A stretch of 64,000 bases of DNA from an uncultured Rhodothermales bacterium (GTDB taxonomy: Bacteria > Bacteroidota > Rhodothermia > Rhodothermales > VXPQ01): positions 5,508 to 69,507 of the forward strand of contig CAZSNF010000007.1 in assembly GCA_964608315.1 (NCBI GenBank), given 5' to 3'. A program made the position numbers and the translations under genes. Below are positions 1 to 64,000 of this stretch, piece by piece. Each line of letters begins with the position of its first letter. Positions within the stretch are counted from its first letter, which is position 1. The notes beneath the pieces were generated by a model, which was not told the origin of the DNA, did no database searches, and saw only the letters and a program-made list of their open reading frames with translations.

Positions 1-752
1 TTGCGCGCGCGGAGCGGGCCGCGGGCGCCGTGCAGCCGCTTGCGATCGAACATCTTCCCGAAAGCATTCGCAACCGATTCCTGTCCAAGACAGGCGAACT
101 GGGAGGCTTCGTGATGATCTATCCTGCGGTGGGGCTTGCCGACGGGCGGGCCTCCATGGCTTTCGCCGACGACGTGGGAAAGATCGTTACGGAAGACGGG
201 AGTACGTACTACGCGGGTTCTCCGTCCATCGTGGCGGCGGACATGCTCCGGCTTATGCGCCGCGACGCTCCCTGGATGATGGCGGGCGCGCTGCTGATGG
301 TGATCCTGCTCATGTGGATCAATTTTCGTTCGGCGCGGTGGGTCGCGCTGGCTACGGCGCCGCTGGCGGTGGGCGTTTTATGGATGCTTCTGGTGATGGA
401 AGTCGCGGGTCTCCAGCTCAATTTCTATAACATGATCGTGCTTCCCGCCATTCTGGGCATCGGCAACGATGCGGGCGTACACCTGGTCCATCGCTACCGG
501 GAGGAAGGGCCCGGCTCCCTCCGTCATGTGCTTCGGTACACGGGCGAGCATATCGCCATGGGATCCTTCACCACCATGATCGGATTTGCGGGGTTGCTGC
601 TCAGTTTTCACCCCGGATTGCATTCGATCGGGCAGTTAGCCGTGGTGGGCATCGGCGCCACGCTGCTCGCCGCGCTGTTCTTTTTGCCTGCGGCGTTGCA
701 ATGGCTGGAAGACCGCCAGGCTTCCGCTGCGGTCGATACGGGTGCGTCGTAG
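1..752 (+). CDS. RND/MMPL-family membrane transporter, C-terminal part (gene begins upstream of the window)
   Basis: The frame is open from nt 3 with no stop before the listed start at 30. Several hydrophobic TM stretches (LLMVILLMWINF, VGVLWMLLVMEV, MIVLPAILGIGNDAGVHL, GFAGLLLSF, GIGATLLAALFFLPAAL) are typical of the second TM bundle of MMPL/RND exporters. Stop TAG at 750-752. Confidence 0.65.
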   Translation, partial: ARAERAAGAVQPLAIEHLPESIRNRFLSKTGELGGFVMIYPAVGLADGRASMAFADDVGKIVTEDGSTYYAGSPSIVAADMLRLMRRDAPWMMAGALLMVILLMWINFRSARWVALATAPLAVGVLWMLLVMEVAGLQLNFYNMIVLPAILGIGNDAGVHLVHRYREEGPGSLRHVLRYTGEHIAMGSFTTMIGFAGLLLSFHPGLHSIGQLAVVGIGATLLAALFFLPAALQWLEDRQASAAVDTGAS

Positions 753-908
753 AGGGGAGGGGGTAGTGGGTTTTGCAGTATGTGTCAATAAATAATGGAC
801 AGATTGGCTTCGTACAACCAGATGGTTGGCGGCCCTCGCCATAGGTATGGACCAGAAACGCCTCAAGTACAAAGACCTGACTTCGTGATCTCTGTGATCA
901 GACAGTCT

Positions 909-1198
909 TCAATTTTTACGTAAACCCTTACCCTTAATGAGTTTAAGCCGGATCATATCTTCTGTAGTCCAGCCAATTTGATCAAGTAACCCCTTGATTA
1001 TACGAGGCCCCTTGGTATTCTTCGGGTGTATATGCAAAACCACTCTGTTGTTCCCCCGGGCCTGTTTGGATGGCGATATGCCTGTGTAGCGCCGCGGCTT
1101 GGTTCGCGCTCCCACCCATCTTTTTCGAGCGCCTTAATGATTTCTTGTACGGTCTTGTTCTTGAGTTGTCGCCATACGTTTGGCGGATACGTACTCAT
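909..1198 (-). pseudogene. hicA: HicA-family toxin (mRNA interferase) interrupted by a frameshift
   Basis: The N-terminal HicA-like part (KTVQEIIKALEKDGW...YRHPNRPGG) lies in ORF 998-1198. The expected C-terminal part (NRVVLHIHPKNTKGPRIIKGLLDQIGW) lies in ORF 909-1115, in another frame. The switch maps to the C5G3 run at 1053-1060. Confidence 0.7.
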
Positions 1199-1503
1199 GC
1201 GTATACAAGGTTTTCGAGGTTTATGTCCATGTTTTGGAGTTCCTGGACAGACCCCTTGGCCCTTGGGACAGGGGCGGACCAGTGCGGCTCCGCTTCCTCT
1301 GGAACTACGATAGCAGGCGGTATGGAGTCGCCATGCTTCACACTCATTTCCAGGTATGCCTCAAGGGACTCGCGCATAGCAGGGATGATCTCCGCCTCCG
1401 TCTCGCAGTAAATGAAGATGCCCTTGATGTCGGGGCAGTGGGCATAAAACCCATCGTCCCTTCTCTCTACTCGGAAGTGGGCTCTGATTCGTAAGGGTTG
1501 CAT
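1195..1503 (-). CDS. hicB: HicB-family antitoxin
   Basis: ORF 1195-1560, with probable start ATG at 1503 (MQPLRIRAHFRVERRDDGFYAHCPDIKGIFIYCETEAEIIPAMRESLEAYLE, HicB/UPF0150-like). Its TGA overlaps the hicA ATG (ATGA at 1195-1198). Confidence 0.7.
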   Translation of the reverse strand: MQPLRIRAHFRVERRDDGFYAHCPDIKGIFIYCETEAEIIPAMRESLEAYLEMSVKHGDSIPPAIVVPEEAEPHWSAPVPRAKGSVQELQNMDINLENLVYA

Positions 1504-1550
1504 GTCATTGAGCCTGGTATTAGAGTGACTTGCCGAGGGATGGAGTCCAG

Positions 1551-1572
1551 TTATCCACACGGGTTATCCACA
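1551..1572 (+). promoter_or_regulatory. Two perfect tandem DnaA-box consensus 9-mers (TTATCCACA) within a 13-nt tandem repeat
   Basis: TTATCCACA at 1551-1559 and 1564-1572 (units TTATCCACACGGG and TTATCCACACGCG), about 50 nt upstream of the hicB start. Followed by an AT-rich stretch and a 7/9 box CAATCCACA at 1728-1736. Confidence 0.45.
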
Positions 1573-2047
1573 CGCGCCCCCGTTGCGCCGTAATGATACG
1601 CCATGCTTGCCAAAAAGTCAATATGCCATTTAATACTGGAGGGAAATAAATATGCAATAACGGATATTTAATCATATACCGGGCTTCTTATGGGTCTAAA
1701 CAATAACAGTTGTAGAATTAAAATTCACAATCCACATCCTTGAAGGGGCGTTTGGCTTGCATCCTCGTTCTCGCGTCCGTACATTCCGTTTTCCCTCCTG
1801 CCCCCCGATTCCATGAATCCCCGTCTTTTGCGCTTCGGCGCGTTCTTCGCGAGTCTGTGCCCCCTGTCGGCCTATCCAGCGGAGTTGCAGGCATATGCCG
1901 CTAGCGGAGAGACAGGAGTGTTCGGTTCAGGCATGCGGGGCTGTTGCGGGTGTGTACGTCCCGGAACGGTATCGTCGTCACTGACTTGCTTCTCTCCTCG
2001 CATGGCATATTTTATTTCAGAGCACTACCTGCAAGGGAGTAAACGCC

Positions 2048-2170
2048 ATGGCTGACAAGCACAAGAAGAAGCGTAAGCGTGGTCGCCCGGAGACCCGCGT
2101 ACTGAAGATCGACGCAACGCCGGAGTACTTGGCGAAGCCCCTCGTTACACCTATCAAGAAACCCAAGTAA
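2048..2170 (+). CDS. Small basic protein, 40 aa (MADKHKKKRKRGRPETRVLKIDATPEYLAKPLVTPIKKPK), function unknown
   Basis: ATG at 2048 preceded by GGGAG 8 nt upstream. Codon usage looks coding-like. Below the 60-aa cutoff of the ORF track. Lys/Arg-rich N-terminus. Confidence 0.35.
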   Translation: MADKHKKKRKRGRPETRVLKIDATPEYLAKPLVTPIKKPK

Positions 2171-2275
2171 CCCGAAAATGGTTGCTTTTCAACCTAATCC
2201 CCAAACGAGTGATATGAAATGACACCTTCTGGCGGAAATATTTTCTCCATTTCGCGGTTTAAGGAGCATTTTGCA

Positions 2276-2728
2276 ATGCAAAAAAAGTCGCAAATCACCG
2301 GATTTCTGTTAACTTTGTTATTGGGACCGTTTGGTTTGTTTTATTCAAGTCCTCCGGCAGCTCTTGGCCTCATACTTTTTGCTATTGCTACATTTTTACT
2401 TACTGAACAGGCTACAGTATTGTTAGCCGCTTGGCCGGTATCAATCCTGATTGGAATTTGGACTGTAGCAAAGCGTCAAGGAGACGCGCCCTCTTTCATT
2501 ATGGATCACAAAATTGATCAAAGGCAGAGCATATCAATCCATGATAATAACGTGTCGCACGTTGGCGGGCATCCGGTTGTAGTTGAAAAAACAGAAAATA
2601 ATACTGACAAAGATAAGAATTTATCAGTTTCTGGCGTCAAGATACTTCGACACCCGGCTGGGCAAATTATAAAGATTGAAGGACAACGGATGGGCATTAT
2701 CGATTTGGGAGCAGATTTGAGCTCATAA
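2276..2728 (+). CDS. Small membrane protein (2-3 TM helices, TM2-like GxxGxxY segment), function unknown
   Basis: AAGGAG at 2261-2266 sits 9 nt upstream of ATG 2276. Sequence MQKKSQITGFLLTLLLGPFGLFY... followed by hydrophobic helices. Low GC relative to neighbours. Ends at TAA 2726-2728. Confidence 0.55.
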   Translation: MQKKSQITGFLLTLLLGPFGLFYSSPPAALGLILFAIATFLLTEQATVLLAAWPVSILIGIWTVAKRQGDAPSFIMDHKIDQRQSISIHDNNVSHVGGHPVVVEKTENNTDKDKNLSVSGVKILRHPAGQIIKIEGQRMGIIDLGADLSS

Positions 2729-2806
2729 CTTAGATCCCATATTGATAAAAACATACTTACACACGGAAAACCTTTTGAATCTGGCGGTGTTCTATCGTCA
2801 GATTTT

Positions 2807-3814
2807 TTGTTGGGAATTGCAGGCGCAAGTTCGACTGCTGCTTCCGCATTGGCTGCAGGAAATATTTTCTTCTCCACTGCTGCCCCTGGTGCCTTGTCCA
2901 CGATGACGACATCAGCTGGTCTCACTGGCTATAACACTATGGTGCACACTGCTAGTGGATTCTCTCATCATGTCCCGTTCATTGCGGCAAGCGGCGCCAT
3001 TATACCAGTGGTTGCTCCTGTCATGTTGTTCATGGTAATATCTTCAATCATGATATCGCGTCGCTTTGATCAGGTGCAAATTTCTTTGGATCACTTAGCT
3101 ACTGCAGTAGGGCAATTGCTCCGCAGAGAGATAGTAGGAGACTATGGTATGCTTCTGAGTGCCATCGAACGTATTCGAGGTATTTCTGCTGAATTCGAGG
3201 AATGCGGGCGGTTTACAAATGAAATGAAAATGCGCTTGGCGCTTGTGCAAAAGGATGTCAACGTATTGCATCACAAGTATAACATCCTTTCGAGCCCTGA
3301 CAACCGTATTGATTCCATTCTGGCCGCCAACTTGACAATTCCCGATCTGAATTTGTTTACCCTCTCGAGCGTTGCGGATATTCAGGTAGAGCGTCTCCGT
3401 TTTAAACTCGCTCTTCAGGATAATCCGGATGATGCTCATAGAAGTTTGGCCATGCTCGATTCCAAAATAGACCGGTATGCAGCATTGTTCGAAGAAGCTT
3501 TGAAGAGAGATTCGGTGAAAGAGTACAAAAAGGAATTGCAAGATTCTCTGGATGATATGAATTGGTGGCAAAGAAATATTTCTGGCAGAAAATTAACTAA
3601 AGAGAGCAAGGATAAAATTGCAACGCTTTACGATATTGGCGAGCGCCGCCTCGATACTATTCGACAACTCGCTCGTTGTTCGCAGGATATTAGGAAAGGA
3701 CGAGGTGTCGGGCATGAGCACTCGATTGTGTATTATCGGGAAAATAATGGCAAGGGAGACTTGAAAGCATATTACACGGGTGACTGGTCCCTGCAAAAAT
3801 ACTCTGACCAATAG
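2807..3814 (+). CDS. Membrane-anchored coiled-coil-like protein, function unknown; same frame as the preceding ORF
   Basis: The frame is open from 2729, directly after the upstream TAA and in the same frame. There is no ATG or RBS near the listed TTG start at 2807. TM segment IIPVVAPVMLFMVISSIMI followed by a long helical region. Low GC. Confidence 0.5.
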   Translation: MLGIAGASSTAASALAAGNIFFSTAAPGALSTMTTSAGLTGYNTMVHTASGFSHHVPFIAASGAIIPVVAPVMLFMVISSIMISRRFDQVQISLDHLATAVGQLLRREIVGDYGMLLSAIERIRGISAEFEECGRFTNEMKMRLALVQKDVNVLHHKYNILSSPDNRIDSILAANLTIPDLNLFTLSSVADIQVERLRFKLALQDNPDDAHRSLAMLDSKIDRYAALFEEALKRDSVKEYKKELQDSLDDMNWWQRNISGRKLTKESKDKIATLYDIGERRLDTIRQLARCSQDIRKGRGVGHEHSIVYYRENNGKGDLKAYYTGDWSLQKYSDQ

Positions 3815-3815
3815 A

Positions 3816-4976
3816 TCATTCGCAGCGCTGCGGGGTGGAGCAGGCCTCCAGGACGCGCAGGTATTTTTCCGCCGCTGCATTCCAGCCGAAGTGTTCCAGC
3901 ACATGGCTTACCGTACGCCGGCGGGCCGTTTCGAGCATATCCGGTTCTCGGCGATACGCCAGAATGGCTTCGCAAAAGGCCGTCGCATCCCCGGATCGGA
4001 CCAGTCGGCCGTTTCGCCCGTCCTCGACGACGTCCGCAATGCCTTCGATATTTGCGCCGACGGTGGGCAGGCCGCACAATCCCGCCTCCAGCATGACCAC
4101 GCCAAACCCTTCCATATCCCCCGGAACGGCCACATTGGGCATGACGAAGAGATCGGCGGCGCGGTACATGCCTTCCAGCTCCTTGTGGGTCAGGCGCCCG
4201 AGGAGCCGCACCCGAGACGCGACGCCAGACCGATCTGCGGCGTCGAGAATGCGTTCGGCTTCCGGCCCTTCCCCGGCCAGCCAGTAATGCACGTCCTCGG
4301 GAAGCCGGGGCAGGACCTGTTCGACGAACCAGGCGAACCCTTTTCGTTTTACCTGCCGCCCCGCGCTGCACAGAAGCAGGATATTTTCGGGACGATGTCC
4401 GTCGGCGTTTTCCGGAGGGCCGAACCGCTCGAACAGCATGGCGCGGGCCGTCGTCCGGGGCCAGTCCGACCCGAAGCGCTCCGGCGAGACCCCATTGGGC
4501 ACCACATGCAGCTTTGTTGCCGCCAGCCCGCGTTCGAGACAAGCTGCTCCCGTGGCGCGGCTGACGGGAAATACGGCGTCCAGCGCAGCGAATATGCGCG
4601 GCGCCAGCCACTGGTACGGGGCCGAAGGCAGGGTGGCGTCCCGTCCGTGTACGATGGCGGCCGAGGCGACCCCGTGCTTGCGAAGCGTTCCCTGCAAGAG
4701 CGGTGCGAGCGACGCCGTCACCATGGAGGAGAAGAGCACGGCGTCTATGTCGCCGCGCCGCGCCGCCGCAGTGATACGGAACAGGCTTGATCCCAGAAAC
4801 AGGCCCGCCCGAACATGGGTCCAGCGCCACGAGGTGCGCAGGATGACCGGTTCGATGCGTACGCCGCATTCGAGTAATGCGCGGTACAAATCCGTTGCGA
4901 CGCGCTGCATGCCCCCGATATTGGAAAGGGGGCGGTTTTTTGGGGGAAAGGAATGGGAAACGTAGAGGATGCGCAA
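3816..4976 (-). CDS. Glycosyltransferase family 4 (GT1/GT4 fold)
   Basis: 386 aa. MRILYVSHSFPP..IGGMQRV N-terminus and a C-terminal EGFGVVMLEAGLCGLPTV motif typical of GT4 enzymes. Confidence 0.85.
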   Translation of the reverse strand: MRILYVSHSFPPKNRPLSNIGGMQRVATDLYRALLECGVRIEPVILRTSWRWTHVRAGLFLGSSLFRITAAARRGDIDAVLFSSMVTASLAPLLQGTLRKHGVASAAIVHGRDATLPSAPYQWLAPRIFAALDAVFPVSRATGAACLERGLAATKLHVVPNGVSPERFGSDWPRTTARAMLFERFGPPENADGHRPENILLLCSAGRQVKRKGFAWFVEQVLPRLPEDVHYWLAGEGPEAERILDAADRSGVASRVRLLGRLTHKELEGMYRAADLFVMPNVAVPGDMEGFGVVMLEAGLCGLPTVGANIEGIADVVEDGRNGRLVRSGDATAFCEAILAYRREPDMLETARRRTVSHVLEHFGWNAAAEKYLRVLEACSTPQRCE

Positions 4977-4994
4977 GACGCTGCGGGATAGGCC

Positions 4995-6269
4995 TCAGAG
5001 CGCCCGAATGGCCTGACTGGGCGGCGCCTCGAATACATTGTCGGGGTAGCCGTCGCCTGCGTAGCCGTCCCCGGCCCAGGCGGCTTCCGGATACAGCGCT
5101 TCGTCGTAATAGCGCATCATGCGGGCCATAACTGCGTTCCAGTCGTACGCGCTCGCTCGCTTCCGGGCCGCGGCGCCCATGCGGCGTCGTTCGGGTTCGC
5201 GCAGGATCAGGCGGCGCACGGCTTGCGCAAAGGCCCGGACGTCTCCGGGAGGAATCAGCAGGCCGGTTTCGCCATGCTCCACGAGGGTGCGGCTTCCCGT
5301 GGCGTCGGCGCACACCGCAGGGAGCCCGGAAGCCATGGCTTCAAGGGTAACGTTGCCGAACGTTTCCGTATCGCTGGGAAACAGAAACACATCCGAGGAA
5401 GCGTAGGCGCGGCCCAGTTGTCCGTTTTCCAGCCGCCCGGTGAAAATGGTGCGGGGAAGCTGACGACGCAGATCGTCCAGCACAGGGCCGTCTCCCACGA
5501 TCATGCTTCGGTGCCGGACGCCCTGTTCCTCAAGGTTGCGCACGACCTCTGCAAAGATGTGTACGCCCTTTTCCCGAACGACGCGTCCGATAAAACTGAC
5601 GATCGGCGCGTCGTCCTGCACGCCTATCGAACGCCGCCATGCCTCGTCGTAGTGCGCCGGATTGAAGCGATGCGTATCGACGCCGCGCGTCCAGAGGCGT
5701 ATTCCCTTTTCGATGCCGCGGGAACGCAGCGCCTCGGCCATGGATTCCGACGGCACGTACACATGCCGACACCGGTCGTAAAAGCGCCGGAGGTATTGCC
5801 ATGACCGGGCTTCCAGCCTCCCGAAACCGTAATATCTGAGGTACGAAGAGAAATGCGTGTGATAGGAAGCCACCGCCGGGACGCCTGCTCTTTCCGCAAA
5901 GCGCAGCGCCTGATAGCCCAACAAGTCGGGCGTGGCGATGTGAAACAGATGGGGCCGGAATGTCTTGAGCAGGGACCGGGCGTTCGGCGTGAGGCCCAGC
6001 GAAAGGCGATACTCGGAGCGTTGCGGCACCGGGATCGACGGAACGGGAGCGAGGATGCCGGCATGCTCCACAGGAGGGTTCGCAATGGTCGGCGCAAAAA
6101 TCAGCGCTTCCGTATCGCGGGATTCAAGATAGGACACCAGCCGGTTCAGCGTGAGCGATACGCCGTCGGCGATGTGGTTGTATGCGCCGGTGAAAAGCGC
6201 TACCCGTCGCCGGGTGGCAGAAGCCGGGCGGATGCGTCTCCGGGGTATCGTATGCGTTTCGTATTGCAT
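4995..6269 (-). CDS. Glycosyltransferase family 4
   Basis: 424 aa. VALFTGAYNHIADGVSLTL N-terminus and ETFGNVTLEAMASGLPAV C-terminal GT4 motif. Confidence 0.85.
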   Translation of the reverse strand: MQYETHTIPRRRIRPASATRRRVALFTGAYNHIADGVSLTLNRLVSYLESRDTEALIFAPTIANPPVEHAGILAPVPSIPVPQRSEYRLSLGLTPNARSLLKTFRPHLFHIATPDLLGYQALRFAERAGVPAVASYHTHFSSYLRYYGFGRLEARSWQYLRRFYDRCRHVYVPSESMAEALRSRGIEKGIRLWTRGVDTHRFNPAHYDEAWRRSIGVQDDAPIVSFIGRVVREKGVHIFAEVVRNLEEQGVRHRSMIVGDGPVLDDLRRQLPRTIFTGRLENGQLGRAYASSDVFLFPSDTETFGNVTLEAMASGLPAVCADATGSRTLVEHGETGLLIPPGDVRAFAQAVRRLILREPERRRMGAAARKRASAYDWNAVMARMMRYYDEALYPEAAWAGDGYAGDGYPDNVFEAPPSQAIRAL

Positions 6270-6357
6270 GGAGCCTGTGTGCGCAGAACGCAGCGCGGTC
6301 GGGGCTTTGCGCCCTGAATGCCATTAAGCCGCAGGATATCCTCAAAAAGTAACGCGC

Positions 6358-9225
6358 CTATGCGAGTTGCTCCTGTAAGAACGGCGCTAAAAATTGTCCG
6401 GTATGGCTGTCCGGCATGGCGGCCAGCGCTTCGGGGGCGCCTTCGGCCACCACGAATCCGCCGCGGCGTCCGCCTTCCGGCCCCATGTCGATTACCCAAT
6501 CCGCACACTTGATTACATCCATATTGTGTTCGATGAGGATCACGGAATGGCCTTCCTCGACCAGCGCGTTCAGGGCGGCGAGGAGTTTTCGGATGTCGTC
6601 GAAATGCAGTCCCGTGGTGGGTTCGTCCAGCATGTACAAGACGCGGTCCCGGGAGGGTTTCCCAAGGAAGGAAGCCAGTTTCAGCCGCTGCGATTCGCCG
6701 CCCGAAAGCGTGTTGGAAGGCTGGCCGAGGGTCAAGTATCCCAGACCGATATCCTGCAGCACCTGAAGTTTGCTCCGGATGGGAGCATGGTCCGCAAAGA
6801 ATTCGCTCGCCTCGTCGATGGTCATCCGGAGAATCTCGTCCACCTGTTTTCCCCGATACCGGATTTCGAGGGTTTCCTTTTTGTATCGGCTCCCCCGGCA
6901 TGCCTGGCATTCCAGATACAAATCCGCAAGGAATTGCATTTCGACCTTCACGATGCCTTCGCCCTGGCAGGTTTCGCACCGTCCGCCGGGCACGTTGAAC
7001 GAAAAATACCCGGGTTTCAAACCCTGGATGCGGGCCTGGCGCGTTCCGGCCAGCGCTTCCCGCACATGATTGAAAATTTTCGTGTAGGTGGCGGGGTTGG
7101 AGCGGGGGGATTTTCCGACAGGGCGCTGATCCACCATTTCGATGCGGTCCACGAGTTGATGTCCGCGAATCAGGTCGTGCGCGCCCACGCTGCCTTCGAC
7201 CCGGTAGCCTTTCAGGCGCATCAGGCCATTGTACAGCGTCTGGTGCACCAGCGTCGATTTGCCGGAGCCGCTGACGCCGGTCACGCAAACGATCGCATTC
7301 AGGGGAAACCGCACGTCCAGGCGCTTCAGGTTGTGCTGCCGGGCATGCTCGACGTACAAGGCATGGTCGTCCCGGACCGGGCGCCGCGTTGCGGGCACGG
7401 GAATCTGTTTCCGTCCGCTCAGGTAGGCTCCGGTCAGGGAGCGCTCGTCCCGCAGCAGTTCGTCGTAACTGCCCTGAAACACGACTTCGCCGCCGCGCCG
7501 CCCCGCGCCGGGGCCAAGGTCCACAACCTGATCCGCCCGCTCCATCATGGCCGCCTCGTGCTCCACGACCAGCACGGTATTTCCGATGTCGCGCAGATTT
7601 TCGAGGATGCGTATCAGCCGATCATTGTCCCGGGGATGCAGCCCGACGGAAGGCTCGTCGAGCACGTAAAGCGAACCGACCAGCGACGACCCGAGCGAGG
7701 TCGAAAGGTGGATGCGCTGGCTTTCGCCGCCTGAAAGCGTTTGCGAGAGGCGGTCCAGCGAGAGATAATCGAGGCCTACATCGACCAGGTACGTTAGCCG
7801 CTTGCGAATTTCCTCCAGTATGCGTCCGGCGATCTGTTCCTCGTGGTCGGAGAGGGTCAGGTTCCTGAAGAAGTCGCGGGCGTCTTTCGTCGTCAGTTCG
7901 CAGACCTCGCCGATATGCAGCCCCCCGACGCGCACGTACTGCGCTTCCTTCCGTACGCGGTAGCCCTCGCATTCCGGACAGGGCATGTAGCCCCGAAACC
8001 GGGCATGGAATATCCGGTAGTGCATCTTGTACTTCTTGCTTTCGAGGAAGGCGAAAAAGCCCCGGACGCCGATATATTCTCCTTCTCCGTTCCAGACCAG
8101 ATCGCGCACTTCCTCCGGCAATTCCCGCCAGGGCCTGTCGATGTCGATGCGGCGCTCGGCGGCGATCCGGACCAGGTCCCGCAAATGCGCGCTCCATCGT
8201 TCCGTGCGGAAGGGCGCGATGGCGCCTTGCCGGATCGAGAGGTTCGGATCCGGGATGACGAGGTTTTCGTCCACGCCCGTGATCCGACCGAATCCCTGGC
8301 ACCCGGGACAGGCGCCCAGCGGACTGTTGAACGAGAACAACAAGGGCGACGGTTCTTCGAAACGGATCCCGTCGCGCTCGAAAAATTCGCTGAAACGCAG
8401 TGTTTCTCCCCCCCGGATATGCACGACGCAATGTCCGCTGCTTTCCCGGAAAGCCTGCTCCGCCGAATCCGAGATGCGCGACAGGTTGTCTTCGTCGTCG
8501 CGCCGCACCGCCAGCCGATCCACCAGCGCAAGCAGGCGCTCCCGAGGATGCCGGGCGGCTTTTTCAGAGGGTTCCTCGTTCAGATCCAGGATGCGTTCGG
8601 TCCCGTCGCGCTGGTTTTCGGAAGGCAGGAGCAATATCCGGAAAAATCCTCGCTGCCGCAGCGTATTCAGCTCTTGCTCGAGGGGCGTTTCCCCGTGATC
8701 GGGGACGGGAAAGCACACGTAGAACCGCGTACCGTCTTCCTCGGTCGCATGCAGTTGCTCGGCTACGGATCGAGGCGTGTCCCGCGTGACTTCCTCGCCG
8801 CTCGCAGGCGAGATCGTGCGGCCGATCCTGGCGAAAAGGAGCCGCAGATGATCGTAGATTTCTGTTTGCGTGGCGACCGTCGAGCGGGGGTTTTTCGTCG
8901 ATGTTTTCTGCTCGATGGCGATTGCAGGGGCCAGGCCGGTGATCAGATCGACGTCCGGCTTGTCCATGCGCTCCAGGAACTGCCGGGCGTAAGCACTCAG
9001 GCTTTCGACATAGCGTCGTTGCCCCTCGGCGTAGATGGTGTCGAAAGCCAGCGACGATTTTCCCGACCCGGACAGTCCGGTGAACACGATGATTTTATTG
9101 CGCGGCAGCGCCAGGTCGACGCCTTTCAGGTTGTGTTGCCGGGCGCCGCGAAGTACGATGGGGCGCCGGGAAGAACGGAGGGGCGCGGACGTGGCTTTTG
9201 CAGGGATCGGGGAGGTAGTCGCCAT
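6358..9225 (-). CDS. uvrA: Excinuclease ABC subunit A
   Basis: ARQHNLKGVDLALPRNKIIVFTGLSGSGKSSLAFDTIYAEGQRRYVESLSAYARQFL, zinc-finger Cys pairs, and a second ABC module (GVSGSGKSTL...LSGGESQR). Probable start is ATG 9225 (MATTSP); the ORF track extends to 9288. Confidence 0.95.
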   Translation of the reverse strand: MATTSPIPAKATSAPLRSSRRPIVLRGARQHNLKGVDLALPRNKIIVFTGLSGSGKSSLAFDTIYAEGQRRYVESLSAYARQFLERMDKPDVDLITGLAPAIAIEQKTSTKNPRSTVATQTEIYDHLRLLFARIGRTISPASGEEVTRDTPRSVAEQLHATEEDGTRFYVCFPVPDHGETPLEQELNTLRQRGFFRILLLPSENQRDGTERILDLNEEPSEKAARHPRERLLALVDRLAVRRDDEDNLSRISDSAEQAFRESSGHCVVHIRGGETLRFSEFFERDGIRFEEPSPLLFSFNSPLGACPGCQGFGRITGVDENLVIPDPNLSIRQGAIAPFRTERWSAHLRDLVRIAAERRIDIDRPWRELPEEVRDLVWNGEGEYIGVRGFFAFLESKKYKMHYRIFHARFRGYMPCPECEGYRVRKEAQYVRVGGLHIGEVCELTTKDARDFFRNLTLSDHEEQIAGRILEEIRKRLTYLVDVGLDYLSLDRLSQTLSGGESQRIHLSTSLGSSLVGSLYVLDEPSVGLHPRDNDRLIRILENLRDIGNTVLVVEHEAAMMERADQVVDLGPGAGRRGGEVVFQGSYDELLRDERSLTGAYLSGRKQIPVPATRRPVRDDHALYVEHARQHNLKRLDVRFPLNAIVCVTGVSGSGKSTLVHQTLYNGLMRLKGYRVEGSVGAHDLIRGHQLVDRIEMVDQRPVGKSPRSNPATYTKIFNHVREALAGTRQARIQGLKPGYFSFNVPGGRCETCQGEGIVKVEMQFLADLYLECQACRGSRYKKETLEIRYRGKQVDEILRMTIDEASEFFADHAPIRSKLQVLQDIGLGYLTLGQPSNTLSGGESQRLKLASFLGKPSRDRVLYMLDEPTTGLHFDDIRKLLAALNALVEEGHSVILIEHNMDVIKCADWVIDMGPEGGRRGGFVVAEGAPEALAAMPDSHTGQFLAPFLQEQLA

Positions 9226-9359
9226 GCGTACGGATGCAGGCTGCGCGCGCGTTTGGGGATTGCGAAGCGATGAACAGGAAAAAATCACAAACCCCGTCTA
9301 ACGCATTCGGCGCGGACAGGATGCAGGCAACGCGCAGGAAAGGCGTGCGAAGGCGGGTT

Positions 9360-13048
<3,689 letters not shown>

Positions 13049-13052
<4 letters not shown>

Positions 13053-13867
13053 GTTTTCAGCGTCCGGACAATTTCTGTCGCCAGCCGATGCTGGTTCAAC
13101 GTATACAAATGTATGTGCTCCACGCCTTCCGACCTGAGTCGCAGGGCTTGCGTACAGACGACGTCCCGGGCGATCTCGAAGACTTCCTCGTTGCTTTTTC
13201 CCTCGAACCCGGCCCGCAACGCATTCGGCACGACCGTTCCGCACTTGTCGGCGAATCCGAATACCCGGGAAGGATTATGGATGGGCATGACGCCGGGCCA
13301 GACAGGCGCCGCGACGCCCCGGCGGGCGCATTCGTCCCGAAACGACAGGAAGGCGTCCGTATCGAAGAAAAGTTGCGAGATCGCGAAATCGGCGCCGGCC
13401 GCCACCTTGCGTTCCAGCACCGCGAACCGGTCGTCGGGACTGTGGTCTTCGGGGTGCCCTTCCGGATAGCAGCCGACGCCTATTTCGAACTCCGGAGCGA
13501 CGTCTCTGAGCCCTGCGATCAACTCCCAGGAGGATGCATAGTGCGCTTCGCTCGGCGCATAGCCGTCCGGCTTGTCGCCTCGCAGAGCGATGCAGCGGCG
13601 GACGCCAATCTCGGCGTAGGCGCGCGCCAGGCGAGCGATCCGGTCGCGCGTACGGCCCACGCTCGACATGTGAGGGCAGCACGCGGCGCGATACTTCGTC
13701 CGCAATGCGCGCACCAGTTCCAGCGTGCCGTGCTGCGCCGATCCCGCCGCCCCGCAGGATACGCTTACGAAGCGCGGCTCCAGCGCAAGCAGCGCAGGGA
13801 GGTTCGCTTCGAGTCGTTCTTCGGCAAGCGCTGAGCGCGGCGGAAAGAATTCCAGGGAGAAGGTCAT
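13049..13867 (-). CDS. metF: Methylenetetrahydrofolate reductase
   Basis: 272 aa, [12 protein letters not shown]... N-terminus typical of MetF. Translationally coupled to metH. Confidence 0.9.
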
Positions 13868-14176
13868 GCTATGGGAAAATTGGATGGCCTGGCTCGGCGG
13901 ATCGGGCGGATTCCGAACCGGTCGGCGCTGTCGGAATGCGCCGGAGGCGGGCCTTCGAACGGTTATTCAGCGGGATCCCAACGGCGTCGATTCGTTCAGA
14001 GTGTCCTCTGATAAGGCGGGAAGCGGGGGAGGTGCGTATGCAGGGCGGCGCAGCGCTTTTTGCAATGGCTTCGGGCAATGGCGCGCGTTTGGCCTGCAAG
14101 AGACACTCTAACGCCGAGGCTCCGTCATGTTCCCTGTGCGGGCAACCATCAGGCGGGCATGCTTGCGAAAAATATA

Positions 14177-14277
14177 ATTCGTCAAAAAAGACGATATAAT
14201 GAACATAAACGCCTTTTAATCGTCATTTTTTGCGATTAGAAGAAATAAAAAATTATTCGCAAATAAAGACGAATTAT
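14177..14277. promoter_or_regulatory. Three imperfect palindromes, candidate HipB operators in an AT-rich promoter region
   Basis: ATTCGTCaaaaaaGACGAT (14177-14195), TAATCGtcattttttgCGATTA (14217-14238) and ATTATTCGcaaataaagaCGAATTAT (14252-14277). A further CGAATTAT half-site overlaps the hipB start region. Confidence 0.4.
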
Positions 14278-14316
14278 CGTATATTATGCCCATCTCATCG
14301 CCATAAAATGCGAATT

Positions 14317-14676
14317 ATGTCTTTGGAAAATCAAAATACCGACGAATATCTGCTTGCCGAGCTCGGCAAGCGTTTCGCCCGCGAGCGCCTCGATATGGGC
14401 GTTACCCAGGCCGACCTTGCTTTCGAGGCGGGAATATCCAAGCGTACGCTGGAGCGCATCGAGGCGGGCAAGGCGGTCCAGTTCACCAGCGTTATCCGCG
14501 CGCTCAGGGCATTGCGTCTTGTTCCGAACCTTGATGCGCTGGTTCCGAAAACCGGTCAACGCCCCATGGACGTCCTGAGGAGCAGGCAAGGCAAGCAGCG
14601 CCGGCGCGCGCCGTCTTCCAAACCCAATGTCGTGCGGGAACCGCCTGGAGCATGGCGTTGGGGAGATGAACAATGA
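14317..14676 (+). CDS. hipB: XRE-family HTH antitoxin (HipB-like)
   Basis: HTH segment MGVTQADLAFEAGISKRTLERIEAG. ATG candidates at 14308 and 14317. The stop overlaps the hipA ATG (ATGA at 14673-14676). Confidence 0.8.
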   Translation: MSLENQNTDEYLLAELGKRFARERLDMGVTQADLAFEAGISKRTLERIEAGKAVQFTSVIRALRALRLVPNLDALVPKTGQRPMDVLRSRQGKQRRRAPSSKPNVVREPPGAWRWGDEQ

Positions 14677-15977
14677 CGTACGCCGAAGTCAAACTTTGGG
14701 GAAGCACGGTCGCCGCCGTCACGCTCGCGGACGGCCAGGAAGTCGCCGATTTCGAATTCGCCCCGACATTTCTTGAAAGCGGCATAGAGCCGGCGCCGCT
14801 CGCCATGCCCTTGTCCGGCAGGGTGTACCGGTTTCCTGCGCTTGCCCGCGAATCGTTTTACGGTCTTCCCGGCATGTTGGCGGATGCGCTGCCGGATCGT
14901 TTCGGTCACGCCGTGATCGACGCCTGGCTGGCGAAGCAGGGGAGGCCGCCGGATTCGCTCAATGCCGTCGAGCGGCTGTGTTACACGGGGTCTCGCGGGA
15001 TGGGCGCGATGGAGTTTGCGCCCGCGACGGGGCCCCGGGCAGGTCCGGGGCAGCGTCTTCAGGTGGATCGGCTGGCGGCGCTGGCTTCCGACATCCTGCA
15101 ACGACGCGAAGCATTGCATTTGTCCTTTGGCGAGCAAGACGACGAAGCGCCGCTTCAGGAAATCCTGCGGGTGGGCACGTCCGCAGGCGGCGCCCGCGCA
15201 AAGGCCGTGATCGCCTGGAACCCGCATACCAGGGAGGTTCGCTCGGGACAGATAGCGGCTGGCGACGGGTTCGAATACTGGCTGCTCAAGTTTGACGGCG
15301 TCGGCGGAGAACAGGACGGAGGGTGGGCGGCTCCGAGGGGATACGGCGCCGTCGAATACGCCTATTACCTTATGGCGCGGGACGCCGGGATCGAAATAGC
15401 CGATAGCCGCCTGTTCGAAGAAGGCGGGCGGCGGCATTTCATGACCCGCCGCTTTGATCGGCTGCCTGATGGGGCCAAGTTGCACATGCAGTCGCTGGGC
15501 GCGCTGGCGCACCTTGATTTCAACGAGGCGGGCGCCCATTCTTACGAACAGGCGCTCATGGTCATTCGCAGGCTGGGGCTTTCGATGAACGCGGTAGAGG
15601 AACAGTTTCGCCGCATGGCTTTCAATGTCTTCGCCCGCAACCAGGACGATCACGTGAAAAACATTGCTTTTCTTATGGACAGGACCGGAGCGTGGTCGTT
15701 GGCGCCTGCCTTCGACCTGACCTACGCCTGCAATCCGGAGGGCAAGTGGACCGCTGTCCACCAGATGACGCTGAACGGAAAACAGGAAAAGTTCGGGATG
15801 GAAGATTTCCGGGCCTGCGCCCGGGCCGCCGCCATGAAACGGGGGCGAGCGGAAGCTATTTGCGCCGAGGTCCGCGAGGTCGTGTCGCGCTGGCCGGACT
15901 ACGCGGAAGCGGCGCGCGTCGCCGCCGTGCAACGAGACGCCATACGAGCGCGTATTGAAGATGCTGCTATCCTGTAA
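14673..15977 (+). CDS. hipA: HipA-family serine/threonine kinase toxin
   Basis: 434 aa with the HipA catalytic-loop signature NQDDHVKNIAFLMD. N-terminal coupling to hipB. Confidence 0.9.
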   Translation: MTYAEVKLWGSTVAAVTLADGQEVADFEFAPTFLESGIEPAPLAMPLSGRVYRFPALARESFYGLPGMLADALPDRFGHAVIDAWLAKQGRPPDSLNAVERLCYTGSRGMGAMEFAPATGPRAGPGQRLQVDRLAALASDILQRREALHLSFGEQDDEAPLQEILRVGTSAGGARAKAVIAWNPHTREVRSGQIAAGDGFEYWLLKFDGVGGEQDGGWAAPRGYGAVEYAYYLMARDAGIEIADSRLFEEGGRRHFMTRRFDRLPDGAKLHMQSLGALAHLDFNEAGAHSYEQALMVIRRLGLSMNAVEEQFRRMAFNVFARNQDDHVKNIAFLMDRTGAWSLAPAFDLTYACNPEGKWTAVHQMTLNGKQEKFGMEDFRACARAAAMKRGRAEAICAEVREVVSRWPDYAEAARVAAVQRDAIRARIEDAAIL

Positions 15978-16054
15978 TCGGCGTTATGGGATACTCTGAT
16001 CAAAACCACTTCGCGATATTACACAATATCAAGACTTAAAGTATTACATCAATC

Positions 16055-18214
16055 ATGGAGTTTCTCAATCCGTTCATGCTTTTCGCGCTGGGCGCGGCGG
16101 CGATCCCGGTGATTGTGCACCTGTTCCATTTCCGTCGTCCGCGGAAGGTGGATTTCAGTTCGCTCACCTTTGTTCGGGAATTGCAAAAGACCACGATGCA
16201 GCGGGTGCGCTTGCGGCAGTGGCTGCTGCTTGCGCTGCGCCTGCTCGCCATCGTGTGCCTGGCGCTCGCCTTTGCGCGCCCGTCGCTTACGGGCGAGGCG
16301 GCCGGGGCCCTTGGAGGCGCGGCGAGGTCTTCCGCTGTGTTCGTCGTAGATAATTCGCTTTCCATGACGCTCCGGGATGCGGAGGGGGAATATCTTCGGC
16401 AGGCCAGGGAGATCGTGTCCGGGTTGCTGCGGGAATTCGAGGAGCGCGACGAGATTTTTCTGCGGACGACCGGCGGGGATCCGGCGCCTGCCGGACCGCT
16501 TTCGCCCGCCGCGGCCCTTGATGCGGTCGAGGAGATTCGGGCCTCTGCCGGAAGCGTATCGACGCTGGAGGCCGTTCGTTCCGCGACGGAAGCGTTGCAG
16601 GAAGCCGCGCATCCGAACCGGGAAGCATATTTCGTGACCGACATGCAGGCGTCGGCGCTGGCGGATACCGTGCGCGCGGCGCCCGCGGAGGGTTTGCGGG
16701 CCTATTTGCTGCCGGTCGGGGGGCGGACGCAGGCCAATGTCGCCGTGGTCGATGTGCGTATCGATAGCCGGATCGTCGAGACGGGCCAGCCGGTGCGTTT
16801 GTCGGCTACGCTGGTGAATTATTCGGACGAACCTGTCGAAGGGTATGCGGCGAGCGTGTTTCTGGAGGGGCGGCGCCTGGCGCAGGCTACGGCGGATTTG
16901 CCGCCCCGCGAACCGACCGATGTGTCCTTTGCCGTTACGGCGCCCGAAGCCGGGTGGCTCGCCGGCATGGTTGAAATCCCGGAGGATGCGTATCCCGCCG
17001 ACGACCGCCGCTATTTTACGCTGCATGCGCCCGAGCGGCGGCGAATTTTGATTGTGCGGGGCGCCGGCGAGGACACCCGTTTTCTGGAACTGGCGCTGTC
17101 GCCGGAACTGGCGCGCGACCGCGTGGCCTTCGACGTAACCGTTATTCCCGAAACAAGCCTGATGGCAACCGGGCCGGACCGGTACGATGCGGTGGTGATG
17201 GCGGGCGTTCGGACCCTTTCCAGCGGAGAAGCAGAGGCGCTGGCGCGATACGTGGCGGGCGGCGGCGGGTTGCTGCTTGGCCCGTCGGCGGCGGGGCAGG
17301 AAGGGGAACATGCGTACAATGCCTTGCTGGAGGCGATCGGGGGCGGTCGCATAGCCGGGTTCAACGGATCGCCGGATGCGCAAACCCGCATCGCTTCGTT
17401 CGACCGCGTGGAGCTGGAGCACCCGCTTTTCGAGGGCGTTTTTCATGTCGGGCCGGAAGAGGACGCGCCGAATGTGGAGCGTCCGGAAATATGGTTCGCC
17501 GCCCGCTACGAGCCGCAAGGCGCCGGGGAGCAGTCCGTCATTCGTCTTTCCAACGGCGATCCGTTCCTGCAGGAAATCCGGCATGGGCGGGGCGTGGCGC
17601 TGCTGCTTGCCGTGGCGCCCGACGCGCGCTGGAGCGAACTGCCCGTACGGGGTTTGTTCGTCCCGCTCATGTATCGCTCCCTGTACTATTTGTCGGCCTG
17701 GGAATCCATTGCGGGCGAGCAGTTTCCTGCGGGTCGTTCCGCCGAGCTCCGCATTCCCCGGCTTCCCGACGAGGCCCTGTTTCGACTTGCGGGGCCCGAC
17801 GGGACGGAGTACGCGCCCGAACAGCGCGACTTGTTCGACGCTGCCTTGCTGACGCTGGATCGGGAAGCAGTCGAGCGTCCCGGCGTCTACGACGTGTATG
17901 CGGGCGACGACATTGCGCGCCGCATTGCGTTCAATGCAGACGAGCGGGAATCGGACCTGCTCGCGATGGAAACAGAGGAGGCCCGGCGGCGGATGGCCGA
18001 GGTGGTCGGCGGGCCGGTGGAAATCATAGCGGCGGGGGGGCGTTCCGCCGGGGAGGTCGTGGCGACGGTGGCGGAACAGCGTACGGGGCGCGAACTGTGG
18101 AAAGCGTTCCTGCTCCTGTCGCTGCTGTTCCTGACGGCGGAAATGGCGGTGGCGAAGGGATGGCGCCCCGCGGCGAAAAGGGGCGCGCCCCTGTTTGCCC
18201 GCGCAGGATCATAG
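16055..18214 (+). CDS. BatA_N (aerotolerance regulator N-terminal) domain membrane protein
   Basis: MEFLNPFMLFALGAAAIPVIVHLFHFRRPRKVDFSSLTF is the characteristic double-TM BatA N-terminus. 719 aa with a C-terminal TM. Confidence 0.75.
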   Translation: MEFLNPFMLFALGAAAIPVIVHLFHFRRPRKVDFSSLTFVRELQKTTMQRVRLRQWLLLALRLLAIVCLALAFARPSLTGEAAGALGGAARSSAVFVVDNSLSMTLRDAEGEYLRQAREIVSGLLREFEERDEIFLRTTGGDPAPAGPLSPAAALDAVEEIRASAGSVSTLEAVRSATEALQEAAHPNREAYFVTDMQASALADTVRAAPAEGLRAYLLPVGGRTQANVAVVDVRIDSRIVETGQPVRLSATLVNYSDEPVEGYAASVFLEGRRLAQATADLPPREPTDVSFAVTAPEAGWLAGMVEIPEDAYPADDRRYFTLHAPERRRILIVRGAGEDTRFLELALSPELARDRVAFDVTVIPETSLMATGPDRYDAVVMAGVRTLSSGEAEALARYVAGGGGLLLGPSAAGQEGEHAYNALLEAIGGGRIAGFNGSPDAQTRIASFDRVELEHPLFEGVFHVGPEEDAPNVERPEIWFAARYEPQGAGEQSVIRLSNGDPFLQEIRHGRGVALLLAVAPDARWSELPVRGLFVPLMYRSLYYLSAWESIAGEQFPAGRSAELRIPRLPDEALFRLAGPDGTEYAPEQRDLFDAALLTLDREAVERPGVYDVYAGDDIARRIAFNADERESDLLAMETEEARRRMAEVVGGPVEIIAAGGRSAGEVVATVAEQRTGRELWKAFLLLSLLFLTAEMAVAKGWRPAAKRGAPLFARAGS

Positions 18215-19294
18215 CGCGCCGCCGTATTCTCTGGTCGGGTCCCGGTACACGGAATGATTGTGCCCCGCGTCGTCTCCGAGGTTGCCCTGCGTGGAGAATT
18301 CGATCAAAAGACGCGGCCCCTGAATGCGATAATACACGCTGCCGCCGCCATCGGTGGGGCCATGCCACGCGAACCGGGTTTCGGGCAGGTCGGCGGCGAT
18401 TTCCGCGCGGCGCGTTTCGGCGGCGGCTTCGGGCAGCACGCCGACCCACAGGTCGATCAGTTCCATGAGCATCTCCTGCTGCGCGGGCGACCACGCTGTC
18501 GCAAGGGCGCCTTCCATGGGCGGAACCACCCCGTCTTGTCCGGCTCCGGCGTACACTTCTTTCGGGCGGTTGTTTGTCCGGGCCGCCTCTTGTTGCGTTT
18601 CGTTCAGCGATTGCGCCAGCGCCAGACCGCCTTCCAGTTCTGCTTGCAGCGGCGCGAAGGTCTTGCCTCCGTCCTCGTACGTCGCCGGCTCCACGCCGAG
18701 GAACGTGGGGGTCAAAAACATGCGCCCTTCGGCGAGCGTTACGTTTACGGCAAGGTGATGGCCGCCGAATTGCCACGCCCAGGTTTCTGTTTCGGAGGGC
18801 GCGCCGAACACGGCGAACCAGTAATTGTCCTCTGTCCAGCCGAATCGGGTTGCACGCGGGGACGATTGCGCCAGTATCTCGTCCGCCCGCACGATCTGGC
18901 GCACTTTCTCGAAGCCCTCCTTGCTCAGGGACGTTTCCAGCACGGCGAACACCGAGGCCAGTTGCTCTTCGTTCAGGTCGCCCATGCGGACGCCGTTTCG
19001 CTCGAAATCAAGGATATTCGGGGGCAGGTTCGACCAGTTGCGGCGTTTTTCGTCCTTCAGGTCGTATTGCACTTGCTCCAGCAGGGTCTCGTCGAGCGTA
19101 TCGTACAGCGCCTCGACAGCGGCCGCCGTTTCCGCGATCTTCTCGTCGTCTGGCGCAGCGCTTGGTGGTTGCGCCGCCCCTGTGGGCGGGATGGGGTTGC
19201 GCGCAGCCTGGCCTGACATTGCGCCGTACGCTGCGACAGAGACAATCAGGATCAGAAAAACGAGGGCGAGGATGCGAGGAGGTTTGCGGAGCAT
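18209..19294 (-). CDS. Secreted DUF3500-like protein
   Basis: 361 aa with an N-terminal signal-like segment (ILALVFLILIVSVAAYGA). The internal WAWQFGGHHLAVNV motif is recalled from DUF3500 proteins. Confidence 0.65.
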   Translation of the reverse strand: MLRKPPRILALVFLILIVSVAAYGAMSGQAARNPIPPTGAAQPPSAAPDDEKIAETAAAVEALYDTLDETLLEQVQYDLKDEKRRNWSNLPPNILDFERNGVRMGDLNEEQLASVFAVLETSLSKEGFEKVRQIVRADEILAQSSPRATRFGWTEDNYWFAVFGAPSETETWAWQFGGHHLAVNVTLAEGRMFLTPTFLGVEPATYEDGGKTFAPLQAELEGGLALAQSLNETQQEAARTNNRPKEVYAGAGQDGVVPPMEGALATAWSPAQQEMLMELIDLWVGVLPEAAAETRRAEIAADLPETRFAWHGPTDGGGSVYYRIQGPRLLIEFSTQGNLGDDAGHNHSVYRDPTREYGGAL

Positions 19295-19676
19295 GGGAGG
19301 GAAGCGATTTGTTTGCGGCGCCTCGGGATACCCCGATTATATCCCGTTAGGGGCGTTTTATTCCCTTGCGGAGCGCGTTTTTGTCAGTCTATCCTCCCGT
19401 TCCTGTAGCGCAGTTTCGGGCCGCCGCGTTTTTCGGCCTTTCTCAAACCCGGGACCTTTCGACAGGGCGCATCCTCCTGCGGGGAAGGGGTTTCCGTCGC
19501 CCCAAACAGCCTTACGCTTACGGTGTTGTTTTACAGCTTCGGCATTCCCTGGTCCACAAAAACGATTCGGCGAAGCCCGCAACCCTCCTCTCCGGCCTGC
19601 GTATATCGACTATGCTCCGTTTTTCGCACAGGAAAACATACCCGTTCGCTGAAACATTCCCGGCTCCGCCCCCTCT

Positions 19677-21074
19677 TTGCACGAACACAAACTTTCTGCT
19701 GCTGAAACCGCAGTGCTCGTAGGCGTCGTAACGCCCGACGCTTCTCGATGGGACGTCAACGATTCGCTCGATGAACTGACCGAGCTGGCTTCCGCCGCCG
19801 GCGCCGTCGTAACCGATCGGATGACGCAGTCTCTCTCAAGGGTCAATCCGACTACCTATATCGGGGCGGGCAAGGTTGCCGAATTGAAGAGCCTGATCGG
19901 GGAGCGGGGCAGCGATCTCGTCATTTTCGACGATGACTTGTCCCCGGTGCAAGTCCGCAACCTCGAAAAAGCCCTCGATTGCAAACTGCTCGACCGATCA
20001 GGGCTGATTCTGGATATTTTCGCTACGCGGGCCCGTTCGGCGGCGGCGCAGACGCAGGTCGAGCTCGCGCAACTCAATTACCTCCGGACGCGCCTTACGC
20101 GGCACTGGACTCACCTTTCCCGTCAAAAGGGCGGCATCGGAACGAAAGGCCCGGGGGAGACGCAGATCGAAACGGACCGGCGGCTTATCGGGGACCGGAT
20201 TGCGGTGCTCAAGGAGCGGCTGAAAAAGATTGACCGGCAACGCACCGCACAGCGCAAGGGCCGCGCAGGGTTTACCCGCGTTGCGCTGGTCGGATACACG
20301 AATGCGGGCAAATCCACCTTGATGAACGTACTCGCCGACGCCGATGTGTTCGCCGAGGACCGCCTTTTCGCTACGCTCGACGCCACGACGCGGCATGTTC
20401 CGCTGGGCGGCGGCAGGCAGATGCTGTTTGCGGATACGGTCGGATTCATTCGCAAACTGCCTCATAACCTGATCGAAAGTTTCAAGAGTACGCTTGACGA
20501 AGTTCGCGAAAGCGATGTGCTGGTGCATGTAATTGATGTGACGCATCCCCGGTACGAGGATCATATCGAGGTGGTCCGCGCGACATTGGGCGAACTGGGC
20601 GCGGCGGACAAACCGCTTCTGCCTGCGTTCAACAAGGTGGATCGGCTGGAAGACGCGGAATTGCTTAATGCGCTCCGGGGGCGTTTTCCCGAGGCGGCTT
20701 TCGTGTCGGCGTTGCGCGGGATCGGCCTTGCCCATTTCAAGGAGCGCCTGCTGGAGGTCGTGGAGCGCGATTTCGTGGAGCGCACGGCGTACGTTCCCGT
20801 GGCGGAGTCGCAAACGATCGCGCGCATTCACCGGGAGGCGGAGGTGATGTCCGAGGAATATCTCTACGCCCGAAACGGGGAGCCGACGGACGAGGATCCG
20901 ATTCCCGTAGCCCGGCTGCGTTTCCGGTGTCCCCGGGAATTCGACCTGAATATTCGCCCCGTTCTGAAACGGTTCGCCGGGTTAGGGCCTGATAACACTA
21001 TGCAGCAATGCTCTGTTCCGTCAGGCACGGCGTCAATCAAGGCGCGAGGAGTGAAGTTTGGTGGTTCCAAATGA
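19677..21074 (+). CDS. hflX: GTPase HflX
   Basis: HflX N-terminal domain (LVGVVTPD...SLDELTELASAAGA), G1 motif GYTNAGKSTL, G3 motif DTVGFI, G4 motif NKVD. TTG start at 19677 is uncertain. Confidence 0.9.
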   Translation: MHEHKLSAAETAVLVGVVTPDASRWDVNDSLDELTELASAAGAVVTDRMTQSLSRVNPTTYIGAGKVAELKSLIGERGSDLVIFDDDLSPVQVRNLEKALDCKLLDRSGLILDIFATRARSAAAQTQVELAQLNYLRTRLTRHWTHLSRQKGGIGTKGPGETQIETDRRLIGDRIAVLKERLKKIDRQRTAQRKGRAGFTRVALVGYTNAGKSTLMNVLADADVFAEDRLFATLDATTRHVPLGGGRQMLFADTVGFIRKLPHNLIESFKSTLDEVRESDVLVHVIDVTHPRYEDHIEVVRATLGELGAADKPLLPAFNKVDRLEDAELLNALRGRFPEAAFVSALRGIGLAHFKERLLEVVERDFVERTAYVPVAESQTIARIHREAEVMSEEYLYARNGEPTDEDPIPVARLRFRCPREFDLNIRPVLKRFAGLGPDNTMQQCSVPSGTASIKARGVKFGGSK

Positions 21075-21318
21075 GCGACGAGCAACGAAGAGTAACGCCG
21101 TGACCGGCGGAACCCGAAGGGCGGGGCCTCTTTTCCCGCCATGCGGCGTTGCCGCTCGCTTATGTGGCCAGGCCACACTGCGCTCGCGGCGCCTGGCCTG
21201 GCGGGAAAACAGGCCCCGCAGAGCGCCGCTGCATAGTGTTAACAGGCCCTGAAGGATCTGCGCCCAGGAGTGATACGGTTCCGCGTTGCAGTTCCGGGTT
21301 TTTTTCCGTATCCATTAT

Positions 21319-21348
21319 GTATATGTATTGTGCGTATATGTATTGCGC
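21319..21348. repeat. 15-bp tandem direct repeat x2 upstream of a membrane-protein gene
   Basis: GTATATGTATTGTGC (21319-21333) followed by GTATATGTATTGCGC (21334-21348), about 33 nt upstream of ATG 21381. Confidence 0.6.
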
Positions 21349-21380
21349 GGCCCGGAATCGTTCATCAAAAGACTTACGTT

Positions 21381-21830
21381 ATGCATATGCTCAAACGTAT
21401 TACAGGCGCTTATCTCCTTCTGGTGGCCGTTGCGGTCGCCGTGCATACGGTCGTCGAGCCGCTTTATTACGCTTCCACCGAGGCGAGCCCGTACAGTCCG
21501 TTCTGGAGTATTCTCAATCCGTGTATGGCGCTGGCCATCGCGCTATCTATCGCGTTCGGGCATTTCCGTCTGCAGCGCGTGGATCGGGAAGGAGCCGATG
21601 CGCCGGTGACGCGCGGCTATCTTTGCGCGAACGTGCTGTATTTCGGGACGCTCTTTATTGGCGTCCTGTTCTTCTGGAACTGGTTCAATCTTCATAGCCC
21701 CGAATTCACGGTGATCGGGCCGGACGCGGTTTCGCTCACATGGATCGTCATCGACGCTGCGTTGCCGCTGCTTCTGGGCGCGGCGGGCGTACAAATGCTG
21801 GGGTGGGGGTGCTGCGGGAAGGAAGCGTAG
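21381..21830 (+). CDS. Integral membrane protein, function unknown
   Basis: Probable start ATG 21381 (MHMLKRITGAYLLLVAVAVAVHT...). Four predicted hydrophobic helices. Confidence 0.5.
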   Translation: MHMLKRITGAYLLLVAVAVAVHTVVEPLYYASTEASPYSPFWSILNPCMALAIALSIAFGHFRLQRVDREGADAPVTRGYLCANVLYFGTLFIGVLFFWNWFNLHSPEFTVIGPDAVSLTWIVIDAALPLLLGAAGVQMLGWGCCGKEA

Positions 21831-21976
21831 GGGAAAACACAGGGGCGGATTGCGCATCTTCTCGCGAAGCGCCTGCGGCAGATGACGGCTCCCGCCTTTT
21901 GCAACCGGCTTCGGGTCTGTCCCGCCTTTTGTTGGCGCAGGGGGCCCCTCGCCCGTCTGGCTCCAAGGGCAGGCGA

Positions 21977-22486
21977 TCATTCGGGAGCAAGCACGGCAAG
22001 TTCCGCCATGAAACGCGCTATTACGCGCTCGTTGGCGTGGAAGGGGCTCAGGCCCTGCATCCGCCGCGCGATGGTTATGGCGCGTTGTCGCGTCAGGGCG
22101 CCGGCGGCGACCATATCCTCAATCGGGCCAATGCCGTATTGCGCCGCGACGCCGCGCCGTACGCATAGGCGTCGAAGTGCGCCATCGTTCGTGACGCATG
22201 TCCAGTTTTTGTCGATGCATGCGAGCAGGCAGAGGTGTGCATTGAAGGACACATGCGTACTGGTTTCCGCAGCCTGCATCAGCCAGGTCGTCTCGGTCGC
22301 GACAATATCGACGCCAAGTTGCTCGCATTGTCCCGGGGTCATATCCCCCGTTTCGTGGAATACGGGTTCGAGCACGAGCACCTTGCCTATGTGGCGCTTT
22401 ATGAGTTCAAGGACGCCGAATCCGGCCTCGTGGTAATTTACCAGCACATCCGCATCCGCAATAAGAATCGCAGGGGGTATCGTCAT
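21977..22486 (-). CDS. PIN-domain-like protein (putative VapC-type toxin), no clear antitoxin
   Basis: 169 aa. N-terminal ILIADADVLVNY, central EPVFHE, and later CLLACIDKNWTCVTNDGALRRLC resemble the acidic quartet layout of PIN/DUF3368-type nucleases. Confidence 0.55.
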   Translation of the reverse strand: MTIPPAILIADADVLVNYHEAGFGVLELIKRHIGKVLVLEPVFHETGDMTPGQCEQLGVDIVATETTWLMQAAETSTHVSFNAHLCLLACIDKNWTCVTNDGALRRLCVRRGVAAQYGIGPIEDMVAAGALTRQRAITIARRMQGLSPFHANERVIARFMAELAVLAPE

Positions 22487-22711
22487 TTTTATCGGGGGGT
22501 TTCCAGGCTTTCGCCGTGCGTTGCCGAAACGGCGGCGATGCGCGCCTCGTTCATATTTTCCGTCGCCATTCGCGAAAGGTCCGCCTGACGCGCTTCATTC
22601 TTCCCGGGGCCACACTACCGATCCGGCCTCAACGAGCGACCTTCGAGGCAATGCTTTTTCGTCAGGCAGTATGGATGGTCCCTTGAAGCGGCCTGCAAAT
22701 TAACCGTTCCT

Positions 22712-22927
22712 TCATTTTTTGTCAAAACAATCTTGTTTGCCGACGTTCCGTTCGTAGCCGTCGCATTGCAGCACCGGGAGGCGCGGGTATTTCGGGTACG
22801 CCGGGTCGGTGCTGGAGCGTTTGCACAGGTAGAACCGGCTTTCCGCCCGGGAAATGACGAGGCGGGCGCGCCGGCAATGGAGGCAAAGCCCCACCTGCGC
22901 TTCCTGGTCAGACGTGTTCGTGGCCAT
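22712..22927 (-). CDS. Small Cys-containing (zinc-ribbon-like) protein
   Basis: 71 aa with CLHC...C(x22)C spacing (GLCLHCRRARLVISRAESRFYLCKRSSTDPAYPKYPRLPVLQCDGYE). The start overlaps the 3' end of the upstream gene by 20 nt. Confidence 0.5.
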   Translation of the reverse strand: MATNTSDQEAQVGLCLHCRRARLVISRAESRFYLCKRSSTDPAYPKYPRLPVLQCDGYERNVGKQDCFDKK

Positions 22928-23843
22928 TCCAGTATCTCCACCCGCGTCCGCGGTGTCCGAAATCGAAGCGCCCCGGATGCAGGAACTCCGACAGAATCTC
23001 GGCCGATTCCACCATGCGGGGTCCGGGGCGATTGAAGAAGTGATTCCCGTCCGTCATGACCACGCGCCCTTGCTGGACGGCGGATAATGTTTTCCATAAC
23101 GGGTGCGTCGCCAGCGGCGCCATTTCCCGGAAGGACCGCTCAATGCCGAAACCGCACGGCATGATTGCGACCACGTCCGGATCGGCTTCGGCGAGTTGTT
23201 CGATATCGAAATACCCGGAGTGCTTGCCGGGCTCGCCAAAGAGGTTTGCTCCGCCTGCGCATTCGACCAGTTCCGGCACCCAGTTGCCCGCGCTCATCAG
23301 CGGGTCGATCCATTCGATGCATGCGATGGAAGGGCGGCTTTCGGCCGAGGCCGTTTCGGCGCGAAGCGCTTCGAGCCGGTCCGTGAGGTGCGCCACGAGG
23401 TCGTCTCCCCGCGCCGGATCGCCGAGGCTTGAAGCGACGAGTCGTATGTCCTTCCATACGTCGATCAGGGCCATGGGTTCGAGCGAGACGATTCGGGGGT
23501 TGGAGTCCACGAGTTCGCACACCGCCTTTTCCACGTCCTTCAGGCTTACGGCGCAGACTTCGCACTGGGCTTGCGTGATAATGACGGTTGGCGCGAGGCG
23601 GTCGAGGAGTTCGGTATCCACGCGATACGCGGACAGGCCGTCGGCCACGATCATCCGCACCTGGTCGTCGATGGTCCGGCTGTCGGCTTCGACTTCGATT
23701 TTGGAGGCCGAGCAGATCGGGAGCGCGTGAACCGAGGACGGATAATCGCATTCGTGGGACCGGCCCACGAGCTGATCCTCAAGGCCCAGGGCGCACACGA
23801 TTTCCGTGGCGCTGGCGATGAGGGTTACGATGCGATGCGTCAT
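22908..23843 (-). CDS. Cobalamin/Fe3+-siderophore-type (BtuF/FhuD-like) binding protein, no obvious signal peptide
   Basis: 311 aa. The MTHRIVTLIASATEIVCALGLEDQLVGRSHECDYP N-terminus is typical of this periplasmic-binding-protein family. Confidence 0.75.
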   Translation of the reverse strand: MTHRIVTLIASATEIVCALGLEDQLVGRSHECDYPSSVHALPICSASKIEVEADSRTIDDQVRMIVADGLSAYRVDTELLDRLAPTVIITQAQCEVCAVSLKDVEKAVCELVDSNPRIVSLEPMALIDVWKDIRLVASSLGDPARGDDLVAHLTDRLEALRAETASAESRPSIACIEWIDPLMSAGNWVPELVECAGGANLFGEPGKHSGYFDIEQLAEADPDVVAIMPCGFGIERSFREMAPLATHPLWKTLSAVQQGRVVMTDGNHFFNRPGPRMVESAEILSEFLHPGRFDFGHRGRGWRYWNGHEHV

Positions 23844-24088
23844 GGCGCCGGGGTGCGGAACGAAGTCGCCGCGTCTGGGTCGGGGGAAAGAGAACCGGTT
23901 TTGGAAGATAGGTTTTCGGCGCGTCGTACGCTGCCGGATTGCGGCGCGAGGCGGCGAATCCCTCTGAACTTTTCGGGGTTTCCGGCATTGAGTGTGAAAC
24001 GGACGGCGGGAAGGCGGATATTCGGGACAGGGTTTGGCTTCGCGTCGCCGGAGGTTTACGATATTTCGCAGGGCTATTCGATCAGGAT

Positions 24089-24196
24089 ATGGACAAGGTT
24101 TTCATCTACTGGGACAACTCGAACGTTTTCATCAGCGCTCAGGCTGTGGCTTCCGAGCGCGAGGGACCGTCGGCGCCAGCGCGCACCGGAGCATGA
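24089..24196 (+). CDS. 35-codon upstream ORF coupled to fic (MDKVFIYWDNSNVFISAQAVASEREGPSAPARTGA)
   Basis: ATG at 24089. Its TGA overlaps the fic ATG (ATGA at 24193-24196). The first ~15 aa resemble the start of NYN/LabA-type domains, so it may be a gene remnant. Confidence 0.25.
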   Translation: MDKVFIYWDNSNVFISAQAVASEREGPSAPARTGA

Positions 24197-25674
24197 GCGA
24201 ACTGGAAATCAGACATATCTGGAATCCTTCGACGGGCGTTACGGGTCTGGAGGGGGGTACGGAAAGGCTCGCCGCCACGGAAATTTCGGGTATCAGGGCA
24301 GTATGGGAGGATCAGCGTACGCTTTTGCAGGGGACGAAACTGCTTCACGATTTCAACGAACGGCTTGGCCGGGAGTGGGCGATCGAGACGGGGGTCATCG
24401 AAAATCTGTACGAGGTAGAGCGGGGGGTAACGCAAACGCTTATCGAACAAGGCTTCCGGGCCGAGTTGTTGACGCACGGTTCGACGAATCGTCCGAGGGA
24501 GTTTGTTCTGAAGTTACTGGCCGACCAGAAAAGCGTGCTTGACGGCGTATTCGATTTCGTCAAAAGCGAACGCGCATTGTCGACCTCCTGGATCAGGGAG
24601 CTTCACGCGGTGCTGCTGCGGAGTCAGGAAGTTACGGAGGGCGTCGACAGTTTCGGTCGGGACGTGGAAATATCCCTGATCAAGGGCGACTGGAAAAAGT
24701 TGCCGAATTCGCCGGTTCGGGACGGGGTGCTTTACGAATATTGCCCTCCCGAACAGGTTGCGTCCGAGATGGACAGACTGGTTGCGATGCATGCGGAGCA
24801 CGGTGCGCGAGGAGCGCCGACAGAAGTACAGGCCGCATGGCTGCATCATCGATTTACCCAGATTCATCCGTTTCAGGACGGCAACGGCAGGATTGCGCGC
24901 GCGATCGCATCATTGGTGTTGATCAAGGGCGGGCTGTTTCCCCTGGTCGTGACGCGAGACGACAGGACGAATTATCTGGATGCGCTCGAAGCCGCCGACG
25001 ATGGCGATCTCAAGCCGCTCGTGGATATGATCGCCAGACTTCAGAGAGTTCGGTTTGCGAAAGCAATAGCGATTTCCGAGGCTGTGCGGTCCGAGAAAGC
25101 GGACGAAAGAGAAGCGCTCGCAGGGCTTCTTGAAGCTGTCAATAAGAAAGCTGGCGAAAGAAGAAGGGAATATGCGACAGTGCAGGAACGAGCGGAAGAT
25201 ATTAAGGAGAATCTATATACCCGACTCGAAGAAATTCGCCCCGAGATCAGGAATGCATTGCAGCGGGTCGTGCATTCCGGCAACGCCACTGTTGGGATTG
25301 CGAAGGAAAAAACCGACCATTACTACCGCGCACAGATCATTCAGAATGCAAAAGAGCATCTGAATTACTACGCCAACTTCAGTCAATATCGTTCCTGGGT
25401 ATCGCTGAATATGTGGTGGGAGCGGCAAGCTCGGCTGGTGTTCGCCATCCACGGGATCGGATACGAATTCAGCGGAAGCCTGATCTGTGCGCCTTTTCTC
25501 GAGTTCCGGGACAAGGGAGAAGACGAAGAGACCCGTTCCACGCTGGCGCCGGTGGCAGAGGAAGGGTTCATCTTCTTCCACAATGAAACGAAAAAGGCGA
25601 TGCTTGACCGGTTCCTGCCTTGGCGCAGAAAAGTTATAGGGGTTGCGCTGAAAGAGTTGACGCTGAATCTGTGA
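24193..25674 (+). CDS. Fic-family protein (AMPylase-type), with an internal inhibitory-helix motif
   Basis: Core motif HPFQDGNGRIARA. N-terminal TGVIEN fits (S/T)xxxE(G/N). 493 aa from ATG 24193, with about 200 aa of uncharacterised C-terminal region. Confidence 0.9.
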   Translation: MSELEIRHIWNPSTGVTGLEGGTERLAATEISGIRAVWEDQRTLLQGTKLLHDFNERLGREWAIETGVIENLYEVERGVTQTLIEQGFRAELLTHGSTNRPREFVLKLLADQKSVLDGVFDFVKSERALSTSWIRELHAVLLRSQEVTEGVDSFGRDVEISLIKGDWKKLPNSPVRDGVLYEYCPPEQVASEMDRLVAMHAEHGARGAPTEVQAAWLHHRFTQIHPFQDGNGRIARAIASLVLIKGGLFPLVVTRDDRTNYLDALEAADDGDLKPLVDMIARLQRVRFAKAIAISEAVRSEKADEREALAGLLEAVNKKAGERRREYATVQERAEDIKENLYTRLEEIRPEIRNALQRVVHSGNATVGIAKEKTDHYYRAQIIQNAKEHLNYYANFSQYRSWVSLNMWWERQARLVFAIHGIGYEFSGSLICAPFLEFRDKGEDEETRSTLAPVAEEGFIFFHNETKKAMLDRFLPWRRKVIGVALKELTLNL

Positions 25675-25832
25675 TTGCGGGGGCAGGAATGGAGCAATGA
25701 TTATATCGTTAAGGAACGCGTACTTCTGTAGCAGAAGTGCCGGTTGGGGGGTAACTTGTAAAGATTCGGACTACGCCGCGGTTGCCCCGATCCGGGTTGC
25801 CGCCACGTCGGTCATCAGCTGGAGCCCCTGAA

Positions 25833-28304
25833 ATGCCACGCGATTACAGCAGCCCCCGAATCCTTCGATTCTTCCTCTCCTTTGCGTTCCTCTTCGCCGC
25901 GGTCACGACGGATGTCGCCGCGCAGGAGGGCGCGGACGGATACCAGACGCCGGCCGCCGAACTCGCCGCGCTCGTCGACGCCCCGGCGACCCCGGGGATC
26001 AGCCTGAGCCCCGACGAGTCGGTGATGCTGCTCACGATGCGGCCCAGCCTGCCGTCGATCGCCGAAGTCTCGGCGCCGGAACTGCGGATCGCCGGACTGC
26101 GCATCAACCCGCGCACGAACGGCCCCAGCCGCGCGCGGCCCTCGAACGGTCTCGCGCTTCGCACGCTCGACGGGGAAGAGCGCGCCGTGACCGGCCTGCC
26201 CGAGAATCCGCGCATCCGCAACACACGCTGGTCGCCGAACGGGAGCACGGTGGCTTTTACGCACGACGCCGACTCGGCCGTGCAGCTTTGGATACTGGAC
26301 GTCGCGTCCGCGGCGGCGCGGCGACTGTCGGACCTCGATCTCGTGAACGTGGGCTTCGGGGCTCCGTTCAGTTGGTCGCCGGAAGGAGACTTCCTCTACG
26401 CCATGGCGGCGCCGCCCGGCCGCGGCCCGGCGCCCGCCGAGCCGATGGTTCCGACGGCGCCCATGATCGAGGAGACGTCCGGGGAAGCCGCCCCCGCCCG
26501 CACCTACCAGGACCTGCTGCAGGACCAGCACGATGAGGCGCTCTACGAGTACTACTCGACGGCGCAGCTGGCCCGCGTCGGTCTCGACGGATCGGCGACC
26601 ATGGTGGGCGATCCGTCGATCTTCTCGCGCGCCTCGCCATCGCCGGATGGCGAGCGCCTGCTCGTGCAGACGACCCGACGGCCGTACTCGTACCAGGCGC
26701 CGGCCTTCCGCTTCCCGAGCACGATCGAGGTGTGGGACGCGCAGGGGAACGTGGTCCACGAGGTCGCAGAGCTCCCGCTCCAGGACGGCGTTCCCACGTC
26801 ATTCGGATCGGTCCCGACGGGCGTGCGGTCGATCTCGTGGCGCTCCGACGCGGACGCGACGCTCTATTGGACGGAGGCGCAGGACGGCGGAGACGCTCTT
26901 GCCGAGGCGGACATCCGCGACCGGGTGTTCATGCACGCGGCGCCCTTCTCCGGCGAACCCGTCGCGATCGCGGAGCTCCCGCTTCGCTACGGCGGCGTGA
27001 TGTGGGCGGAGGAGGGGTTCGCCTTCGTGAACGAGAACTGGTTCTCCACCCGCCAGCGGCGCACGTACCGAATCGATCCTGACGCCCCGGGCGAGATGGA
27101 ACTGATCTTCGATCTGCAGACGGAGGACCGGTACAATCACCCCGGTTTCCCGATGTTCGCGACGAACGAGCGCGGCCGGGACATCCTCATGACCGCCGAC
27201 GGGGGGTCTGCGATCTACCTGGCGGGGCAGGGCGCTTCGCCCGAAGGCAACCGCCCCTTCCTCAGAAAGCGGAACCTCGACACGGGAGAGGAAGAGGAAC
27301 TGTTCCGCTCGGAGGCGCCGTACTACGAGGGCGTGGTCACGCTCCTCGAGGATGGGCGGCTGATGACGCGGCGGGAGTCGGTGGACGAGCCCCCGAACTA
27401 CTTCCTGCGCGACCTCGAGCGGGGTACGATCAGCGCCGTGACCGAATTCCCGCACCCGTATCCACAATTCGCCGGCGTCCGCAAGGAGGCGATCCAGTAC
27501 GAGCGCGCGGACGGTATCCCGCTCTCGGCCACACTCTACCTGCCGGCGGGCTATGATCAGGAGCGTGACGGTCCGCTCCCGACCTTCGTGTGGGCGTATC
27601 CGACCGAGTTCAAGAGCGCGGCGGCGGCTGGCCAGCGACGCGACTCGCCCTACCAGTTCACGCGGATTCCCTACAGCGGCGCCGTACCGTACGTGACCCG
27701 GGGCTACGCTGTGCTCGACAACGCGTCGATGCCGGTCATCGGCGAGGGCGACGCGGAACCCAACGACACCTTCCGCGAGCAGCTGGTGGCGAACGCCCGG
27801 GCGGCGGTCGACGAAGGCGTGCGGCGCGGGGTCGTGGATCCGGATCGGGTCGGCGTCGGCGGACATTCCTACGGCGCCTTCATGGCCGGCAACCTGCTCG
27901 CCCACTCCGACATCTTCCGGGCCGGCGTAGCGCGGAGCGGCGCGTACAACCGGACGCTGACGCCGTTCGGCTTCCAGCGGGAGCAGCGGCTCTTCTGGGA
28001 GGACCCCGACCTCTACCTGTACATGTCGCCCTTCATGCACGCGGACAAGGTGAACGAGCCCATCCTGATCATCCACGGCGAGGACGACAACAACTCGGGC
28101 ACCTTCCCCATCCAGTCGCGGCGCTTCTACGCGGCGCTCAAGGGGCTGGGCGCGACGGCGCGGCTTGTCTTTCTGCCGGCCGAGAGCCACGGCTACGCAG
28201 CGCGCGAGTCGGTTCTGCACGTCCTGTGGGAGACCGACCGCTGGCTCGAGATGCACGTGAAACCGGCGAAGCCCGTCACCGCGCCGGACGACGCGGGAAG
28301 CTGA
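25833..28304 (+). CDS. S9 family serine peptidase (prolyl oligopeptidase / DPP-like), secreted
   Basis: Signal-like MPRDYSSPRILRFFLSFAFLFAAVTTDVAAQ. Catalytic Ser motif GGHSYGAFMAG. C-terminal hydrolase fold with the Asp/His region (IHGEDDNN...ESHGY). Confidence 0.9.
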   Translation: MPRDYSSPRILRFFLSFAFLFAAVTTDVAAQEGADGYQTPAAELAALVDAPATPGISLSPDESVMLLTMRPSLPSIAEVSAPELRIAGLRINPRTNGPSRARPSNGLALRTLDGEERAVTGLPENPRIRNTRWSPNGSTVAFTHDADSAVQLWILDVASAAARRLSDLDLVNVGFGAPFSWSPEGDFLYAMAAPPGRGPAPAEPMVPTAPMIEETSGEAAPARTYQDLLQDQHDEALYEYYSTAQLARVGLDGSATMVGDPSIFSRASPSPDGERLLVQTTRRPYSYQAPAFRFPSTIEVWDAQGNVVHEVAELPLQDGVPTSFGSVPTGVRSISWRSDADATLYWTEAQDGGDALAEADIRDRVFMHAAPFSGEPVAIAELPLRYGGVMWAEEGFAFVNENWFSTRQRRTYRIDPDAPGEMELIFDLQTEDRYNHPGFPMFATNERGRDILMTADGGSAIYLAGQGASPEGNRPFLRKRNLDTGEEEELFRSEAPYYEGVVTLLEDGRLMTRRESVDEPPNYFLRDLERGTISAVTEFPHPYPQFAGVRKEAIQYERADGIPLSATLYLPAGYDQERDGPLPTFVWAYPTEFKSAAAAGQRRDSPYQFTRIPYSGAVPYVTRGYAVLDNASMPVIGEGDAEPNDTFREQLVANARAAVDEGVRRGVVDPDRVGVGGHSYGAFMAGNLLAHSDIFRAGVARSGAYNRTLTPFGFQREQRLFWEDPDLYLYMSPFMHADKVNEPILIIHGEDDNNSGTFPIQSRRFYAALKGLGATARLVFLPAESHGYAARESVLHVLWETDRWLEMHVKPAKPVTAPDDAGS

Positions 28305-28474
28305 GCGCCGCCCTGCTGGCGTTCGCCGCCGGGTGGTGGGCTATGTCGAGTTTCCGAAGGAGGTTGGGTTGGGAAGGGAGGGAGAGTGGTGTATCAAGCG
28401 CCCTGAGCGTTTTTTCCGGATGATCCCCGGGAATGGTTGAACGATGCCCGCACCTATTCAAATGCTCGCCCGGG

Positions 28475-29035
28475 TCAGGTCAAATCGCGCAGAAACTGCT
28501 TCAGTGGGTCGAGGGCCGGAGCATTCAGATCCCAGTGCGCAGGGTCGTCATACTTCTTATCCGGGCGCGTTTCTGCCCCGATGGCCTCGCAGTACGCATA
28601 GATTCGCGCCTTGGGATTTGGGGTTATATATGCTTCGTCGAGATCCCCCAAGCAGCTTTTGTACGCGTCGAGGCAATTGTATATCTTTCGATGGGCAGGC
28701 GGGGCTATCTGCTCCAGCAGCGTTTCCAGGCGGCCCGGTTCGTCGTCGTTCGGTAGAAAGAACTCGCATTCGATGGGCAGTTTGAGGCGTGTTTTCTCCT
28801 GTTCAAATTCTTTGCGCCTGTTCTCTGGCTCAGAGTTTGCATCCAGAATGATCGCTACTCGATTTCCTGCATCGCGGCGGCGTTGCATTTCCGGGGCCAT
28901 TGCTTCCAGCTCGCCTATGCCCCCTCCCAGGGGCCGTATCTGTACATTGTTTATGTCCAGGAATCCGAGGAGACACCGGACGAATGCCTTGTCGGACTTG
29001 CCTTCAACGAACACTACCCAGGAACTACCCATCAC
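28475..29035 (-). CDS. Small TOPRIM-like protein (DUF3226/DUF4276/DUF4435-like), partner of the upstream ATPase
   Basis: 186 aa. N-terminal VVFVEGKSDKAFVRCLL (conserved Glu) and AIILDANSE (DxD-like position) match the TOPRIM layout. The ATG overlaps the ATPase stop (ATGA at 29032-29035). Confidence 0.6.
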   Translation of the reverse strand: MMGSSWVVFVEGKSDKAFVRCLLGFLDINNVQIRPLGGGIGELEAMAPEMQRRRDAGNRVAIILDANSEPENRRKEFEQEKTRLKLPIECEFFLPNDDEPGRLETLLEQIAPPAHRKIYNCLDAYKSCLGDLDEAYITPNPKARIYAYCEAIGAETRPDKKYDDPAHWDLNAPALDPLKQFLRDLT

Positions 29036-30165
29036 CTGATCTCTATGCCGTGCCGTATGCAGTGGTCGAATTGTTCGTACTCGTACCGGTAGGGTTGCAC
29101 GAGTCCGTCTTTATCTCGTTGCAGCGCGTAGCAGTTCGTCGTGGCCCGATGCTCGGAGAACGCATCTTCGCGCAGCGCTTGTTGCAGGCTTTCCAATACG
29201 CTGATGCTATGCGTGGTCGCGAACACCTGCATGCCTTGCTCATGCGACAAGGCGAGCAAGGTTTTCAATAAAGACAGTACGGCGGTGTGGTGCAGCCCAT
29301 TTTCCAGTTCGTCGATCAGCAATATCTGCTCTTGTCCGAGAATACACGGGGCGAGAATTGCCGCAGCCCGGACCATGCCGCTGCCGAACATGTTCAGCGG
29401 GATCATCTCGTCGAGGCCTGCATCGGCGTAGGCGGTATTGCCATTGACGGCTATATCGGTGATTCGCGGGTTGATGATCTGCAGGAATTTGACGAGCGTT
29501 TCTGCTTTTTTTTGAACGATCACATTGCCAATCACGTCGCTTGCATAGCCGGACGCCGCCATAACATATATAGTGCTCATTGTTTGTTTGCTTACCGGAT
29601 TCAATGGCTCAGCGAACTGGATGTTGTCGCCGGTTACCACCCGGATCGCATTAGAAAACGACCGACGCGTTCCCTGTCGAGGTTTCACGATGGCGTCATA
29701 CCGCAGCACTCGGGGGCCGGCGGAAACTGAGGAAGAGGATGGATCGTCAGCTTGTCCGGCGCTTCCTGTTCCTTGCGCACTGCCGTTGCCGCCGTTCGCC
29801 ATGTGTTGCTTTCCAATGTCTATCTCGATTTTTTCCTGCTCTGCCGAGAGTTTCAACTCCTGAAATTCGACATCGCCCCGGGAATGGGCCGCCAATCTGA
29901 CCGGCGTATCGATGTCCAGATCGTGAAAGAAAAGGGCCAAATCGTCGAAGTCGTTTACGCGGAGATTTCTCCAGTTCTGGATTCTGATAGCCAAGAACGG
30001 ATTGGCGAAACCCAATAACAGGAAAATCGCTTCCAGGACCGATGTTTTACCCACATCGTTCGCGCCCAGCAGCATGTTGAACGTCCCCAACCCCTCCAGT
30101 TCGAGGTGCTCCAGTCCGCGGAAGCCGCTTATCTCGATCTTGTTCACGTGTTGTTTATCTGCCAT
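29032..30165 (-). CDS. ABC/SMC-like AAA_15/AAA_21-type ATPase
   Basis: Probable start ATG 30165 (MADKQHVNKIEISGFRGLEHLELE). Walker A GANDVGKTS, Walker B/D-loop ILLIDELENGLHHT, ATTHS. Confidence 0.8.
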   Translation of the reverse strand: MADKQHVNKIEISGFRGLEHLELEGLGTFNMLLGANDVGKTSVLEAIFLLLGFANPFLAIRIQNWRNLRVNDFDDLALFFHDLDIDTPVRLAAHSRGDVEFQELKLSAEQEKIEIDIGKQHMANGGNGSAQGTGSAGQADDPSSSSVSAGPRVLRYDAIVKPRQGTRRSFSNAIRVVTGDNIQFAEPLNPVSKQTMSTIYVMAASGYASDVIGNVIVQKKAETLVKFLQIINPRITDIAVNGNTAYADAGLDEMIPLNMFGSGMVRAAAILAPCILGQEQILLIDELENGLHHTAVLSLLKTLLALSHEQGMQVFATTHSISVLESLQQALREDAFSEHRATTNCYALQRDKDGLVQPYRYEYEQFDHCIRHGIEIR

Positions 30166-30302
30166 GGGGCGCCTTCTGGTTGCCGCGGCGGAGGCGGTCT
30201 GTGACTGCAAGGATTCGTGCGCCGGACGCAGTGCGCATGCGTTGAGGCTATTATACGGACAGCGCACTGGATCGTTGCATAAGTTCCAATGCGCCCCGCA
30301 CC

Positions 30303-31508
30303 CTACTCCACCCTGAACGGGACGGATAATTCTGTTTCGCCCCACTGTAGTTTGAGTACGCCGCCTTCCTCTGTTTCCTCGACAAGGATGGCGAAGACTT
30401 CGACCGATTCGTCGAGGGCGGTCCGGGTCAGGTCGACGCGGCCCAGGTCGAGGTCCGCATTGTAGGTCGTGCCGCCCTGGCCCGTCTGCGTGTTGACGAG
30501 CAGCAGGCCGCCTTCTTCGGAGGGAATGGCGTAGAGGGTGTATTCGCCGGCGGGCATTTCGAGGTCGCGGACGACGAGGTTGCGGTCCGTGGTAAAGTGC
30601 GTGGCCCGGTTGGCGCCGGTCCGCCAGACTTCGCCATACGGCACCAGCGCGCCGAAGAGTTCCCTGCCCCGCTTCGAGGGCGTACCATAGTCTACCTGGA
30701 TGGCCGCGCCGTGTACGGTGGCGTTGACCTCGCCCCGGCCCGACAGGGCGCCGAACGAACGGCCTTCCCGGTCCCGCGCGGCGAAAGACGCCGCCAGCCC
30801 CTCGATGTCTACCGACGGTACCCGTTCGACGGTCAGTTTGCGCGTAGTGGCTCCGGCGTCGAGATGGAGTAGCCGCCCCGAATCGTCTACCCGAACGTCC
30901 ATCGTACCCCGGAAGGGATGCTGCACGGTCATGGCGCTGTCCGAAGCGCGGCGAATAACGAAGGGCATGATGCGTTGCCCGGCGAAGAGGTCCTGCGTGA
31001 CGCTGTCGGCGCCGGAAGCGTAGGCGCGGGCAAGCATCAGTTCGAAGGGCCAGTGGATCATGTCCAGAAAGGGCAGGACTCCGCCGTGCGCGGCGATGGC
31101 GAATCGAGTGAAAGTGGGATTGTCTTCGCCTCCTTCTGTAATGACGGTGATCAGGCTGTCGCCCGCAAGGGTTGCATGCCCAACCGTCAACACCGAAGTA
31201 TCGGCAGGGCTGGAAGGGTCAGAAACAATTGCCCAGTATTGTTGCAATGCGCCGGTTTCGTCCAGTTCCAGTACGTATTCGCGCATGGTGGTAGTGGGCG
31301 TACGCAGCGCCACATCGGCTTCCATCCCGGTGGGCGTTCGCGTGAACTGCTCCACGGCGAGCGTATCGCTGCCCAGCATGGTTATGAAGGCGGCGTTGTT
31401 CGGGTCGTCGTCCTGAGCCGAGTTGGAGGGGCTTCCGCAGGACAGCAGCGTCAGGGGGATCAGGAGGGTGAGCGCGATGGCCTGGAGCTGGCGAGGCGGT
31501 CTGGTCAT
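30303..31508 (-). CDS. DUF2911-like lipoprotein
   Basis: Lipobox LTLLSCGS. C-terminal YGEVWRTGANRATHFTTDRNLVV..AGEYTLYAIP is recalled from DUF2911 proteins. Confidence 0.7.
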   Translation of the reverse strand: MTRPPRQLQAIALTLLIPLTLLSCGSPSNSAQDDDPNNAAFITMLGSDTLAVEQFTRTPTGMEADVALRTPTTTMREYVLELDETGALQQYWAIVSDPSSPADTSVLTVGHATLAGDSLITVITEGGEDNPTFTRFAIAAHGGVLPFLDMIHWPFELMLARAYASGADSVTQDLFAGQRIMPFVIRRASDSAMTVQHPFRGTMDVRVDDSGRLLHLDAGATTRKLTVERVPSVDIEGLAASFAARDREGRSFGALSGRGEVNATVHGAAIQVDYGTPSKRGRELFGALVPYGEVWRTGANRATHFTTDRNLVVRDLEMPAGEYTLYAIPSEEGGLLLVNTQTGQGGTTYNADLDLGRVDLTRTALDESVEVFAILVEETEEGGVLKLQWGETELSVPFRVE

Positions 31509-31724
31509 GGATGATTTTGGGGTTGAGCAGGCATCGAACGTGCGGAAGCAAGCAAACTCCTGAGGGGTGAGGGGGTTCGGCGGCGGATTTTGTGTCGATG
31601 AGAAAGGTCTCGTTGGTTTATTACGGAGAGATTCGTCTGGCTACGGAACGGAAGGAATGAAGAGATCAAGATGCCCCTGTCGCTGAGTCGCTCGACGGCG
31701 AAATGTGTGCGAGGCCGTCCGCAA

Positions 31725-31900
31725 GGCGCGAAGCGCATCGCTGCTTGGACCTGCTACTTTAACGAAGAGCGTCCCGCCAAGGCCTTGACAATCTCACTCC
31801 CGATGACGTACATTACAGACGAAGGCGGCGTAACCCACCGCAACCCTGCATCTGACCCGGCCCTTGAAAACTGTACAGTTTTTCGGAACACTTCTGACAA
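31725..31900 (+). mobile_element. Decayed 3' remnant of an rve/DDE-type transposase gene plus downstream end sequence
   Basis: RIAAWTCYFNEERPAKA in one frame, then LDNLTPDDVHYRRRR in the +1 frame, resembling the W..YN.eRPH.aL..LTP..VY tail of integrase-core transposases. No intact ORF. Homologous to 53994-54123. Confidence 0.45.
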
Positions 31901-31950
31901 ACTATTTTTTTGGTAAGACTTAGCACACGCCTGCTCACTGGATAGGATAA

Positions 31951-33609
31951 ATGACCGTGAATTTCTCTGGCAGAGGGTTTAGTACGTCAACTCCAGGCCA
32001 GGACTTGGACGAGATAGTCAGTCGCTTGAACGTGGATGACCTCCGAACGATTCTTGGACAAGATGTTCTTGATCTGATTCAGGCGCTCGACAGCATGTCG
32101 GACAATCTTGTAATGTTGAGGCGTCTTGGCAGTATGTTTCTGCACGAGAGTGCAGAAGAAATGCTGGCTCGACGAGATGTTCGAGAACTGTGTCTCAATG
32201 CAATGTCTGCTCAGAAGATCGAAGAGCTTGCCGGGCGCATTGGATTGGAAGATGCCGACGCTGTGCGGACCAAGGATATAGTCAGGGAAGATAAATTGTG
32301 GCATACCTTTCTGGGGTTCTTCGGAGTCAATTTTCGGAAACCTGCTCCGTTCGCGGTTGCGTTGGATAACGAGATTGTGCGGTCGGGGTTCAGCCTATTT
32401 TCACATCAGCGACGGGCTGCTGAAAAAGTACGAGCCGCGATTCGCGGTGGTCGTGGGCGGGTCGTTCTTCATATGCCAACGGGAGCTGGTAAAACCAGAA
32501 CGGCTATGGATGTCGTGAGCCGTATCCTTGTGGAGGCGGAACCGTGTGTTGTCGTCTGGCTAGCCAATAGCGCTGAGTTACTTGATCAAGCCGCCGATGC
32601 TTTCCAACAGGCTTGGGGGCTGTTGGGTAATCGTGATGTTCGTCTCGTGCGTTTTTTTGGGAAAAACACACCTGAATTGTCTGCCGTTTCGGACGGACTG
32701 ATTGTTGCAGGGCTACAGAAGATACATGCTCTGAAGGTGAGAGACCGAATTGCGCTGCTACGCTTGGCGAAAGCGGTTAGACTTGTTGTGGTCGACGAAG
32801 CGCACCAGGCCATTGCTCCTACTTACAGTGAACTGATTAACATACTTGCGGAGACAGGTACGCACAATGCGCTTGTGGGTTTGACGGCAACACCTGGCCG
32901 CACTTGGTCCGACATCGCAGCAGATGAAAGGCTTTCAGAGTTCTTTGGAAATCGGAAGGTTATGCTTGAGATCGAAGGCTGGGATGATCCAGTTTCGTTT
33001 CTCATGGATGAGGGCTATCTAGCGCGTCCACGCTTTCGCCGCTTGGAGATTGAGGCCGAACCAGAGTTGAAGCCGCGTCTCAGTTCTGCCCGAACCAGTG
33101 ACGAATACGATACGGCGTTATTGGAACTCCTTGCAGAGCAAGTTGGCCGCAATGTCGCTATTATCGACGAGGCTAGACGCCTGATCAAAGCTGGTCATAG
33201 CCGGATAATTCTGTTCGGGGCTTCGGTTCGTCATGCTGAAGTGTTGGCTGCCGCGTTTCATGCACTTGAAATTGACGCACACGTTGTCACCGGCAAAACG
33301 GTGTCAACGATACGTAAAAGAACTATCGACGCATTTCGTGGCCCATCGCCGGAACCGATGATCTTGTGTAATTTTGGCGTTCTGACGACCGGTTTCGATG
33401 CTCCGAACACCAGTGCCGCCATTATTGCTCGACCAACGAAGTCTCTTGTACTGTTCAGCCAGATGGTCGGACGTGCAACGCGTGGTACCAAGGCGGGCGG
33501 CAATAAAACTTGCGAGGTTTCCACTGTGGTGGATATCGATTTACCTGGCTTCGGCGATGTTGCCGAAGCATTCACGAATTGGGAGGATATCTGGCATGTC
33601 CCAAACTAA
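31951..33609 (+). CDS. Superfamily 2 DEAD/DEAH-box helicase (COG1061/ResIII-like)
   Basis: Motif I HMPTGAGKTRTA, motif II VVVDEAHQA, motif III GLTATPGR, motif VI QMVGRATRG. 552 aa. Confidence 0.9.
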   Translation: MTVNFSGRGFSTSTPGQDLDEIVSRLNVDDLRTILGQDVLDLIQALDSMSDNLVMLRRLGSMFLHESAEEMLARRDVRELCLNAMSAQKIEELAGRIGLEDADAVRTKDIVREDKLWHTFLGFFGVNFRKPAPFAVALDNEIVRSGFSLFSHQRRAAEKVRAAIRGGRGRVVLHMPTGAGKTRTAMDVVSRILVEAEPCVVVWLANSAELLDQAADAFQQAWGLLGNRDVRLVRFFGKNTPELSAVSDGLIVAGLQKIHALKVRDRIALLRLAKAVRLVVVDEAHQAIAPTYSELINILAETGTHNALVGLTATPGRTWSDIAADERLSEFFGNRKVMLEIEGWDDPVSFLMDEGYLARPRFRRLEIEAEPELKPRLSSARTSDEYDTALLELLAEQVGRNVAIIDEARRLIKAGHSRIILFGASVRHAEVLAAAFHALEIDAHVVTGKTVSTIRKRTIDAFRGPSPEPMILCNFGVLTTGFDAPNTSAAIIARPTKSLVLFSQMVGRATRGTKAGGNKTCEVSTVVDIDLPGFGDVAEAFTNWEDIWHVPN

Positions 33610-35479
33610 AAACCCCGAGTTGGAAAACATAGCAAGTGTCGAGATACTGCCTCTACGGTTGGCTATCACCGCAATGAGGGATTCCGGGTATAAAAACACT
33701 GCTTACGCGCTCGCCGAACTGATTGATAACGCGATACAGGCCAATGCTTCTACAGTGGAGGTGCTATGTGTCGAAAGACGAGAACGTGTGTCAAAGCGTG
33801 AACGCCGACGGCTATGCAAGATGGCGGTTCTCGACAACGGGTGTGGGATGGATGCGCCTACCCTTCAAATCGCGCTGCAATTTGGCAACGGAACCCGCCT
33901 CCGTGATCGGACAGGCATCGGACGTTTCGGTATGGGACTACCTAATGCATCAATTTCGCAGGCAAAAAGGGTGGATGTATGGAGTTGGCAAAATGGGCCG
34001 GACAATGCCATTCATACCTATATCGATCTAAGAGAGATTGAATCGGGAGGAATGAGTGATATTTCATGGCCGAAGCATGACTTCGTGCCTGACGAATGGC
34101 GTAATATCTCTCAAGAGATTGGGAAGAAAGGTACGCTGGTTGTGTGGTCAGATCTAGACCAAACGAGGCTCACATGGAAGGGTGCAGTACCTACACTGCG
34201 CAACACAGAGCGCATCGTGGGCCGTGTGTACAGGCGGTTCATTATGGATAAATCGGTTATGATTCGGCTTGTTGCCATAGAGGAAGGTGGGAGCGAGCCG
34301 AGCCATGATAGATTGGCGGCCTTTGATGATCCTCTGTATCTAACGGCATCGCTAGCGATGCCGGAACCTTTCAACGGTAAGCCGATGTTCGAGCCGGTTT
34401 TTAATGACCCACAACAAATTGAATATGATGGTCAGATGCACGAGGTTATGGTGCGCTACTCGATCGCAACCCCGGATACTGTAACCGAGGCCGGTACACA
34501 ACATCGAGGCCAGACGAAGTATGGAAAACACGCCCGTGGAAATATCGGTGTCTCAGTCATGCGAGCGGGTCGAGAAATTATGCTTGACCAAGGATGGTGT
34601 ATTGGATATGATCCAAGAGAGCGATGGTGGGGTGCTGAGGTCGAGTTCCCGCCAGCACTCGACGAGTTGTTTGGTGTTACCAACAACAAACAAGCGGCCA
34701 CACACTTCTCTGGACTCGCCGTAATTGAATTGGAGCAACTGTTTGAAGAGGGAGAAGAGTTCTTTGATGCCGTGAACCGTTTGAAGGAAGAGGGTGATCC
34801 GCGAGGCTGGTTGCTTGAGTTGGCTGACAGCATCAAGCGAACCCTCGCACAGATACGGGAGGCAGTCAAAGCGCAGGGTGCGGCTTCGCGCTCAAGCAAA
34901 CGAAATCGTCATGACGGGGAAACAGGTGCAACAACCATCCCGAAAGCAGATCCTCTCACCCGTCAAGCCAACGAGGGTTGGAGGGAACGGTCGAAAGAGC
35001 ATCCGATCGAGGGAGAAAACGTATCTCCTACCGAAGAGGATCTTGAGGAGATACGGACCGATCTTGAGAAAAATAAGAAGTACAGTGAAATCGATGCATC
35101 AGATATCGTTTCACTGATTCGTGATGCAGATTTAAAGGTCGTTTTTCTGGAAGCAGATTTTCCAGATGCCTATCAATTGTTCAATGTCGAGATGAAAGGA
35201 CCCGTGACAGAGATCACATTCAATCGAAAACACCCGGCCTTTGATGATATTTTTGGAACGATCACAACGGTGGACGAGAATGTTGACGAGCTCACAAAAG
35301 AGGAGGTTCTTGACCGACTTATACGGGCTATTAACTCCAGCAAGATCATCTTTGCGGCATGGGCACGCTATGAGCGCGAGGCCGGAATCGGCAGGTTGTC
35401 AGCTCTACAAAGGGTTCGTTTTGATTGGGGGCAAATAGCTGCGAAATTTCTTCAACCAGAAAATGACTCCATTTTGTAA
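33596..35479 (+). CDS. GHKL (HATPase_c_3 / MORC-like) ATPase
   Basis: ATG 33596 overlaps the helicase 3' end by 14 nt. N-box ELIDNAIQA, G1 box LDNGCGM, G2 box GRFGMGLPNAS. 627 aa. Confidence 0.85.
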   Translation: MSQTKNPELENIASVEILPLRLAITAMRDSGYKNTAYALAELIDNAIQANASTVEVLCVERRERVSKRERRRLCKMAVLDNGCGMDAPTLQIALQFGNGTRLRDRTGIGRFGMGLPNASISQAKRVDVWSWQNGPDNAIHTYIDLREIESGGMSDISWPKHDFVPDEWRNISQEIGKKGTLVVWSDLDQTRLTWKGAVPTLRNTERIVGRVYRRFIMDKSVMIRLVAIEEGGSEPSHDRLAAFDDPLYLTASLAMPEPFNGKPMFEPVFNDPQQIEYDGQMHEVMVRYSIATPDTVTEAGTQHRGQTKYGKHARGNIGVSVMRAGREIMLDQGWCIGYDPRERWWGAEVEFPPALDELFGVTNNKQAATHFSGLAVIELEQLFEEGEEFFDAVNRLKEEGDPRGWLLELADSIKRTLAQIREAVKAQGAASRSSKRNRHDGETGATTIPKADPLTRQANEGWRERSKEHPIEGENVSPTEEDLEEIRTDLEKNKKYSEIDASDIVSLIRDADLKVVFLEADFPDAYQLFNVEMKGPVTEITFNRKHPAFDDIFGTITTVDENVDELTKEEVLDRLIRAINSSKIIFAAWARYEREAGIGRLSALQRVRFDWGQIAAKFLQPENDSIL

Positions 35480-35499
35480 TCCCATCGAAGGTGTAATCC

Positions 35500-36414
35500 A
35501 TGGTATTAGACGGGGAACGGCTAAAGGGTCTTCTGCAGAATGCGCAGCATGAAGTTTTGCTATGTACTCCTTTTATCAAAGCTAAAGTACTGGAGACAGT
35601 TCTATCGGTTGTTGATGCATCAGTATTTGTTCGAATTTTTACAAGATGGCGGGCGGCTGAAATTGCCGCAGGTGTAAGTGATTTGGCGGTGTTCGAGATT
35701 GCCAATGAACGTCCACGCACTGAACTCAAGTTGCTGGATGATATTCATGCCAAGCTTTATATGGCTGACAATAGGGGTTTGGTCGGTTCTGCAAACCTCA
35801 CGGCAACAGCGTTGGGTTGGACTGAGCGGAGCAATGTCGAAATCCTTATTCCGGTGCAGCGCACCAATGCCGAAGTCTTGTACTTGTTGAAGCGCTTGGA
35901 ATCGGCGGCCCAAGCCACGTTCACAATCCGTTCTGCGGTTGCAGAGGAGGCTGTAGCTCTCACGGAGTTGAAACTAGATGAAAGTTTAGACATGGTGGAA
36001 GAGAGTGAAAACAAAAGGAAACAAGAATGGCTCCCTCGTTGTGCGGCACCACAGAAACTATACACAATGTACGTTGATACCGATACCACCGCTGTTGTCG
36101 AGGGGACAAGGGGGGACGGGCTCGCTGATTTGCACGACCTGAATATTCCCCGAGGTCTGACCAAAGGGGATTTTGCCGATGAAGTGCGAGAAATTCTTTG
36201 CTTGATGCCAGTGTTCAAGCGAATCATTGATCTGGTTCCTAAAGGGCTGAGTGATGCGGATGGTGTTCGGTTTGTCAGTGAGACACGCCCCACACTATCT
36301 GGTTCAGAAGCGACTCTTCAATGGCGTATCATCCGTGATTGGATAGAAGTCTTTTTCGCAAACCAATTTGAGGTGGCTCCAGATTCGTTCGTCACCCGCC
36401 TGAGGCAAAGATAG
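35500..36414 (+). CDS. PLD-family (HKD) nuclease
   Basis: HKD motif HAKLYMADNRGLVGSANLT. 304 aa, starting 20 nt after the GHKL gene. Confidence 0.85.
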   Translation: MVLDGERLKGLLQNAQHEVLLCTPFIKAKVLETVLSVVDASVFVRIFTRWRAAEIAAGVSDLAVFEIANERPRTELKLLDDIHAKLYMADNRGLVGSANLTATALGWTERSNVEILIPVQRTNAEVLYLLKRLESAAQATFTIRSAVAEEAVALTELKLDESLDMVEESENKRKQEWLPRCAAPQKLYTMYVDTDTTAVVEGTRGDGLADLHDLNIPRGLTKGDFADEVREILCLMPVFKRIIDLVPKGLSDADGVRFVSETRPTLSGSEATLQWRIIRDWIEVFFANQFEVAPDSFVTRLRQR

Positions 36415-36456
36415 GGGAGCAATTTAATATTGAATAATTATAAACAGTCTCACCAT

Positions 36457-37707
36457 TTATAGTACAGGCAAATTAATTGTATTATCTTCTATTATTTCAC
36501 GATATTTTGATACTAAATATTCCTTCGATTTTTTAGAGGAACCAAGCATGTAAAGGAGAATTTCACGAAGTGTGGGGTTATGAGAGTTAGAAATAGTCCT
36601 AGTACTGGTATTCCACATAAGTCCTCTATATGGAGGTAGACTAAGGTTTGTCGGAAGTTTTGCAGCCTGTTCGACCGCATCCATAAGAGAGATGTCTTGT
36701 GTCAATTTTGACACAATGCGTGTAAATATTTTCAAACCAATAGGTCTAAACAGTACACTACCTCCATGTTCTCCACGGTATTTTTTTACAACACTCTCGG
36801 TATTTTGTGCAGAAAAAAATTCATCCAATTCTTTAAAAAATCTTCTAAGTTGAAGAAAAAATTGATTCGAATAATCAAAATATTGGTCAAGATCATTTTG
36901 ACTCGGACGTACTCTTTGCAGCACAGGTCCCTTTTTACGCAAGGGAAAATTGGAATCTCTAAATAATATGGTCAATATATCGTATAAATTACCGATGGTT
37001 GTTAAACTTATTGTATTTGATGAAGATACATTATTGCTCGCAACGAAAGCGATTCGATCATCAGAAAAAAGATCACTTTCTTCAATAAGTCTGCGAACAC
37101 AAATCGCCATGACATCATCTTCGTCCAACGCTATAATATCACCCTTCGATACAGGTCTTGCAGTTTTATTCAGTGTTGCAAAGAGTCGGCGTGTTCGCTC
37201 AAGGCCGTTATTGGTATTCTGGTGTGCAACAAAAATTACCGACACTTCATCGTAAGGATCATTTTCTAATCCATCTTGCACTGCTCTTTTGATGCCTGCG
37301 AGTCGGTGTTGTCCGTCTAATGCGAACAGGTTTTCATCTCCGCGAAGCGTAAGAAATCCGACTGAAGAAATGGTATCTTTGCTCAAATTTGTTATCTCAT
37401 CAATCCGAGTCGTGCTTCGAACATTGGATAGTGCGTACCAGTTTGGTTGTCCGCCATATGTGGCAATAACGAGAAAATTGAAGAAGCGCTCTGGCTGAAT
37501 CTTGAGATATTCTGCAATCTGTGTGCTTCGATCTTTCGTTAGCTGTCTCTGTATCATGTCCGAGAGTGCTTTGCTTTTATGTATTTCCTCGGCATAATGA
37601 ACCCGTGAACTCAGTTCTCCTAGGTCCATCAGGCAGGAATAATAAACCCAGTCTCCCATAACACCACGAAGTGCTGGTAAGGTGATCTCGTGCAGATTTC
37701 TTGTCAT
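36457..37707 (-). CDS. DGQHR-domain (DndB-like, ParB/Srx fold) protein
   Basis: FALDGQHRLAGIKRA motif, N-terminal ALRGVMGDWVYYSCLM and QRQL..R...IAEYL as in DndB. Very low GC (hand counts of 25% and 40% in two 60-nt lines). The ATG overlaps the upstream stop (ATGA at 37704-37707). Confidence 0.85.
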   Translation of the reverse strand: MTRNLHEITLPALRGVMGDWVYYSCLMDLGELSSRVHYAEEIHKSKALSDMIQRQLTKDRSTQIAEYLKIQPERFFNFLVIATYGGQPNWYALSNVRSTTRIDEITNLSKDTISSVGFLTLRGDENLFALDGQHRLAGIKRAVQDGLENDPYDEVSVIFVAHQNTNNGLERTRRLFATLNKTARPVSKGDIIALDEDDVMAICVRRLIEESDLFSDDRIAFVASNNVSSSNTISLTTIGNLYDILTILFRDSNFPLRKKGPVLQRVRPSQNDLDQYFDYSNQFFLQLRRFFKELDEFFSAQNTESVVKKYRGEHGGSVLFRPIGLKIFTRIVSKLTQDISLMDAVEQAAKLPTNLSLPPYRGLMWNTSTRTISNSHNPTLREILLYMLGSSKKSKEYLVSKYREIIEDNTINLPVL

Positions 37708-38222
37708 ACTCTGAATGCCCTCCGCTTGTGCCTCGTTTCGGCCTCCAGGTCATTGTTCGAAAATGGCGGCATAAGTGCGGTGTTGAGCTGCTTCTCCAGT
37801 GTCTTTAGATCGTCGGAAGAAATTTCGTCACCAACGGGTGCGAAGAAAAACCGCAGCACCTGATGCCAAGTTCCGATCATACGTGTGATCTGGACGCGCT
37901 TTCTTACTTTTTTTTCGTTAAGGTAATCCTTGTATCGGTCTCTCAGAGAGCGTTCAGAATCCCTGCCCGTAATCCCGATATAGAGGACGTACCCGTGTGG
38001 TGGCAGTACATCATTGTTCTCACAGATTGCAAAGGCGTAAACGCCTCGCCTGTTATCGGGAACCTTGTCAATCTCTTCTGTGCCATAGCTGATAGAGTTC
38101 CACGCAAGGTCGGGAATGATGTATTGGGTCGCCATCATTTTGTCGGATGACAGCGTGACGGTGATCCTAAATTTACCTATTTCGGCTGCCGCCTCGTCAG
38201 CAAAATCTATGAGTGTGTTCAT
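37704..38222 (-). CDS. GIY-YIG-like nuclease domain protein
   Basis: GVYAF...YVLYIGIT (GIY/YIG elements with a longer spacer), followed by Arg (RSLRDRY) and later Glu/Asn (LEKQLNTALMPPFSNN). 172 aa. Confidence 0.55.
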   Translation of the reverse strand: MNTLIDFADEAAAEIGKFRITVTLSSDKMMATQYIIPDLAWNSISYGTEEIDKVPDNRRGVYAFAICENNDVLPPHGYVLYIGITGRDSERSLRDRYKDYLNEKKVRKRVQITRMIGTWHQVLRFFFAPVGDEISSDDLKTLEKQLNTALMPPFSNNDLEAETRHKRRAFRV

Positions 38223-38245
38223 GTCAATCGTCCAGTTTTGTCATG

Positions 38246-39082
38246 TCACTTATGACACGCCAAACACATCTTGGCCTTTCCGTACAAATCGTCTATATCG
38301 AGGGGTTCGCCGTTTGGGCGGAGCGGATTTGACTGAACTCGAGATTGGGTACGGGCAACCCGTTCGCGGTGGTCTCGCCTGATTTGCGCGACCCGCTCCG
38401 GGCGTTCCAACTCGTCCAGCGATTCTCCCTGGCTCCAGGTAAATGGCGAGCCGTCTTCAAGGGCGTTTTTCTCGTATGCCTTGGCCTCCTCGAACGCTTC
38501 GGGATGTTCTTCCCTGAGGCGAACCCATTCGATTTTCTGCTGGAAGAAACAGAACGTGCACCCGCTTCGCGTACGCCACGAGTAGTACGTTGGCAGACCA
38601 AGACCCGCCGCTTCAAGAATCTCCAGTACGCCCGCCTTGTCAACCCCCGCCTCCCTGAAAGGAAGCCGCACGATGAGGTTTTCGTGCTTGGAGGCATAGC
38701 CTTCCCGGTACGATTCGTCGCTTCGGATGGCGACGTAACTGTAAACGGTCGCGCCCTCGTTGAGCATCGGGCGGACCCAGTGCTCGAACGGTCGCAGTTT
38801 TAATTGACGGGTGCACCAGCGGGTCTGGGCCGAAGGCAGGAATCCATTGTATTGCTTGAGCCAGAAGTCGAAGTCCCGGTCCGGATTGAGTCGGAGGATG
38901 GGTCGTCCCAGCAAGCCCTCCAGTCGCCCAAGATATTCGTAGACTTCGGGCAATTCCTTCCCGGTATCCGTGAAGAAGTAGTCGATCTCCAGGTCAGGGT
39001 GGTACTGGCGCATGTAGACAGCCAGCGCCGCGCTGTCGCGCCCGCCGGAGAGTCCAAGAACATGTTTGACGACGCCCGCCAT
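38246..39082 (-). CDS. PAPS-reductase-family PP-loop ATP pyrophosphatase (SspD/DndC-like)
   Basis: PP-loop LSGGRDSAAL, RWCTRQLKLRP, and the SGCTFCFFQ Cys pair. The ATG shares one nt with the upstream TGA (39082). Confidence 0.85.
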   Translation of the reverse strand: MAGVVKHVLGLSGGRDSAALAVYMRQYHPDLEIDYFFTDTGKELPEVYEYLGRLEGLLGRPILRLNPDRDFDFWLKQYNGFLPSAQTRWCTRQLKLRPFEHWVRPMLNEGATVYSYVAIRSDESYREGYASKHENLIVRLPFREAGVDKAGVLEILEAAGLGLPTYYSWRTRSGCTFCFFQQKIEWVRLREEHPEAFEEAKAYEKNALEDGSPFTWSQGESLDELERPERVAQIRRDHRERVARTQSRVQSNPLRPNGEPLDIDDLYGKAKMCLACHK

Positions 39083-42000
39083 CAGGAAGCCTTCTTTGTT
39101 TTGCCTTTTCTTTCCCGTTCGGGAACCGATTGTTCCATTTCCACGAGAATTTCCGACAGGGCGGCAAGGATAATGCCCTGCCGGTTCGTGCCGACCTCTT
39201 TAAGCGTTTGTTCGATGGTTTGTATCATCTCGTCCACACTGGTCTGGTCCGCATCAGCGATATCGAACTCCTTGAATACAGGCGTAGCCTGCCCGTTTAT
39301 CGGTAAGATCACAGCCATGGACTGCCGTTTATCGCTCCGCCCCTGAACCTCTGCAAAGGTTTCTGCCCGGACAAACTTTCGGCTCAGATCGGCGATTTCC
39401 ATGGTCGCCCTGTCCAGGTCGGGATCGACCCAGGTATGCGGCGGCTTGTTTGCGGCGAGGCTGGCTATTCCCTCAAAGGTTTCGTCCTTGCCGTCGAAAA
39501 CGGAAAGCCTGCCGACGAATGCGTCGATCCGGAAGTCCCCGGATATCCGCTTTATGTTTTTCGCCCGGACGCGCAATTCGTCCATGGAAGAGCGGGAAGT
39601 GTTCGGAACGCGCAGTTCTGCAAGCATGACGTCGCGCAAGCGATGCAGCATGGCGGGATAGGCCGCCACCAGTTCCTCCAACCCCTCGCGCATGTTTTTC
39701 GTAATCCTGCGCAGGCCCTTTTTGTCCGTGGAGGTGACTTTTTCGCCGAAGGTCCCCGGAATGTCGTCGAAGAGGAGCTTGTTCGGGTCCTGCGCTCGTT
39801 TGAAGATGTCCCGAATATTCTTTGCGTTTGCAGAGAGTCGCATGGTCCGCCTGGTCCATTGCGGCAGATCGTCGTAAATGGCTACCAGGCCCCGCGCCAC
39901 ATCAAGGGGCTTCAGGTGAACGAGCGTATTGGAGTAGTCGAGGCTGCGTACGATGTCGGCCATATCCGACAGCAATTGCCGCGCGGCCCCGTTTATGTTC
40001 ATCCAGCGCACCTGAATGCTGTCGGGGCGCTTGGCGAGGCACTCGACGTCCACATCGTCAAAGCGGGCCCTGAACATCCCTTCCCGATAGATAGCCAGAT
40101 TGTCTTTTTGCGACAGCAGGAAGGCCACTGCAAAAACAGGCATTAAGCCGTTTTTGACGCCATAGGGCGGTTTGCGCCAGAGATCGAGCAATTCCGAAAC
40201 GGCGACCGTACGATCGGCGTGTTCCTGCACATATTTGAGCGCGGCCTTCCACATGGGGGCCAGATTGCAGGGATCGTTCGGGCTATCCAGAGGCGATCTA
40301 AAACGCCATGCATCCTTGTTTTGGACATAGAGACCCGTCGCCTCCAGCATCGAGACGAAAAGCCCGCGCTCCGCCGGGTATCCCTCAATGCCCAGTCGCT
40401 CTGTTCCTTCGTGCAGCGCCATGCGCCGCAACAAGTTGTTCTGTGCGGAGACCGCGCTGGCCGATGGTTTCTGTCGGTTGAGAAGTTCGTTATGCAGTTG
40501 AGGGGATTTGTCGAACCGTCGATCCGCCAGCGTGGAAGCGAGATGATTCAAGGCCACATGCCGATAGCGCGCGGGTTCCTCGTTTTTGCTAAACCACAGG
40601 GCATGATCGAATGCCTGGTGCAATTCCGCTTCAAGAAGAGACTGTACGGTTGCGTAGCGGGCGGACACTTCGCGCCGCGCCACGGAATCCCCGGCCAATT
40701 CAGGGCGATACGTTCGCACCTTGTCCAGCGCAAGCAGTTCTCGGGCAAGGGGGACAATGCGATCCGGCGCTTCCGCGACCCCAACGACGGTGTCTCCATC
40801 CGTGTCATGCTGAGCGGTTTCCCGGCAAAGGTCGCGGGTTTGTCGCTTGCTTTCCCCTCGCGCGGGAATGGCGAGCAGAAAACGCCCTGTCGCCTTGCTT
40901 TTCGGGTCGAAACGGGCCGCGTATTCCGCAAGATCGTGCGCCGGGACGATCTTCACATCGAACCAGCGCAGTACGCCCGTTTTATGATAATGACGCTTGG
41001 CAAGGAGCGGGTGGATGCCGGCCAGCGCATTCAGGGATTGAAAATCGACTTCGTCTATATCGTCCAGGGCGTCCTGCGTAGCCTGTTCTATATCGAAATC
41101 GCTTCCGGCGAACACGGCGTAGGCTTCCAGAAACTTTTTGAAAATGACGAACGACCCTTTACGCAACCGGGCCCGCGCGTCCCGAAGTTTTTTGCGGGAC
41201 GATTCGGGAAAACAGGCGGCCAGCAGGTCCGCATTCGCGATGATCCCCGACCGCTCCTTGAACAGGTCGATGACCGCGATGGTCTTGAGCAACCGAATGT
41301 CGAGCGGAGCGCTCCCCAGCGATTCGCAACGTTCGAGCGCTTCCACCGCCGACGACCAGCGGTGCCCATCCGGAGAGGCGAGAATGGAAGGCTCAAGATT
41401 GACGCACAGGTAATCCCAGAGGCGATCCGGGCCGTACAGGTCGTTTTCCTCGGCGTGTTTCAGAAAATCCTGAAAGCCGTGCAGTTCAGAGGAGTTCAGA
41501 AAGCCGAAAATGCTTCGTTGATTTTGCCCGAAACGGCGCCGCGATACGGGACCGAGCAAGCAGGTCGTAACAGGATGCAATGGCCAGCATGCGTCCAGCA
41601 TGTCGGTCAGGGGCGTTATGTCTTCGGTGCGTCCCCGATACGCGCAGGCGGCTACTGCTCTGGAGGGGAGCGTAGAAACGACTTCGGCAGGAGGATCGCC
41701 TTCGATGGCGCGAGCGATCAGGTCGATCTGCTCTTCCCCGGCCGCATTTACGACAAGATCGACGAAACGCCCCTGGATTTTGGTCCATTCGTCGCGCATT
41801 TCTCGGGAAAGGCGGTGGGCGTATTCCTCGAATGCCTGGTGCAACACGCCGATAATGAGCAAACGCCCCTTGCTTCGCGAGGCGGCCTCGGCGAGTTGCT
41901 GCAGAATGTATACGTCGCCATTGTTTTGCGCCGCCGCTTCAAGAAATTTCCCCATTTCGTCGATGAACAGGACAATCCCGTCGTGTTCGTCGGAAGCGGC

Positions 42001-42474
42001 GGTTTCCGTCAGATGCGCGATTACCTTGCTTTCGGTCCAGCCTCCGGCAGGCCGTCGTTTAACGACTCCATTCTCCCGAAGGGCTTCCCCGATAACGGTC
42101 ACGGGGTTATCTCGTCTGCCTACCACCGGGATGATGCGCCGCCCTTTTGCGGTTGTTTTCAGGCCCGACCGGATTTTTTTCGCAAACGCTGCGCCAAAAA
42201 TGCCGTTGGCCGATTTCTTCAAAGCGCGGTCATGGCTTAATAGCGCGCTTAACGCCACGACAAGACTCGATTTGCCGCTTCCGTAGGGCCCTGTCCACGT
42301 AAAGGCGCCTTGCCCGGTTTCGGAAACATGGCGGGCCATGTTCTCCAGTACGCGGGCGGAAGACGCCGGACATACAAAGCCTTCGAGCGCCGTCGTCTCG
42401 TTGAGATCGGCGTCGATGCGGATGGATTTGAGGAAGCGGCGGGCTATATGTACGCGGTCATTCAGCGGCATCAC
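39082..42474 (-). CDS. Large P-loop ATPase (SspC-like / BrxC-DUF499-like)
   Basis: 1130 aa. Walker A GPYGSGKSSLVVAL, Walker B region GIVLFIDEMGKFLE. GTG start overlaps the upstream stop (GTGA at 42471-42474). Confidence 0.75.
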   Translation of the reverse strand: MMPLNDRVHIARRFLKSIRIDADLNETTALEGFVCPASSARVLENMARHVSETGQGAFTWTGPYGSGKSSLVVALSALLSHDRALKKSANGIFGAAFAKKIRSGLKTTAKGRRIIPVVGRRDNPVTVIGEALRENGVVKRRPAGGWTESKVIAHLTETAASDEHDGIVLFIDEMGKFLEAAAQNNGDVYILQQLAEAASRSKGRLLIIGVLHQAFEEYAHRLSREMRDEWTKIQGRFVDLVVNAAGEEQIDLIARAIEGDPPAEVVSTLPSRAVAACAYRGRTEDITPLTDMLDACWPLHPVTTCLLGPVSRRRFGQNQRSIFGFLNSSELHGFQDFLKHAEENDLYGPDRLWDYLCVNLEPSILASPDGHRWSSAVEALERCESLGSAPLDIRLLKTIAVIDLFKERSGIIANADLLAACFPESSRKKLRDARARLRKGSFVIFKKFLEAYAVFAGSDFDIEQATQDALDDIDEVDFQSLNALAGIHPLLAKRHYHKTGVLRWFDVKIVPAHDLAEYAARFDPKSKATGRFLLAIPARGESKRQTRDLCRETAQHDTDGDTVVGVAEAPDRIVPLARELLALDKVRTYRPELAGDSVARREVSARYATVQSLLEAELHQAFDHALWFSKNEEPARYRHVALNHLASTLADRRFDKSPQLHNELLNRQKPSASAVSAQNNLLRRMALHEGTERLGIEGYPAERGLFVSMLEATGLYVQNKDAWRFRSPLDSPNDPCNLAPMWKAALKYVQEHADRTVAVSELLDLWRKPPYGVKNGLMPVFAVAFLLSQKDNLAIYREGMFRARFDDVDVECLAKRPDSIQVRWMNINGAARQLLSDMADIVRSLDYSNTLVHLKPLDVARGLVAIYDDLPQWTRRTMRLSANAKNIRDIFKRAQDPNKLLFDDIPGTFGEKVTSTDKKGLRRITKNMREGLEELVAAYPAMLHRLRDVMLAELRVPNTSRSSMDELRVRAKNIKRISGDFRIDAFVGRLSVFDGKDETFEGIASLAANKPPHTWVDPDLDRATMEIADLSRKFVRAETFAEVQGRSDKRQSMAVILPINGQATPVFKEFDIADADQTSVDEMIQTIEQTLKEVGTNRQGIILAALSEILVEMEQSVPERERKGKTKKAS

Positions 42475-43430
42475 GCAGCTCGCTTGTCGGTGGCTTGGGC
42501 GTAATCGCCCCGTATGTATTCCAGTGCTTCATGGTCTTTGATCTCCCGGGTTCGCACGAGTTGTTTCATACCTGCCGTTTCAGACCATTTGACAAGGCCA
42601 TTCGTAACCTCTTCATGAGAAATTAACAATTCCATCAGGTCGTTTTCGCCCAGTCCGAATACGCGGCCCGGCCCGCAAGGCGCGTGCGCAATCGCTTCGA
42701 AGGACAGCGTATCCGCTTTGGAATACGACTCCCAGAACTTCGCAAGCGCATAGGCGAATATGCCTTTTCCAAGGGTTGGCTTGGGGCCTCGGACAAAACG
42801 AAACTCGTCTTTTTTGTCCATGGCCTTGATCAGCCCCAGTTCGGTCAACGGGGATTCAAGTACGCCGTCGTGCCCGGCCTGACCCGTCGATTGTCGGGCG
42901 ACATAGGTGCGGATCAGGCAGGCCACATCGTTTTTTATGGTGATTTTGGATGGGTTCGGAATCCCGCGATCTCGTGCAAAGCGTTCGATTTGTGCAACCA
43001 TGGTATCCCGCTCGAATGTCACGGCAGGATAGTAACTGAATGCCCAGAGCCAGGTTGTTTTTTCCGGATGGGTCGCTATTTGCACATGGAGCAGCCAGAG
43101 CGTCGAAGGGTCTTCCATGTACGGATCCAATCCGTCCGCCCCAAACAGTATTTCGCCAAGATCCGTTGTCTGAACCGAGTTCGTTCCGGCCGGTTCTTCG
43201 ACGATTCCGATTATTCTGGCCCAGTGTCGCATGGAGGCGACCATGTTCTTGCCTACGCCGAATCGCGCAATGGCGTCGTCGCCCCAGCAAGCGGCCTTTT
43301 GATCAGGTTCTCCTTTTGTCTCGCTGACGCGGTCAAAGACCTTTTTCAGCCATCCGTAGCGCAACGGGAACGTTTCATGCCCCGAAAATCGAGGCATATA
43401 GCCCTTTTCGTATAGTGGTCCACGAGGCAT
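42471..43430 (-). CDS. DUF4007-family protein (SspB-like)
   Basis: N-terminal RFSGHETFPLRYGWLKKV is the signature recalled for DUF4007. 319 aa. First gene of the minus-strand operon. Confidence 0.8.
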   Translation of the reverse strand: MPRGPLYEKGYMPRFSGHETFPLRYGWLKKVFDRVSETKGEPDQKAACWGDDAIARFGVGKNMVASMRHWARIIGIVEEPAGTNSVQTTDLGEILFGADGLDPYMEDPSTLWLLHVQIATHPEKTTWLWAFSYYPAVTFERDTMVAQIERFARDRGIPNPSKITIKNDVACLIRTYVARQSTGQAGHDGVLESPLTELGLIKAMDKKDEFRFVRGPKPTLGKGIFAYALAKFWESYSKADTLSFEAIAHAPCGPGRVFGLGENDLMELLISHEEVTNGLVKWSETAGMKQLVRTREIKDHEALEYIRGDYAQATDKRAA

Positions 43431-43760
43431 GTTTTTCCGCGAGCCGGATATATTATTACCTCCAGATACAGTACCCTACCGGACCGGAACGCCATGAGAA
43501 GGGCGGTTTCCGCCGTAGTGCGCGACATTGTCGGGAGGCAGGTCCGAAAACGCCGGGCGATACGGCGGGCGTTCTGTCAAGTAGTGCCCATGCTCCGAAA
43601 GGTCGGGATTTTTACGCTGGATTTCAACCCGCCCAGGGTCCCGCGATTGCAAAAGGCCATATTTTTCGCTTACCTTGTAATGCAGAACGCGACCGGAACC
43701 GCCGCCATAAATATATGTACAAAATATGTACAATGTTCCTCGTAGAGACGCAATTTGTTT

Positions 43761-44016
43761 AGGAACCTCTGATTAATTCTGCAAAGTTCAGAGGCTGCGC
43801 GGGACGCGCTGGCAAGGAATGACGAAGCAATGCGGCAGGCCCCGCATAATGAGGAATGACGCAGCCAGCGCGTCCCGCGCAGCCTCCCGAAGGGTGCTTC
43901 ACGTCCGCCATGCCCTGAATCCAGAGCGTTTATCGCTGATTTCAACGACGCAGTCATAACGTCCTGTGCGTGTGAACGTGAAGCGCTGATCGAAGTAGAA
44001 TTAATCAGAGGTTCCT
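43761..44016 (+). repeat. Structured ~256-nt repeat, copy 1 (candidate ncRNA or MITE-like element)
   Basis: Perfect 20-bp terminal inverted repeat (43761-43780 / 43997-44016). Perfect 23-bp internal hairpin (43791-43813 / 43864-43886) with an apical ATGCGG/CCGCAT stem. Long-range pairing 43895-43904 / 43976-43985. About 80% identical to copy 2. Confidence 0.8.
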
Positions 44017-44034
44017 TTATTCCGCCCCTGATCC

Positions 44035-45222
44035 ATGCCCGCCGCGAACCCCATCTACCTGGATCACCAAGCCACCACGCCGATCCATCCGGACGTGCTG
44101 GCCGCCATGCAGCCCTGGTTTGCGGAGGCGTTCGGCAATCCGCATTCGTCGGATCATGTGCTCGGCTGGCGATCTTCTCAAGCTGTCGATGAGGCAGCGG
44201 AGCAGGTGGCGAGGTTGATCGGCGCGGACGCCGACGAAATCATCTTTACGTCGGGGGCCACCGAATCCAACAACATGGCGTTGCTTGGATTGGCCCGCCG
44301 CGCCGCAGGGAGCGAACGCCGCCGCGTGTTGCTGAGCGCCATTGAGCACAAATCCGTGCTCGCCGCAGGAAGGGCGATAGAGGAACAGTTGGGTTTTGTC
44401 GTCGAGCATATCCCGGTAGATCGGGAAGGGTTCATCGACATGGAAGCGTTTCTCGACGCGCTGGACGAGGATGTGCTTGTCGTGTCCGTCATGGCCGTGA
44501 ATAATGAAATCGGGACGGTGCAGGATGTGGAGCGGATTGCAAAAGCGGCAAGGGCGTACGGGGCGGTTTTCCATTGCGACGCCGGGCAGGCGCCTATCGC
44601 CATATCCATGGACGGCTTTGCGCAGATCGCGGACATGGCGAGTCTTTCCGCGCACAAGATGTACGGCCCGAAAGGAATCGGGGCCTTGTACTTGTCCCAT
44701 GAGGTGCAGCCGCGCATCGAACCGTTGATCTACGGAGGCGGTCAGCAGCATGGATTGCGGTCGGGCACGACGCCAGTTCCTTTGTGCGTGGGCATGGGGG
44801 CGGCGGCAGGGATGCTGCGCACGGAAGAGATTGCTGAAAAACGTTCGAAGTTGGCTCGTCGCCGCAATGCGTTCGTGGAGCGGCTTCGCCGCTCGTCGTG
44901 GCCTGTCGTACTCAACGGCCCCTGGTCGCTGGCTCGCCATCCCGGCAACGCGAATATCCGTTTTCCCGGGTTTTCGGCGCACGACATACTCGCTGCCTTG
45001 CAACCGAATCTGGCGGCCTCGACCGGTTCTGCGTGCACGTCGGGTACGCCGGAGCCGTCCCATGTGCTCAAGGCCATTGGCCTTTCCGGCGACGAGGCGG
45101 AATCTTCCATTCGCTTCAGCCTCGGTTTCGACACCAGCGACCACGAAGTGGAATCGGCGGCGGAGTTGATCGAAGCCGCCCTGAAAAAACTCGCCGCAGT
45201 CGAGCAATTCGACCTTGTTTGA
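44035..45222 (+). CDS. Class V aminotransferase cysteine desulfurase (NifS/IscS; DndA/SspA-like)
   Basis: 395 aa. IYLDHQATTP N-terminus, PLP-Lys motif SLSAHKMYGPKGIGALY, catalytic Cys loop STGSACTSG. Confidence 0.9.
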   Translation: MPAANPIYLDHQATTPIHPDVLAAMQPWFAEAFGNPHSSDHVLGWRSSQAVDEAAEQVARLIGADADEIIFTSGATESNNMALLGLARRAAGSERRRVLLSAIEHKSVLAAGRAIEEQLGFVVEHIPVDREGFIDMEAFLDALDEDVLVVSVMAVNNEIGTVQDVERIAKAARAYGAVFHCDAGQAPIAISMDGFAQIADMASLSAHKMYGPKGIGALYLSHEVQPRIEPLIYGGGQQHGLRSGTTPVPLCVGMGAAAGMLRTEEIAEKRSKLARRRNAFVERLRRSSWPVVLNGPWSLARHPGNANIRFPGFSAHDILAALQPNLAASTGSACTSGTPEPSHVLKAIGLSGDEAESSIRFSLGFDTSDHEVESAAELIEAALKKLAAVEQFDLV

Positions 45223-45240
45223 GAAGATTTCACCTGCCCG

Positions 45241-45284
45241 CCTTAAAAATTTAAGTCCAAAAAATTAGACTTAAAAAATTAAGG
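45241..45284. repeat. AT-only paired motif CCTTAAAAATTTAAGTC / GACTTAAAAAATTAAGG
   Basis: Two CTTAA..TTAAG-type near-palindromes 28 nt apart, abutting the start of repeat copy 2. Related motifs occur at 56941-56987, 57251-57265 and 57378-57429. Confidence 0.6.
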
Positions 45285-45539
45285 ATGCTCTGATCAAATG
45301 TGCAAAGTTCAGAGGCTGCGAGAGGTGCGCTGGCAAGGAATGACGAAGCAATGTGGCAGGTTCCACATAATGAGGAATGACACAGCCAGAGTGCCTCTCG
45401 CAGCCTCCCGAAGGGCGCTTCACGTCCGCCATGCACCGAATCCGCAGCGTTTACCGCTGATTTCAACGAGGCCGGCACAGTGTCCTGTACCCACGAAACG
45501 TGAAGCGCTGATCGAAGCAGATTTGATCAGAGCATCCTT
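45281..45539 (+). repeat. Structured ~259-nt repeat, copy 2
   Basis: Terminal pairing 45281-45303 / 45517-45539 (22 of 23). Internal hairpin 45312-45334 / 45385-45407 with three compensatory pair changes and two G-T pairs relative to copy 1. Pairing 45416-45425 / 45498-45507. Confidence 0.8.
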
Positions 45540-45709
45540 AAGGCTACCCTGATTGGCGTCGCGTTTCTCAAACGGTTCGTAGTGGGCGCAGCTCCGAAAA
45601 TGCCTACTTTGCGCTGCAGCGCGTTCTGTGCGTTTTGGGGATGTGCGAGCAATCGAACCTCGGTTTGCCTGGGCGGCTGACGCCCCTGTTTTGAAAAACC
45701 AAAGAAGGC

Positions 45710-45738
45710 TTGACTGTGTTTTTGCGACGAGTTATATT
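45710..45738 (+). promoter_or_regulatory. Sigma-70-like promoter candidate (TTGACT-N17-TATATT)
   Basis: TTGACT at 45710-45715 and TATATT at 45733-45738, upstream of the low-GC small secreted/lipoprotein genes. Promoter rules for this phylum are uncertain. Confidence 0.3.
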
Positions 45739-46052
45739 ATAAGAAGTTGCCACTTTCAAGTAGGCCGGATCGTCCTGAACTATTAACTTAAATAGAGGAA
45801 AAAAATGATACTAACGTATCTTTACAGCCTTGCTTTTAATAGCTTCCATGGGTGTTGCCTATATTGCTGATGCTGCAAAACCTCCCGATTGCTCCTATGA
45901 GGCAGATGGCTGCGGGGTCAAAGGGTGGCTTAATGAAGATGGGACTGCTAATTTCGTTATGTATTGCGATGACCAAATCATCGCAATATACACGAGCCCG
46001 GCAGCAGGTTCCTGTGGTTCGTAAACCTGATCACCCGAATGAGGATATAACC

Positions 46053-46700
46053 ATGCGCAAGCTAACATCAGTCATTCTCACGGTATTGGCGCTCGTTTCA
46101 GTTACCGGATGTCAACAGACTCCTGTAGCAGAATCCAATCGAACGCTTTTCGATGAAGTTGACGCCAATCAAAATCAATCCGGGCTTGTAACATATCTTG
46201 CCCGCACTGGAGAAAAACCAGCGAACGATCCGGTGGATGAGCGATCCATTCGTTTGTACGAAAAGGCTGTTGAACCTTTGCGATATTTGACGAAAAATTA
46301 TGCAGAGGGTTCAATTTCCTTAGAGGAGTTTGATGCAGGCGCGCGTGGCATACTTGAGGGTATCGCAGGAGATGAAGGAATTATTTCTGAGGCTGAACAG
46401 TCAGTTGCACATGCTGTGCTACACGCTATCCTGACTGATCAAAGCGCTCCCCAGGAGACGATTGCCTATTATACGGATATTCTTGTTCAGAGAAAGTCTC
46501 CTCATGCCGAGGTGATTTACGAAGCTTTGGTTGCGCTTGACGGATATTGGAATGAGGAACATGTCAAGACGGCTGCTTCCGAGTCCATTATGAATGCTGA
46601 AGCATGGCTTGGCGATTCGGAAGATCGCGTACGTATTTCAGCAGACAGTCGCAGTGATATTGGTTCTGCGCTGCAGGATATGTCGCAACTTGCTGAGTAG
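46053..46700 (+). CDS. Lipoprotein, function unknown
   Basis: GAGGA sits 7 nt upstream of ATG 46053. Lipobox in MRKLTSVILTVLALVSVTGCQQ. 215 aa. Lower GC than the flanking gyrB. Confidence 0.6.
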   Translation: MRKLTSVILTVLALVSVTGCQQTPVAESNRTLFDEVDANQNQSGLVTYLARTGEKPANDPVDERSIRLYEKAVEPLRYLTKNYAEGSISLEEFDAGARGILEGIAGDEGIISEAEQSVAHAVLHAILTDQSAPQETIAYYTDILVQRKSPHAEVIYEALVALDGYWNEEHVKTAASESIMNAEAWLGDSEDRVRISADSRSDIGSALQDMSQLAE

Positions 46701-46733
46701 TTGAGGATAGAGGGTGTCCAGAAAATTGCGTGA

Positions 46734-49115
<2,382 letters not shown>

Positions 49116-49167
49116 CGCATTGGGGAAGGACGCCCAGGGAACGCACCCGGAACGCACCCGCAGCAAC

Positions 49168-50139
49168 ATGTTGGACCATTCTGATCGACAGGACGCTCCC
49201 GACGTTTCCGTGGTCGTGCCCGTGTACGACGAGGCGGATTCTCTGCCTGAACTGGCCCGGGAGATTCGGTCTGCCTGCGAAGGCGGCGGGTATCGTTTCG
49301 AGGTCTGGTTCGTGGACGACGGGTCCCGGGACGCCTCCTGGCAAGCCATAGCGCAGCTGCACGAGGAGGATTCCCGCATGGCGGGCCTGCGCTTGCGGCG
49401 CAACTACGGCAAGTCGGCGGCGCTGGCGCTCGGATTCGAGCAGGCGCGCGGAAGATATGTCGTCACGATGGACGCCGATTTGCAGGACAAGCCCGCGGAA
49501 ATTCCAAGGCTGATTGGCCGGATCGAGGAAGGATTCGACTTGGTGAGCGGCTGGAAGAAGACCCGCCGCGACCCGCTGAGCAAACGACTCCCCAGCAAAT
49601 TCTTTAACCGGGTTACGCGGATTATTTCCGGGGTTCGCCTGCACGATTTTAATTGCGGACTGAAAGCGTATCGGCGGGACGTGGTGAAAAGCGTGCGCGT
49701 CTACGGCGAACTGCACCGGTATATTCCGCTGCTCGCCAAATGGGAAGGGTATGACCGCATTTCCGAAATCCCGGTGGAGCACCGCGCGCGGCGCTACGGG
49801 CGCAGCAAGTTTGGGCTGGATCGGTTCGTCAAGGGGTTTCTGGACCTGATTTCCGTGACGTTTCTGACCCGGTTCGCGGCCCGCCCGATGCATTTTTTCG
49901 GCGCGTTCGGCACGCTGGCGTTTTTTGTCGGACTCGTGCTTTCCCTGTGGCTTTCCATCGACAAAATCGTTTTCGGAAATCCCATCGGGGACCGGCCGCT
50001 GCTGCTGTTCGGCGCGTTGATGATCGTGGTGGGGGTGCAAATGTTCACGACCGGCCTGCTTGGCGAGATGATCGTTCGGCCCCGCATGGAGCGCCCCGAT
50101 TCGTACCGCGTGATGGCCGCCTTGCCTCCGGCGGATTGA
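49168..50139 (+). CDS. Glycosyltransferase family 2 (polyprenyl-phosphate glycosyltransferase type, C-terminal TM helices)
   Basis: VSVVVPVYDEADSLPEL, DDGSRD, VVTMDADLQD motifs, plus two C-terminal TM segments. Probable start ATG 49168. Confidence 0.85.
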   Translation: MLDHSDRQDAPDVSVVVPVYDEADSLPELAREIRSACEGGGYRFEVWFVDDGSRDASWQAIAQLHEEDSRMAGLRLRRNYGKSAALALGFEQARGRYVVTMDADLQDKPAEIPRLIGRIEEGFDLVSGWKKTRRDPLSKRLPSKFFNRVTRIISGVRLHDFNCGLKAYRRDVVKSVRVYGELHRYIPLLAKWEGYDRISEIPVEHRARRYGRSKFGLDRFVKGFLDLISVTFLTRFAARPMHFFGAFGTLAFFVGLVLSLWLSIDKIVFGNPIGDRPLLLFGALMIVVGVQMFTTGLLGEMIVRPRMERPDSYRVMAALPPAD

Positions 50140-50142
50140 ACC

Positions 50143-51288
50143 ATGGCTTCCGAACGCACCCGACGGCGGATCGCCCTTGTGGGGCCCGCCGCGCCATTCC
50201 GGGGAGGGATCGCGCAGTTTACCGACACGGTGGGGGCGGGGCTGCGGGATCGGGGCTGCTCGGTGTATATGGCTACGTTCCGGCGGCAGTATCCGAAGAT
50301 GCTGTTTCCCGGAACGTCGCAATTCGATGCGGCGCGGCCCCTGGCGCCGGATACCCATCGCCTGATTGATTCCATGGGGCCTGCTACGTGGATCGGAGCG
50401 GCCCGGACCATTGCGGAACAGCGCCCGGACGCTGTCGCGTTTCAGTACTGGACGCCCTTTTTCGCGCCCGCATACGGCGTTATGGCGCGGCGGCTGGCCG
50501 CGCGGGGCGTTCGGGTCGCCGCGATCGTGCATAATGTGTATCCGCACGAGCGTCGGCATGGCCTCGTTTCTCCGCTGGCGGGGTATTTTCTGAAGCGGTG
50601 CGGCGGGCTGCTGGCGCTGTCCGACGGGGTGGCCGCCGATTTGAAGGCGCTGGGCGTCGCTGCGCCCGTGCGCATGGCCCCGCATCCGGTCTACGGACAC
50701 TTTGGCGACCCGCTCCCGCGCGCGGAGGCCCGGCGGCGGCTTGGCGTCCCGGAGGACGCCGACATATTGCTTTTTTTCGGGTTCGTGCGGGCGTACAAGG
50801 GGTTGCGTACGTTGCTGCGGGCCTTGCCCCGGGTGCTGGCCCGCCGCCCTGCCGCGCGGCTTGTGGTCGCGGGCGAGTTTTACGAGGACGAACGGGCGTA
50901 CCGCGACCTGATCGCGTCGCTGGGCCTCGGGGATGCTGTGCTGGTGCGGGGAGAATATATCCCGGAAGACGAGGTGGGTTTGTATTTTTCGGCGGCGAAC
51001 CTGGTCGCGCAGCCCTACGAATCGGCCACGCAGAGCGGCGTGGTGCAGACGGCCTGGCATTTCGACCGCCCTGTGGTTACGACGGACGTGGGCGGACTGG
51101 CCGAGGCGGTTGCGGACGGCGTATCGGGGTATGTGGTTCCGCCCGGCGACCCGGACGCGCTGGCGGACGCGATCATACGCTATTTCGAAGAAGATCGGGA
51201 GGCTGCCTTTGCGGAAGGCGCGCGTCGGGAGCGGGAGCGCTTTTCCTGGGACCGCCTGCTGGATGCGCTGGAAGCCATGCTGGGATAA
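50143..51288 (+). CDS. Glycosyltransferase family 4
   Basis: 381 aa. The C-terminal ESATQSGVVQTAWHFDRPVVTTDVGGLAE region fits the GT4 E-x7-E region. Confidence 0.8.
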   Translation: MASERTRRRIALVGPAAPFRGGIAQFTDTVGAGLRDRGCSVYMATFRRQYPKMLFPGTSQFDAARPLAPDTHRLIDSMGPATWIGAARTIAEQRPDAVAFQYWTPFFAPAYGVMARRLAARGVRVAAIVHNVYPHERRHGLVSPLAGYFLKRCGGLLALSDGVAADLKALGVAAPVRMAPHPVYGHFGDPLPRAEARRRLGVPEDADILLFFGFVRAYKGLRTLLRALPRVLARRPAARLVVAGEFYEDERAYRDLIASLGLGDAVLVRGEYIPEDEVGLYFSAANLVAQPYESATQSGVVQTAWHFDRPVVTTDVGGLAEAVADGVSGYVVPPGDPDALADAIIRYFEEDREAAFAEGARRERERFSWDRLLDALEAMLG

Positions 51289-51310
51289 ATCGGATACTTT
51301 GGTGTCCCTT

Positions 51311-51333
51311 GAGGACATTCTGATCAAATCTGC
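51311..51333 (+). repeat. 5' end-like sequence of the structured-repeat family, upstream of the methyltransferase gene
   Basis: GAGGACATTCTGATCAAATCTGC resembles the copy 2 5' end AAGGATGCTCTGATCAAATGTGC. It is partly complementary (17 of 20 including one G-T) to 52209-52228. Confidence 0.5.
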
Positions 51334-51373
51334 TTCGCTCGGCGCGTCGCTTTCGCATGTAAAGGATATTCTG

Positions 51374-52201
51374 ATGGAATACGATCCGATCAAGGATTCG
51401 CTGGGGAAATTTTTCCGCATCCATCCCGTGTTGCAGCGCCTGTTTTTCGCGCTGCTGCACGCCGTGTTCTTGCGGTCCTGGTACGTGCGCCGGGAAGTGC
51501 GCGCCTTGCTGAGGCCTGCGCGGACGGGGCAACCGGCGGAGGTGCTGGATGCGGGAACGGGATTCGGGCAGTATGCGGCGCATATCGTCCGGCGCTTTCC
51601 GGGCGCCCGGGTGCTGGCCGTGGACGTCAAGTTGGATTATCTCGCCGACCTGAGGCGGTTTGCAGAGCGGGCGGGGCTGCGGGATCGCATGGCGTTTCTC
51701 GAATACGACCTGACCGGCCCGCCTCTGGACCAGACGTTCGACCTGATCGTTTCGGTGGATGTGATGGAGCATATCGAGGACGACCGGACCGTTTTCCGCA
51801 ATTTTGCGCAGATGCTCCGGGAAGGAGGCCATGTCATTGTCAACACGCCTTCGGATCAGGGCGGATCGGATACGGAGGCGCACGGCGAGGAAGGATTTAT
51901 CGGCGAGCACGTGCGTCCCGGATACGGCCTTGAGGCGTTGCGGGACAAGATGGCGGAGGCGGGCCTGGAAACGGTGCGGGCCCGGTATACCTACGGGACC
52001 TTCGGTTCGATAGGCTGGCGCATTCTCGTCAAGTGGCCCATGCGCCTCTTGTCTGCGACGCGGCTGGCCTTCGCCGCGCTGCCGGCGTATTACCTTGCGG
52101 CGCTGCCCGTGGGCCTCGTCCTGAACGCGATAGATGTGCGAAGCCGCAACGAAACCGGCACGGGCCTGATTCTCGTTGCGCGCAAGAACGTGAAGCGCTG
52201 A
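51374..52201 (+). CDS. Class I SAM-dependent methyltransferase
   Basis: AAGGA sits 7 nt upstream of ATG 51374. SAM-binding motif VLDAGTGFGQYA and the DLIVSVDVMEHI region. 275 aa with C-terminal hydrophobic helices. Confidence 0.8.
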   Translation: MEYDPIKDSLGKFFRIHPVLQRLFFALLHAVFLRSWYVRREVRALLRPARTGQPAEVLDAGTGFGQYAAHIVRRFPGARVLAVDVKLDYLADLRRFAERAGLRDRMAFLEYDLTGPPLDQTFDLIVSVDVMEHIEDDRTVFRNFAQMLREGGHVIVNTPSDQGGSDTEAHGEEGFIGEHVRPGYGLEALRDKMAEAGLETVRARYTYGTFGSIGWRILVKWPMRLLSATRLAFAALPAYYLAALPVGLVLNAIDVRSRNETGTGLILVARKNVKR

Positions 52202-52237
52202 TCGCAGTAGATTTAATCAGAGCATCCTGCAGGATGC
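52187..52237 (+). repeat. 3' end-like sequence of the structured-repeat family, overlapping the methyltransferase stop, plus a 16-bp palindrome
   Basis: AACGTGAAGCGCTGATCGCAGTAGATTTAATCAGAGCATCCT matches the last ~42 nt of copies 1 and 2. GCATCCTGCAGGATGC (52222-52237) is a perfect palindrome. Confidence 0.6.
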
Positions 52238-52289
52238 GCATGGAAACCGGGGGGCGTAACAACCGTTACAGCGTAAACCGGGGGGATCC

Positions 52290-53990
52290 ATGCAGACAAA
52301 ATATATCTTCGTTACGGGAGGGGTTACGTCCTCGCTGGGCAAGGGGATCGTTTGCGCGTCGCTGGGGAGGCTGCTGGAGTCGCGGGGATTGCGCGTCACC
52401 ATTCTGAAACTCGATCCCTACATCAATGTCGATCCCGGGACGATGAATCCCTATGAGCATGGGGAGGTGTACGTCACGGAAGACGGGGCCGAGACCGATC
52501 TGGACCTGGGGCATTACGAGCGGTTCCTCGGGCGGCCGATGAGCCAGGCCAACAATGTCACGACCGGGCGCATTTACCTCGAGGTGATTACGAAAGAGCG
52601 CTCCGGGGCGTATCTGGGCAAGACCGTGCAGGTGGTGCCCCACGTTATCGACGAGATCAAGCAGCAGATGCTGACGCTCGGCGATACGGGACGGTACGAT
52701 GTGGTGATCACCGAAATCGGCGGCACGGTCGGCGACATCGAGAGCCTGCCCTACCTCGAAGCCATTCGGCAGCTGCGGTACGAAATCGGCGCGCGGAACG
52801 CGCTGGACGTGCACTTGACGCTGGTTCCGTTTCTGGCTGCGGCGGGCGAATTGAAAACGAAGCCGACGCAGCATTCCGTCAAAACGCTTCTGTCGTACGG
52901 ATTGCAGCCCGACATTCTGGTGTGCCGGTCGGAAAGGCCGCTGGATGCGGAATTAAGAAAAAAAATCGCCCTTTTCTGTAACGTGGAGCCGCGGGCGGTG
53001 ATTGCGTCCCGGGATGCGGAATCCATCTACGAGGTGCCCCTGCTTTTGGCCGAGGAGGGACTGGACGATATCGTGTTCGAGCGGCTTGGCGTGTCGTCCG
53101 GGGACGGCGCGGCGACGATGCTGGATTCGCCGGGCATGCAGGAATGGATATGCTTCCTGAAAACGCTGAAGAATACGGAGGGGGCCGTGCGCATTGCGCT
53201 GGTGGGCAAGTATGTGGAGCATCAGGACGCGTATAAGTCCATCACCGAAAGTTTTATTCTCGCAGGGGCGGCGAACGGGGTGCATGTCGATCTGCGGTAT
53301 GTCTTGTCCGACGACGTCACGGAAGAGAATGTGGAAGACGTGCTTGGCGAGGCGGCGGGCGTCGTGATTGCGCCGGGCTTTGGCGACCGGGGCGTCGACG
53401 GGAAGATTGCTTGCGTACGGTACGCGCGCGAAAACGGCGTTCCGTTCTTCGGGATATGCCTCGGCATGCAGTGCGCCGTCGTAGAGTTTGCGCGGCAGGT
53501 CTGCGGTTGGGAGGACGCCCATTCCACGGAGTTCGATCCGGATACGGCCCATCCGGTGATCGACATCATGGAGGAGCAGAAGCGGATCGCGGACAAGGGA
53601 GGCACCATGCGCCTTGGGGCGTACGAATGCCGCCTGACCGAGGATTCGCGGGCCGCGGAGATTTACGGGACCCTCGAAGTGTCGGAGCGGCACCGGCATC
53701 GGTATGAAGTGAACAATGTGCTGCGCTACAAATTGCTGGAACACGGCATGCGTTTTACGGGGGTCAATCCGGGGCGGGACCTTGTGGAGATCGTAGAGTT
53801 GCCGGCGCATCGCTGGTTTGTCGGCGTGCAATTCCATCCCGAATACAAAAGCACCGTGGCGCATCCGCATCCGCTTTTTCGTTCGTTCGTGGCGGCGTGC
53901 GTGGAATTCGCCCGGGAGAAAGACATGACGGCGTCGCCGCGCCCTTCCCGCCGCCGTCGGGTTGCGCCGCTGGCGTCGGCGAAGATGTAG
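52290..53990 (+). CDS. pyrG: CTP synthase
   Basis: [20 protein letters not shown]-terminus, glutamine amidotransferase region GICLGMQ. 566 aa. Confidence 0.97.
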
Positions 53991-54123
53991 GGGTTGACAA
54001 CCTTACGCCCGACAACGTATATTACAGGCGCAAGCTGCTGGCGAAGACGGTGGAATCCACCGCAATCCTGTACTTGAAACGAATCCCGCAAAACTGTCCA
54101 GTTTTTACGGACCACTTCTTCCC
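53991..54123 (+). mobile_element. Short remnant homologous to the transposase-tail/end sequence at 31785-31900; contains a TTGACA-N18-TATATT promoter-like pair and a palindrome
   Basis: One frame reads VDNLTPDNVYYRRKLL. Shared blocks with the other locus include TTGACAA, ACGTAYATTACAG, CCACCGCAAYCCTG, AAAACTGTMCAGTTTTT (54090-54106) and CGGAMCACTTCT. TTGACA at 53994-53999, TATATT at 54018-54023. Confidence 0.45.
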
Positions 54124-54130
54124 AATAATT

Positions 54131-55537
54131 ATGCTGAAGGAGTTACGAATACAAAATTTCAAAGGGTGGAAGGATACCGGCGTCATTCGCATGGCCCCCA
54201 TTTCCCTGTTCTTCGGCGCTAACAGTTCTGGCAAGTCCAGCATAAGCCAGTTCCTGATGATGCTGAAGCAGACCGCCGAGTCCCCGGATCGAAAAGCGGT
54301 TTTTTATCCGGGCGGAAAAAACTCTGCCGTTCAGCTTGGTTCCTATCAGGAGATGGTGTTCCACCGTGACCCGGCAAACAAGATCACTTTCGAGTATCGG
54401 TGGTCGTTGCCGGATACCCTCAGGATTAAAGACCCGGTCTCGGAGCAATCGTACTCAGGAAGCGAACTGGTTTTCCAGGTAGGAGTGGGGCTGGGTGATA
54501 AAGATCAGCATACATTGGTTCTCGATAAACTTAAGTATGAATTGATTGGAGATGAGAACATCCAGCTTTCACTTGGGATGGAAAGAAAGTCTGACACAAA
54601 ATCTGATTACAAGGTTGAAGCTACGAAGTATTCCCTAAGGCGTAAACAGGGGCGTGCCTGGTATCCCGGGGCGCCCGTTCGCTTTTATGGCTTTCCTGAC
54701 GAGGTGGTTGCCTATCATCAAAATGCCGAATTTGCCCAGGCATTGAACTTGTGCCATGAAAAATTATTCAGATCGATCTATTATCTAGGACCGCTTCGCA
54801 CAAAGGCCGAACGTCTGTATTCATGGACAGGCATTGAGCCTGAAAGTGTCGGCTATGCGGGGGAGAATACCGTCGCGGCCATTCTCGCGGGACGAAGCCG
54901 AAAAATCAGCCTTGGCTATAGATGTCGATACAAACCTTTCGAAGAAATTATTGCCATCAAGCTCAAGGAAATGAGCCTGATCGAAGAATTCAAGGTCAAC
55001 CGCATATCCGAACAGCGGCAAGAATACGAGGTCAAGCTTCGTACCAAAGGTTCAGGGGATTGGGTGGATCTCCCGGATGTCGGTTTCGGCATTTCCCAGG
55101 TTTTGCCCGTTCTCGTGCAGTGCTTTTATGCGCCAGCCGGGTCGATCATTTTCATGGAACAACCGGAGATTCATCTGCATCCGAACGCTCAGTCAGCATT
55201 GGCCGATGTGATGATTGACGTGATCAAGTCCAGAGAAAATGGGGCGGATAGAAATATCCAGTTGGTTATTGAAACCCATTCGGAACATTTCCTGCGACGC
55301 TTGCAGCGACGAATTGCCGAGGATAAGGTGTCGCAAGAGGAGGTGTCGGCTTATTTCGCTAATATCTCCAAAGCCCCTGCTACGCTCAAGCCTCTGCAAA
55401 TTGATGTCTTCGGCAACATCCAGAACTGGCCGGAAAATTTTTTCGGTGATGAAATGGGTGACATCATCGAACAAGCGAAAGCGTCCATGGCAAAACGGGC
55501 GCGAAACAGCTCCCCAAAATCGGAAGCATTCCAGTGA
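54131..55537 (+). CDS. ABC/SMC-like AAA_15/AAA_21-type ATPase (DUF3696-like C-terminus)
   Basis: MLKELRIQNFKGWKD, Walker A GANSSGKSS, Walker B/D-loop IIFMEQPEIHLHP, ETHSEHF. The C-terminal IDVFGNIQNWPENFFGDE is recalled from DUF3696. 468 aa. Confidence 0.85.
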   Translation: MLKELRIQNFKGWKDTGVIRMAPISLFFGANSSGKSSISQFLMMLKQTAESPDRKAVFYPGGKNSAVQLGSYQEMVFHRDPANKITFEYRWSLPDTLRIKDPVSEQSYSGSELVFQVGVGLGDKDQHTLVLDKLKYELIGDENIQLSLGMERKSDTKSDYKVEATKYSLRRKQGRAWYPGAPVRFYGFPDEVVAYHQNAEFAQALNLCHEKLFRSIYYLGPLRTKAERLYSWTGIEPESVGYAGENTVAAILAGRSRKISLGYRCRYKPFEEIIAIKLKEMSLIEEFKVNRISEQRQEYEVKLRTKGSGDWVDLPDVGFGISQVLPVLVQCFYAPAGSIIFMEQPEIHLHPNAQSALADVMIDVIKSRENGADRNIQLVIETHSEHFLRRLQRRIAEDKVSQEEVSAYFANISKAPATLKPLQIDVFGNIQNWPENFFGDEMGDIIEQAKASMAKRARNSSPKSEAFQ

Positions 55538-56067
55538 ATTTGCCGAAGAAGTGCATAGTGGATACAAATGTCCCGGTTAACGCAAATTTAGCAAACAACC
55601 CGGAAGCAATCCCTGACGATTTGGTCACCTGCGTACAAAGTTGTGTCAGCGCCATTGATCATGTGATGAAAAAAGGTGAATTCGTTATTGATTCCGGTGA
55701 TGAAATTTATGGCGAGTATTTAGGCAATCTTTGCCCAAGTGGTCGAAAGGGAATTGGTAATGCATTCATGAAGTGGGTTCACGATAATCGCTGGAGCCTG
55801 CTTGATACTGACCGGGTAGCCATCACGAAAAACGACGAGTCATATGACGAATTTCCCGCTCACCCCGGATTGGAAAATTTCGACAAATCGGATCGTAAGT
55901 TTGTTGCCGTTGCAAACGCTCACCCTGCAAAACCGCCGATCTTGCAGGCGACAGACAGCAAGTGGTGGGGCTGGAAAGATGCTTTAATGGAGGTTGGCAT
56001 TACCGTTCAATTCATCTGCCCCAAATATGTAAAGACCAAGCATGCGAAGAAGATAGGCATAACGTGA
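55534..56067 (+). CDS. PIN-like nuclease domain protein
   Basis: GTG start overlaps the ATPase stop (GTGA at 55534-55537). N-terminal CIVDTNVPVNAN, later DSGDEIY, DRKFVAVANA, LQATDSKWW. 177 aa. Confidence 0.55.
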   Translation: MNLPKKCIVDTNVPVNANLANNPEAIPDDLVTCVQSCVSAIDHVMKKGEFVIDSGDEIYGEYLGNLCPSGRKGIGNAFMKWVHDNRWSLLDTDRVAITKNDESYDEFPAHPGLENFDKSDRKFVAVANAHPAKPPILQATDSKWWGWKDALMEVGITVQFICPKYVKTKHAKKIGIT

Positions 56068-56750
56068 AAGACGATTTCTTCAAATTTCCATCCACACGCC
56101 ATCTGGCAGCACTGGCTGGCGTTGATATCCGAGATGACAAAGTATTATCGGAATCGGAACGTGATGAATTCTTGCTGCACGAACTGGTTATTGAAGAAAA
56201 AATAGATGGCGCGAATTTGGGCATATCGTTTGATTCAGAGGGAAATATTCGGGCGCAGAACAGAGGCGCATACCTGCATCTACCCGCATCAGGTCAATGG
56301 AAAAAAATTCTTGACTGGTTGGCGCCTCGGACCGATGAGCTGTTTGAACATCTTTCAGAGCATTTCATACTCTTCGGCGAATGGTGTTACGCCCAGCATT
56401 CGATTTTTTATGATCGTTTACCGGACTGGTTCCTTGGTTTCGATATTTATGACAAACAATTTCGCCGGTTTCTTTCTTCGGAGCATCGGGATGCTCTCTT
56501 AAAGGAAATGCATATTGCTCAAGTGCCAGTTGTCGCACGCGGGCGCTTCGCCTACCCGGAAATTCCAAAACTTCTGTCCACATCAAAACTTGGTGATCAG
56601 CCCGCGGAAGGCCTCTATCTCCGATTTGACCAGGGTAACTGGCTGGCGCAACGGGCCAAACTGGTTCTTCCGGCGTTTATTCAGTCGGTGGAGCAGCACT
56701 GGTCACGTGCTGTCATCAAGCCAAACCGGTTGAGGCTGTCAAAATATTAG
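56064..56750 (+). CDS. Rnl2/PF09414-type ATP-dependent RNA ligase family protein
   Basis: GTG start overlaps the upstream stop (GTGA at 56064-56067). Ligase motif I EEKIDGANLGI, III ILFGEWCYAQH, IV FLGFDIYD, V AEGLYLRF/AKLV. 228 aa. Confidence 0.8.
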   Translation: MKDDFFKFPSTRHLAALAGVDIRDDKVLSESERDEFLLHELVIEEKIDGANLGISFDSEGNIRAQNRGAYLHLPASGQWKKILDWLAPRTDELFEHLSEHFILFGEWCYAQHSIFYDRLPDWFLGFDIYDKQFRRFLSSEHRDALLKEMHIAQVPVVARGRFAYPEIPKLLSTSKLGDQPAEGLYLRFDQGNWLAQRAKLVLPAFIQSVEQHWSRAVIKPNRLRLSKY

Positions 56751-56940
56751 AGGGTGTCTTGTAAACTGTGTAAGCGCGTTTAAGGTTCGTCGGGCATTCT
56801 GTCTGCGTAGAGTATGACGAACTGGTTGAGCGAGTCCTTCCGGTAACTCCTATTATCGGCCTTTTCAACGGACGAAGCCCTGCGCGGGTACTGTATTTCC
56901 TCTGGAAAAAGGGCAATGTCCCGTTCAGTGGATAACTAAA

Positions 56941-56987
56941 CCTTAATTATTTAAGTTTAAAAATTTTAACCTAAATTATTTAGGTTT
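56941..56987. repeat. AT-only paired motif CCTTAATTATTTAAGTTT / CCTAAATTATTTAGGTTT
   Basis: Direct repeats 29 nt apart. The 13-mer TTAATTATTTAAG (56943-56955) recurs exactly at 57381-57393. Confidence 0.6.
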
Positions 56988-57377
56988 CGTATTATTGCGG
57001 CAAAATTTTCCCTTCTCTAAAATCCGCCCCGATCGGCTCCCGTCCCGACCTTGGTGAGGCGCGCCGCCTTTTTCAGGCGCGCCAGAGCGCCCGGAACTGT
57101 CCGTACGCCGCGCCCGCGCTATTCCACTCGGGCGGCGCCAACGTCTCGCAGGGCCATTTGCGGGCGTACTCACGCACTGCGCTGGATGCGCCCGAAAACA
57201 CTGCCGAACGCCTCGGAACGCCCGGATGGGTCATCCAATTTGTTTAAGGGCCTTAAAAAATGAGGCAAATTCTATAAAAAACCATCGAAAGGCGCCCGAA
57301 TGTGCTGAAAACCCCTGAAAATGGCGTTTTAGACGAAGTGTCGGGGAAGGCGAATGTTCTCTTAAGAAGGTAACATA

Positions 57378-57429
57378 AATTTAATTATTTAAGGTCTTGT
57401 TTTTTGAAATTAAATAATTTAACTTAAAG
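57378..57429. repeat. AT-only inverted repeat (AATTATTTAA / TTAAATAATT) upstream of the DUF1640 gene
   Basis: ATTTAATTATTTAAGG...GAAATTAAATAATTTAAC forms a 10-bp AT stem. It shares the 13-mer with 56943-56955. Confidence 0.55.
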
Positions 57430-57535
57430 ATGTCCGGAAAGGGCAGCACTCGAAACGAATCGCCGCTTGACGCCATGAGCAATGGAACAGAATGCTGGAA
57501 ACGGTATATTAAACCGTACCAACCCGCCGCAAGCC

Positions 57536-57883
57536 ATGATTGATACTCTTGCCATCGCCAGCGATCTCGTCGCAGCGGGAGTCGCAAAGCCTCAGGCCGA
57601 AGCACACGCCAGGGCCATTGCGACCGCCGTCGGGCAGCAGTACGCGGACATCGCCACGAAAGATTTCGTGCGCAGCGAAATAAGCGCCCTTCGGGCAGAG
57701 TTACGGGAAGAAATAGGCGCCCTTCGGACAGAGGTACGGGAAGAAATAAGTGCTGTACGCGGAGAAATAAGTGCTGTACGCGGAGAAATGAGCGCCCTTG
57801 AAACCCGTCTTGTGCGCTGGATAGTCGGAACGATGATCGCCGGCGGAGGCCTCTTGTTCGCCGCGCTGCATTTCATACCGTAA
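57536..57883 (+). CDS. DUF1640-like coiled-coil membrane-anchored protein
   Basis: Probable start ATG 57536 (MIDTLAIASDLVAAGV...). Heptad-like EISALRAELREEIGALRTEVREEISAVRGEISAVRGEMSALE. C-terminal TM IVGTMIAGGGLLFAALHF. Contains a perfect 21-bp in-frame tandem repeat at 57743-57784. Confidence 0.65.
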   Translation: MIDTLAIASDLVAAGVAKPQAEAHARAIATAVGQQYADIATKDFVRSEISALRAELREEIGALRTEVREEISAVRGEISAVRGEMSALETRLVRWIVGTMIAGGGLLFAALHFIP

Positions 57884-57951
57884 TCGCCTGGGCCTGAAGT
57901 CCGGCGCGTCGCCTCGAACGCATACCCTGCGTCGTTAACCCGCCGCAAGCT

Positions 57952-58119
57952 ATGCTTGATGCGCTTGCCATTGCCCAGGATATCGCCGCTGCGTCGTTCG
58001 CCGCCCCTGTCGGCCCGCCGCCCACCCCCGACCCCGTATTCCCGCCTGCGCCTGCGGTCGTAGGGGATTGCGAAACGGGCGAGGTGGGCGCAGTCGGAAT
58101 GGCGCAGGCGTACGCATAA
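57952..58119 (+). pseudogene. Truncated or divergent paralog of the DUF1640 gene start (55 codons)
   Basis: AACCCGCCGCAAGCTATGCTTGATGCGCTTGCCATTGCCCAGGATATCGCC repeats the leader and first ~14 codons of the upstream gene (MLDALAIAQDIAAA). It then diverges into a Pro-rich tail. Below the ORF-track cutoff. Confidence 0.4.
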
Positions 58120-58407
58120 TATTCCCATTATTATATAACGCATAATCCGCTCTGCCCTGCGGCCAGCTTTTCGGTCGTTGGGCGCCGCTCCGCCTCCCTG
58201 CCGGATTTTCGTCCGTCAGGCGCCAATCCGCGCCCGATATCCCCTCTATTACCCTTTTATTACCTCTCTATTTCATCCCGAAGGGAATACATGTCTATAT
58301 TGCACATATTTTGAACATATAAATGTATAAAAATATCGACTCAACAGCGATTTTTTTCCCATAAAAGGCTTGACATTACAAATTTCCGCCGTAATTTGAC
58401 TGAACAA

Positions 58408-58430
58408 GTGGGGAAAAGTGGGGAACATTC
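58408..58430 (+). promoter_or_regulatory. Candidate MraZ operator (TGGGG direct repeats at 10-bp spacing)
   Basis: GTGGGGAAAAGTGGGGAACATTC lies about 85 nt upstream of mraZ. E. coli MraZ binds TGGGN repeats spaced 10 bp apart in its own promoter. Confidence 0.45.
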
Positions 58431-58512
58431 CCATGATTTGGATGGTGAACTGGCGTAATGCGCCGGATGCGTTATCCCGGTTCATGGTTCCATCCGCTGC
58501 TTCTTTGGCATT

Positions 58513-58965
58513 ATGGCAAGCTTCAAGGGACAGGCAGAATACTCCGTAGACAGCAAGGGTCGCATAGCGATCCCGGCCAGGATGCGGAGTGCGTTGAACC
58601 CGGAAGCGAACAACAGCTTTACGATTACGCGCGGCTTCGAGCAATGCATCCTCTTGTTTCCGATGGACGAGTGGGCGAAACGCGAAGCGGAGATCGCTCG
58701 GCTGAACACGTATCAATCCGAAGCGCGCAGTTTCGTGCGGACGATCATGCGTTGGGCGGACGAGGTTACGCTGGACAGACAGGGGCGGATCGTGGTTCCG
58801 AAGAACCTGATCGAATTCGCCGGCCTTGAAGGCGCCGTGCTAATCATTGGCGTACTGGATCGTATCGAAATCTGGAATCCGAAGGCGTTTGCCGCCCAAG
58901 CCGAGCAGGAAGCGGACTACCCGGACGTGGCGGAACGGATTTTCGAGATGGGCAGGGATCTATAG
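58513..58965 (+). CDS. mraZ: Transcriptional regulator MraZ
   Basis: MASFKGQAEYSVDSKGRIAIPARMR, with a second SpoVT-AbrB repeat (LDRQGRIVVPKNL). 150 aa. Confidence 0.95.
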   Translation: MASFKGQAEYSVDSKGRIAIPARMRSALNPEANNSFTITRGFEQCILLFPMDEWAKREAEIARLNTYQSEARSFVRTIMRWADEVTLDRQGRIVVPKNLIEFAGLEGAVLIIGVLDRIEIWNPKAFAAQAEQEADYPDVAERIFEMGRDL

Positions 58966-59000
58966 CGCCATGACCGGCGGAAAATTTTCCGTCACAGAGG

Positions 59001-60014
59001 ATGACAGGAGGAGATGGACATAAACGAATGGGGAATGCAGGAGGACGCGATTTCGCAACCTCGTTCCACATTCCTGTTCTTTGCAAGGCTGTAACAGAAG
59101 GACTGATTACGAAAACCGGCGGCGTGTACGTGGATACTACCTTGGGTGGGGGTGGACACAGTGCTGCGTTGCTCGAGTTGTTATCACCGAGAGGCAGGGT
59201 GTTCGGCGTCGATCGCGACGCCGAGGCGCTCGATGCATCTTGCAGCAGACTCGTCGCCGACTTGGAGCGCGGGCGGTTTACGCCTCTCCGGGGCAATTTC
59301 GAACATATCGAACGATTGCTCGAAGAAGCCGGAGAGGCGCAGGTGGACGGTCTGGTGGCGGACCTTGGGGTCTCTTCCCGCCAGATCGACGCCGCCTCGC
59401 GCGGATTCAGTTATCTCGCCGAAGGCGCGCTCGACATGCGCATGGATATGCGCGGGGGGCGTTCCGCCCGCGAAATAGTTAATTCGTGGGACAGGGAGAT
59501 GCTGAAAGAGGTGTTCTCGAAGTATGGCGAAGAGCCTCGGTCGGGCCGGATCGCTCGCGCGATCGTAGAGGCCCGGCCGCTCGAGAGCACAACGGAACTG
59601 GCCGAGGCGGTTCGCAGCGTAACGCCGGGACGAGAGGCGATTCGGACCCTCTCTCGCGTATTTCAGGCGCTGCGCATCGTGGTGAATCGCGAACTGGAAG
59701 CGCTGGAGCGGTTGCTCGAATCGTCGGCCCGCGTGGTTCGGCCAGGAGGGCGGATGGCTGTGATAAGCTATCATTCGCTTGAGGACAGAAGGGTCAAACG
59801 GTTTTTCAGAAACGGGAATTTCGAGCGGGAGCCGTTCCGCGATGCGTACGGCAATCCGCTGGTCCCGTGGAAGGAACGCATGCGGAAGCCGATCCAGCCG
59901 GACGCCGAGGAGGTGGAAGCCAATCCGCGGGCGCGCAGCGCGCGTCTCCGCATCGCGGAGCGCACGGAGATGGCGTGGCCCCTGAACGAGGGCGCGCAGA
60001 CGACAAGGCGATGA
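59001..60014 (+). CDS. rsmH: 16S rRNA (cytosine1402-N4)-methyltransferase
   Basis: FHIPVLCKAV...YVDTTLGGGGHS...DLGVSSRQID...ISYHSLEDRRVK. Exact start uncertain (ATG 59001 or the downstream ATG at 59028). Confidence 0.93.
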   Translation: MTGGDGHKRMGNAGGRDFATSFHIPVLCKAVTEGLITKTGGVYVDTTLGGGGHSAALLELLSPRGRVFGVDRDAEALDASCSRLVADLERGRFTPLRGNFEHIERLLEEAGEAQVDGLVADLGVSSRQIDAASRGFSYLAEGALDMRMDMRGGRSAREIVNSWDREMLKEVFSKYGEEPRSGRIARAIVEARPLESTTELAEAVRSVTPGREAIRTLSRVFQALRIVVNRELEALERLLESSARVVRPGGRMAVISYHSLEDRRVKRFFRNGNFEREPFRDAYGNPLVPWKERMRKPIQPDAEEVEANPRARSARLRIAERTEMAWPLNEGAQTTRR

Positions 60015-60020
60015 ACGAAC

Positions 60021-60470
60021 GTGTGCGTCATGTACAAGCCAAAAAAACATACCCTGACCAGGTTAGAAGAAGCCGATCCGGCTTCGGAGACGGTTCGTCC
60101 TGAGCCGTCCCGCCCGGGGCATGCGCTGCCCGGCTGGTCAGATATTCAGGACCTGAACCAGCGCAAATCAGCTCCGCTTCGGAGCGGAGCCGCTTTTTTG
60201 GGACGCATTTCGACGGCGCGATTCGCCCTTTTCGTGGTGGGGTTCGGCGTACTGTTTACGCTGTATGTAGGGCATGTTCACACTACCCGGCACATTCTGT
60301 CGGAGCTCGAACGGGAGCGCCAGGAAAATCTTCGACTGCACTTGCAGTACAACCGTCTGAAGGGGGATTTCGATCAGATGGTTGGTCCTTCCGTCATCTA
60401 CGAACGCGCCCATGCACTGGGGCTCGTTACGGATCCTGCGCCCGGGCCCCCGGTCGAGATAGAGGGATGA
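60021..60470 (+). CDS. ftsL: Cell division protein FtsL-like (single TM plus coiled coil)
   Basis: Lies between rsmH and ftsI. TM FALFVVGFGVLFTLYVGHV followed by a helical region. Start codon uncertain (GTG 60021 or ATG 60030). Confidence 0.6.
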   Translation: MCVMYKPKKHTLTRLEEADPASETVRPEPSRPGHALPGWSDIQDLNQRKSAPLRSGAAFLGRISTARFALFVVGFGVLFTLYVGHVHTTRHILSELERERQENLRLHLQYNRLKGDFDQMVGPSVIYERAHALGLVTDPAPGPPVEIEG

Positions 60471-60500
60471 CGGGAAGCATGCGAACAAGACGCAAGACGT

Positions 60501-62498
60501 TTGCGAGAGATCACCCACGTGGATGCCAGGGACGCCATACTGATTCGGATGTACGCGGCGCTGACGGCGCTGAGCCTGCTGCCCCTGCTCGTTATCGGGC
60601 AGGTCTTCCGCATTCATCTTACGGAGGGCGGCGATCTGCGGGATCAGGGACAGCGACAAACCAATTCGTTCGTCGGCGTCCCGGCGATGCGGGGCGCTAT
60701 CTATGATCGCGCGGGCCGGACGCTGGCGGTGAATACGGCGCGCTACGATCTGGCGATCGACCCGACGGTTTCCGGCTTCGACGAACAGCGAGATGCGTTC
60801 TTTGAAAGATTGTCAAATCTGACCGGCGCTTCTGCGGCGCACTACCGACAGCGCGTACGCGAACGAACCAGTCCGCAGTACGCGCCGCTGGTCAGGGGCC
60901 TGTCGGAGGAGCAGAAGGAGGAAGTGGAGCGCTGGGAGACGCCCGGCGTTATTCTTGATCCGGCCTTTGCCCGCCGGTACAATCACGGACCAACCGCTTC
61001 GCATGTGTTGGGCTATGTGAATTCCGACGGGATCGGGCTGAGCGGCCTGGAACTGCAATACGACGAGTATTTGCGGGGAGTGGACGGACGGCGACCCGTA
61101 CAGCGCAACCGGCTGGGCCGGATCAGGACGTTCGTTTCGGGGAAAGTGGTCGAGCCGGTGCATGGAGAATCGCTTGTCCTGACCATCGACCTGCTGCGGC
61201 AGGCTATTCTGGAGGAAGAACTGGCTCGGGGCGTTGCTGAAATGGAAGCCCTGTCCGCATCGGCGGTGGCGCTAGATCCGCGCACCGGGGCGGTGCTCGC
61301 CATGGCCAACGCGCCGGCGTTCGATCCCAACCGGGCGGGCGCCTGGCCAGCGGAAACGCGCCGCAACCGCGTGATTACGGACCGGATGGAGCCGGGCTCC
61401 ACGTTCAAACTCGTGTCCGCCGTATCCGCCATCGAGCAGCGCCTTGTGGGGATGGAAGATTCGGTCGATACCGGGGACGGATGGGTCGTGGTGCATGGAC
61501 GTACGTTCACTGATACGCGCGCGCACGGGGCCATCCCGTTTCGGGAAGTGATTTCGCTTTCGAGCAATGTGGGCACGGCGAAAGTGGTGTCCCGCGCAGA
61601 CAGGGATACGTTTTACGGGCATGCCCGTAATTTCGGGTTCGGACAGCGCACGGGGATCGATCTTCCCGGAGAGGTGCAGGGATTGCTGAAGCCCCCCGAC
61701 GAGTGGAGCGGCGCGACGCTGACGGCCATGGGCATCGGGTACGAAGTGGACGTCACGCTTTTGCAGACGGCCGTGGCGTATGCGGCGCTTGCGAACGGCG
61801 GACGGCTCGTGCAACCGCATGTGGTCGCCGAGCGGCGAGACGTAACCGGTCGAACCACATGGACGGCCCGGCGGGATTCCGCGCGGCGGGCGTTTATGCC
61901 CTCGACGGCGGAAACCATTCTGCCCGCGTTTCTGGGGGCGGTGGAAATGGGCACGGCGACCCGCGCGCAGATAGCGGGCCTGAAGGTGGCGGGCAAAACG
62001 GGCACTTCCCTCAAAGCAGAGGACGGCGGCTATCGCGAGGATGCACACCGGGCTTCGTTTGCAGGATTTTTCCCTGCGGACGATCCGCAAATCGTGCTTG
62101 TGGTGGCTGTGGACGAACCGCAAACATTTCAGCATGGCGGACAGGTCGCCGCGCCGATTTTCCAGCGCGCGGCTGCCCGCTGGCTTGCTACGTTTCCCGA
62201 ACTGTCCCGGCAGGCGTTTTCGGCCGCGCAATTTTCGTCCGAGGCTCCGCCCGATGGGTCTATGTCCGGGTCCGCGCCCGCGCGTCCCGTATTGCTTCGG
62301 GAGCAGAACGAAACGAATGCAGCGCCCCTGACAGGCGACGCCGTTCCCGATTTCAGGGGATGGACCATGCGCGAGGCGGCCTACTGGTTGTCGCGCCGGA
62401 ATATCCCGCTCCGCATTGAGGGGAAAGGGGTCGTATCGTCCCAATATCCCGAAGCCGGATACCCTCTTGGGCAAACCGTCGTACTGCGATCCCGATGA
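60501..62498 (+). CDS. ftsI: Penicillin-binding protein 3 (peptidoglycan D,D-transpeptidase FtsI)
   Basis: N-terminal TM. Transpeptidase motifs STFK (EPGSTFKLVSA), SSN (SLSSNVG), KTGT (AGKTGTS). C-terminal PASTA-like segment. TTG start uncertain. Confidence 0.9.
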   Translation: MREITHVDARDAILIRMYAALTALSLLPLLVIGQVFRIHLTEGGDLRDQGQRQTNSFVGVPAMRGAIYDRAGRTLAVNTARYDLAIDPTVSGFDEQRDAFFERLSNLTGASAAHYRQRVRERTSPQYAPLVRGLSEEQKEEVERWETPGVILDPAFARRYNHGPTASHVLGYVNSDGIGLSGLELQYDEYLRGVDGRRPVQRNRLGRIRTFVSGKVVEPVHGESLVLTIDLLRQAILEEELARGVAEMEALSASAVALDPRTGAVLAMANAPAFDPNRAGAWPAETRRNRVITDRMEPGSTFKLVSAVSAIEQRLVGMEDSVDTGDGWVVVHGRTFTDTRAHGAIPFREVISLSSNVGTAKVVSRADRDTFYGHARNFGFGQRTGIDLPGEVQGLLKPPDEWSGATLTAMGIGYEVDVTLLQTAVAYAALANGGRLVQPHVVAERRDVTGRTTWTARRDSARRAFMPSTAETILPAFLGAVEMGTATRAQIAGLKVAGKTGTSLKAEDGGYREDAHRASFAGFFPADDPQIVLVVAVDEPQTFQHGGQVAAPIFQRAAARWLATFPELSRQAFSAAQFSSEAPPDGSMSGSAPARPVLLREQNETNAAPLTGDAVPDFRGWTMREAAYWLSRRNIPLRIEGKGVVSSQYPEAGYPLGQTVVLRSR

Positions 62499-63997
62499 AA
62501 ACGTTCGGAGCCTTGCTGGAAACGTTGCGGGCCGCCGGCCTGCTCATGGAGACATGGGGAAACATTGACAATATCGATATCGACCATGTGGCTGGAGATA
62601 GCCGCAAGGTCGGGCCGAACGGTCTTTTCGTCGCCATTCGCGGCGTTGAGATCGACGGCCACCTGTTCATTGACAAGGCTGTTCAAAACGGAGCCATCGC
62701 GATCGTGTGCGAGGCGGCGTCGGCGCGGCGGACATTCCGGCGTTCCGGCGTCGCCTTCGCGCGCGTCCGGGATAGCCGATGGGCCCTTGCGGCGCTTGCC
62801 GCCGCCTGGCGCGACAACCCGTCGCATGCGTTGCGCACGGTTGGCGTGACCGGAACCAACGGCAAGACGACCGTTGCGTTTCTGGTGTGGCAGGCGCTCG
62901 GGTTGCTGGGCGTACAGGCCGGTTTCACAGGGACGATCGGGGTGCGCGTGGGGAACGAAGCTTTTCCCGCCTCCCTGACGACGCCCGACGCGCTGGACGT
63001 GCAGCGCTTCCTGCGTCGCATGGCGGACGAAGGATGCGCCGCCTGCGCGATGGAGGCGTCTTCCCATGCGCTGGATCAGCATCGCCTTGCGGGCGTGGCG
63101 TTCGATGTGGCCGTGTTCACGAACCTGACCCGGGATCATCTCGACTACCACAAAACATTCTCCGCATATTTTGCGGCGAAAAAAACGCTTTTTGATCGGC
63201 TGGACGCAAGCGCTGCGGCCGTGTTCAATGCGGACGATCCGGCGGGCGCTCGCATGGTCGCCGATACGCGCGCAGCCTGTACTTCGTACGGGCTGGACGC
63301 CCCGGCCGATATCCGCGCCGGGGTGGTTGAGGACGCGCTGGACGGACTGACGCTTCGCATCGAGGGCCGTACGCGCCGTTTTCGGCTTGCCGGACGGTTC
63401 AACGCATGGAATGTGCTGGCGGCCTGGGGCGCGTTGCGGGCGCTGGGATACGGCGCCGCCGCGCTGGAGGCGCTGGAAGAAGCCCGGCCCGCCCCGGGGC
63501 GCTTCGAGCAGATGCGATTCGAGGACGGCGCGCATGTCGTCGTCGATTTTGCGCATACTCCCGCCGCGCTCCAGGCCGTGCTCGAAACCATAACGGCTGC
63601 GAAGCCGCCTGACGCGCAGATATGGTGCGTTTTCGGTTGCGGAGGGGATCGGGATCGGGCAAAGCGTCCCGCGATGGGCGCCGTGGTCGAGCGATTCGCC
63701 GACCGCGCGATCGTTACGAGCGATAATCCTCGCACCGAAGACCCCGCTCGGATTTTGCAAGATATCCGGGCCGGGTTCGTCGATCCGAAGCGGGCGCTTT
63801 TCGTTGCGGATCGCGGAGAGGCCATTGTCGAAGCAAGCCGCCTCGCTCGTCCGGGAGACATTGTGCTTGTGGCCGGGAAGGGACACGAAACGCGGCAGCT
63901 TATCGGAACGGACAGCAGGCGTTTCGACGACAGGGAAGCAGTCCGGGCGGCATTTGCTTGCCGGTCTGCGGCCCGTACGCCGCAGACCCCCGAATAA
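62495..63997 (+). CDS. murE: UDP-N-acetylmuramoyl-L-alanyl-D-glutamate--2,6-diaminopimelate ligase
   Basis: GVTGTNGKTT P-loop, the DHLDYH region, a DNPR motif near the C-terminus. ATGA overlap with ftsI (62495-62498). 500 aa. Confidence 0.95.
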   Translation: MKTFGALLETLRAAGLLMETWGNIDNIDIDHVAGDSRKVGPNGLFVAIRGVEIDGHLFIDKAVQNGAIAIVCEAASARRTFRRSGVAFARVRDSRWALAALAAAWRDNPSHALRTVGVTGTNGKTTVAFLVWQALGLLGVQAGFTGTIGVRVGNEAFPASLTTPDALDVQRFLRRMADEGCAACAMEASSHALDQHRLAGVAFDVAVFTNLTRDHLDYHKTFSAYFAAKKTLFDRLDASAAAVFNADDPAGARMVADTRAACTSYGLDAPADIRAGVVEDALDGLTLRIEGRTRRFRLAGRFNAWNVLAAWGALRALGYGAAALEALEEARPAPGRFEQMRFEDGAHVVVDFAHTPAALQAVLETITAAKPPDAQIWCVFGCGGDRDRAKRPAMGAVVERFADRAIVTSDNPRTEDPARILQDIRAGFVDPKRALFVADRGEAIVEASRLARPGDIVLVAGKGHETRQLIGTDSRRFDDREAVRAAFACRSAARTPQTPE

Positions 63998-64000
63998 CCG

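Follow-up and report, generated by a model that had tools for sequence, protein, structure and literature searches.

Two segments of a 64,000-nt stretch of Rhodothermales DNA (the whole stretch is referred to as the window), each upstream of a different operon, are almost certainly what is left of the right end of an IS3-family insertion sequence (IS). The explanation as a whole is very likely, although the proposal that these IS3 right-end relics also serve as promoter and leader for the adjacent operons is its much less certain part. The original prediction had described both operons as defence-like, and Pfam and PADLOC matches in each agree with this.

The shared segment and its parent element

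Global alignment of window positions 31784-31895 (copy 1, 112 nt) and 53993-54119 (copy 2, 127 nt) gives 87 identical positions, with one 13-nt gap and two 1-nt gaps. A blastn comparison inside the 64,000-nt window pairs the two copies with an E-value of 4e-9. The alignment originally proposed, 31785-31900 with 53994-54123, thus joined real segments but ran too far, as the true similarity stops at 31895 and 54119 (...CACTTCT). Each shared block is confined to these two places in the window, with 0.05-1.2 chance matches expected per block (0.05 for the 17-nt palindrome and 0.12 for TTGACAAYCTYACKCCCGA).

A full-length related IS occurs in multiple copies in Rhodothermales MAGs. The reference copy, at positions 4543-5990 of L021 (loci compared with the window are given L numbers), is 1,448 bp long and ends in ...AAAACTGTCCAGTTTTTACGGACCACTTCT, and its positions 1-29 pair with the right end as terminal inverted repeats. 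Pfam assigns HTH_Tnp_1 to OrfA (E 2.8e-8) and HTH_21, rve (3.7e-23) and rve_3 (1e-16) to OrfB, which terminates in ...YFNEERPHQGLDNRTPDDVFYERKPLPKAA*. The two open reading frames, 5447..5779 and 4605..5411 on the minus strand, are offset by 368 nt, which places orfB in the -1 frame, and a TTTTTTA run near the end of orfA is a candidate slippery site. No target-site duplication is visible around this single L021 copy, which is itself nested inside another IS. The same OrfA HTH, OrfB DDE rve domain in the -1 frame, length of about 1.45 kb and inverted repeats are found in elements of the IS911/IS2/IS3/IS150 type. The Rhodothermales ends differ from the canonical ...CA of IS3-family elements in reading ...CTTCT, while Rhodobacteraceae IS3-type ends found in the same scan read ...CTTCA. 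We take the Rhodothermales end to resemble the IS911 IRR, TGAAGTGGTCAACAAAAACTGG. At the left end of the L021 element, positions 5948-5991 form a perfect 44-nt palindrome (AGAAGTGGTCCGAAAAAACTGGACAGTTTTTTCGGACCACTTCT), equivalent to two minimal ends back to back; it is present with the same flanks in three loci (L021, L007 and L010), inside an IS1595-like gene.

The scan in question covered one genome per species with the end-motif pattern ACTGTNCAGTTTT-N1-2-CGGNNCACTT and returned 37 loci, more than 12 of them in one Rhodothermales chromosome (OZ252093.1) and many at contig ends. At least nine right ends in OZ252093.1 have differing flanks. Since the Rhodothermales copies are constant through ...CGGACCACTTCT and their flanks become unrelated right after CACTTCT, this boundary behaves like the tip of a mobile element. 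The palindrome core ACTGTCCAGTTTT was also found at IS3-type ends in Rhodobacteraceae, Limnobacter and Gemmataceae.

Compared with the whole window by blastn, the L021 IS matches only 53994-54119 (E 5e-11) and 31753-31823 (E 2e-9) plus 31867-31895, and both matches terminate at the IS tip. The window segments correspond to the last ~125-170 nt of this related element and end where it ends. The frameshift-corrected copy-1 peptide has rve_3 as its sole Pfam match (profile positions 44-67 of 67, E 2e-4); with 24 residues, its score unsurprisingly stays under the gathering threshold. In tblastn the spliced peptide retrieved annotated IS3 family transposases in plasmids with borderline E-values. 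Taken together, the IS match, the rve_3 match and the behaviour of the tip indicate that the shared leader consists of the last codons of an IS3 transposase followed by the right inverted repeat. The original reading of the block as the decayed C-terminal tail of an rve/DDE transposase plus an element end is thereby borne out: a multi-copy IS3 has the same tail and end, and the similarity between the copies ceases at its tip. The parent type and terminus that had been sought are likewise supplied by this full-length IS3-family relative, whose tip lies at CACTTCT.

The copies show six differences in the first block; read in the frame DNLTPD(D/N)V(H/Y)Y, four of these fall on third codon positions and leave the amino acid unchanged. 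As the differences are largely synonymous, the copies separated before the sequence had ceased to code, and neither is a recent duplicate of the other. Both scars come from the same IS sub-lineage, with the tail DNLTPDD.. No full-length parent with the DNLTPDD tail was recovered, the closest being a 500-nt remnant in L050, and neither a scan of viral_contigs nor two of metagenome_contigs found the window's own sub-lineage. A blastn search of plasmids with 31690-31950 gave chance-level matches only, and a tblastn search with the 23-aa tail alone, a query too short and of low complexity, found nothing.

The features noted in the original prediction are thus parts of the IS, and their inheritance from a mobile element is confirmed. 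TTGACA and TAYATT arise incidentally from the codons for L-D-N and V-(H/Y)-Y, and the same codons are present in all IS copies. The 17-nt palindrome combines the inner, normally transposase-bound part of the IS repeat with its subterminal complement. The window relics keep the IS end up to the tip ...CGGAMCACTTCT and are without OrfA, the catalytic core and the left end.

Structure of the two copies and of the pyrG-mraZ insertion

Ahead of the tail of copy 1 lies a weak OrfB N-terminal-like fragment (LSLSRSTA) at 31670..31699 on the plus strand, which matches positions 600-629 of the L021 IS (83% over 30 nt, E 0.02, blastn). Copy 1 is probably an internally deleted IS in which this fragment has been joined to the tail. 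The decayed last OrfB codons follow at 31725..31833 (plus strand) and are 78% identical to the L021 IS (E 2e-9) and 76% identical to the L050 IS (E 3e-18) in blastn. In order, they comprise ...IAAWTCYFNEERP, a 1-nt deletion, LDNLTPDDVHY, a 13-nt deletion, ..KAA and the stop codon TAA at 31831-31833. The 1-nt deletion is the source of the shifted frame at YFNEERP, which had been correctly predicted along with the translations LDNLTPDDVHY for copy 1 and VDNLTPDNVYY for copy 2. A TGA stop in the +1 frame common to both tails was considered and discarded, as real IS copies show that the frame ends ..KAA-TAA. The sigma-70-like pair TTGACA-N18-TACATT (31785..31814, plus strand) lies within the transposase tail, on the codons L-D-N and V-H-Y. 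It has 10 of 12 matches to a consensus that may not be that of the Rhodothermales sigma-A, and is the sole such site in 31450-32050. The non-coding right end occupies 31834..31895 (plus strand), with the palindrome AAAACTGTACAGTTTTT at 31867-31883 and the terminal repeat CGGAACACTTCT. Its tip, 31895, is 55 nt before the start of the first operon.

In copy 2, the last OrfB codons, (V)DNLTPDNVYYRRKLLAKTV, occupy 53994..54055 on the plus strand (84% identity over 19 aa to the L050 OrfB, tblastn), and the copy as a whole matches the L021 IS at 71% over 128 nt (E 5e-11, blastn). Copy 2 is still in frame, with GAA (54053-54055) where the stop codon used to be. The pair TTGACA-N18-TATATT (53994..54023, plus strand) is the sole site in the upstream region, matching 11 of 12 positions of the same consensus, with the same reservation as to Rhodothermales sigma-A; all five HEC-03 leaders that were compared still have the pair. 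The non-coding right end (54056..54119, plus strand) carries the palindrome AAAACTGTCCAGTTTTT at 54090-54106 and the terminal repeat ACGGACCACTTCT, and its tip at 54119 is 11 nt before the ATG. Both promoter-like pairs and both palindromes are thus located where the original prediction had placed them. No tRNA was found at either locus.

Copy 2 lies between pyrG and mraZ. The window pyrG is 82% identical to that of a Rhodothermales MAG, 78-79% to that of Rhodocaloribacter and 77% to that of Rhodothermus. A close relative, L057 (pyrG 92% identical), has an empty site with the order pyrG, terminator, MITE, mraZ. Homology between the window and L057 ceases at 53991 and restarts at 58304; therefore, 53992..58303 represents the whole insertion. 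The IS3 scar forms its exact left edge, which follows the pyrG stop codon by 3 nt and precedes TTGACA by 3 nt. L057 has a pyrG terminator that is gone in the window, so that HEC-03 could be expressed by read-through from pyrG, with no part played by the scar.

The right edge of the second operon is marked by an IS256-family (Transposase_mut) scar at 56748..56850 on the minus strand, made up of the C-terminal codons ..LNQFVILYADR and an end. In blastn it matches L021 3111-3209 (78%, E 1e-13), where the L021 open reading frame is a Transposase_mut protein (E 5e-119). This scar comes directly after the RNA ligase stop codon, and the matching IS is multi-copy in a Rhodothermales MAG. Public Logan contigs break at the IS256 scar, L001 ending at about window position 56822. 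Beyond it, local direct repeats (56909/57347, 57521/57937 and 57677/57710, in the region 56909-57993) surround a small coiled-coil membrane ORF at 57482-57883 with a weak CCDC90-like match; an ORF resembling it adjoins an IS end in L011.

Several other features of the window were recorded. A conserved TTGACA-N16/17-TAATTT lies upstream of mraZ, at 58369-58400 in the window and at about 10180-10215 in L057, and gives a weak indication that sigma-70-like -35 boxes may be used in the Rhodothermales lineage. A MITE-like repeat of about 260 nt with terminal inverted repeats of 31-34 nt (TTAAGGATGCTCTGATCAAAT...) is found at 43758-44016 and 45279-45543, the two copies flanking a gene at 44035-45222, and in partial form at 51307-51353, 52177-52228 and 15989-16013. 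A copy with 77% identity lies in the empty pyrG-mraZ site of L057 (9785-10045). A lone Rfam match to CRISPR-DR16 (46812-46861, minus strand; 37.6 bits, gathering score 35), at the end of a long ORF and without an array, is probably spurious.

The HEC-03 operon and its leaders in related genomes

The second operon (54131..56750, plus strand) encodes the HEC-03B ATPase, HEC-03A and an RNA ligase. HEC-03 is a candidate defence system in PADLOC. HEC-03B has the domains AAA_15, AAA_21 and DUF3696 and is identified by PADLOC with an E-value of 3.2e-130, next to HEC-03A with 8.9e-26. The middle gene had been taken for a PIN protein, but it is without a Pfam match and matches only HEC-03A in PADLOC. 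HEC-03B is about 80% identical across many phyla.

The scar precedes HEC-03 homologues in three other chromosomal contexts, four with the window. In L041, where the ATPase is 92% identical and the context is different, the same leader is present at 85% identity with the junction CACTyCT-TCCCrATArTT-ATG. In L043, L044, L045 and L051 (83-84% identical, downstream of glnS), the leader is more decayed. In L050 (84% identical), a 500-nt stretch of the IS survives that is 82% identical to L021 and contains a 142-aa ORF with rve and rve_3; here the tip abuts the ATG. Because the IS tip lies directly at the ATG, the L050 junction differs from the others and a second, independent insertion is conceivable. 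Everything upstream of TTGACA has been lost at lineage-specific points, and the last ~125 nt are kept in five HEC-03 lineages. Thus, the IS end and HEC-03 have been inherited together within the Rhodothermales group, with loss of the IS body at points specific to each lineage.

Three runs are invariant across the five leaders: CTGTCCAGTTTTT (13 nt), TTGACAA (7 nt) and ACGTA (5 nt). Four-fold sites in the adjacent ATPase genes, of which 40.5% are invariant over the same five genomes, served as a neutral benchmark. Against it, a run of 13 or more has a probability of about 6e-4 in 152 columns, in a test that was framed after the data had been seen, uses five related sequences and assumes independent sites. 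Similarly, the last ~75 nt of L043 and L051 are about 95% identical by eye, compared with 69% at four-fold sites; the repeat core shows no change in 13 positions and the adjoining IS tip 5 changes in 12. These figures suggest that the -35, the -10 and the repeat core of the HEC-03 leaders are under constraint, and some of the invariance may be left over from the stage of an active IS end.

In other contexts and phyla (L042, L052 and L053), no IS leader was found before HEC-03, which comes after upstream genes with a GGAGG ribosome-binding site. HEC-03 of other phyla lies within BREX-like loci, without the IS leader; in L042 and L052 it has an N6_N4 methyltransferase upstream and an SNF2 helicase and PglZ downstream. 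As HEC-03 lies inside BREX-like loci outside Rhodothermales, it may be an accessory module of BREX-like systems there.

The helicase-GHKL-PLD operon and its neighbourhood

The first operon (31951..36414, plus strand) encodes a PbeA-like ResIII helicase (E 7e-20), a GHKL ATPase (HATPase_c_3) and a PLD-family protein (PLDc_2). The PADLOC matches of this triad are to PbeA, MzaB and ZacB/DrmC-like proteins, with none to Ssp. The scar is absent from the triad homologues in L047, L048 and L049 (72-74% identical), which have a 136-nt spacer after sspB-C-D. The syntenic L046 (78% identical) contains a scrambled relic that shares CGTACATTACAG and a tail fragment and is without TTGACA and the palindrome, and the triad operon persists there despite their loss. 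The idea of a shared delivery vehicle for both operons thus stands only in part: the scar is attached to HEC-03 in four chromosomal contexts, but homologues of the helicase-GHKL-PLD triad are without it or have a scrambled one.

The window triad is inverted relative to sspD/C (38246-42474, minus strand); copy 1 therefore lies at the breakpoint of a rearrangement and does not form part of the operon's conserved structure. Copy 1 appears to mark the rearrangement that split the triad from sspBCD. In L047 (631-9438) and L049 (1-6827), the triad directly follows sspB-C-D, the position in which a phosphorothioate-dependent restriction module would sit. SspFGH is encoded by three genes next to sspBCD, with a Walker A motif in SspF and a translocase-like SspH (PMC8092258). 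An SspFGH identity of the triad was considered and finds no support in the published description, the ResIII, GHKL and PLD domains not being obviously those reported (PMC8092258). Since these domains do not obviously match SspFGH or SspE, the triad may be an undescribed Ssp-coupled effector.

Convergent to the triad, a minus-strand gene group at 36457-42474 encodes a DndB-family protein, a 172-aa protein without a family match, SspD (E 2e-136) and a 1,130-aa ORF. The last corresponds to a 1,131-aa protein before SspD in L046 and L047, presumably SspC. In L046 a DUF4365 gene takes the place of the DndB-like gene. An AbiL-type pair at 28475-30165 on the minus strand, consisting of an AbiLi-like ATPase (E 2e-56) and a small partner ORF, lies on the opposite side of a DUF2911 gene from copy 1.

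A possible promoter and leader for the adjacent operons

One of the two operons, or both, probably owes a promoter to the IS3 scar. After deletion of the IS bodies, the remaining ~125 nt would act as a promoter and a 5' untranslated leader of about 100 nt for the horizontally acquired operon. HEC-03 in other phyla appears to be carried inside larger loci with a Shine-Dalgarno sequence and without a promoter of its own. Upon transfer into a new phylum it would have lost its native upstream genes and arrived without a promoter, and the IS3 relic would have provided one. On balance, use of the scar as promoter and leader of HEC-03 is favoured, because TTGACAA, ACGTA and CTGTCCAGTTTTT are invariant beyond the neutral expectation. 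A corresponding use for the triad is possible, in this genome only, and is put forward more tentatively.

Outward promoters borne by IS elements, including those of the IS3 family, are well documented (PMC9330008). The loci described here resemble those cases in that an IS end lies directly upstream of acquired genes, is oriented towards them and contains a complete -35/-10 pair. They differ in that the IS is reduced to its promoter-bearing end and is inherited with its cargo across lineages, and in that they carry an anti-phage system, not a resistance gene; the promoter is a candidate recognised from sequence. Two other promoter arrangements, a Bacteroidetes-type -33/-7 hybrid and an IS911-style outward -35 near the tip, were inspected by eye and rejected, as their spacing is inconsistent across the leaders, especially in L050.

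A more elaborate role, in which the IS3 end would have become a domesticated, portable module for the expression and control of HEC-03 and CTGTCCAGTTTTT would be kept for binding by OrfA/OrfAB of resident or incoming IS3 copies, is highly improbable. If it were true, the domesticated IS3 end would tie defence expression, or mobilisation of the cassette in trans, to transposase activity.

Alternative explanations

The scars could instead be functionless relics of IS3 ends in IS-tolerant low-GC islands, the operons being transcribed otherwise, by read-through from pyrG into HEC-03 or from other promoters. This is a possibility to be taken seriously, although we do not consider it the probable one. 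Active IS copies lie beside genes for a sulfatase, a glycosidase and ribosomal protein S1 and beside other IS elements, and hence there is no intrinsic link between the IS and defence. The flanking of the HEC-03 operon by an unrelated IS256 scar, the missing L057-type pyrG terminator and the loss of the -35 and palindrome in L046 also fit inert scars. Such scars do not account well for the survival of the last ~125 nt in five HEC-03 lineages with different upstream deletions, for the coincidence of the invariant blocks with the -35, -10 and repeat core beyond four-fold-site expectation, or for a deletion in the window that halts 3 nt before TTGACA. Alternatively, the IS3 may have mobilised HEC-03 next to its right end as a unit, leaving the scar as the remnant of the vehicle. 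ISEcp1 and ISPme1 mobilise DNA next to their right ends, as does possibly ISPpy1 of the IS3 family (PMC9330008, section 7.3), and this precedent is matched here by an outward-promoter right end followed by passenger genes as a unit at several sites, with the same IS end and junction before HEC-03 in four contexts and a scar that is the exact left edge relative to an empty site. Unlike those modules, the present loci are without a surrogate end, a target duplication or an IS body. No second IS3 or surrogate end was found past the cargo in the window, L041, L043, L050 or L051; searches of the window for a left or second IS3 end gave chance decamers only, and the one inspected (3888-3897) showed no IS end. 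In addition, the right flanks differ between loci, no target-site duplications were identified and the different contexts may stem from rearrangement after one ancestral insertion, all of which makes a transposable unit unlikely.

Two regulatory readings of the shared leader fare less well. According to the original prediction, the palindrome could be a common operator; a host or IS protein (OrfA/OrfAB) would then co-regulate both operons through it. Its position between the promoter-like pair and the ATG would suit this, as would the invariance of CTGTCCAGTTTTT in the five HEC-03 leaders while the adjoining IS tip decayed in L043 and L051. The palindrome is, however, the core of the IS inverted repeat, and it is CTGTCCAGTTTTT that is conserved, not the symmetry: the left arm is missing in L050, and in L043 and L051 the arms are reduced to AACTG/CAGTT. 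Active IS ends show the same invariance in this block, homologues of the first operon do not have the element and no regulator gene is linked to either operon, so that a common operator is very unlikely. A structured RNA leader common to both operons, such as a riboswitch, attenuator or small RNA, is scarcely credible. The region would be a 5' UTR if the promoter-like pair were used, and a short hairpin is possible at the palindrome (-5.9 kcal/mol), but neither locus has an Rfam match, the folding energies are not better than those of shuffled sequences (z -0.75 and +1.37), the consensus fold is weak (-6.7 kcal/mol) with essentially no covariation, and the substitutions in the first block are codon-like.

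Implications

The idea of a special regulatory signature common to defence islands is removed by these results, as the similarity between the two leaders is that of a transposon scar. Scans of defence islands for common leaders should therefore mask IS ends first. A scar of an IS end is in itself a familiar kind of object; its apparent retention with an anti-phage operon across lineages is the twist. IS scars also mark the exact edges of small defence insertions, for which the empty pyrG-mraZ site serves as a comparison. If the IS3 right end does act as proposed, the Rhodothermales HEC-03 loci would offer a case, open to experiment, in which an anti-phage operon has kept an IS remnant as its promoter and leader.

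Follow-up and report, generated by a model that had tools for sequence, protein, structure and literature searches.

Two copies of a long, structured repeat lie in the same orientation on either side of sspA in the stretch of 64,000 nucleotides analysed here (the window), raising the question of whether they serve this gene or came to lie beside it by another route. The gene itself (44035..45222, + strand) encodes a cysteine desulfurase (Pfam Aminotran_5, 2.5e-80; PADLOC SspA, 6.9e-128) and stands between the two repeats, outside both, with its ATG at 44035, 18 nt past copy 1, and its stop at 45222, 58 nt ahead of copy 2, as the initial annotation had described. When short duplicated targets are included, the direct repeats span 43758-44019 and 45279-45541. 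Without them, the core of copy 1 is 254 nt long (43762-44015, + strand, the left terminus running from 43762 and the right terminus to 44015) and that of copy 2 is 255 nt long (45283-45537, + strand). The mutual identity between the cores was measured at 83.5%, in line with the approximately 80% given earlier for the two same-orientation copies.

Both cores are bordered by direct 4-bp repeats, TTTA at 43758..43761 and the same non-palindromic 4-mer at 44016..44019 in copy 1, and TTAA at 45279..45282 and 45538..45541 in copy 2. A terminal helix had been proposed to close each repeat; its inverted arms were found, but its outermost TTTA/TTTA and TTAA/TTAA are target-site duplications (TSDs) and not helix. 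The terminal inverted repeats (TIRs) of the window copies have arms of 31-34 nt that are 84-85% complementary, and the family termini, GGATRCTCTGAT…ATCAGAGYATCC, are conserved across 73 copies. Of these 73 copies, 32 have perfect direct flanks of 4 bp, where 8.7 would be expected, and non-palindromic sequences make up 14 of the 32; each of the other duplication lengths is found in only 0-5 copies, so that 4 bp alone works. The consensus TSD, TTAA, accounts for 14 of the 32 perfect cases, and TTTA, TACA, CATG, TTAT, GTAA and CTAA are among the rest.

Further signs of mobility were recovered from comparisons between loci. In related genomes empty sites were seen: one locus (L068) has a single CATT where another (L026) reads CATT, the element and AATT in succession, and a second empty site (L088) lacks both the element and the 4 bp that its counterpart (L002) carries. 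Pairs of copies that are 98-99.6% identical occur at distant loci within one genome, and a series of internal deletions retains both termini. Transposition has been recent on the complete chromosomes OX638293.1, OX638295.1 and OZ246975.1. Each window copy is ∼86% identical to copies in other genomes, compared with 83.5% to its neighbour. Given that their TSDs differ and that they are not each other's nearest kin, the window copies represent two separate insertions. TIRs, a fixed 4-bp TSD, small non-coding size and multi-copy dispersal with presence/absence polymorphism, the features by which MITEs are recognised, are all found in the family. The two repeats are thus very probably independent insertions of a non-autonomous MITE of the cut-and-paste type, ∼254 bp in size, that belongs to a family of the Rhodothermales clade, and of the origins first considered for them the MITE-like one has been borne out by the TSDs and the demonstrated mobility. 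Copy 1 inserted into TTTA in the spacer upstream of sspA and copy 2 into TTAA downstream, each duplicating its A/T-rich target, and a transposase supplied in trans would presumably recognise the GGATRCTCTGAT termini and make 4-bp staggered cuts.

With respect to coding potential, the profile of variability over the three codon positions is flat, at 0.060/0.078/0.074, and frame shifts are seen in some copies. On the minus strand, the presence of a long open frame is largely explained by composition (such a frame occurs in 85% of copies and in 42% of shuffles) and the frame shows no codon periodicity; a small-protein reading was rejected. Orthologous copies, in the only two true pairs, are 96-99% identical over the element and 89-97% over the flanks, which is at most suggestive of selection.

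In order to place the window copies within their family, its occurrence was analysed in other genomes. A search with a 19-mer from the loop of the element returned at least 78 matching stretches, at least 76 of these in 8 Rhodothermales MAGs, and along chromosome OX638293.1 the matches range from 8 kb to 2.45 Mb. Members of the family were found in 8 or more Rhodothermales MAG species and in two metagenome assemblies. Many deletion derivatives were collected together with 73 distinct full-length copies of about 254 nt, whose pairwise identities have a median of 80%. No Rfam-type family had been recognised at first reading, and cmscan of 43000-46500 on both strands agreed, with 0 matches at E-value ≤ 10. 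The repeats are a previously undescribed high-copy family, confined to one Rhodothermales clade and present in dozens of copies per genome, for which the termini, TSD, consensus fold and deletion series are now defined.

Nearly every copy is intergenic, as judged from genes called by a codon-usage model that was checked against Pfam-supported genes. Where the flanking genes are in tandem, 10 copies are sense and 22 antisense to the host genes, with no sense bias. The genes beside the copies examined have unrelated housekeeping functions (PFK, ADH, anthranilate synthase, polyprenyl synthetase and similar), and when ORFs of 150 aa or more from 79 loci were clustered all against all, no protein family recurred next to the copies.

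These patterns bear directly on the proposal that the repeats are a small RNA or cis-regulator tied to the phosphorothioation desulfurase. In its strongest form, copy 1 would act as the 5' leader and copy 2 as the 3' element of a dedicated Ssp-system RNA, jointly controlling sspA; both copies are sense to the gene, they lie close to its start and its stop, and their fold, described below, is genuine and specific to the + strand. Against this, the same element is scattered chromosome-wide, in dozens of copies per genome, beside unrelated genes and in either orientation to them, and the unequal TSDs and distant kinship of the window copies point to two insertions. Neither are ssp genes associated with the family as a whole, the desulfurase-like ORFs at two further loci lying 0.9 kb and 3.6 kb off the nearest copy. 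Control of sspA by a dedicated RNA is hence highly improbable, and the flanking of the gene by element copies appears to be incidental, which removes a tempting false lead for the regulation of phosphorothioation. Given the sense orientation of both copies, an sspA transcript that started upstream of copy 1 and read through copy 2 would contain one very stable structure in the 5' leader and a second in the 3' trailer. The copies also explain why short-read assembly breaks on both sides of sspA: a 1332-nt Logan contig carries the gene alone, and short-read contigs end at the element.

The source of the transposition functions was sought by scanning the window and the 79 genome loci (about 630 kb) for matching termini. 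These sequences yielded only MITEs, mini-forms and cut-off ends, and neither an autonomous element nor a transposase that shares the termini. One pair of facing termini (L027, 3904-5830) was considered as a candidate autonomous element and discarded, the enclosed genes being a PFK-neighbour, an OMP-decarboxylase-family gene and a Zn-ADH. A scan of metagenome loci (236 kb), in which the query was the terminus plus a filter base, gave 22 loci without a cognate transposase, all of them minis or remnants beside housekeeping genes. The viral-set scan yielded 0 matches, and blastn against plasmids and phages no match. Since no cognate enzyme was recovered from these collections, a DDE transposase can be no more than a candidate mobiliser. 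Among known transposons, IS5 duplicates 4 bp with the motif YTAR (PMC10359306). The element resembles it in the length of the TSD, in the fit of TTAA and CTAA to YTAR and in termini that start with GG, and differs in that about half of the perfect TSDs (TTTA, TACA, CATG, TTAT, GTAA) fall off the motif. An IS5-type transposase with matching termini was not found in the loci searched, and an IS5-like enzyme as mobiliser of the element may be taken as a lead only. The TSDs and the transposase had been named together at the outset as what a known transposable element would display, and of the two the TSDs alone were recovered in these loci.

If the repeats are mobile elements, the question remains why they fold so strongly. 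Predicted RNA folds of copies 1 and 2 reach -142 and -132.8 kcal/mol, with z scores of -12.0 and -10.3 relative to dinucleotide shuffles. The + strand folds into three parts: the terminal helix, a hairpin of ∼100 nt and a second domain with GCGCTTCACG/CGTGAAGCGC as its closing helix. What the initial annotation had drawn inside the terminal helix was recovered in both copies. The complementarity of the inner 23-bp hairpin (+ strand; arms at 43791-43813 and 43864-43886 in copy 1, and at 45312-45334 and 45385-45407 in copy 2) amounts to 100% in copy 1 and to 87% in copy 2. Its apical stem (43830-43847, + strand, in copy 1) has the sequence ATGCGG/CCGCAT in copy 1, which is replaced by ATGTGG/CCACAT in copy 2. 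In the second domain of copy 1, a long-range helix, GCTTCACGT/ACGTGAAGC, joins 43896-43904 to 43976-43984 (+ strand), and GGAATGAC occurs on both sides of the internal loop in copy 1 (43816-43823 and 43853-43860, + strand) and in copy 2 (45337-45344 and 45374-45381, + strand). The changes reported between the two 23-bp hairpins are likewise present (C-G to A-T, G-C to A-T, A-T to G-C, one T·G and one G·T), together with a G·A mismatch that had gone unmentioned. The internal loop of the hairpin is 16x16, purine-rich and carries GGAAUGAC on both strands.

Extended to the whole family, 53 pairs over 73 copies are paired in 97.9% of cells, compared with 32-45% in slid controls. Such cell counts exceed the number of events that occurred independently, as the copies are related by descent, and the measure that relatedness inflates least is the count of pairs with changes on both sides; 19 pairs show such changes, as opposed to 9.3 ± 1.6 in shuffles, and 19 was reached by 0 of 500 shuffles. 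The loops behave differently from the stems. In the 14 copies that lack the search key, the identity of the two loop strands is 0.96 and 0.93, compared with 0.88-0.91 for the stems, so that conservation of the loop is not an artefact of the key; the purine-rich internal loop is at least as strongly conserved as the termini. Stems drift by compensatory change and loops remain fixed, and the more than 70 diverged copies constitute a clean natural data set for covarying stems around a fixed purine-rich loop on one strand.

Such a fold could also be a functionless legacy of palindromic origin, in which pair changes arise by template switching or mismatch correction within the palindrome and spread from a few master copies. 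Palindromic origin is common in MITEs, many of which fold since both of their halves come from inverted IS ends (review PMC3184786). The copies can be sorted into subfamilies whose members have both halves of a changed pair in common, hence many double changes were inherited once, and related sequences are able to beat shuffles even without structure. In contrast, palindromic origin does not predict that the loop strands, the best-conserved part, are direct rather than inverted repeats of each other, and correction by template switching, being symmetric, predicts neither the excess of G·T over A·C pairs detailed below nor purine-rich loops on one strand only. The count of double-change pairs, least raised by relatedness, also argues against it, and we give this explanation a small chance of being right.

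The strand on which the fold operates is indicated by its wobble pairs. From G·T pairs in the two window copies, a single-stranded structure of the plus strand had been put forward, and this is upheld on 73 copies, which contain 412 G·T and 36 A·C cells; G·T reaches a count of 5 or more cells in 13 pairs, and A·C does so in 1 pair. Folding energy is lower for the + strand in 60 of the 73 copies, and in 67 of 73 for hairpin 1 alone (p = 3e-12). Unpaired positions are 67% purine, and the + strand contains 3.1 CGAAG motifs per copy, compared with 0.07 for the complement. A promoter and terminator scan detected no σ70-type promoter or intrinsic terminator inside the copies, and neither this result nor the lack of sense bias lends support to transcription of the + strand. 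The fold would act as a single-stranded + strand, most likely as RNA that may derive from read-through or from an unrecognised promoter.

The same asymmetry (G·T far in excess of A·C) is explained equally well by single-stranded DNA. The folded + strand would then be what is moved or recognised, either in an HUH-like manner (of the IS200/IS605 or REP/RAYT type) or by a hairpin-binding transposase. CGAAG is the core of very stable DNA mini-hairpins, and its presence about three times per copy on the + strand only agrees with such a role, as do the equal conservation of loop and termini and the resemblance of hairpin-less derivatives to dead ends. Several truncations stop at the hairpin apex, suggesting hairpin extrusion in DNA. 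Long TIRs with a variable 4-bp duplication are, on the other hand, a sign of double-strand DDE transposition, whether cut-and-paste or copy-paste. HUH elements are not known to have long TIRs or target duplication, both of which are present here, and among the loci examined no copy had an HUH or RAYT gene in its vicinity. Action of the fold as single-stranded DNA is accordingly considered unlikely.

Hairpin-less forms of ∼155 nt provide a further view of the fold, and each of the few such derivatives has a distinct deletion junction, as expected of dead ends. As hairpin-bearing forms alone have multiplied, the fold appears to be part of the element's own biology, in so far as these few derivatives indicate. 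The conservation of loops at the level of the termini, the strand specificity of the fold and the unique hairpin-less junctions together suggest that the hairpin with its invariant GGAAUGAC/GGAAUGAC purine loop is a single-stranded RNA or ssDNA module needed for multiplication of the element, a tentative suggestion that is rather improbable as it stands. Such a module could serve as a binding platform or cofactor for a putative transposase or a host protein. If the loop is indeed needed for mobility, a folded-strand requirement would be unusual in a transposon with TIRs and TSDs.

Other small repeats offer partial parallels. In bcr1 of the Bacillus cereus group, compensatory changes keep a double stem-loop at the single-strand level (review PMC3184786, citing Økstad 2004 and Klevan 2007). 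Like bcr1, the Rhodothermales element is a small dispersed chromosomal repeat with short flanking direct repeats, a distribution that is not conserved between related strains and a covarying fold. The two differ in size (∼155 bp for bcr1, ∼254 bp here) and flanks (5-bp direct repeats as opposed to a 4-bp TSD); bcr1 is transcribed and belongs to Firmicutes, and the Rhodothermales element has TIRs of 21-31 nt and no sequence similarity to it. The element belongs to an established kind, that of small mobile repeats whose fold covaries, as in bcr1.

Correia elements of Neisseria and the enterobacterial ERIC/IRU are classical MITEs with effects at the RNA level, and the former duplicate TA and carry an IHF site. 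Both resemble the present family in being non-autonomous, intergenic and multi-copy, with TIRs and a TSD, and they form long hairpins when co-transcribed with their neighbours (PMC2229807, PMC3184786). The GGAAUGAC internal loop of the Rhodothermales element is not known from either of those families, and the Rhodothermales family differs also in having no sense-orientation bias. IS200/IS605-derived PATEs and REP sequences share strand-specific conserved hairpins and high intergenic copy number; identity with them was rejected, given that TIRs and target duplication, present in the Rhodothermales element, are not known from them. An integron attC site was rejected as well: the copies are single, dispersed, in both orientations and flanked by 4-bp TSDs, in contrast to attC sites, which stand singly at the 3' end of each cassette in integrase-adjacent arrays without duplication.

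Elements of this kind are expected to interrupt assemblies, to give rise to spurious calls of small ORFs and to alter gene ends, and smaller pieces of the family occur elsewhere in the window. Terminus-like sites with 3 mismatches at 2957, 3797, 13992, 19326 and 43299 are ambiguous and are not claimed as element. A solo right-end remnant of 25 nt, GGATACTCTGATCAAAACCACTTCG (15989..16013, - strand), lies directly past the stop of an ORF that ends at 15977. Two right-end fragments surround an ORF for a SAM-methyltransferase (51374-52201). The upstream one is inverted (51313..51360, - strand); the other (52186..52227, + strand), an nhmmer match, has 91-93% identity with the last 43 nt at the 3' end of both window copies. 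The 4-mers flanking the pair are unequal (TTGA and TGCA), and the fragments around the methyltransferase ORF are therefore not the product of one recent transposition. The fragment at 52186..52227 gives this ORF its final codons (NVKR) and its stop codon, an example of a gene end changed by the element.

The ORF at 44035-45222, identified as sspA (PADLOC SspA, 6.9e-128), is flanked by two direct copies of a ~254-nt repeat, copy 1 (43758-44019) ending 18 nt before its ATG and copy 2 (45279-45541) starting 58 nt past its stop codon, as stated in the initial annotation. Together with the divergent minus-strand genes sspB (42471-43430), sspC (39082-42474) and sspD (38246-39082) it forms a complete SspABCD phosphorothioation cluster (38246-45222; PADLOC E-values from 1e-100 down to 0), with gyrB downstream of sspA. 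The two copies are 83.5% identical to one another, versus ~86% identity of each to copies in other genomes, and with their different target-site duplications (TSDs; TTTA/TTTA at copy 1, TTAA/TTAA at copy 2) they represent separate, independent insertion events of one mobile element. The spacer immediately upstream of copy 2 (45240-45282) is an A/T-rich near-repeat, TTAAAAATTTAAGTCCAAAAAATTAGACTTAAAAAATTAA, containing AAGTCC and its complement GGACTT (other strand of AGACTT…), similar to the AAGTCC found subterminally in the element's terminus.

The distribution of the element was analyzed in a species-representative genome collection, using a 19-mer from its loop (AAGGAATGACGAAGCAATG) as search key. 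The key matches at least 78 stretches, and 76 of the matches listed fall in eight Rhodothermales MAGs, the element being dispersed over at least that number of loci. Among the matches listed, 31 loci occur in OX638293.1 (spanning 8 kb to 2.45 Mb), 18 in OX638295.1, 9 in OZ246975.1 and 7 in OZ220746.1; smaller assemblies hold the remainder. The two other listed matches, one in a Paenibacillus and one in a Saccharimonadia genome, were discarded as chance occurrences of the 19-mer, with no element present. Iterated nhmmer on the 19-mer loci recovered 154 matches and 73 distinct full-length copies, with a median pairwise identity of 80%. The element is absent from plasmid, phage and viral collections, a literature search returned nothing on it, and the element region has no Rfam match at E-value ≤ 10, in keeping with the earlier failure to recognise any Rfam family. 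Short-read contigs stop at the element, as exemplified by a 1332-nt Logan contig that is exactly sspA and nothing more.

Of the origins initially proposed for the repeat, the MITE-like one is borne out by its inverted termini, 4-bp TSDs, empty sites and near-identical distant copies. When the 73 copies are aligned the core runs GGATRCTCTGAT…ATCAGAGYATCC, and the 4 nt outside it form a direct repeat in 32 of them, versus 8.7 under random pairing. These flanks are non-palindromic in 14 of the 32 cases (five TTTA, two TACA, and one each of TTAT, CTAA, GTAA, CATA and others) and hence are not an extension of the inverted repeat. Only a duplication length of 4 works, with T-T-A-A as target consensus. 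An empty site is seen at locus L068, which reads GGGCATT followed by GTACGAAC, versus CATT, element, AATT and GTACGAAC at L026; similarly, L002 has the element plus 4 bp and L088 is without both. Recent movement is indicated by pairs of copies that are 98-99.6% identical and separated by hundreds of kilobases within the same genome (L078/L041, L057/L012, L023/L045, L009/L024 and L055/L020), and deletion derivatives of ~187 nt, 155 nt and 57-80 nt, plus a recurrent 36-nt mini-form, retain both termini. Gene context, derived from a codon-usage gene caller validated on Pfam-supported genes, places essentially all copies in intergenic regions (21 in divergent spacers, 6 in convergent spacers, 10 tandem sense and 22 tandem antisense). 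Ends, TSDs, presence/absence, near-identical distant copies, deletion series and intergenic placement define the element as a MITE, and the joint presence of terminal inverted repeats (TIRs) and a TSD rules out an IS200/IS605-type PATE or REP element.

The mini-form (36-37 nt, GGATACTCTGATTAAGTCCGCRAAGYTCAGAGTATCC) occurs at many different sites, each with its own 4-bp flanks (L054:7585-7621, L082:3134-3170, L084:8083-8119, L089:9818-9854, L099:7953-7989 and others), and could either be mobile itself or be made repeatedly by deletion between TCAGAG microhomologies. Tandem or nested arrays with a common junction 4-mer were also observed (L075:6728-7239, L028:194-532, L044:3953-4399, L027:1319-1614), in some of which the second copy starts AAATAC and not GGATAC.

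The one MITE hallmark not recovered is a cognate transposase. Scanning the window and 79 loci for termini, clustering ORFs at element loci and searching viral, plasmid and phage collections revealed no autonomous element, and a filtered metagenome scan yielded nothing but mini-forms and remnants next to housekeeping genes. A single candidate pair, with termini facing each other, was rejected, since it encloses metabolic genes. Mobilization presumably depends on a transposase acting in trans and making 4-bp staggered cuts. The 4-bp TSD, its TTAA-like consensus and termini starting with GG are reminiscent of IS5, whose TSD motif is YTAR (PMC10359306); however, about half of the element's perfect TSDs fall outside YTAR, and thus an IS5-type relationship is only a lead.

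Both window copies adopt the common fold initially described. Each has TIRs of 31-34 nt, an inner 23-bp hairpin, the long-range helix GCTTCACGT/ACGTGAAGC and a 16x16 internal loop with GGAATGAC on either side. Copy 1 has a perfect 23-bp hairpin and the apical stem ATGCGG/CCGCAT; in copy 2 the hairpin is 87% complementary and the apical stem is ATGTGG/CCACAT. Predicted RNA folding energies are -142 kcal/mol for copy 1 and -132.8 kcal/mol for copy 2 (z of -12 and -10 versus dinucleotide shuffles). The compensatory changes reported for the 23-bp hairpin were recovered: three pairs substituted on both sides and two wobbles, with the addition of one G·A mismatch that had been omitted. Over the 73-copy alignment RNAalifold assigns 53 pairs, with standard pairing in 97.9% of cells, a value that falls to 32-45% when the 3' partner is slid by 1-3 columns. 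Nineteen pairs change on both sides, versus 9.3 ± 1.6 with shuffled partners (0 of 500 shuffles reach 19), among them 5-295 (AU 51, GC 16), 16-283 (GU 26, GC 24, AU 16, UA 6), 39-134 (AU 36, CG 24), 44-129 (GC 42, GU 14, AU 11, CG 4) and 156-261 (UA 56, GC 10). The internal-loop strands are direct, not inverted, copies of each other. The 5' strand served as search key, so its invariance reflects ascertainment in part; in the 14 copies without the exact key the loop strands, at 0.96 and 0.93 identity, are still the best conserved parts (left terminus 0.94, stems 0.88-0.91, domain 2 interior 0.85). No coding signal was found in the 73 full-length copies. The minus strand has a frame open for 75 or more codons in 85% of copies versus 42% of dinucleotide shuffles, and codon periodicity is absent, so that gene callers likely emit spurious ~80-aa hypothetical proteins.

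The fold is strand-specific. G·T cells number 412 versus 36 A·C cells, with at least five G·T in 13 pairs and at least five A·C in one, and the plus (element's own) strand is more stable than the minus strand in 60 of 73 copies (p = 4e-10; 67 of 73 for hairpin 1, p = 3e-12). Its unpaired positions are 67% purine, and it carries 3.1 CGAAG and 1.9 GGAATGAC per copy, versus 0.07 and 0 for the respective complements. These patterns suggest that the fold acts as a single-stranded plus-strand form. The plus-strand fold first deduced from G·T pairs is upheld by the 73-copy set as a whole. RNA is probably the likelier form, as purine-rich symmetric loops, possible G·A pairs in tandem and the abundance of G·U would favor it, single-stranded DNA being less likely.

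A cis-regulatory or processed RNA tied to sspA, as also proposed, is very unlikely given dispersed copies, independent insertions and the lack of any association with ssp genes across the family. The copies were found to contain neither a promoter nor a terminator, a sense-orientation bias relative to host genes is absent (10 sense versus 22 antisense in tandem contexts), and no two hairpin-less derivatives share a deletion junction, which fits decay products that are dead ends. Given these observations and loops conserved like the termini, the fold may serve propagation of the element rather than a host gene, this being the weakest step of the interpretation. Locally, since both copies are sense-oriented, an sspA transcript starting upstream of copy 1 and reading through copy 2 would bear very stable leader and trailer structures. 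At 83.5% identity and with a longest common run of 27 nt, the copies would be poor substrates for recombination deleting sspA, making such an event improbable rather than impossible.

The element has functional analogues in the Correia and ERIC elements. Bacillus bcr1, a transcribed repeat of ~155 bp with 5-bp direct repeats, maintains a double stem-loop through compensatory changes (PMC3184786). The element has its architecture in common with all three but differs in sequence, size, TSD and host. Mobile small repeats with a fold kept by compensatory change are an already known kind, to which this family belongs.

Fragments of the element also occur elsewhere in the window. A SAM-dependent methyltransferase ORF (51374-52201; Pfam Methyltransf_25/11/23) lies between two mutually inverted right-end fragments, one upstream (51313-51360, inverted) and one (52186-52227) providing its last four codons (NVKR) and stop. 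The 4-mers flanking the pair (51313-52227) are mismatched, TTGA versus TGCA, and hence a recent composite transposition seems unlikely. A solo 25-nt remnant is found at 15989-16013.

A subfamily of copies has the interior of domain 2, the second folded domain, in reverse orientation to the remainder of the element (nhmmer matches to model positions 137-234 fall on the other strand; L043:2961-3214, L078:4821-5074, L079:5498-5751, L041:5657-5910, L002:2112-2365, L066:6345-6598), apparently through a flip of the segment between the arms GCGCTTCACG/CGTGAAGCGC. This subfamily has been recently active, the distant L078 and L041 copies being 99.6% identical, and thus the domain 2 interior need not lie in one given orientation. 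Finally, several truncated copies end at model positions ~86-96, the apex of hairpin 1, where they join unrelated DNA (L071:2035, L077:2093, L070:2827, L025:3032, L028:194-274, L010:1615, L009:7863), a pattern expected of in vivo cleavage or slippage at the tip of the palindrome.
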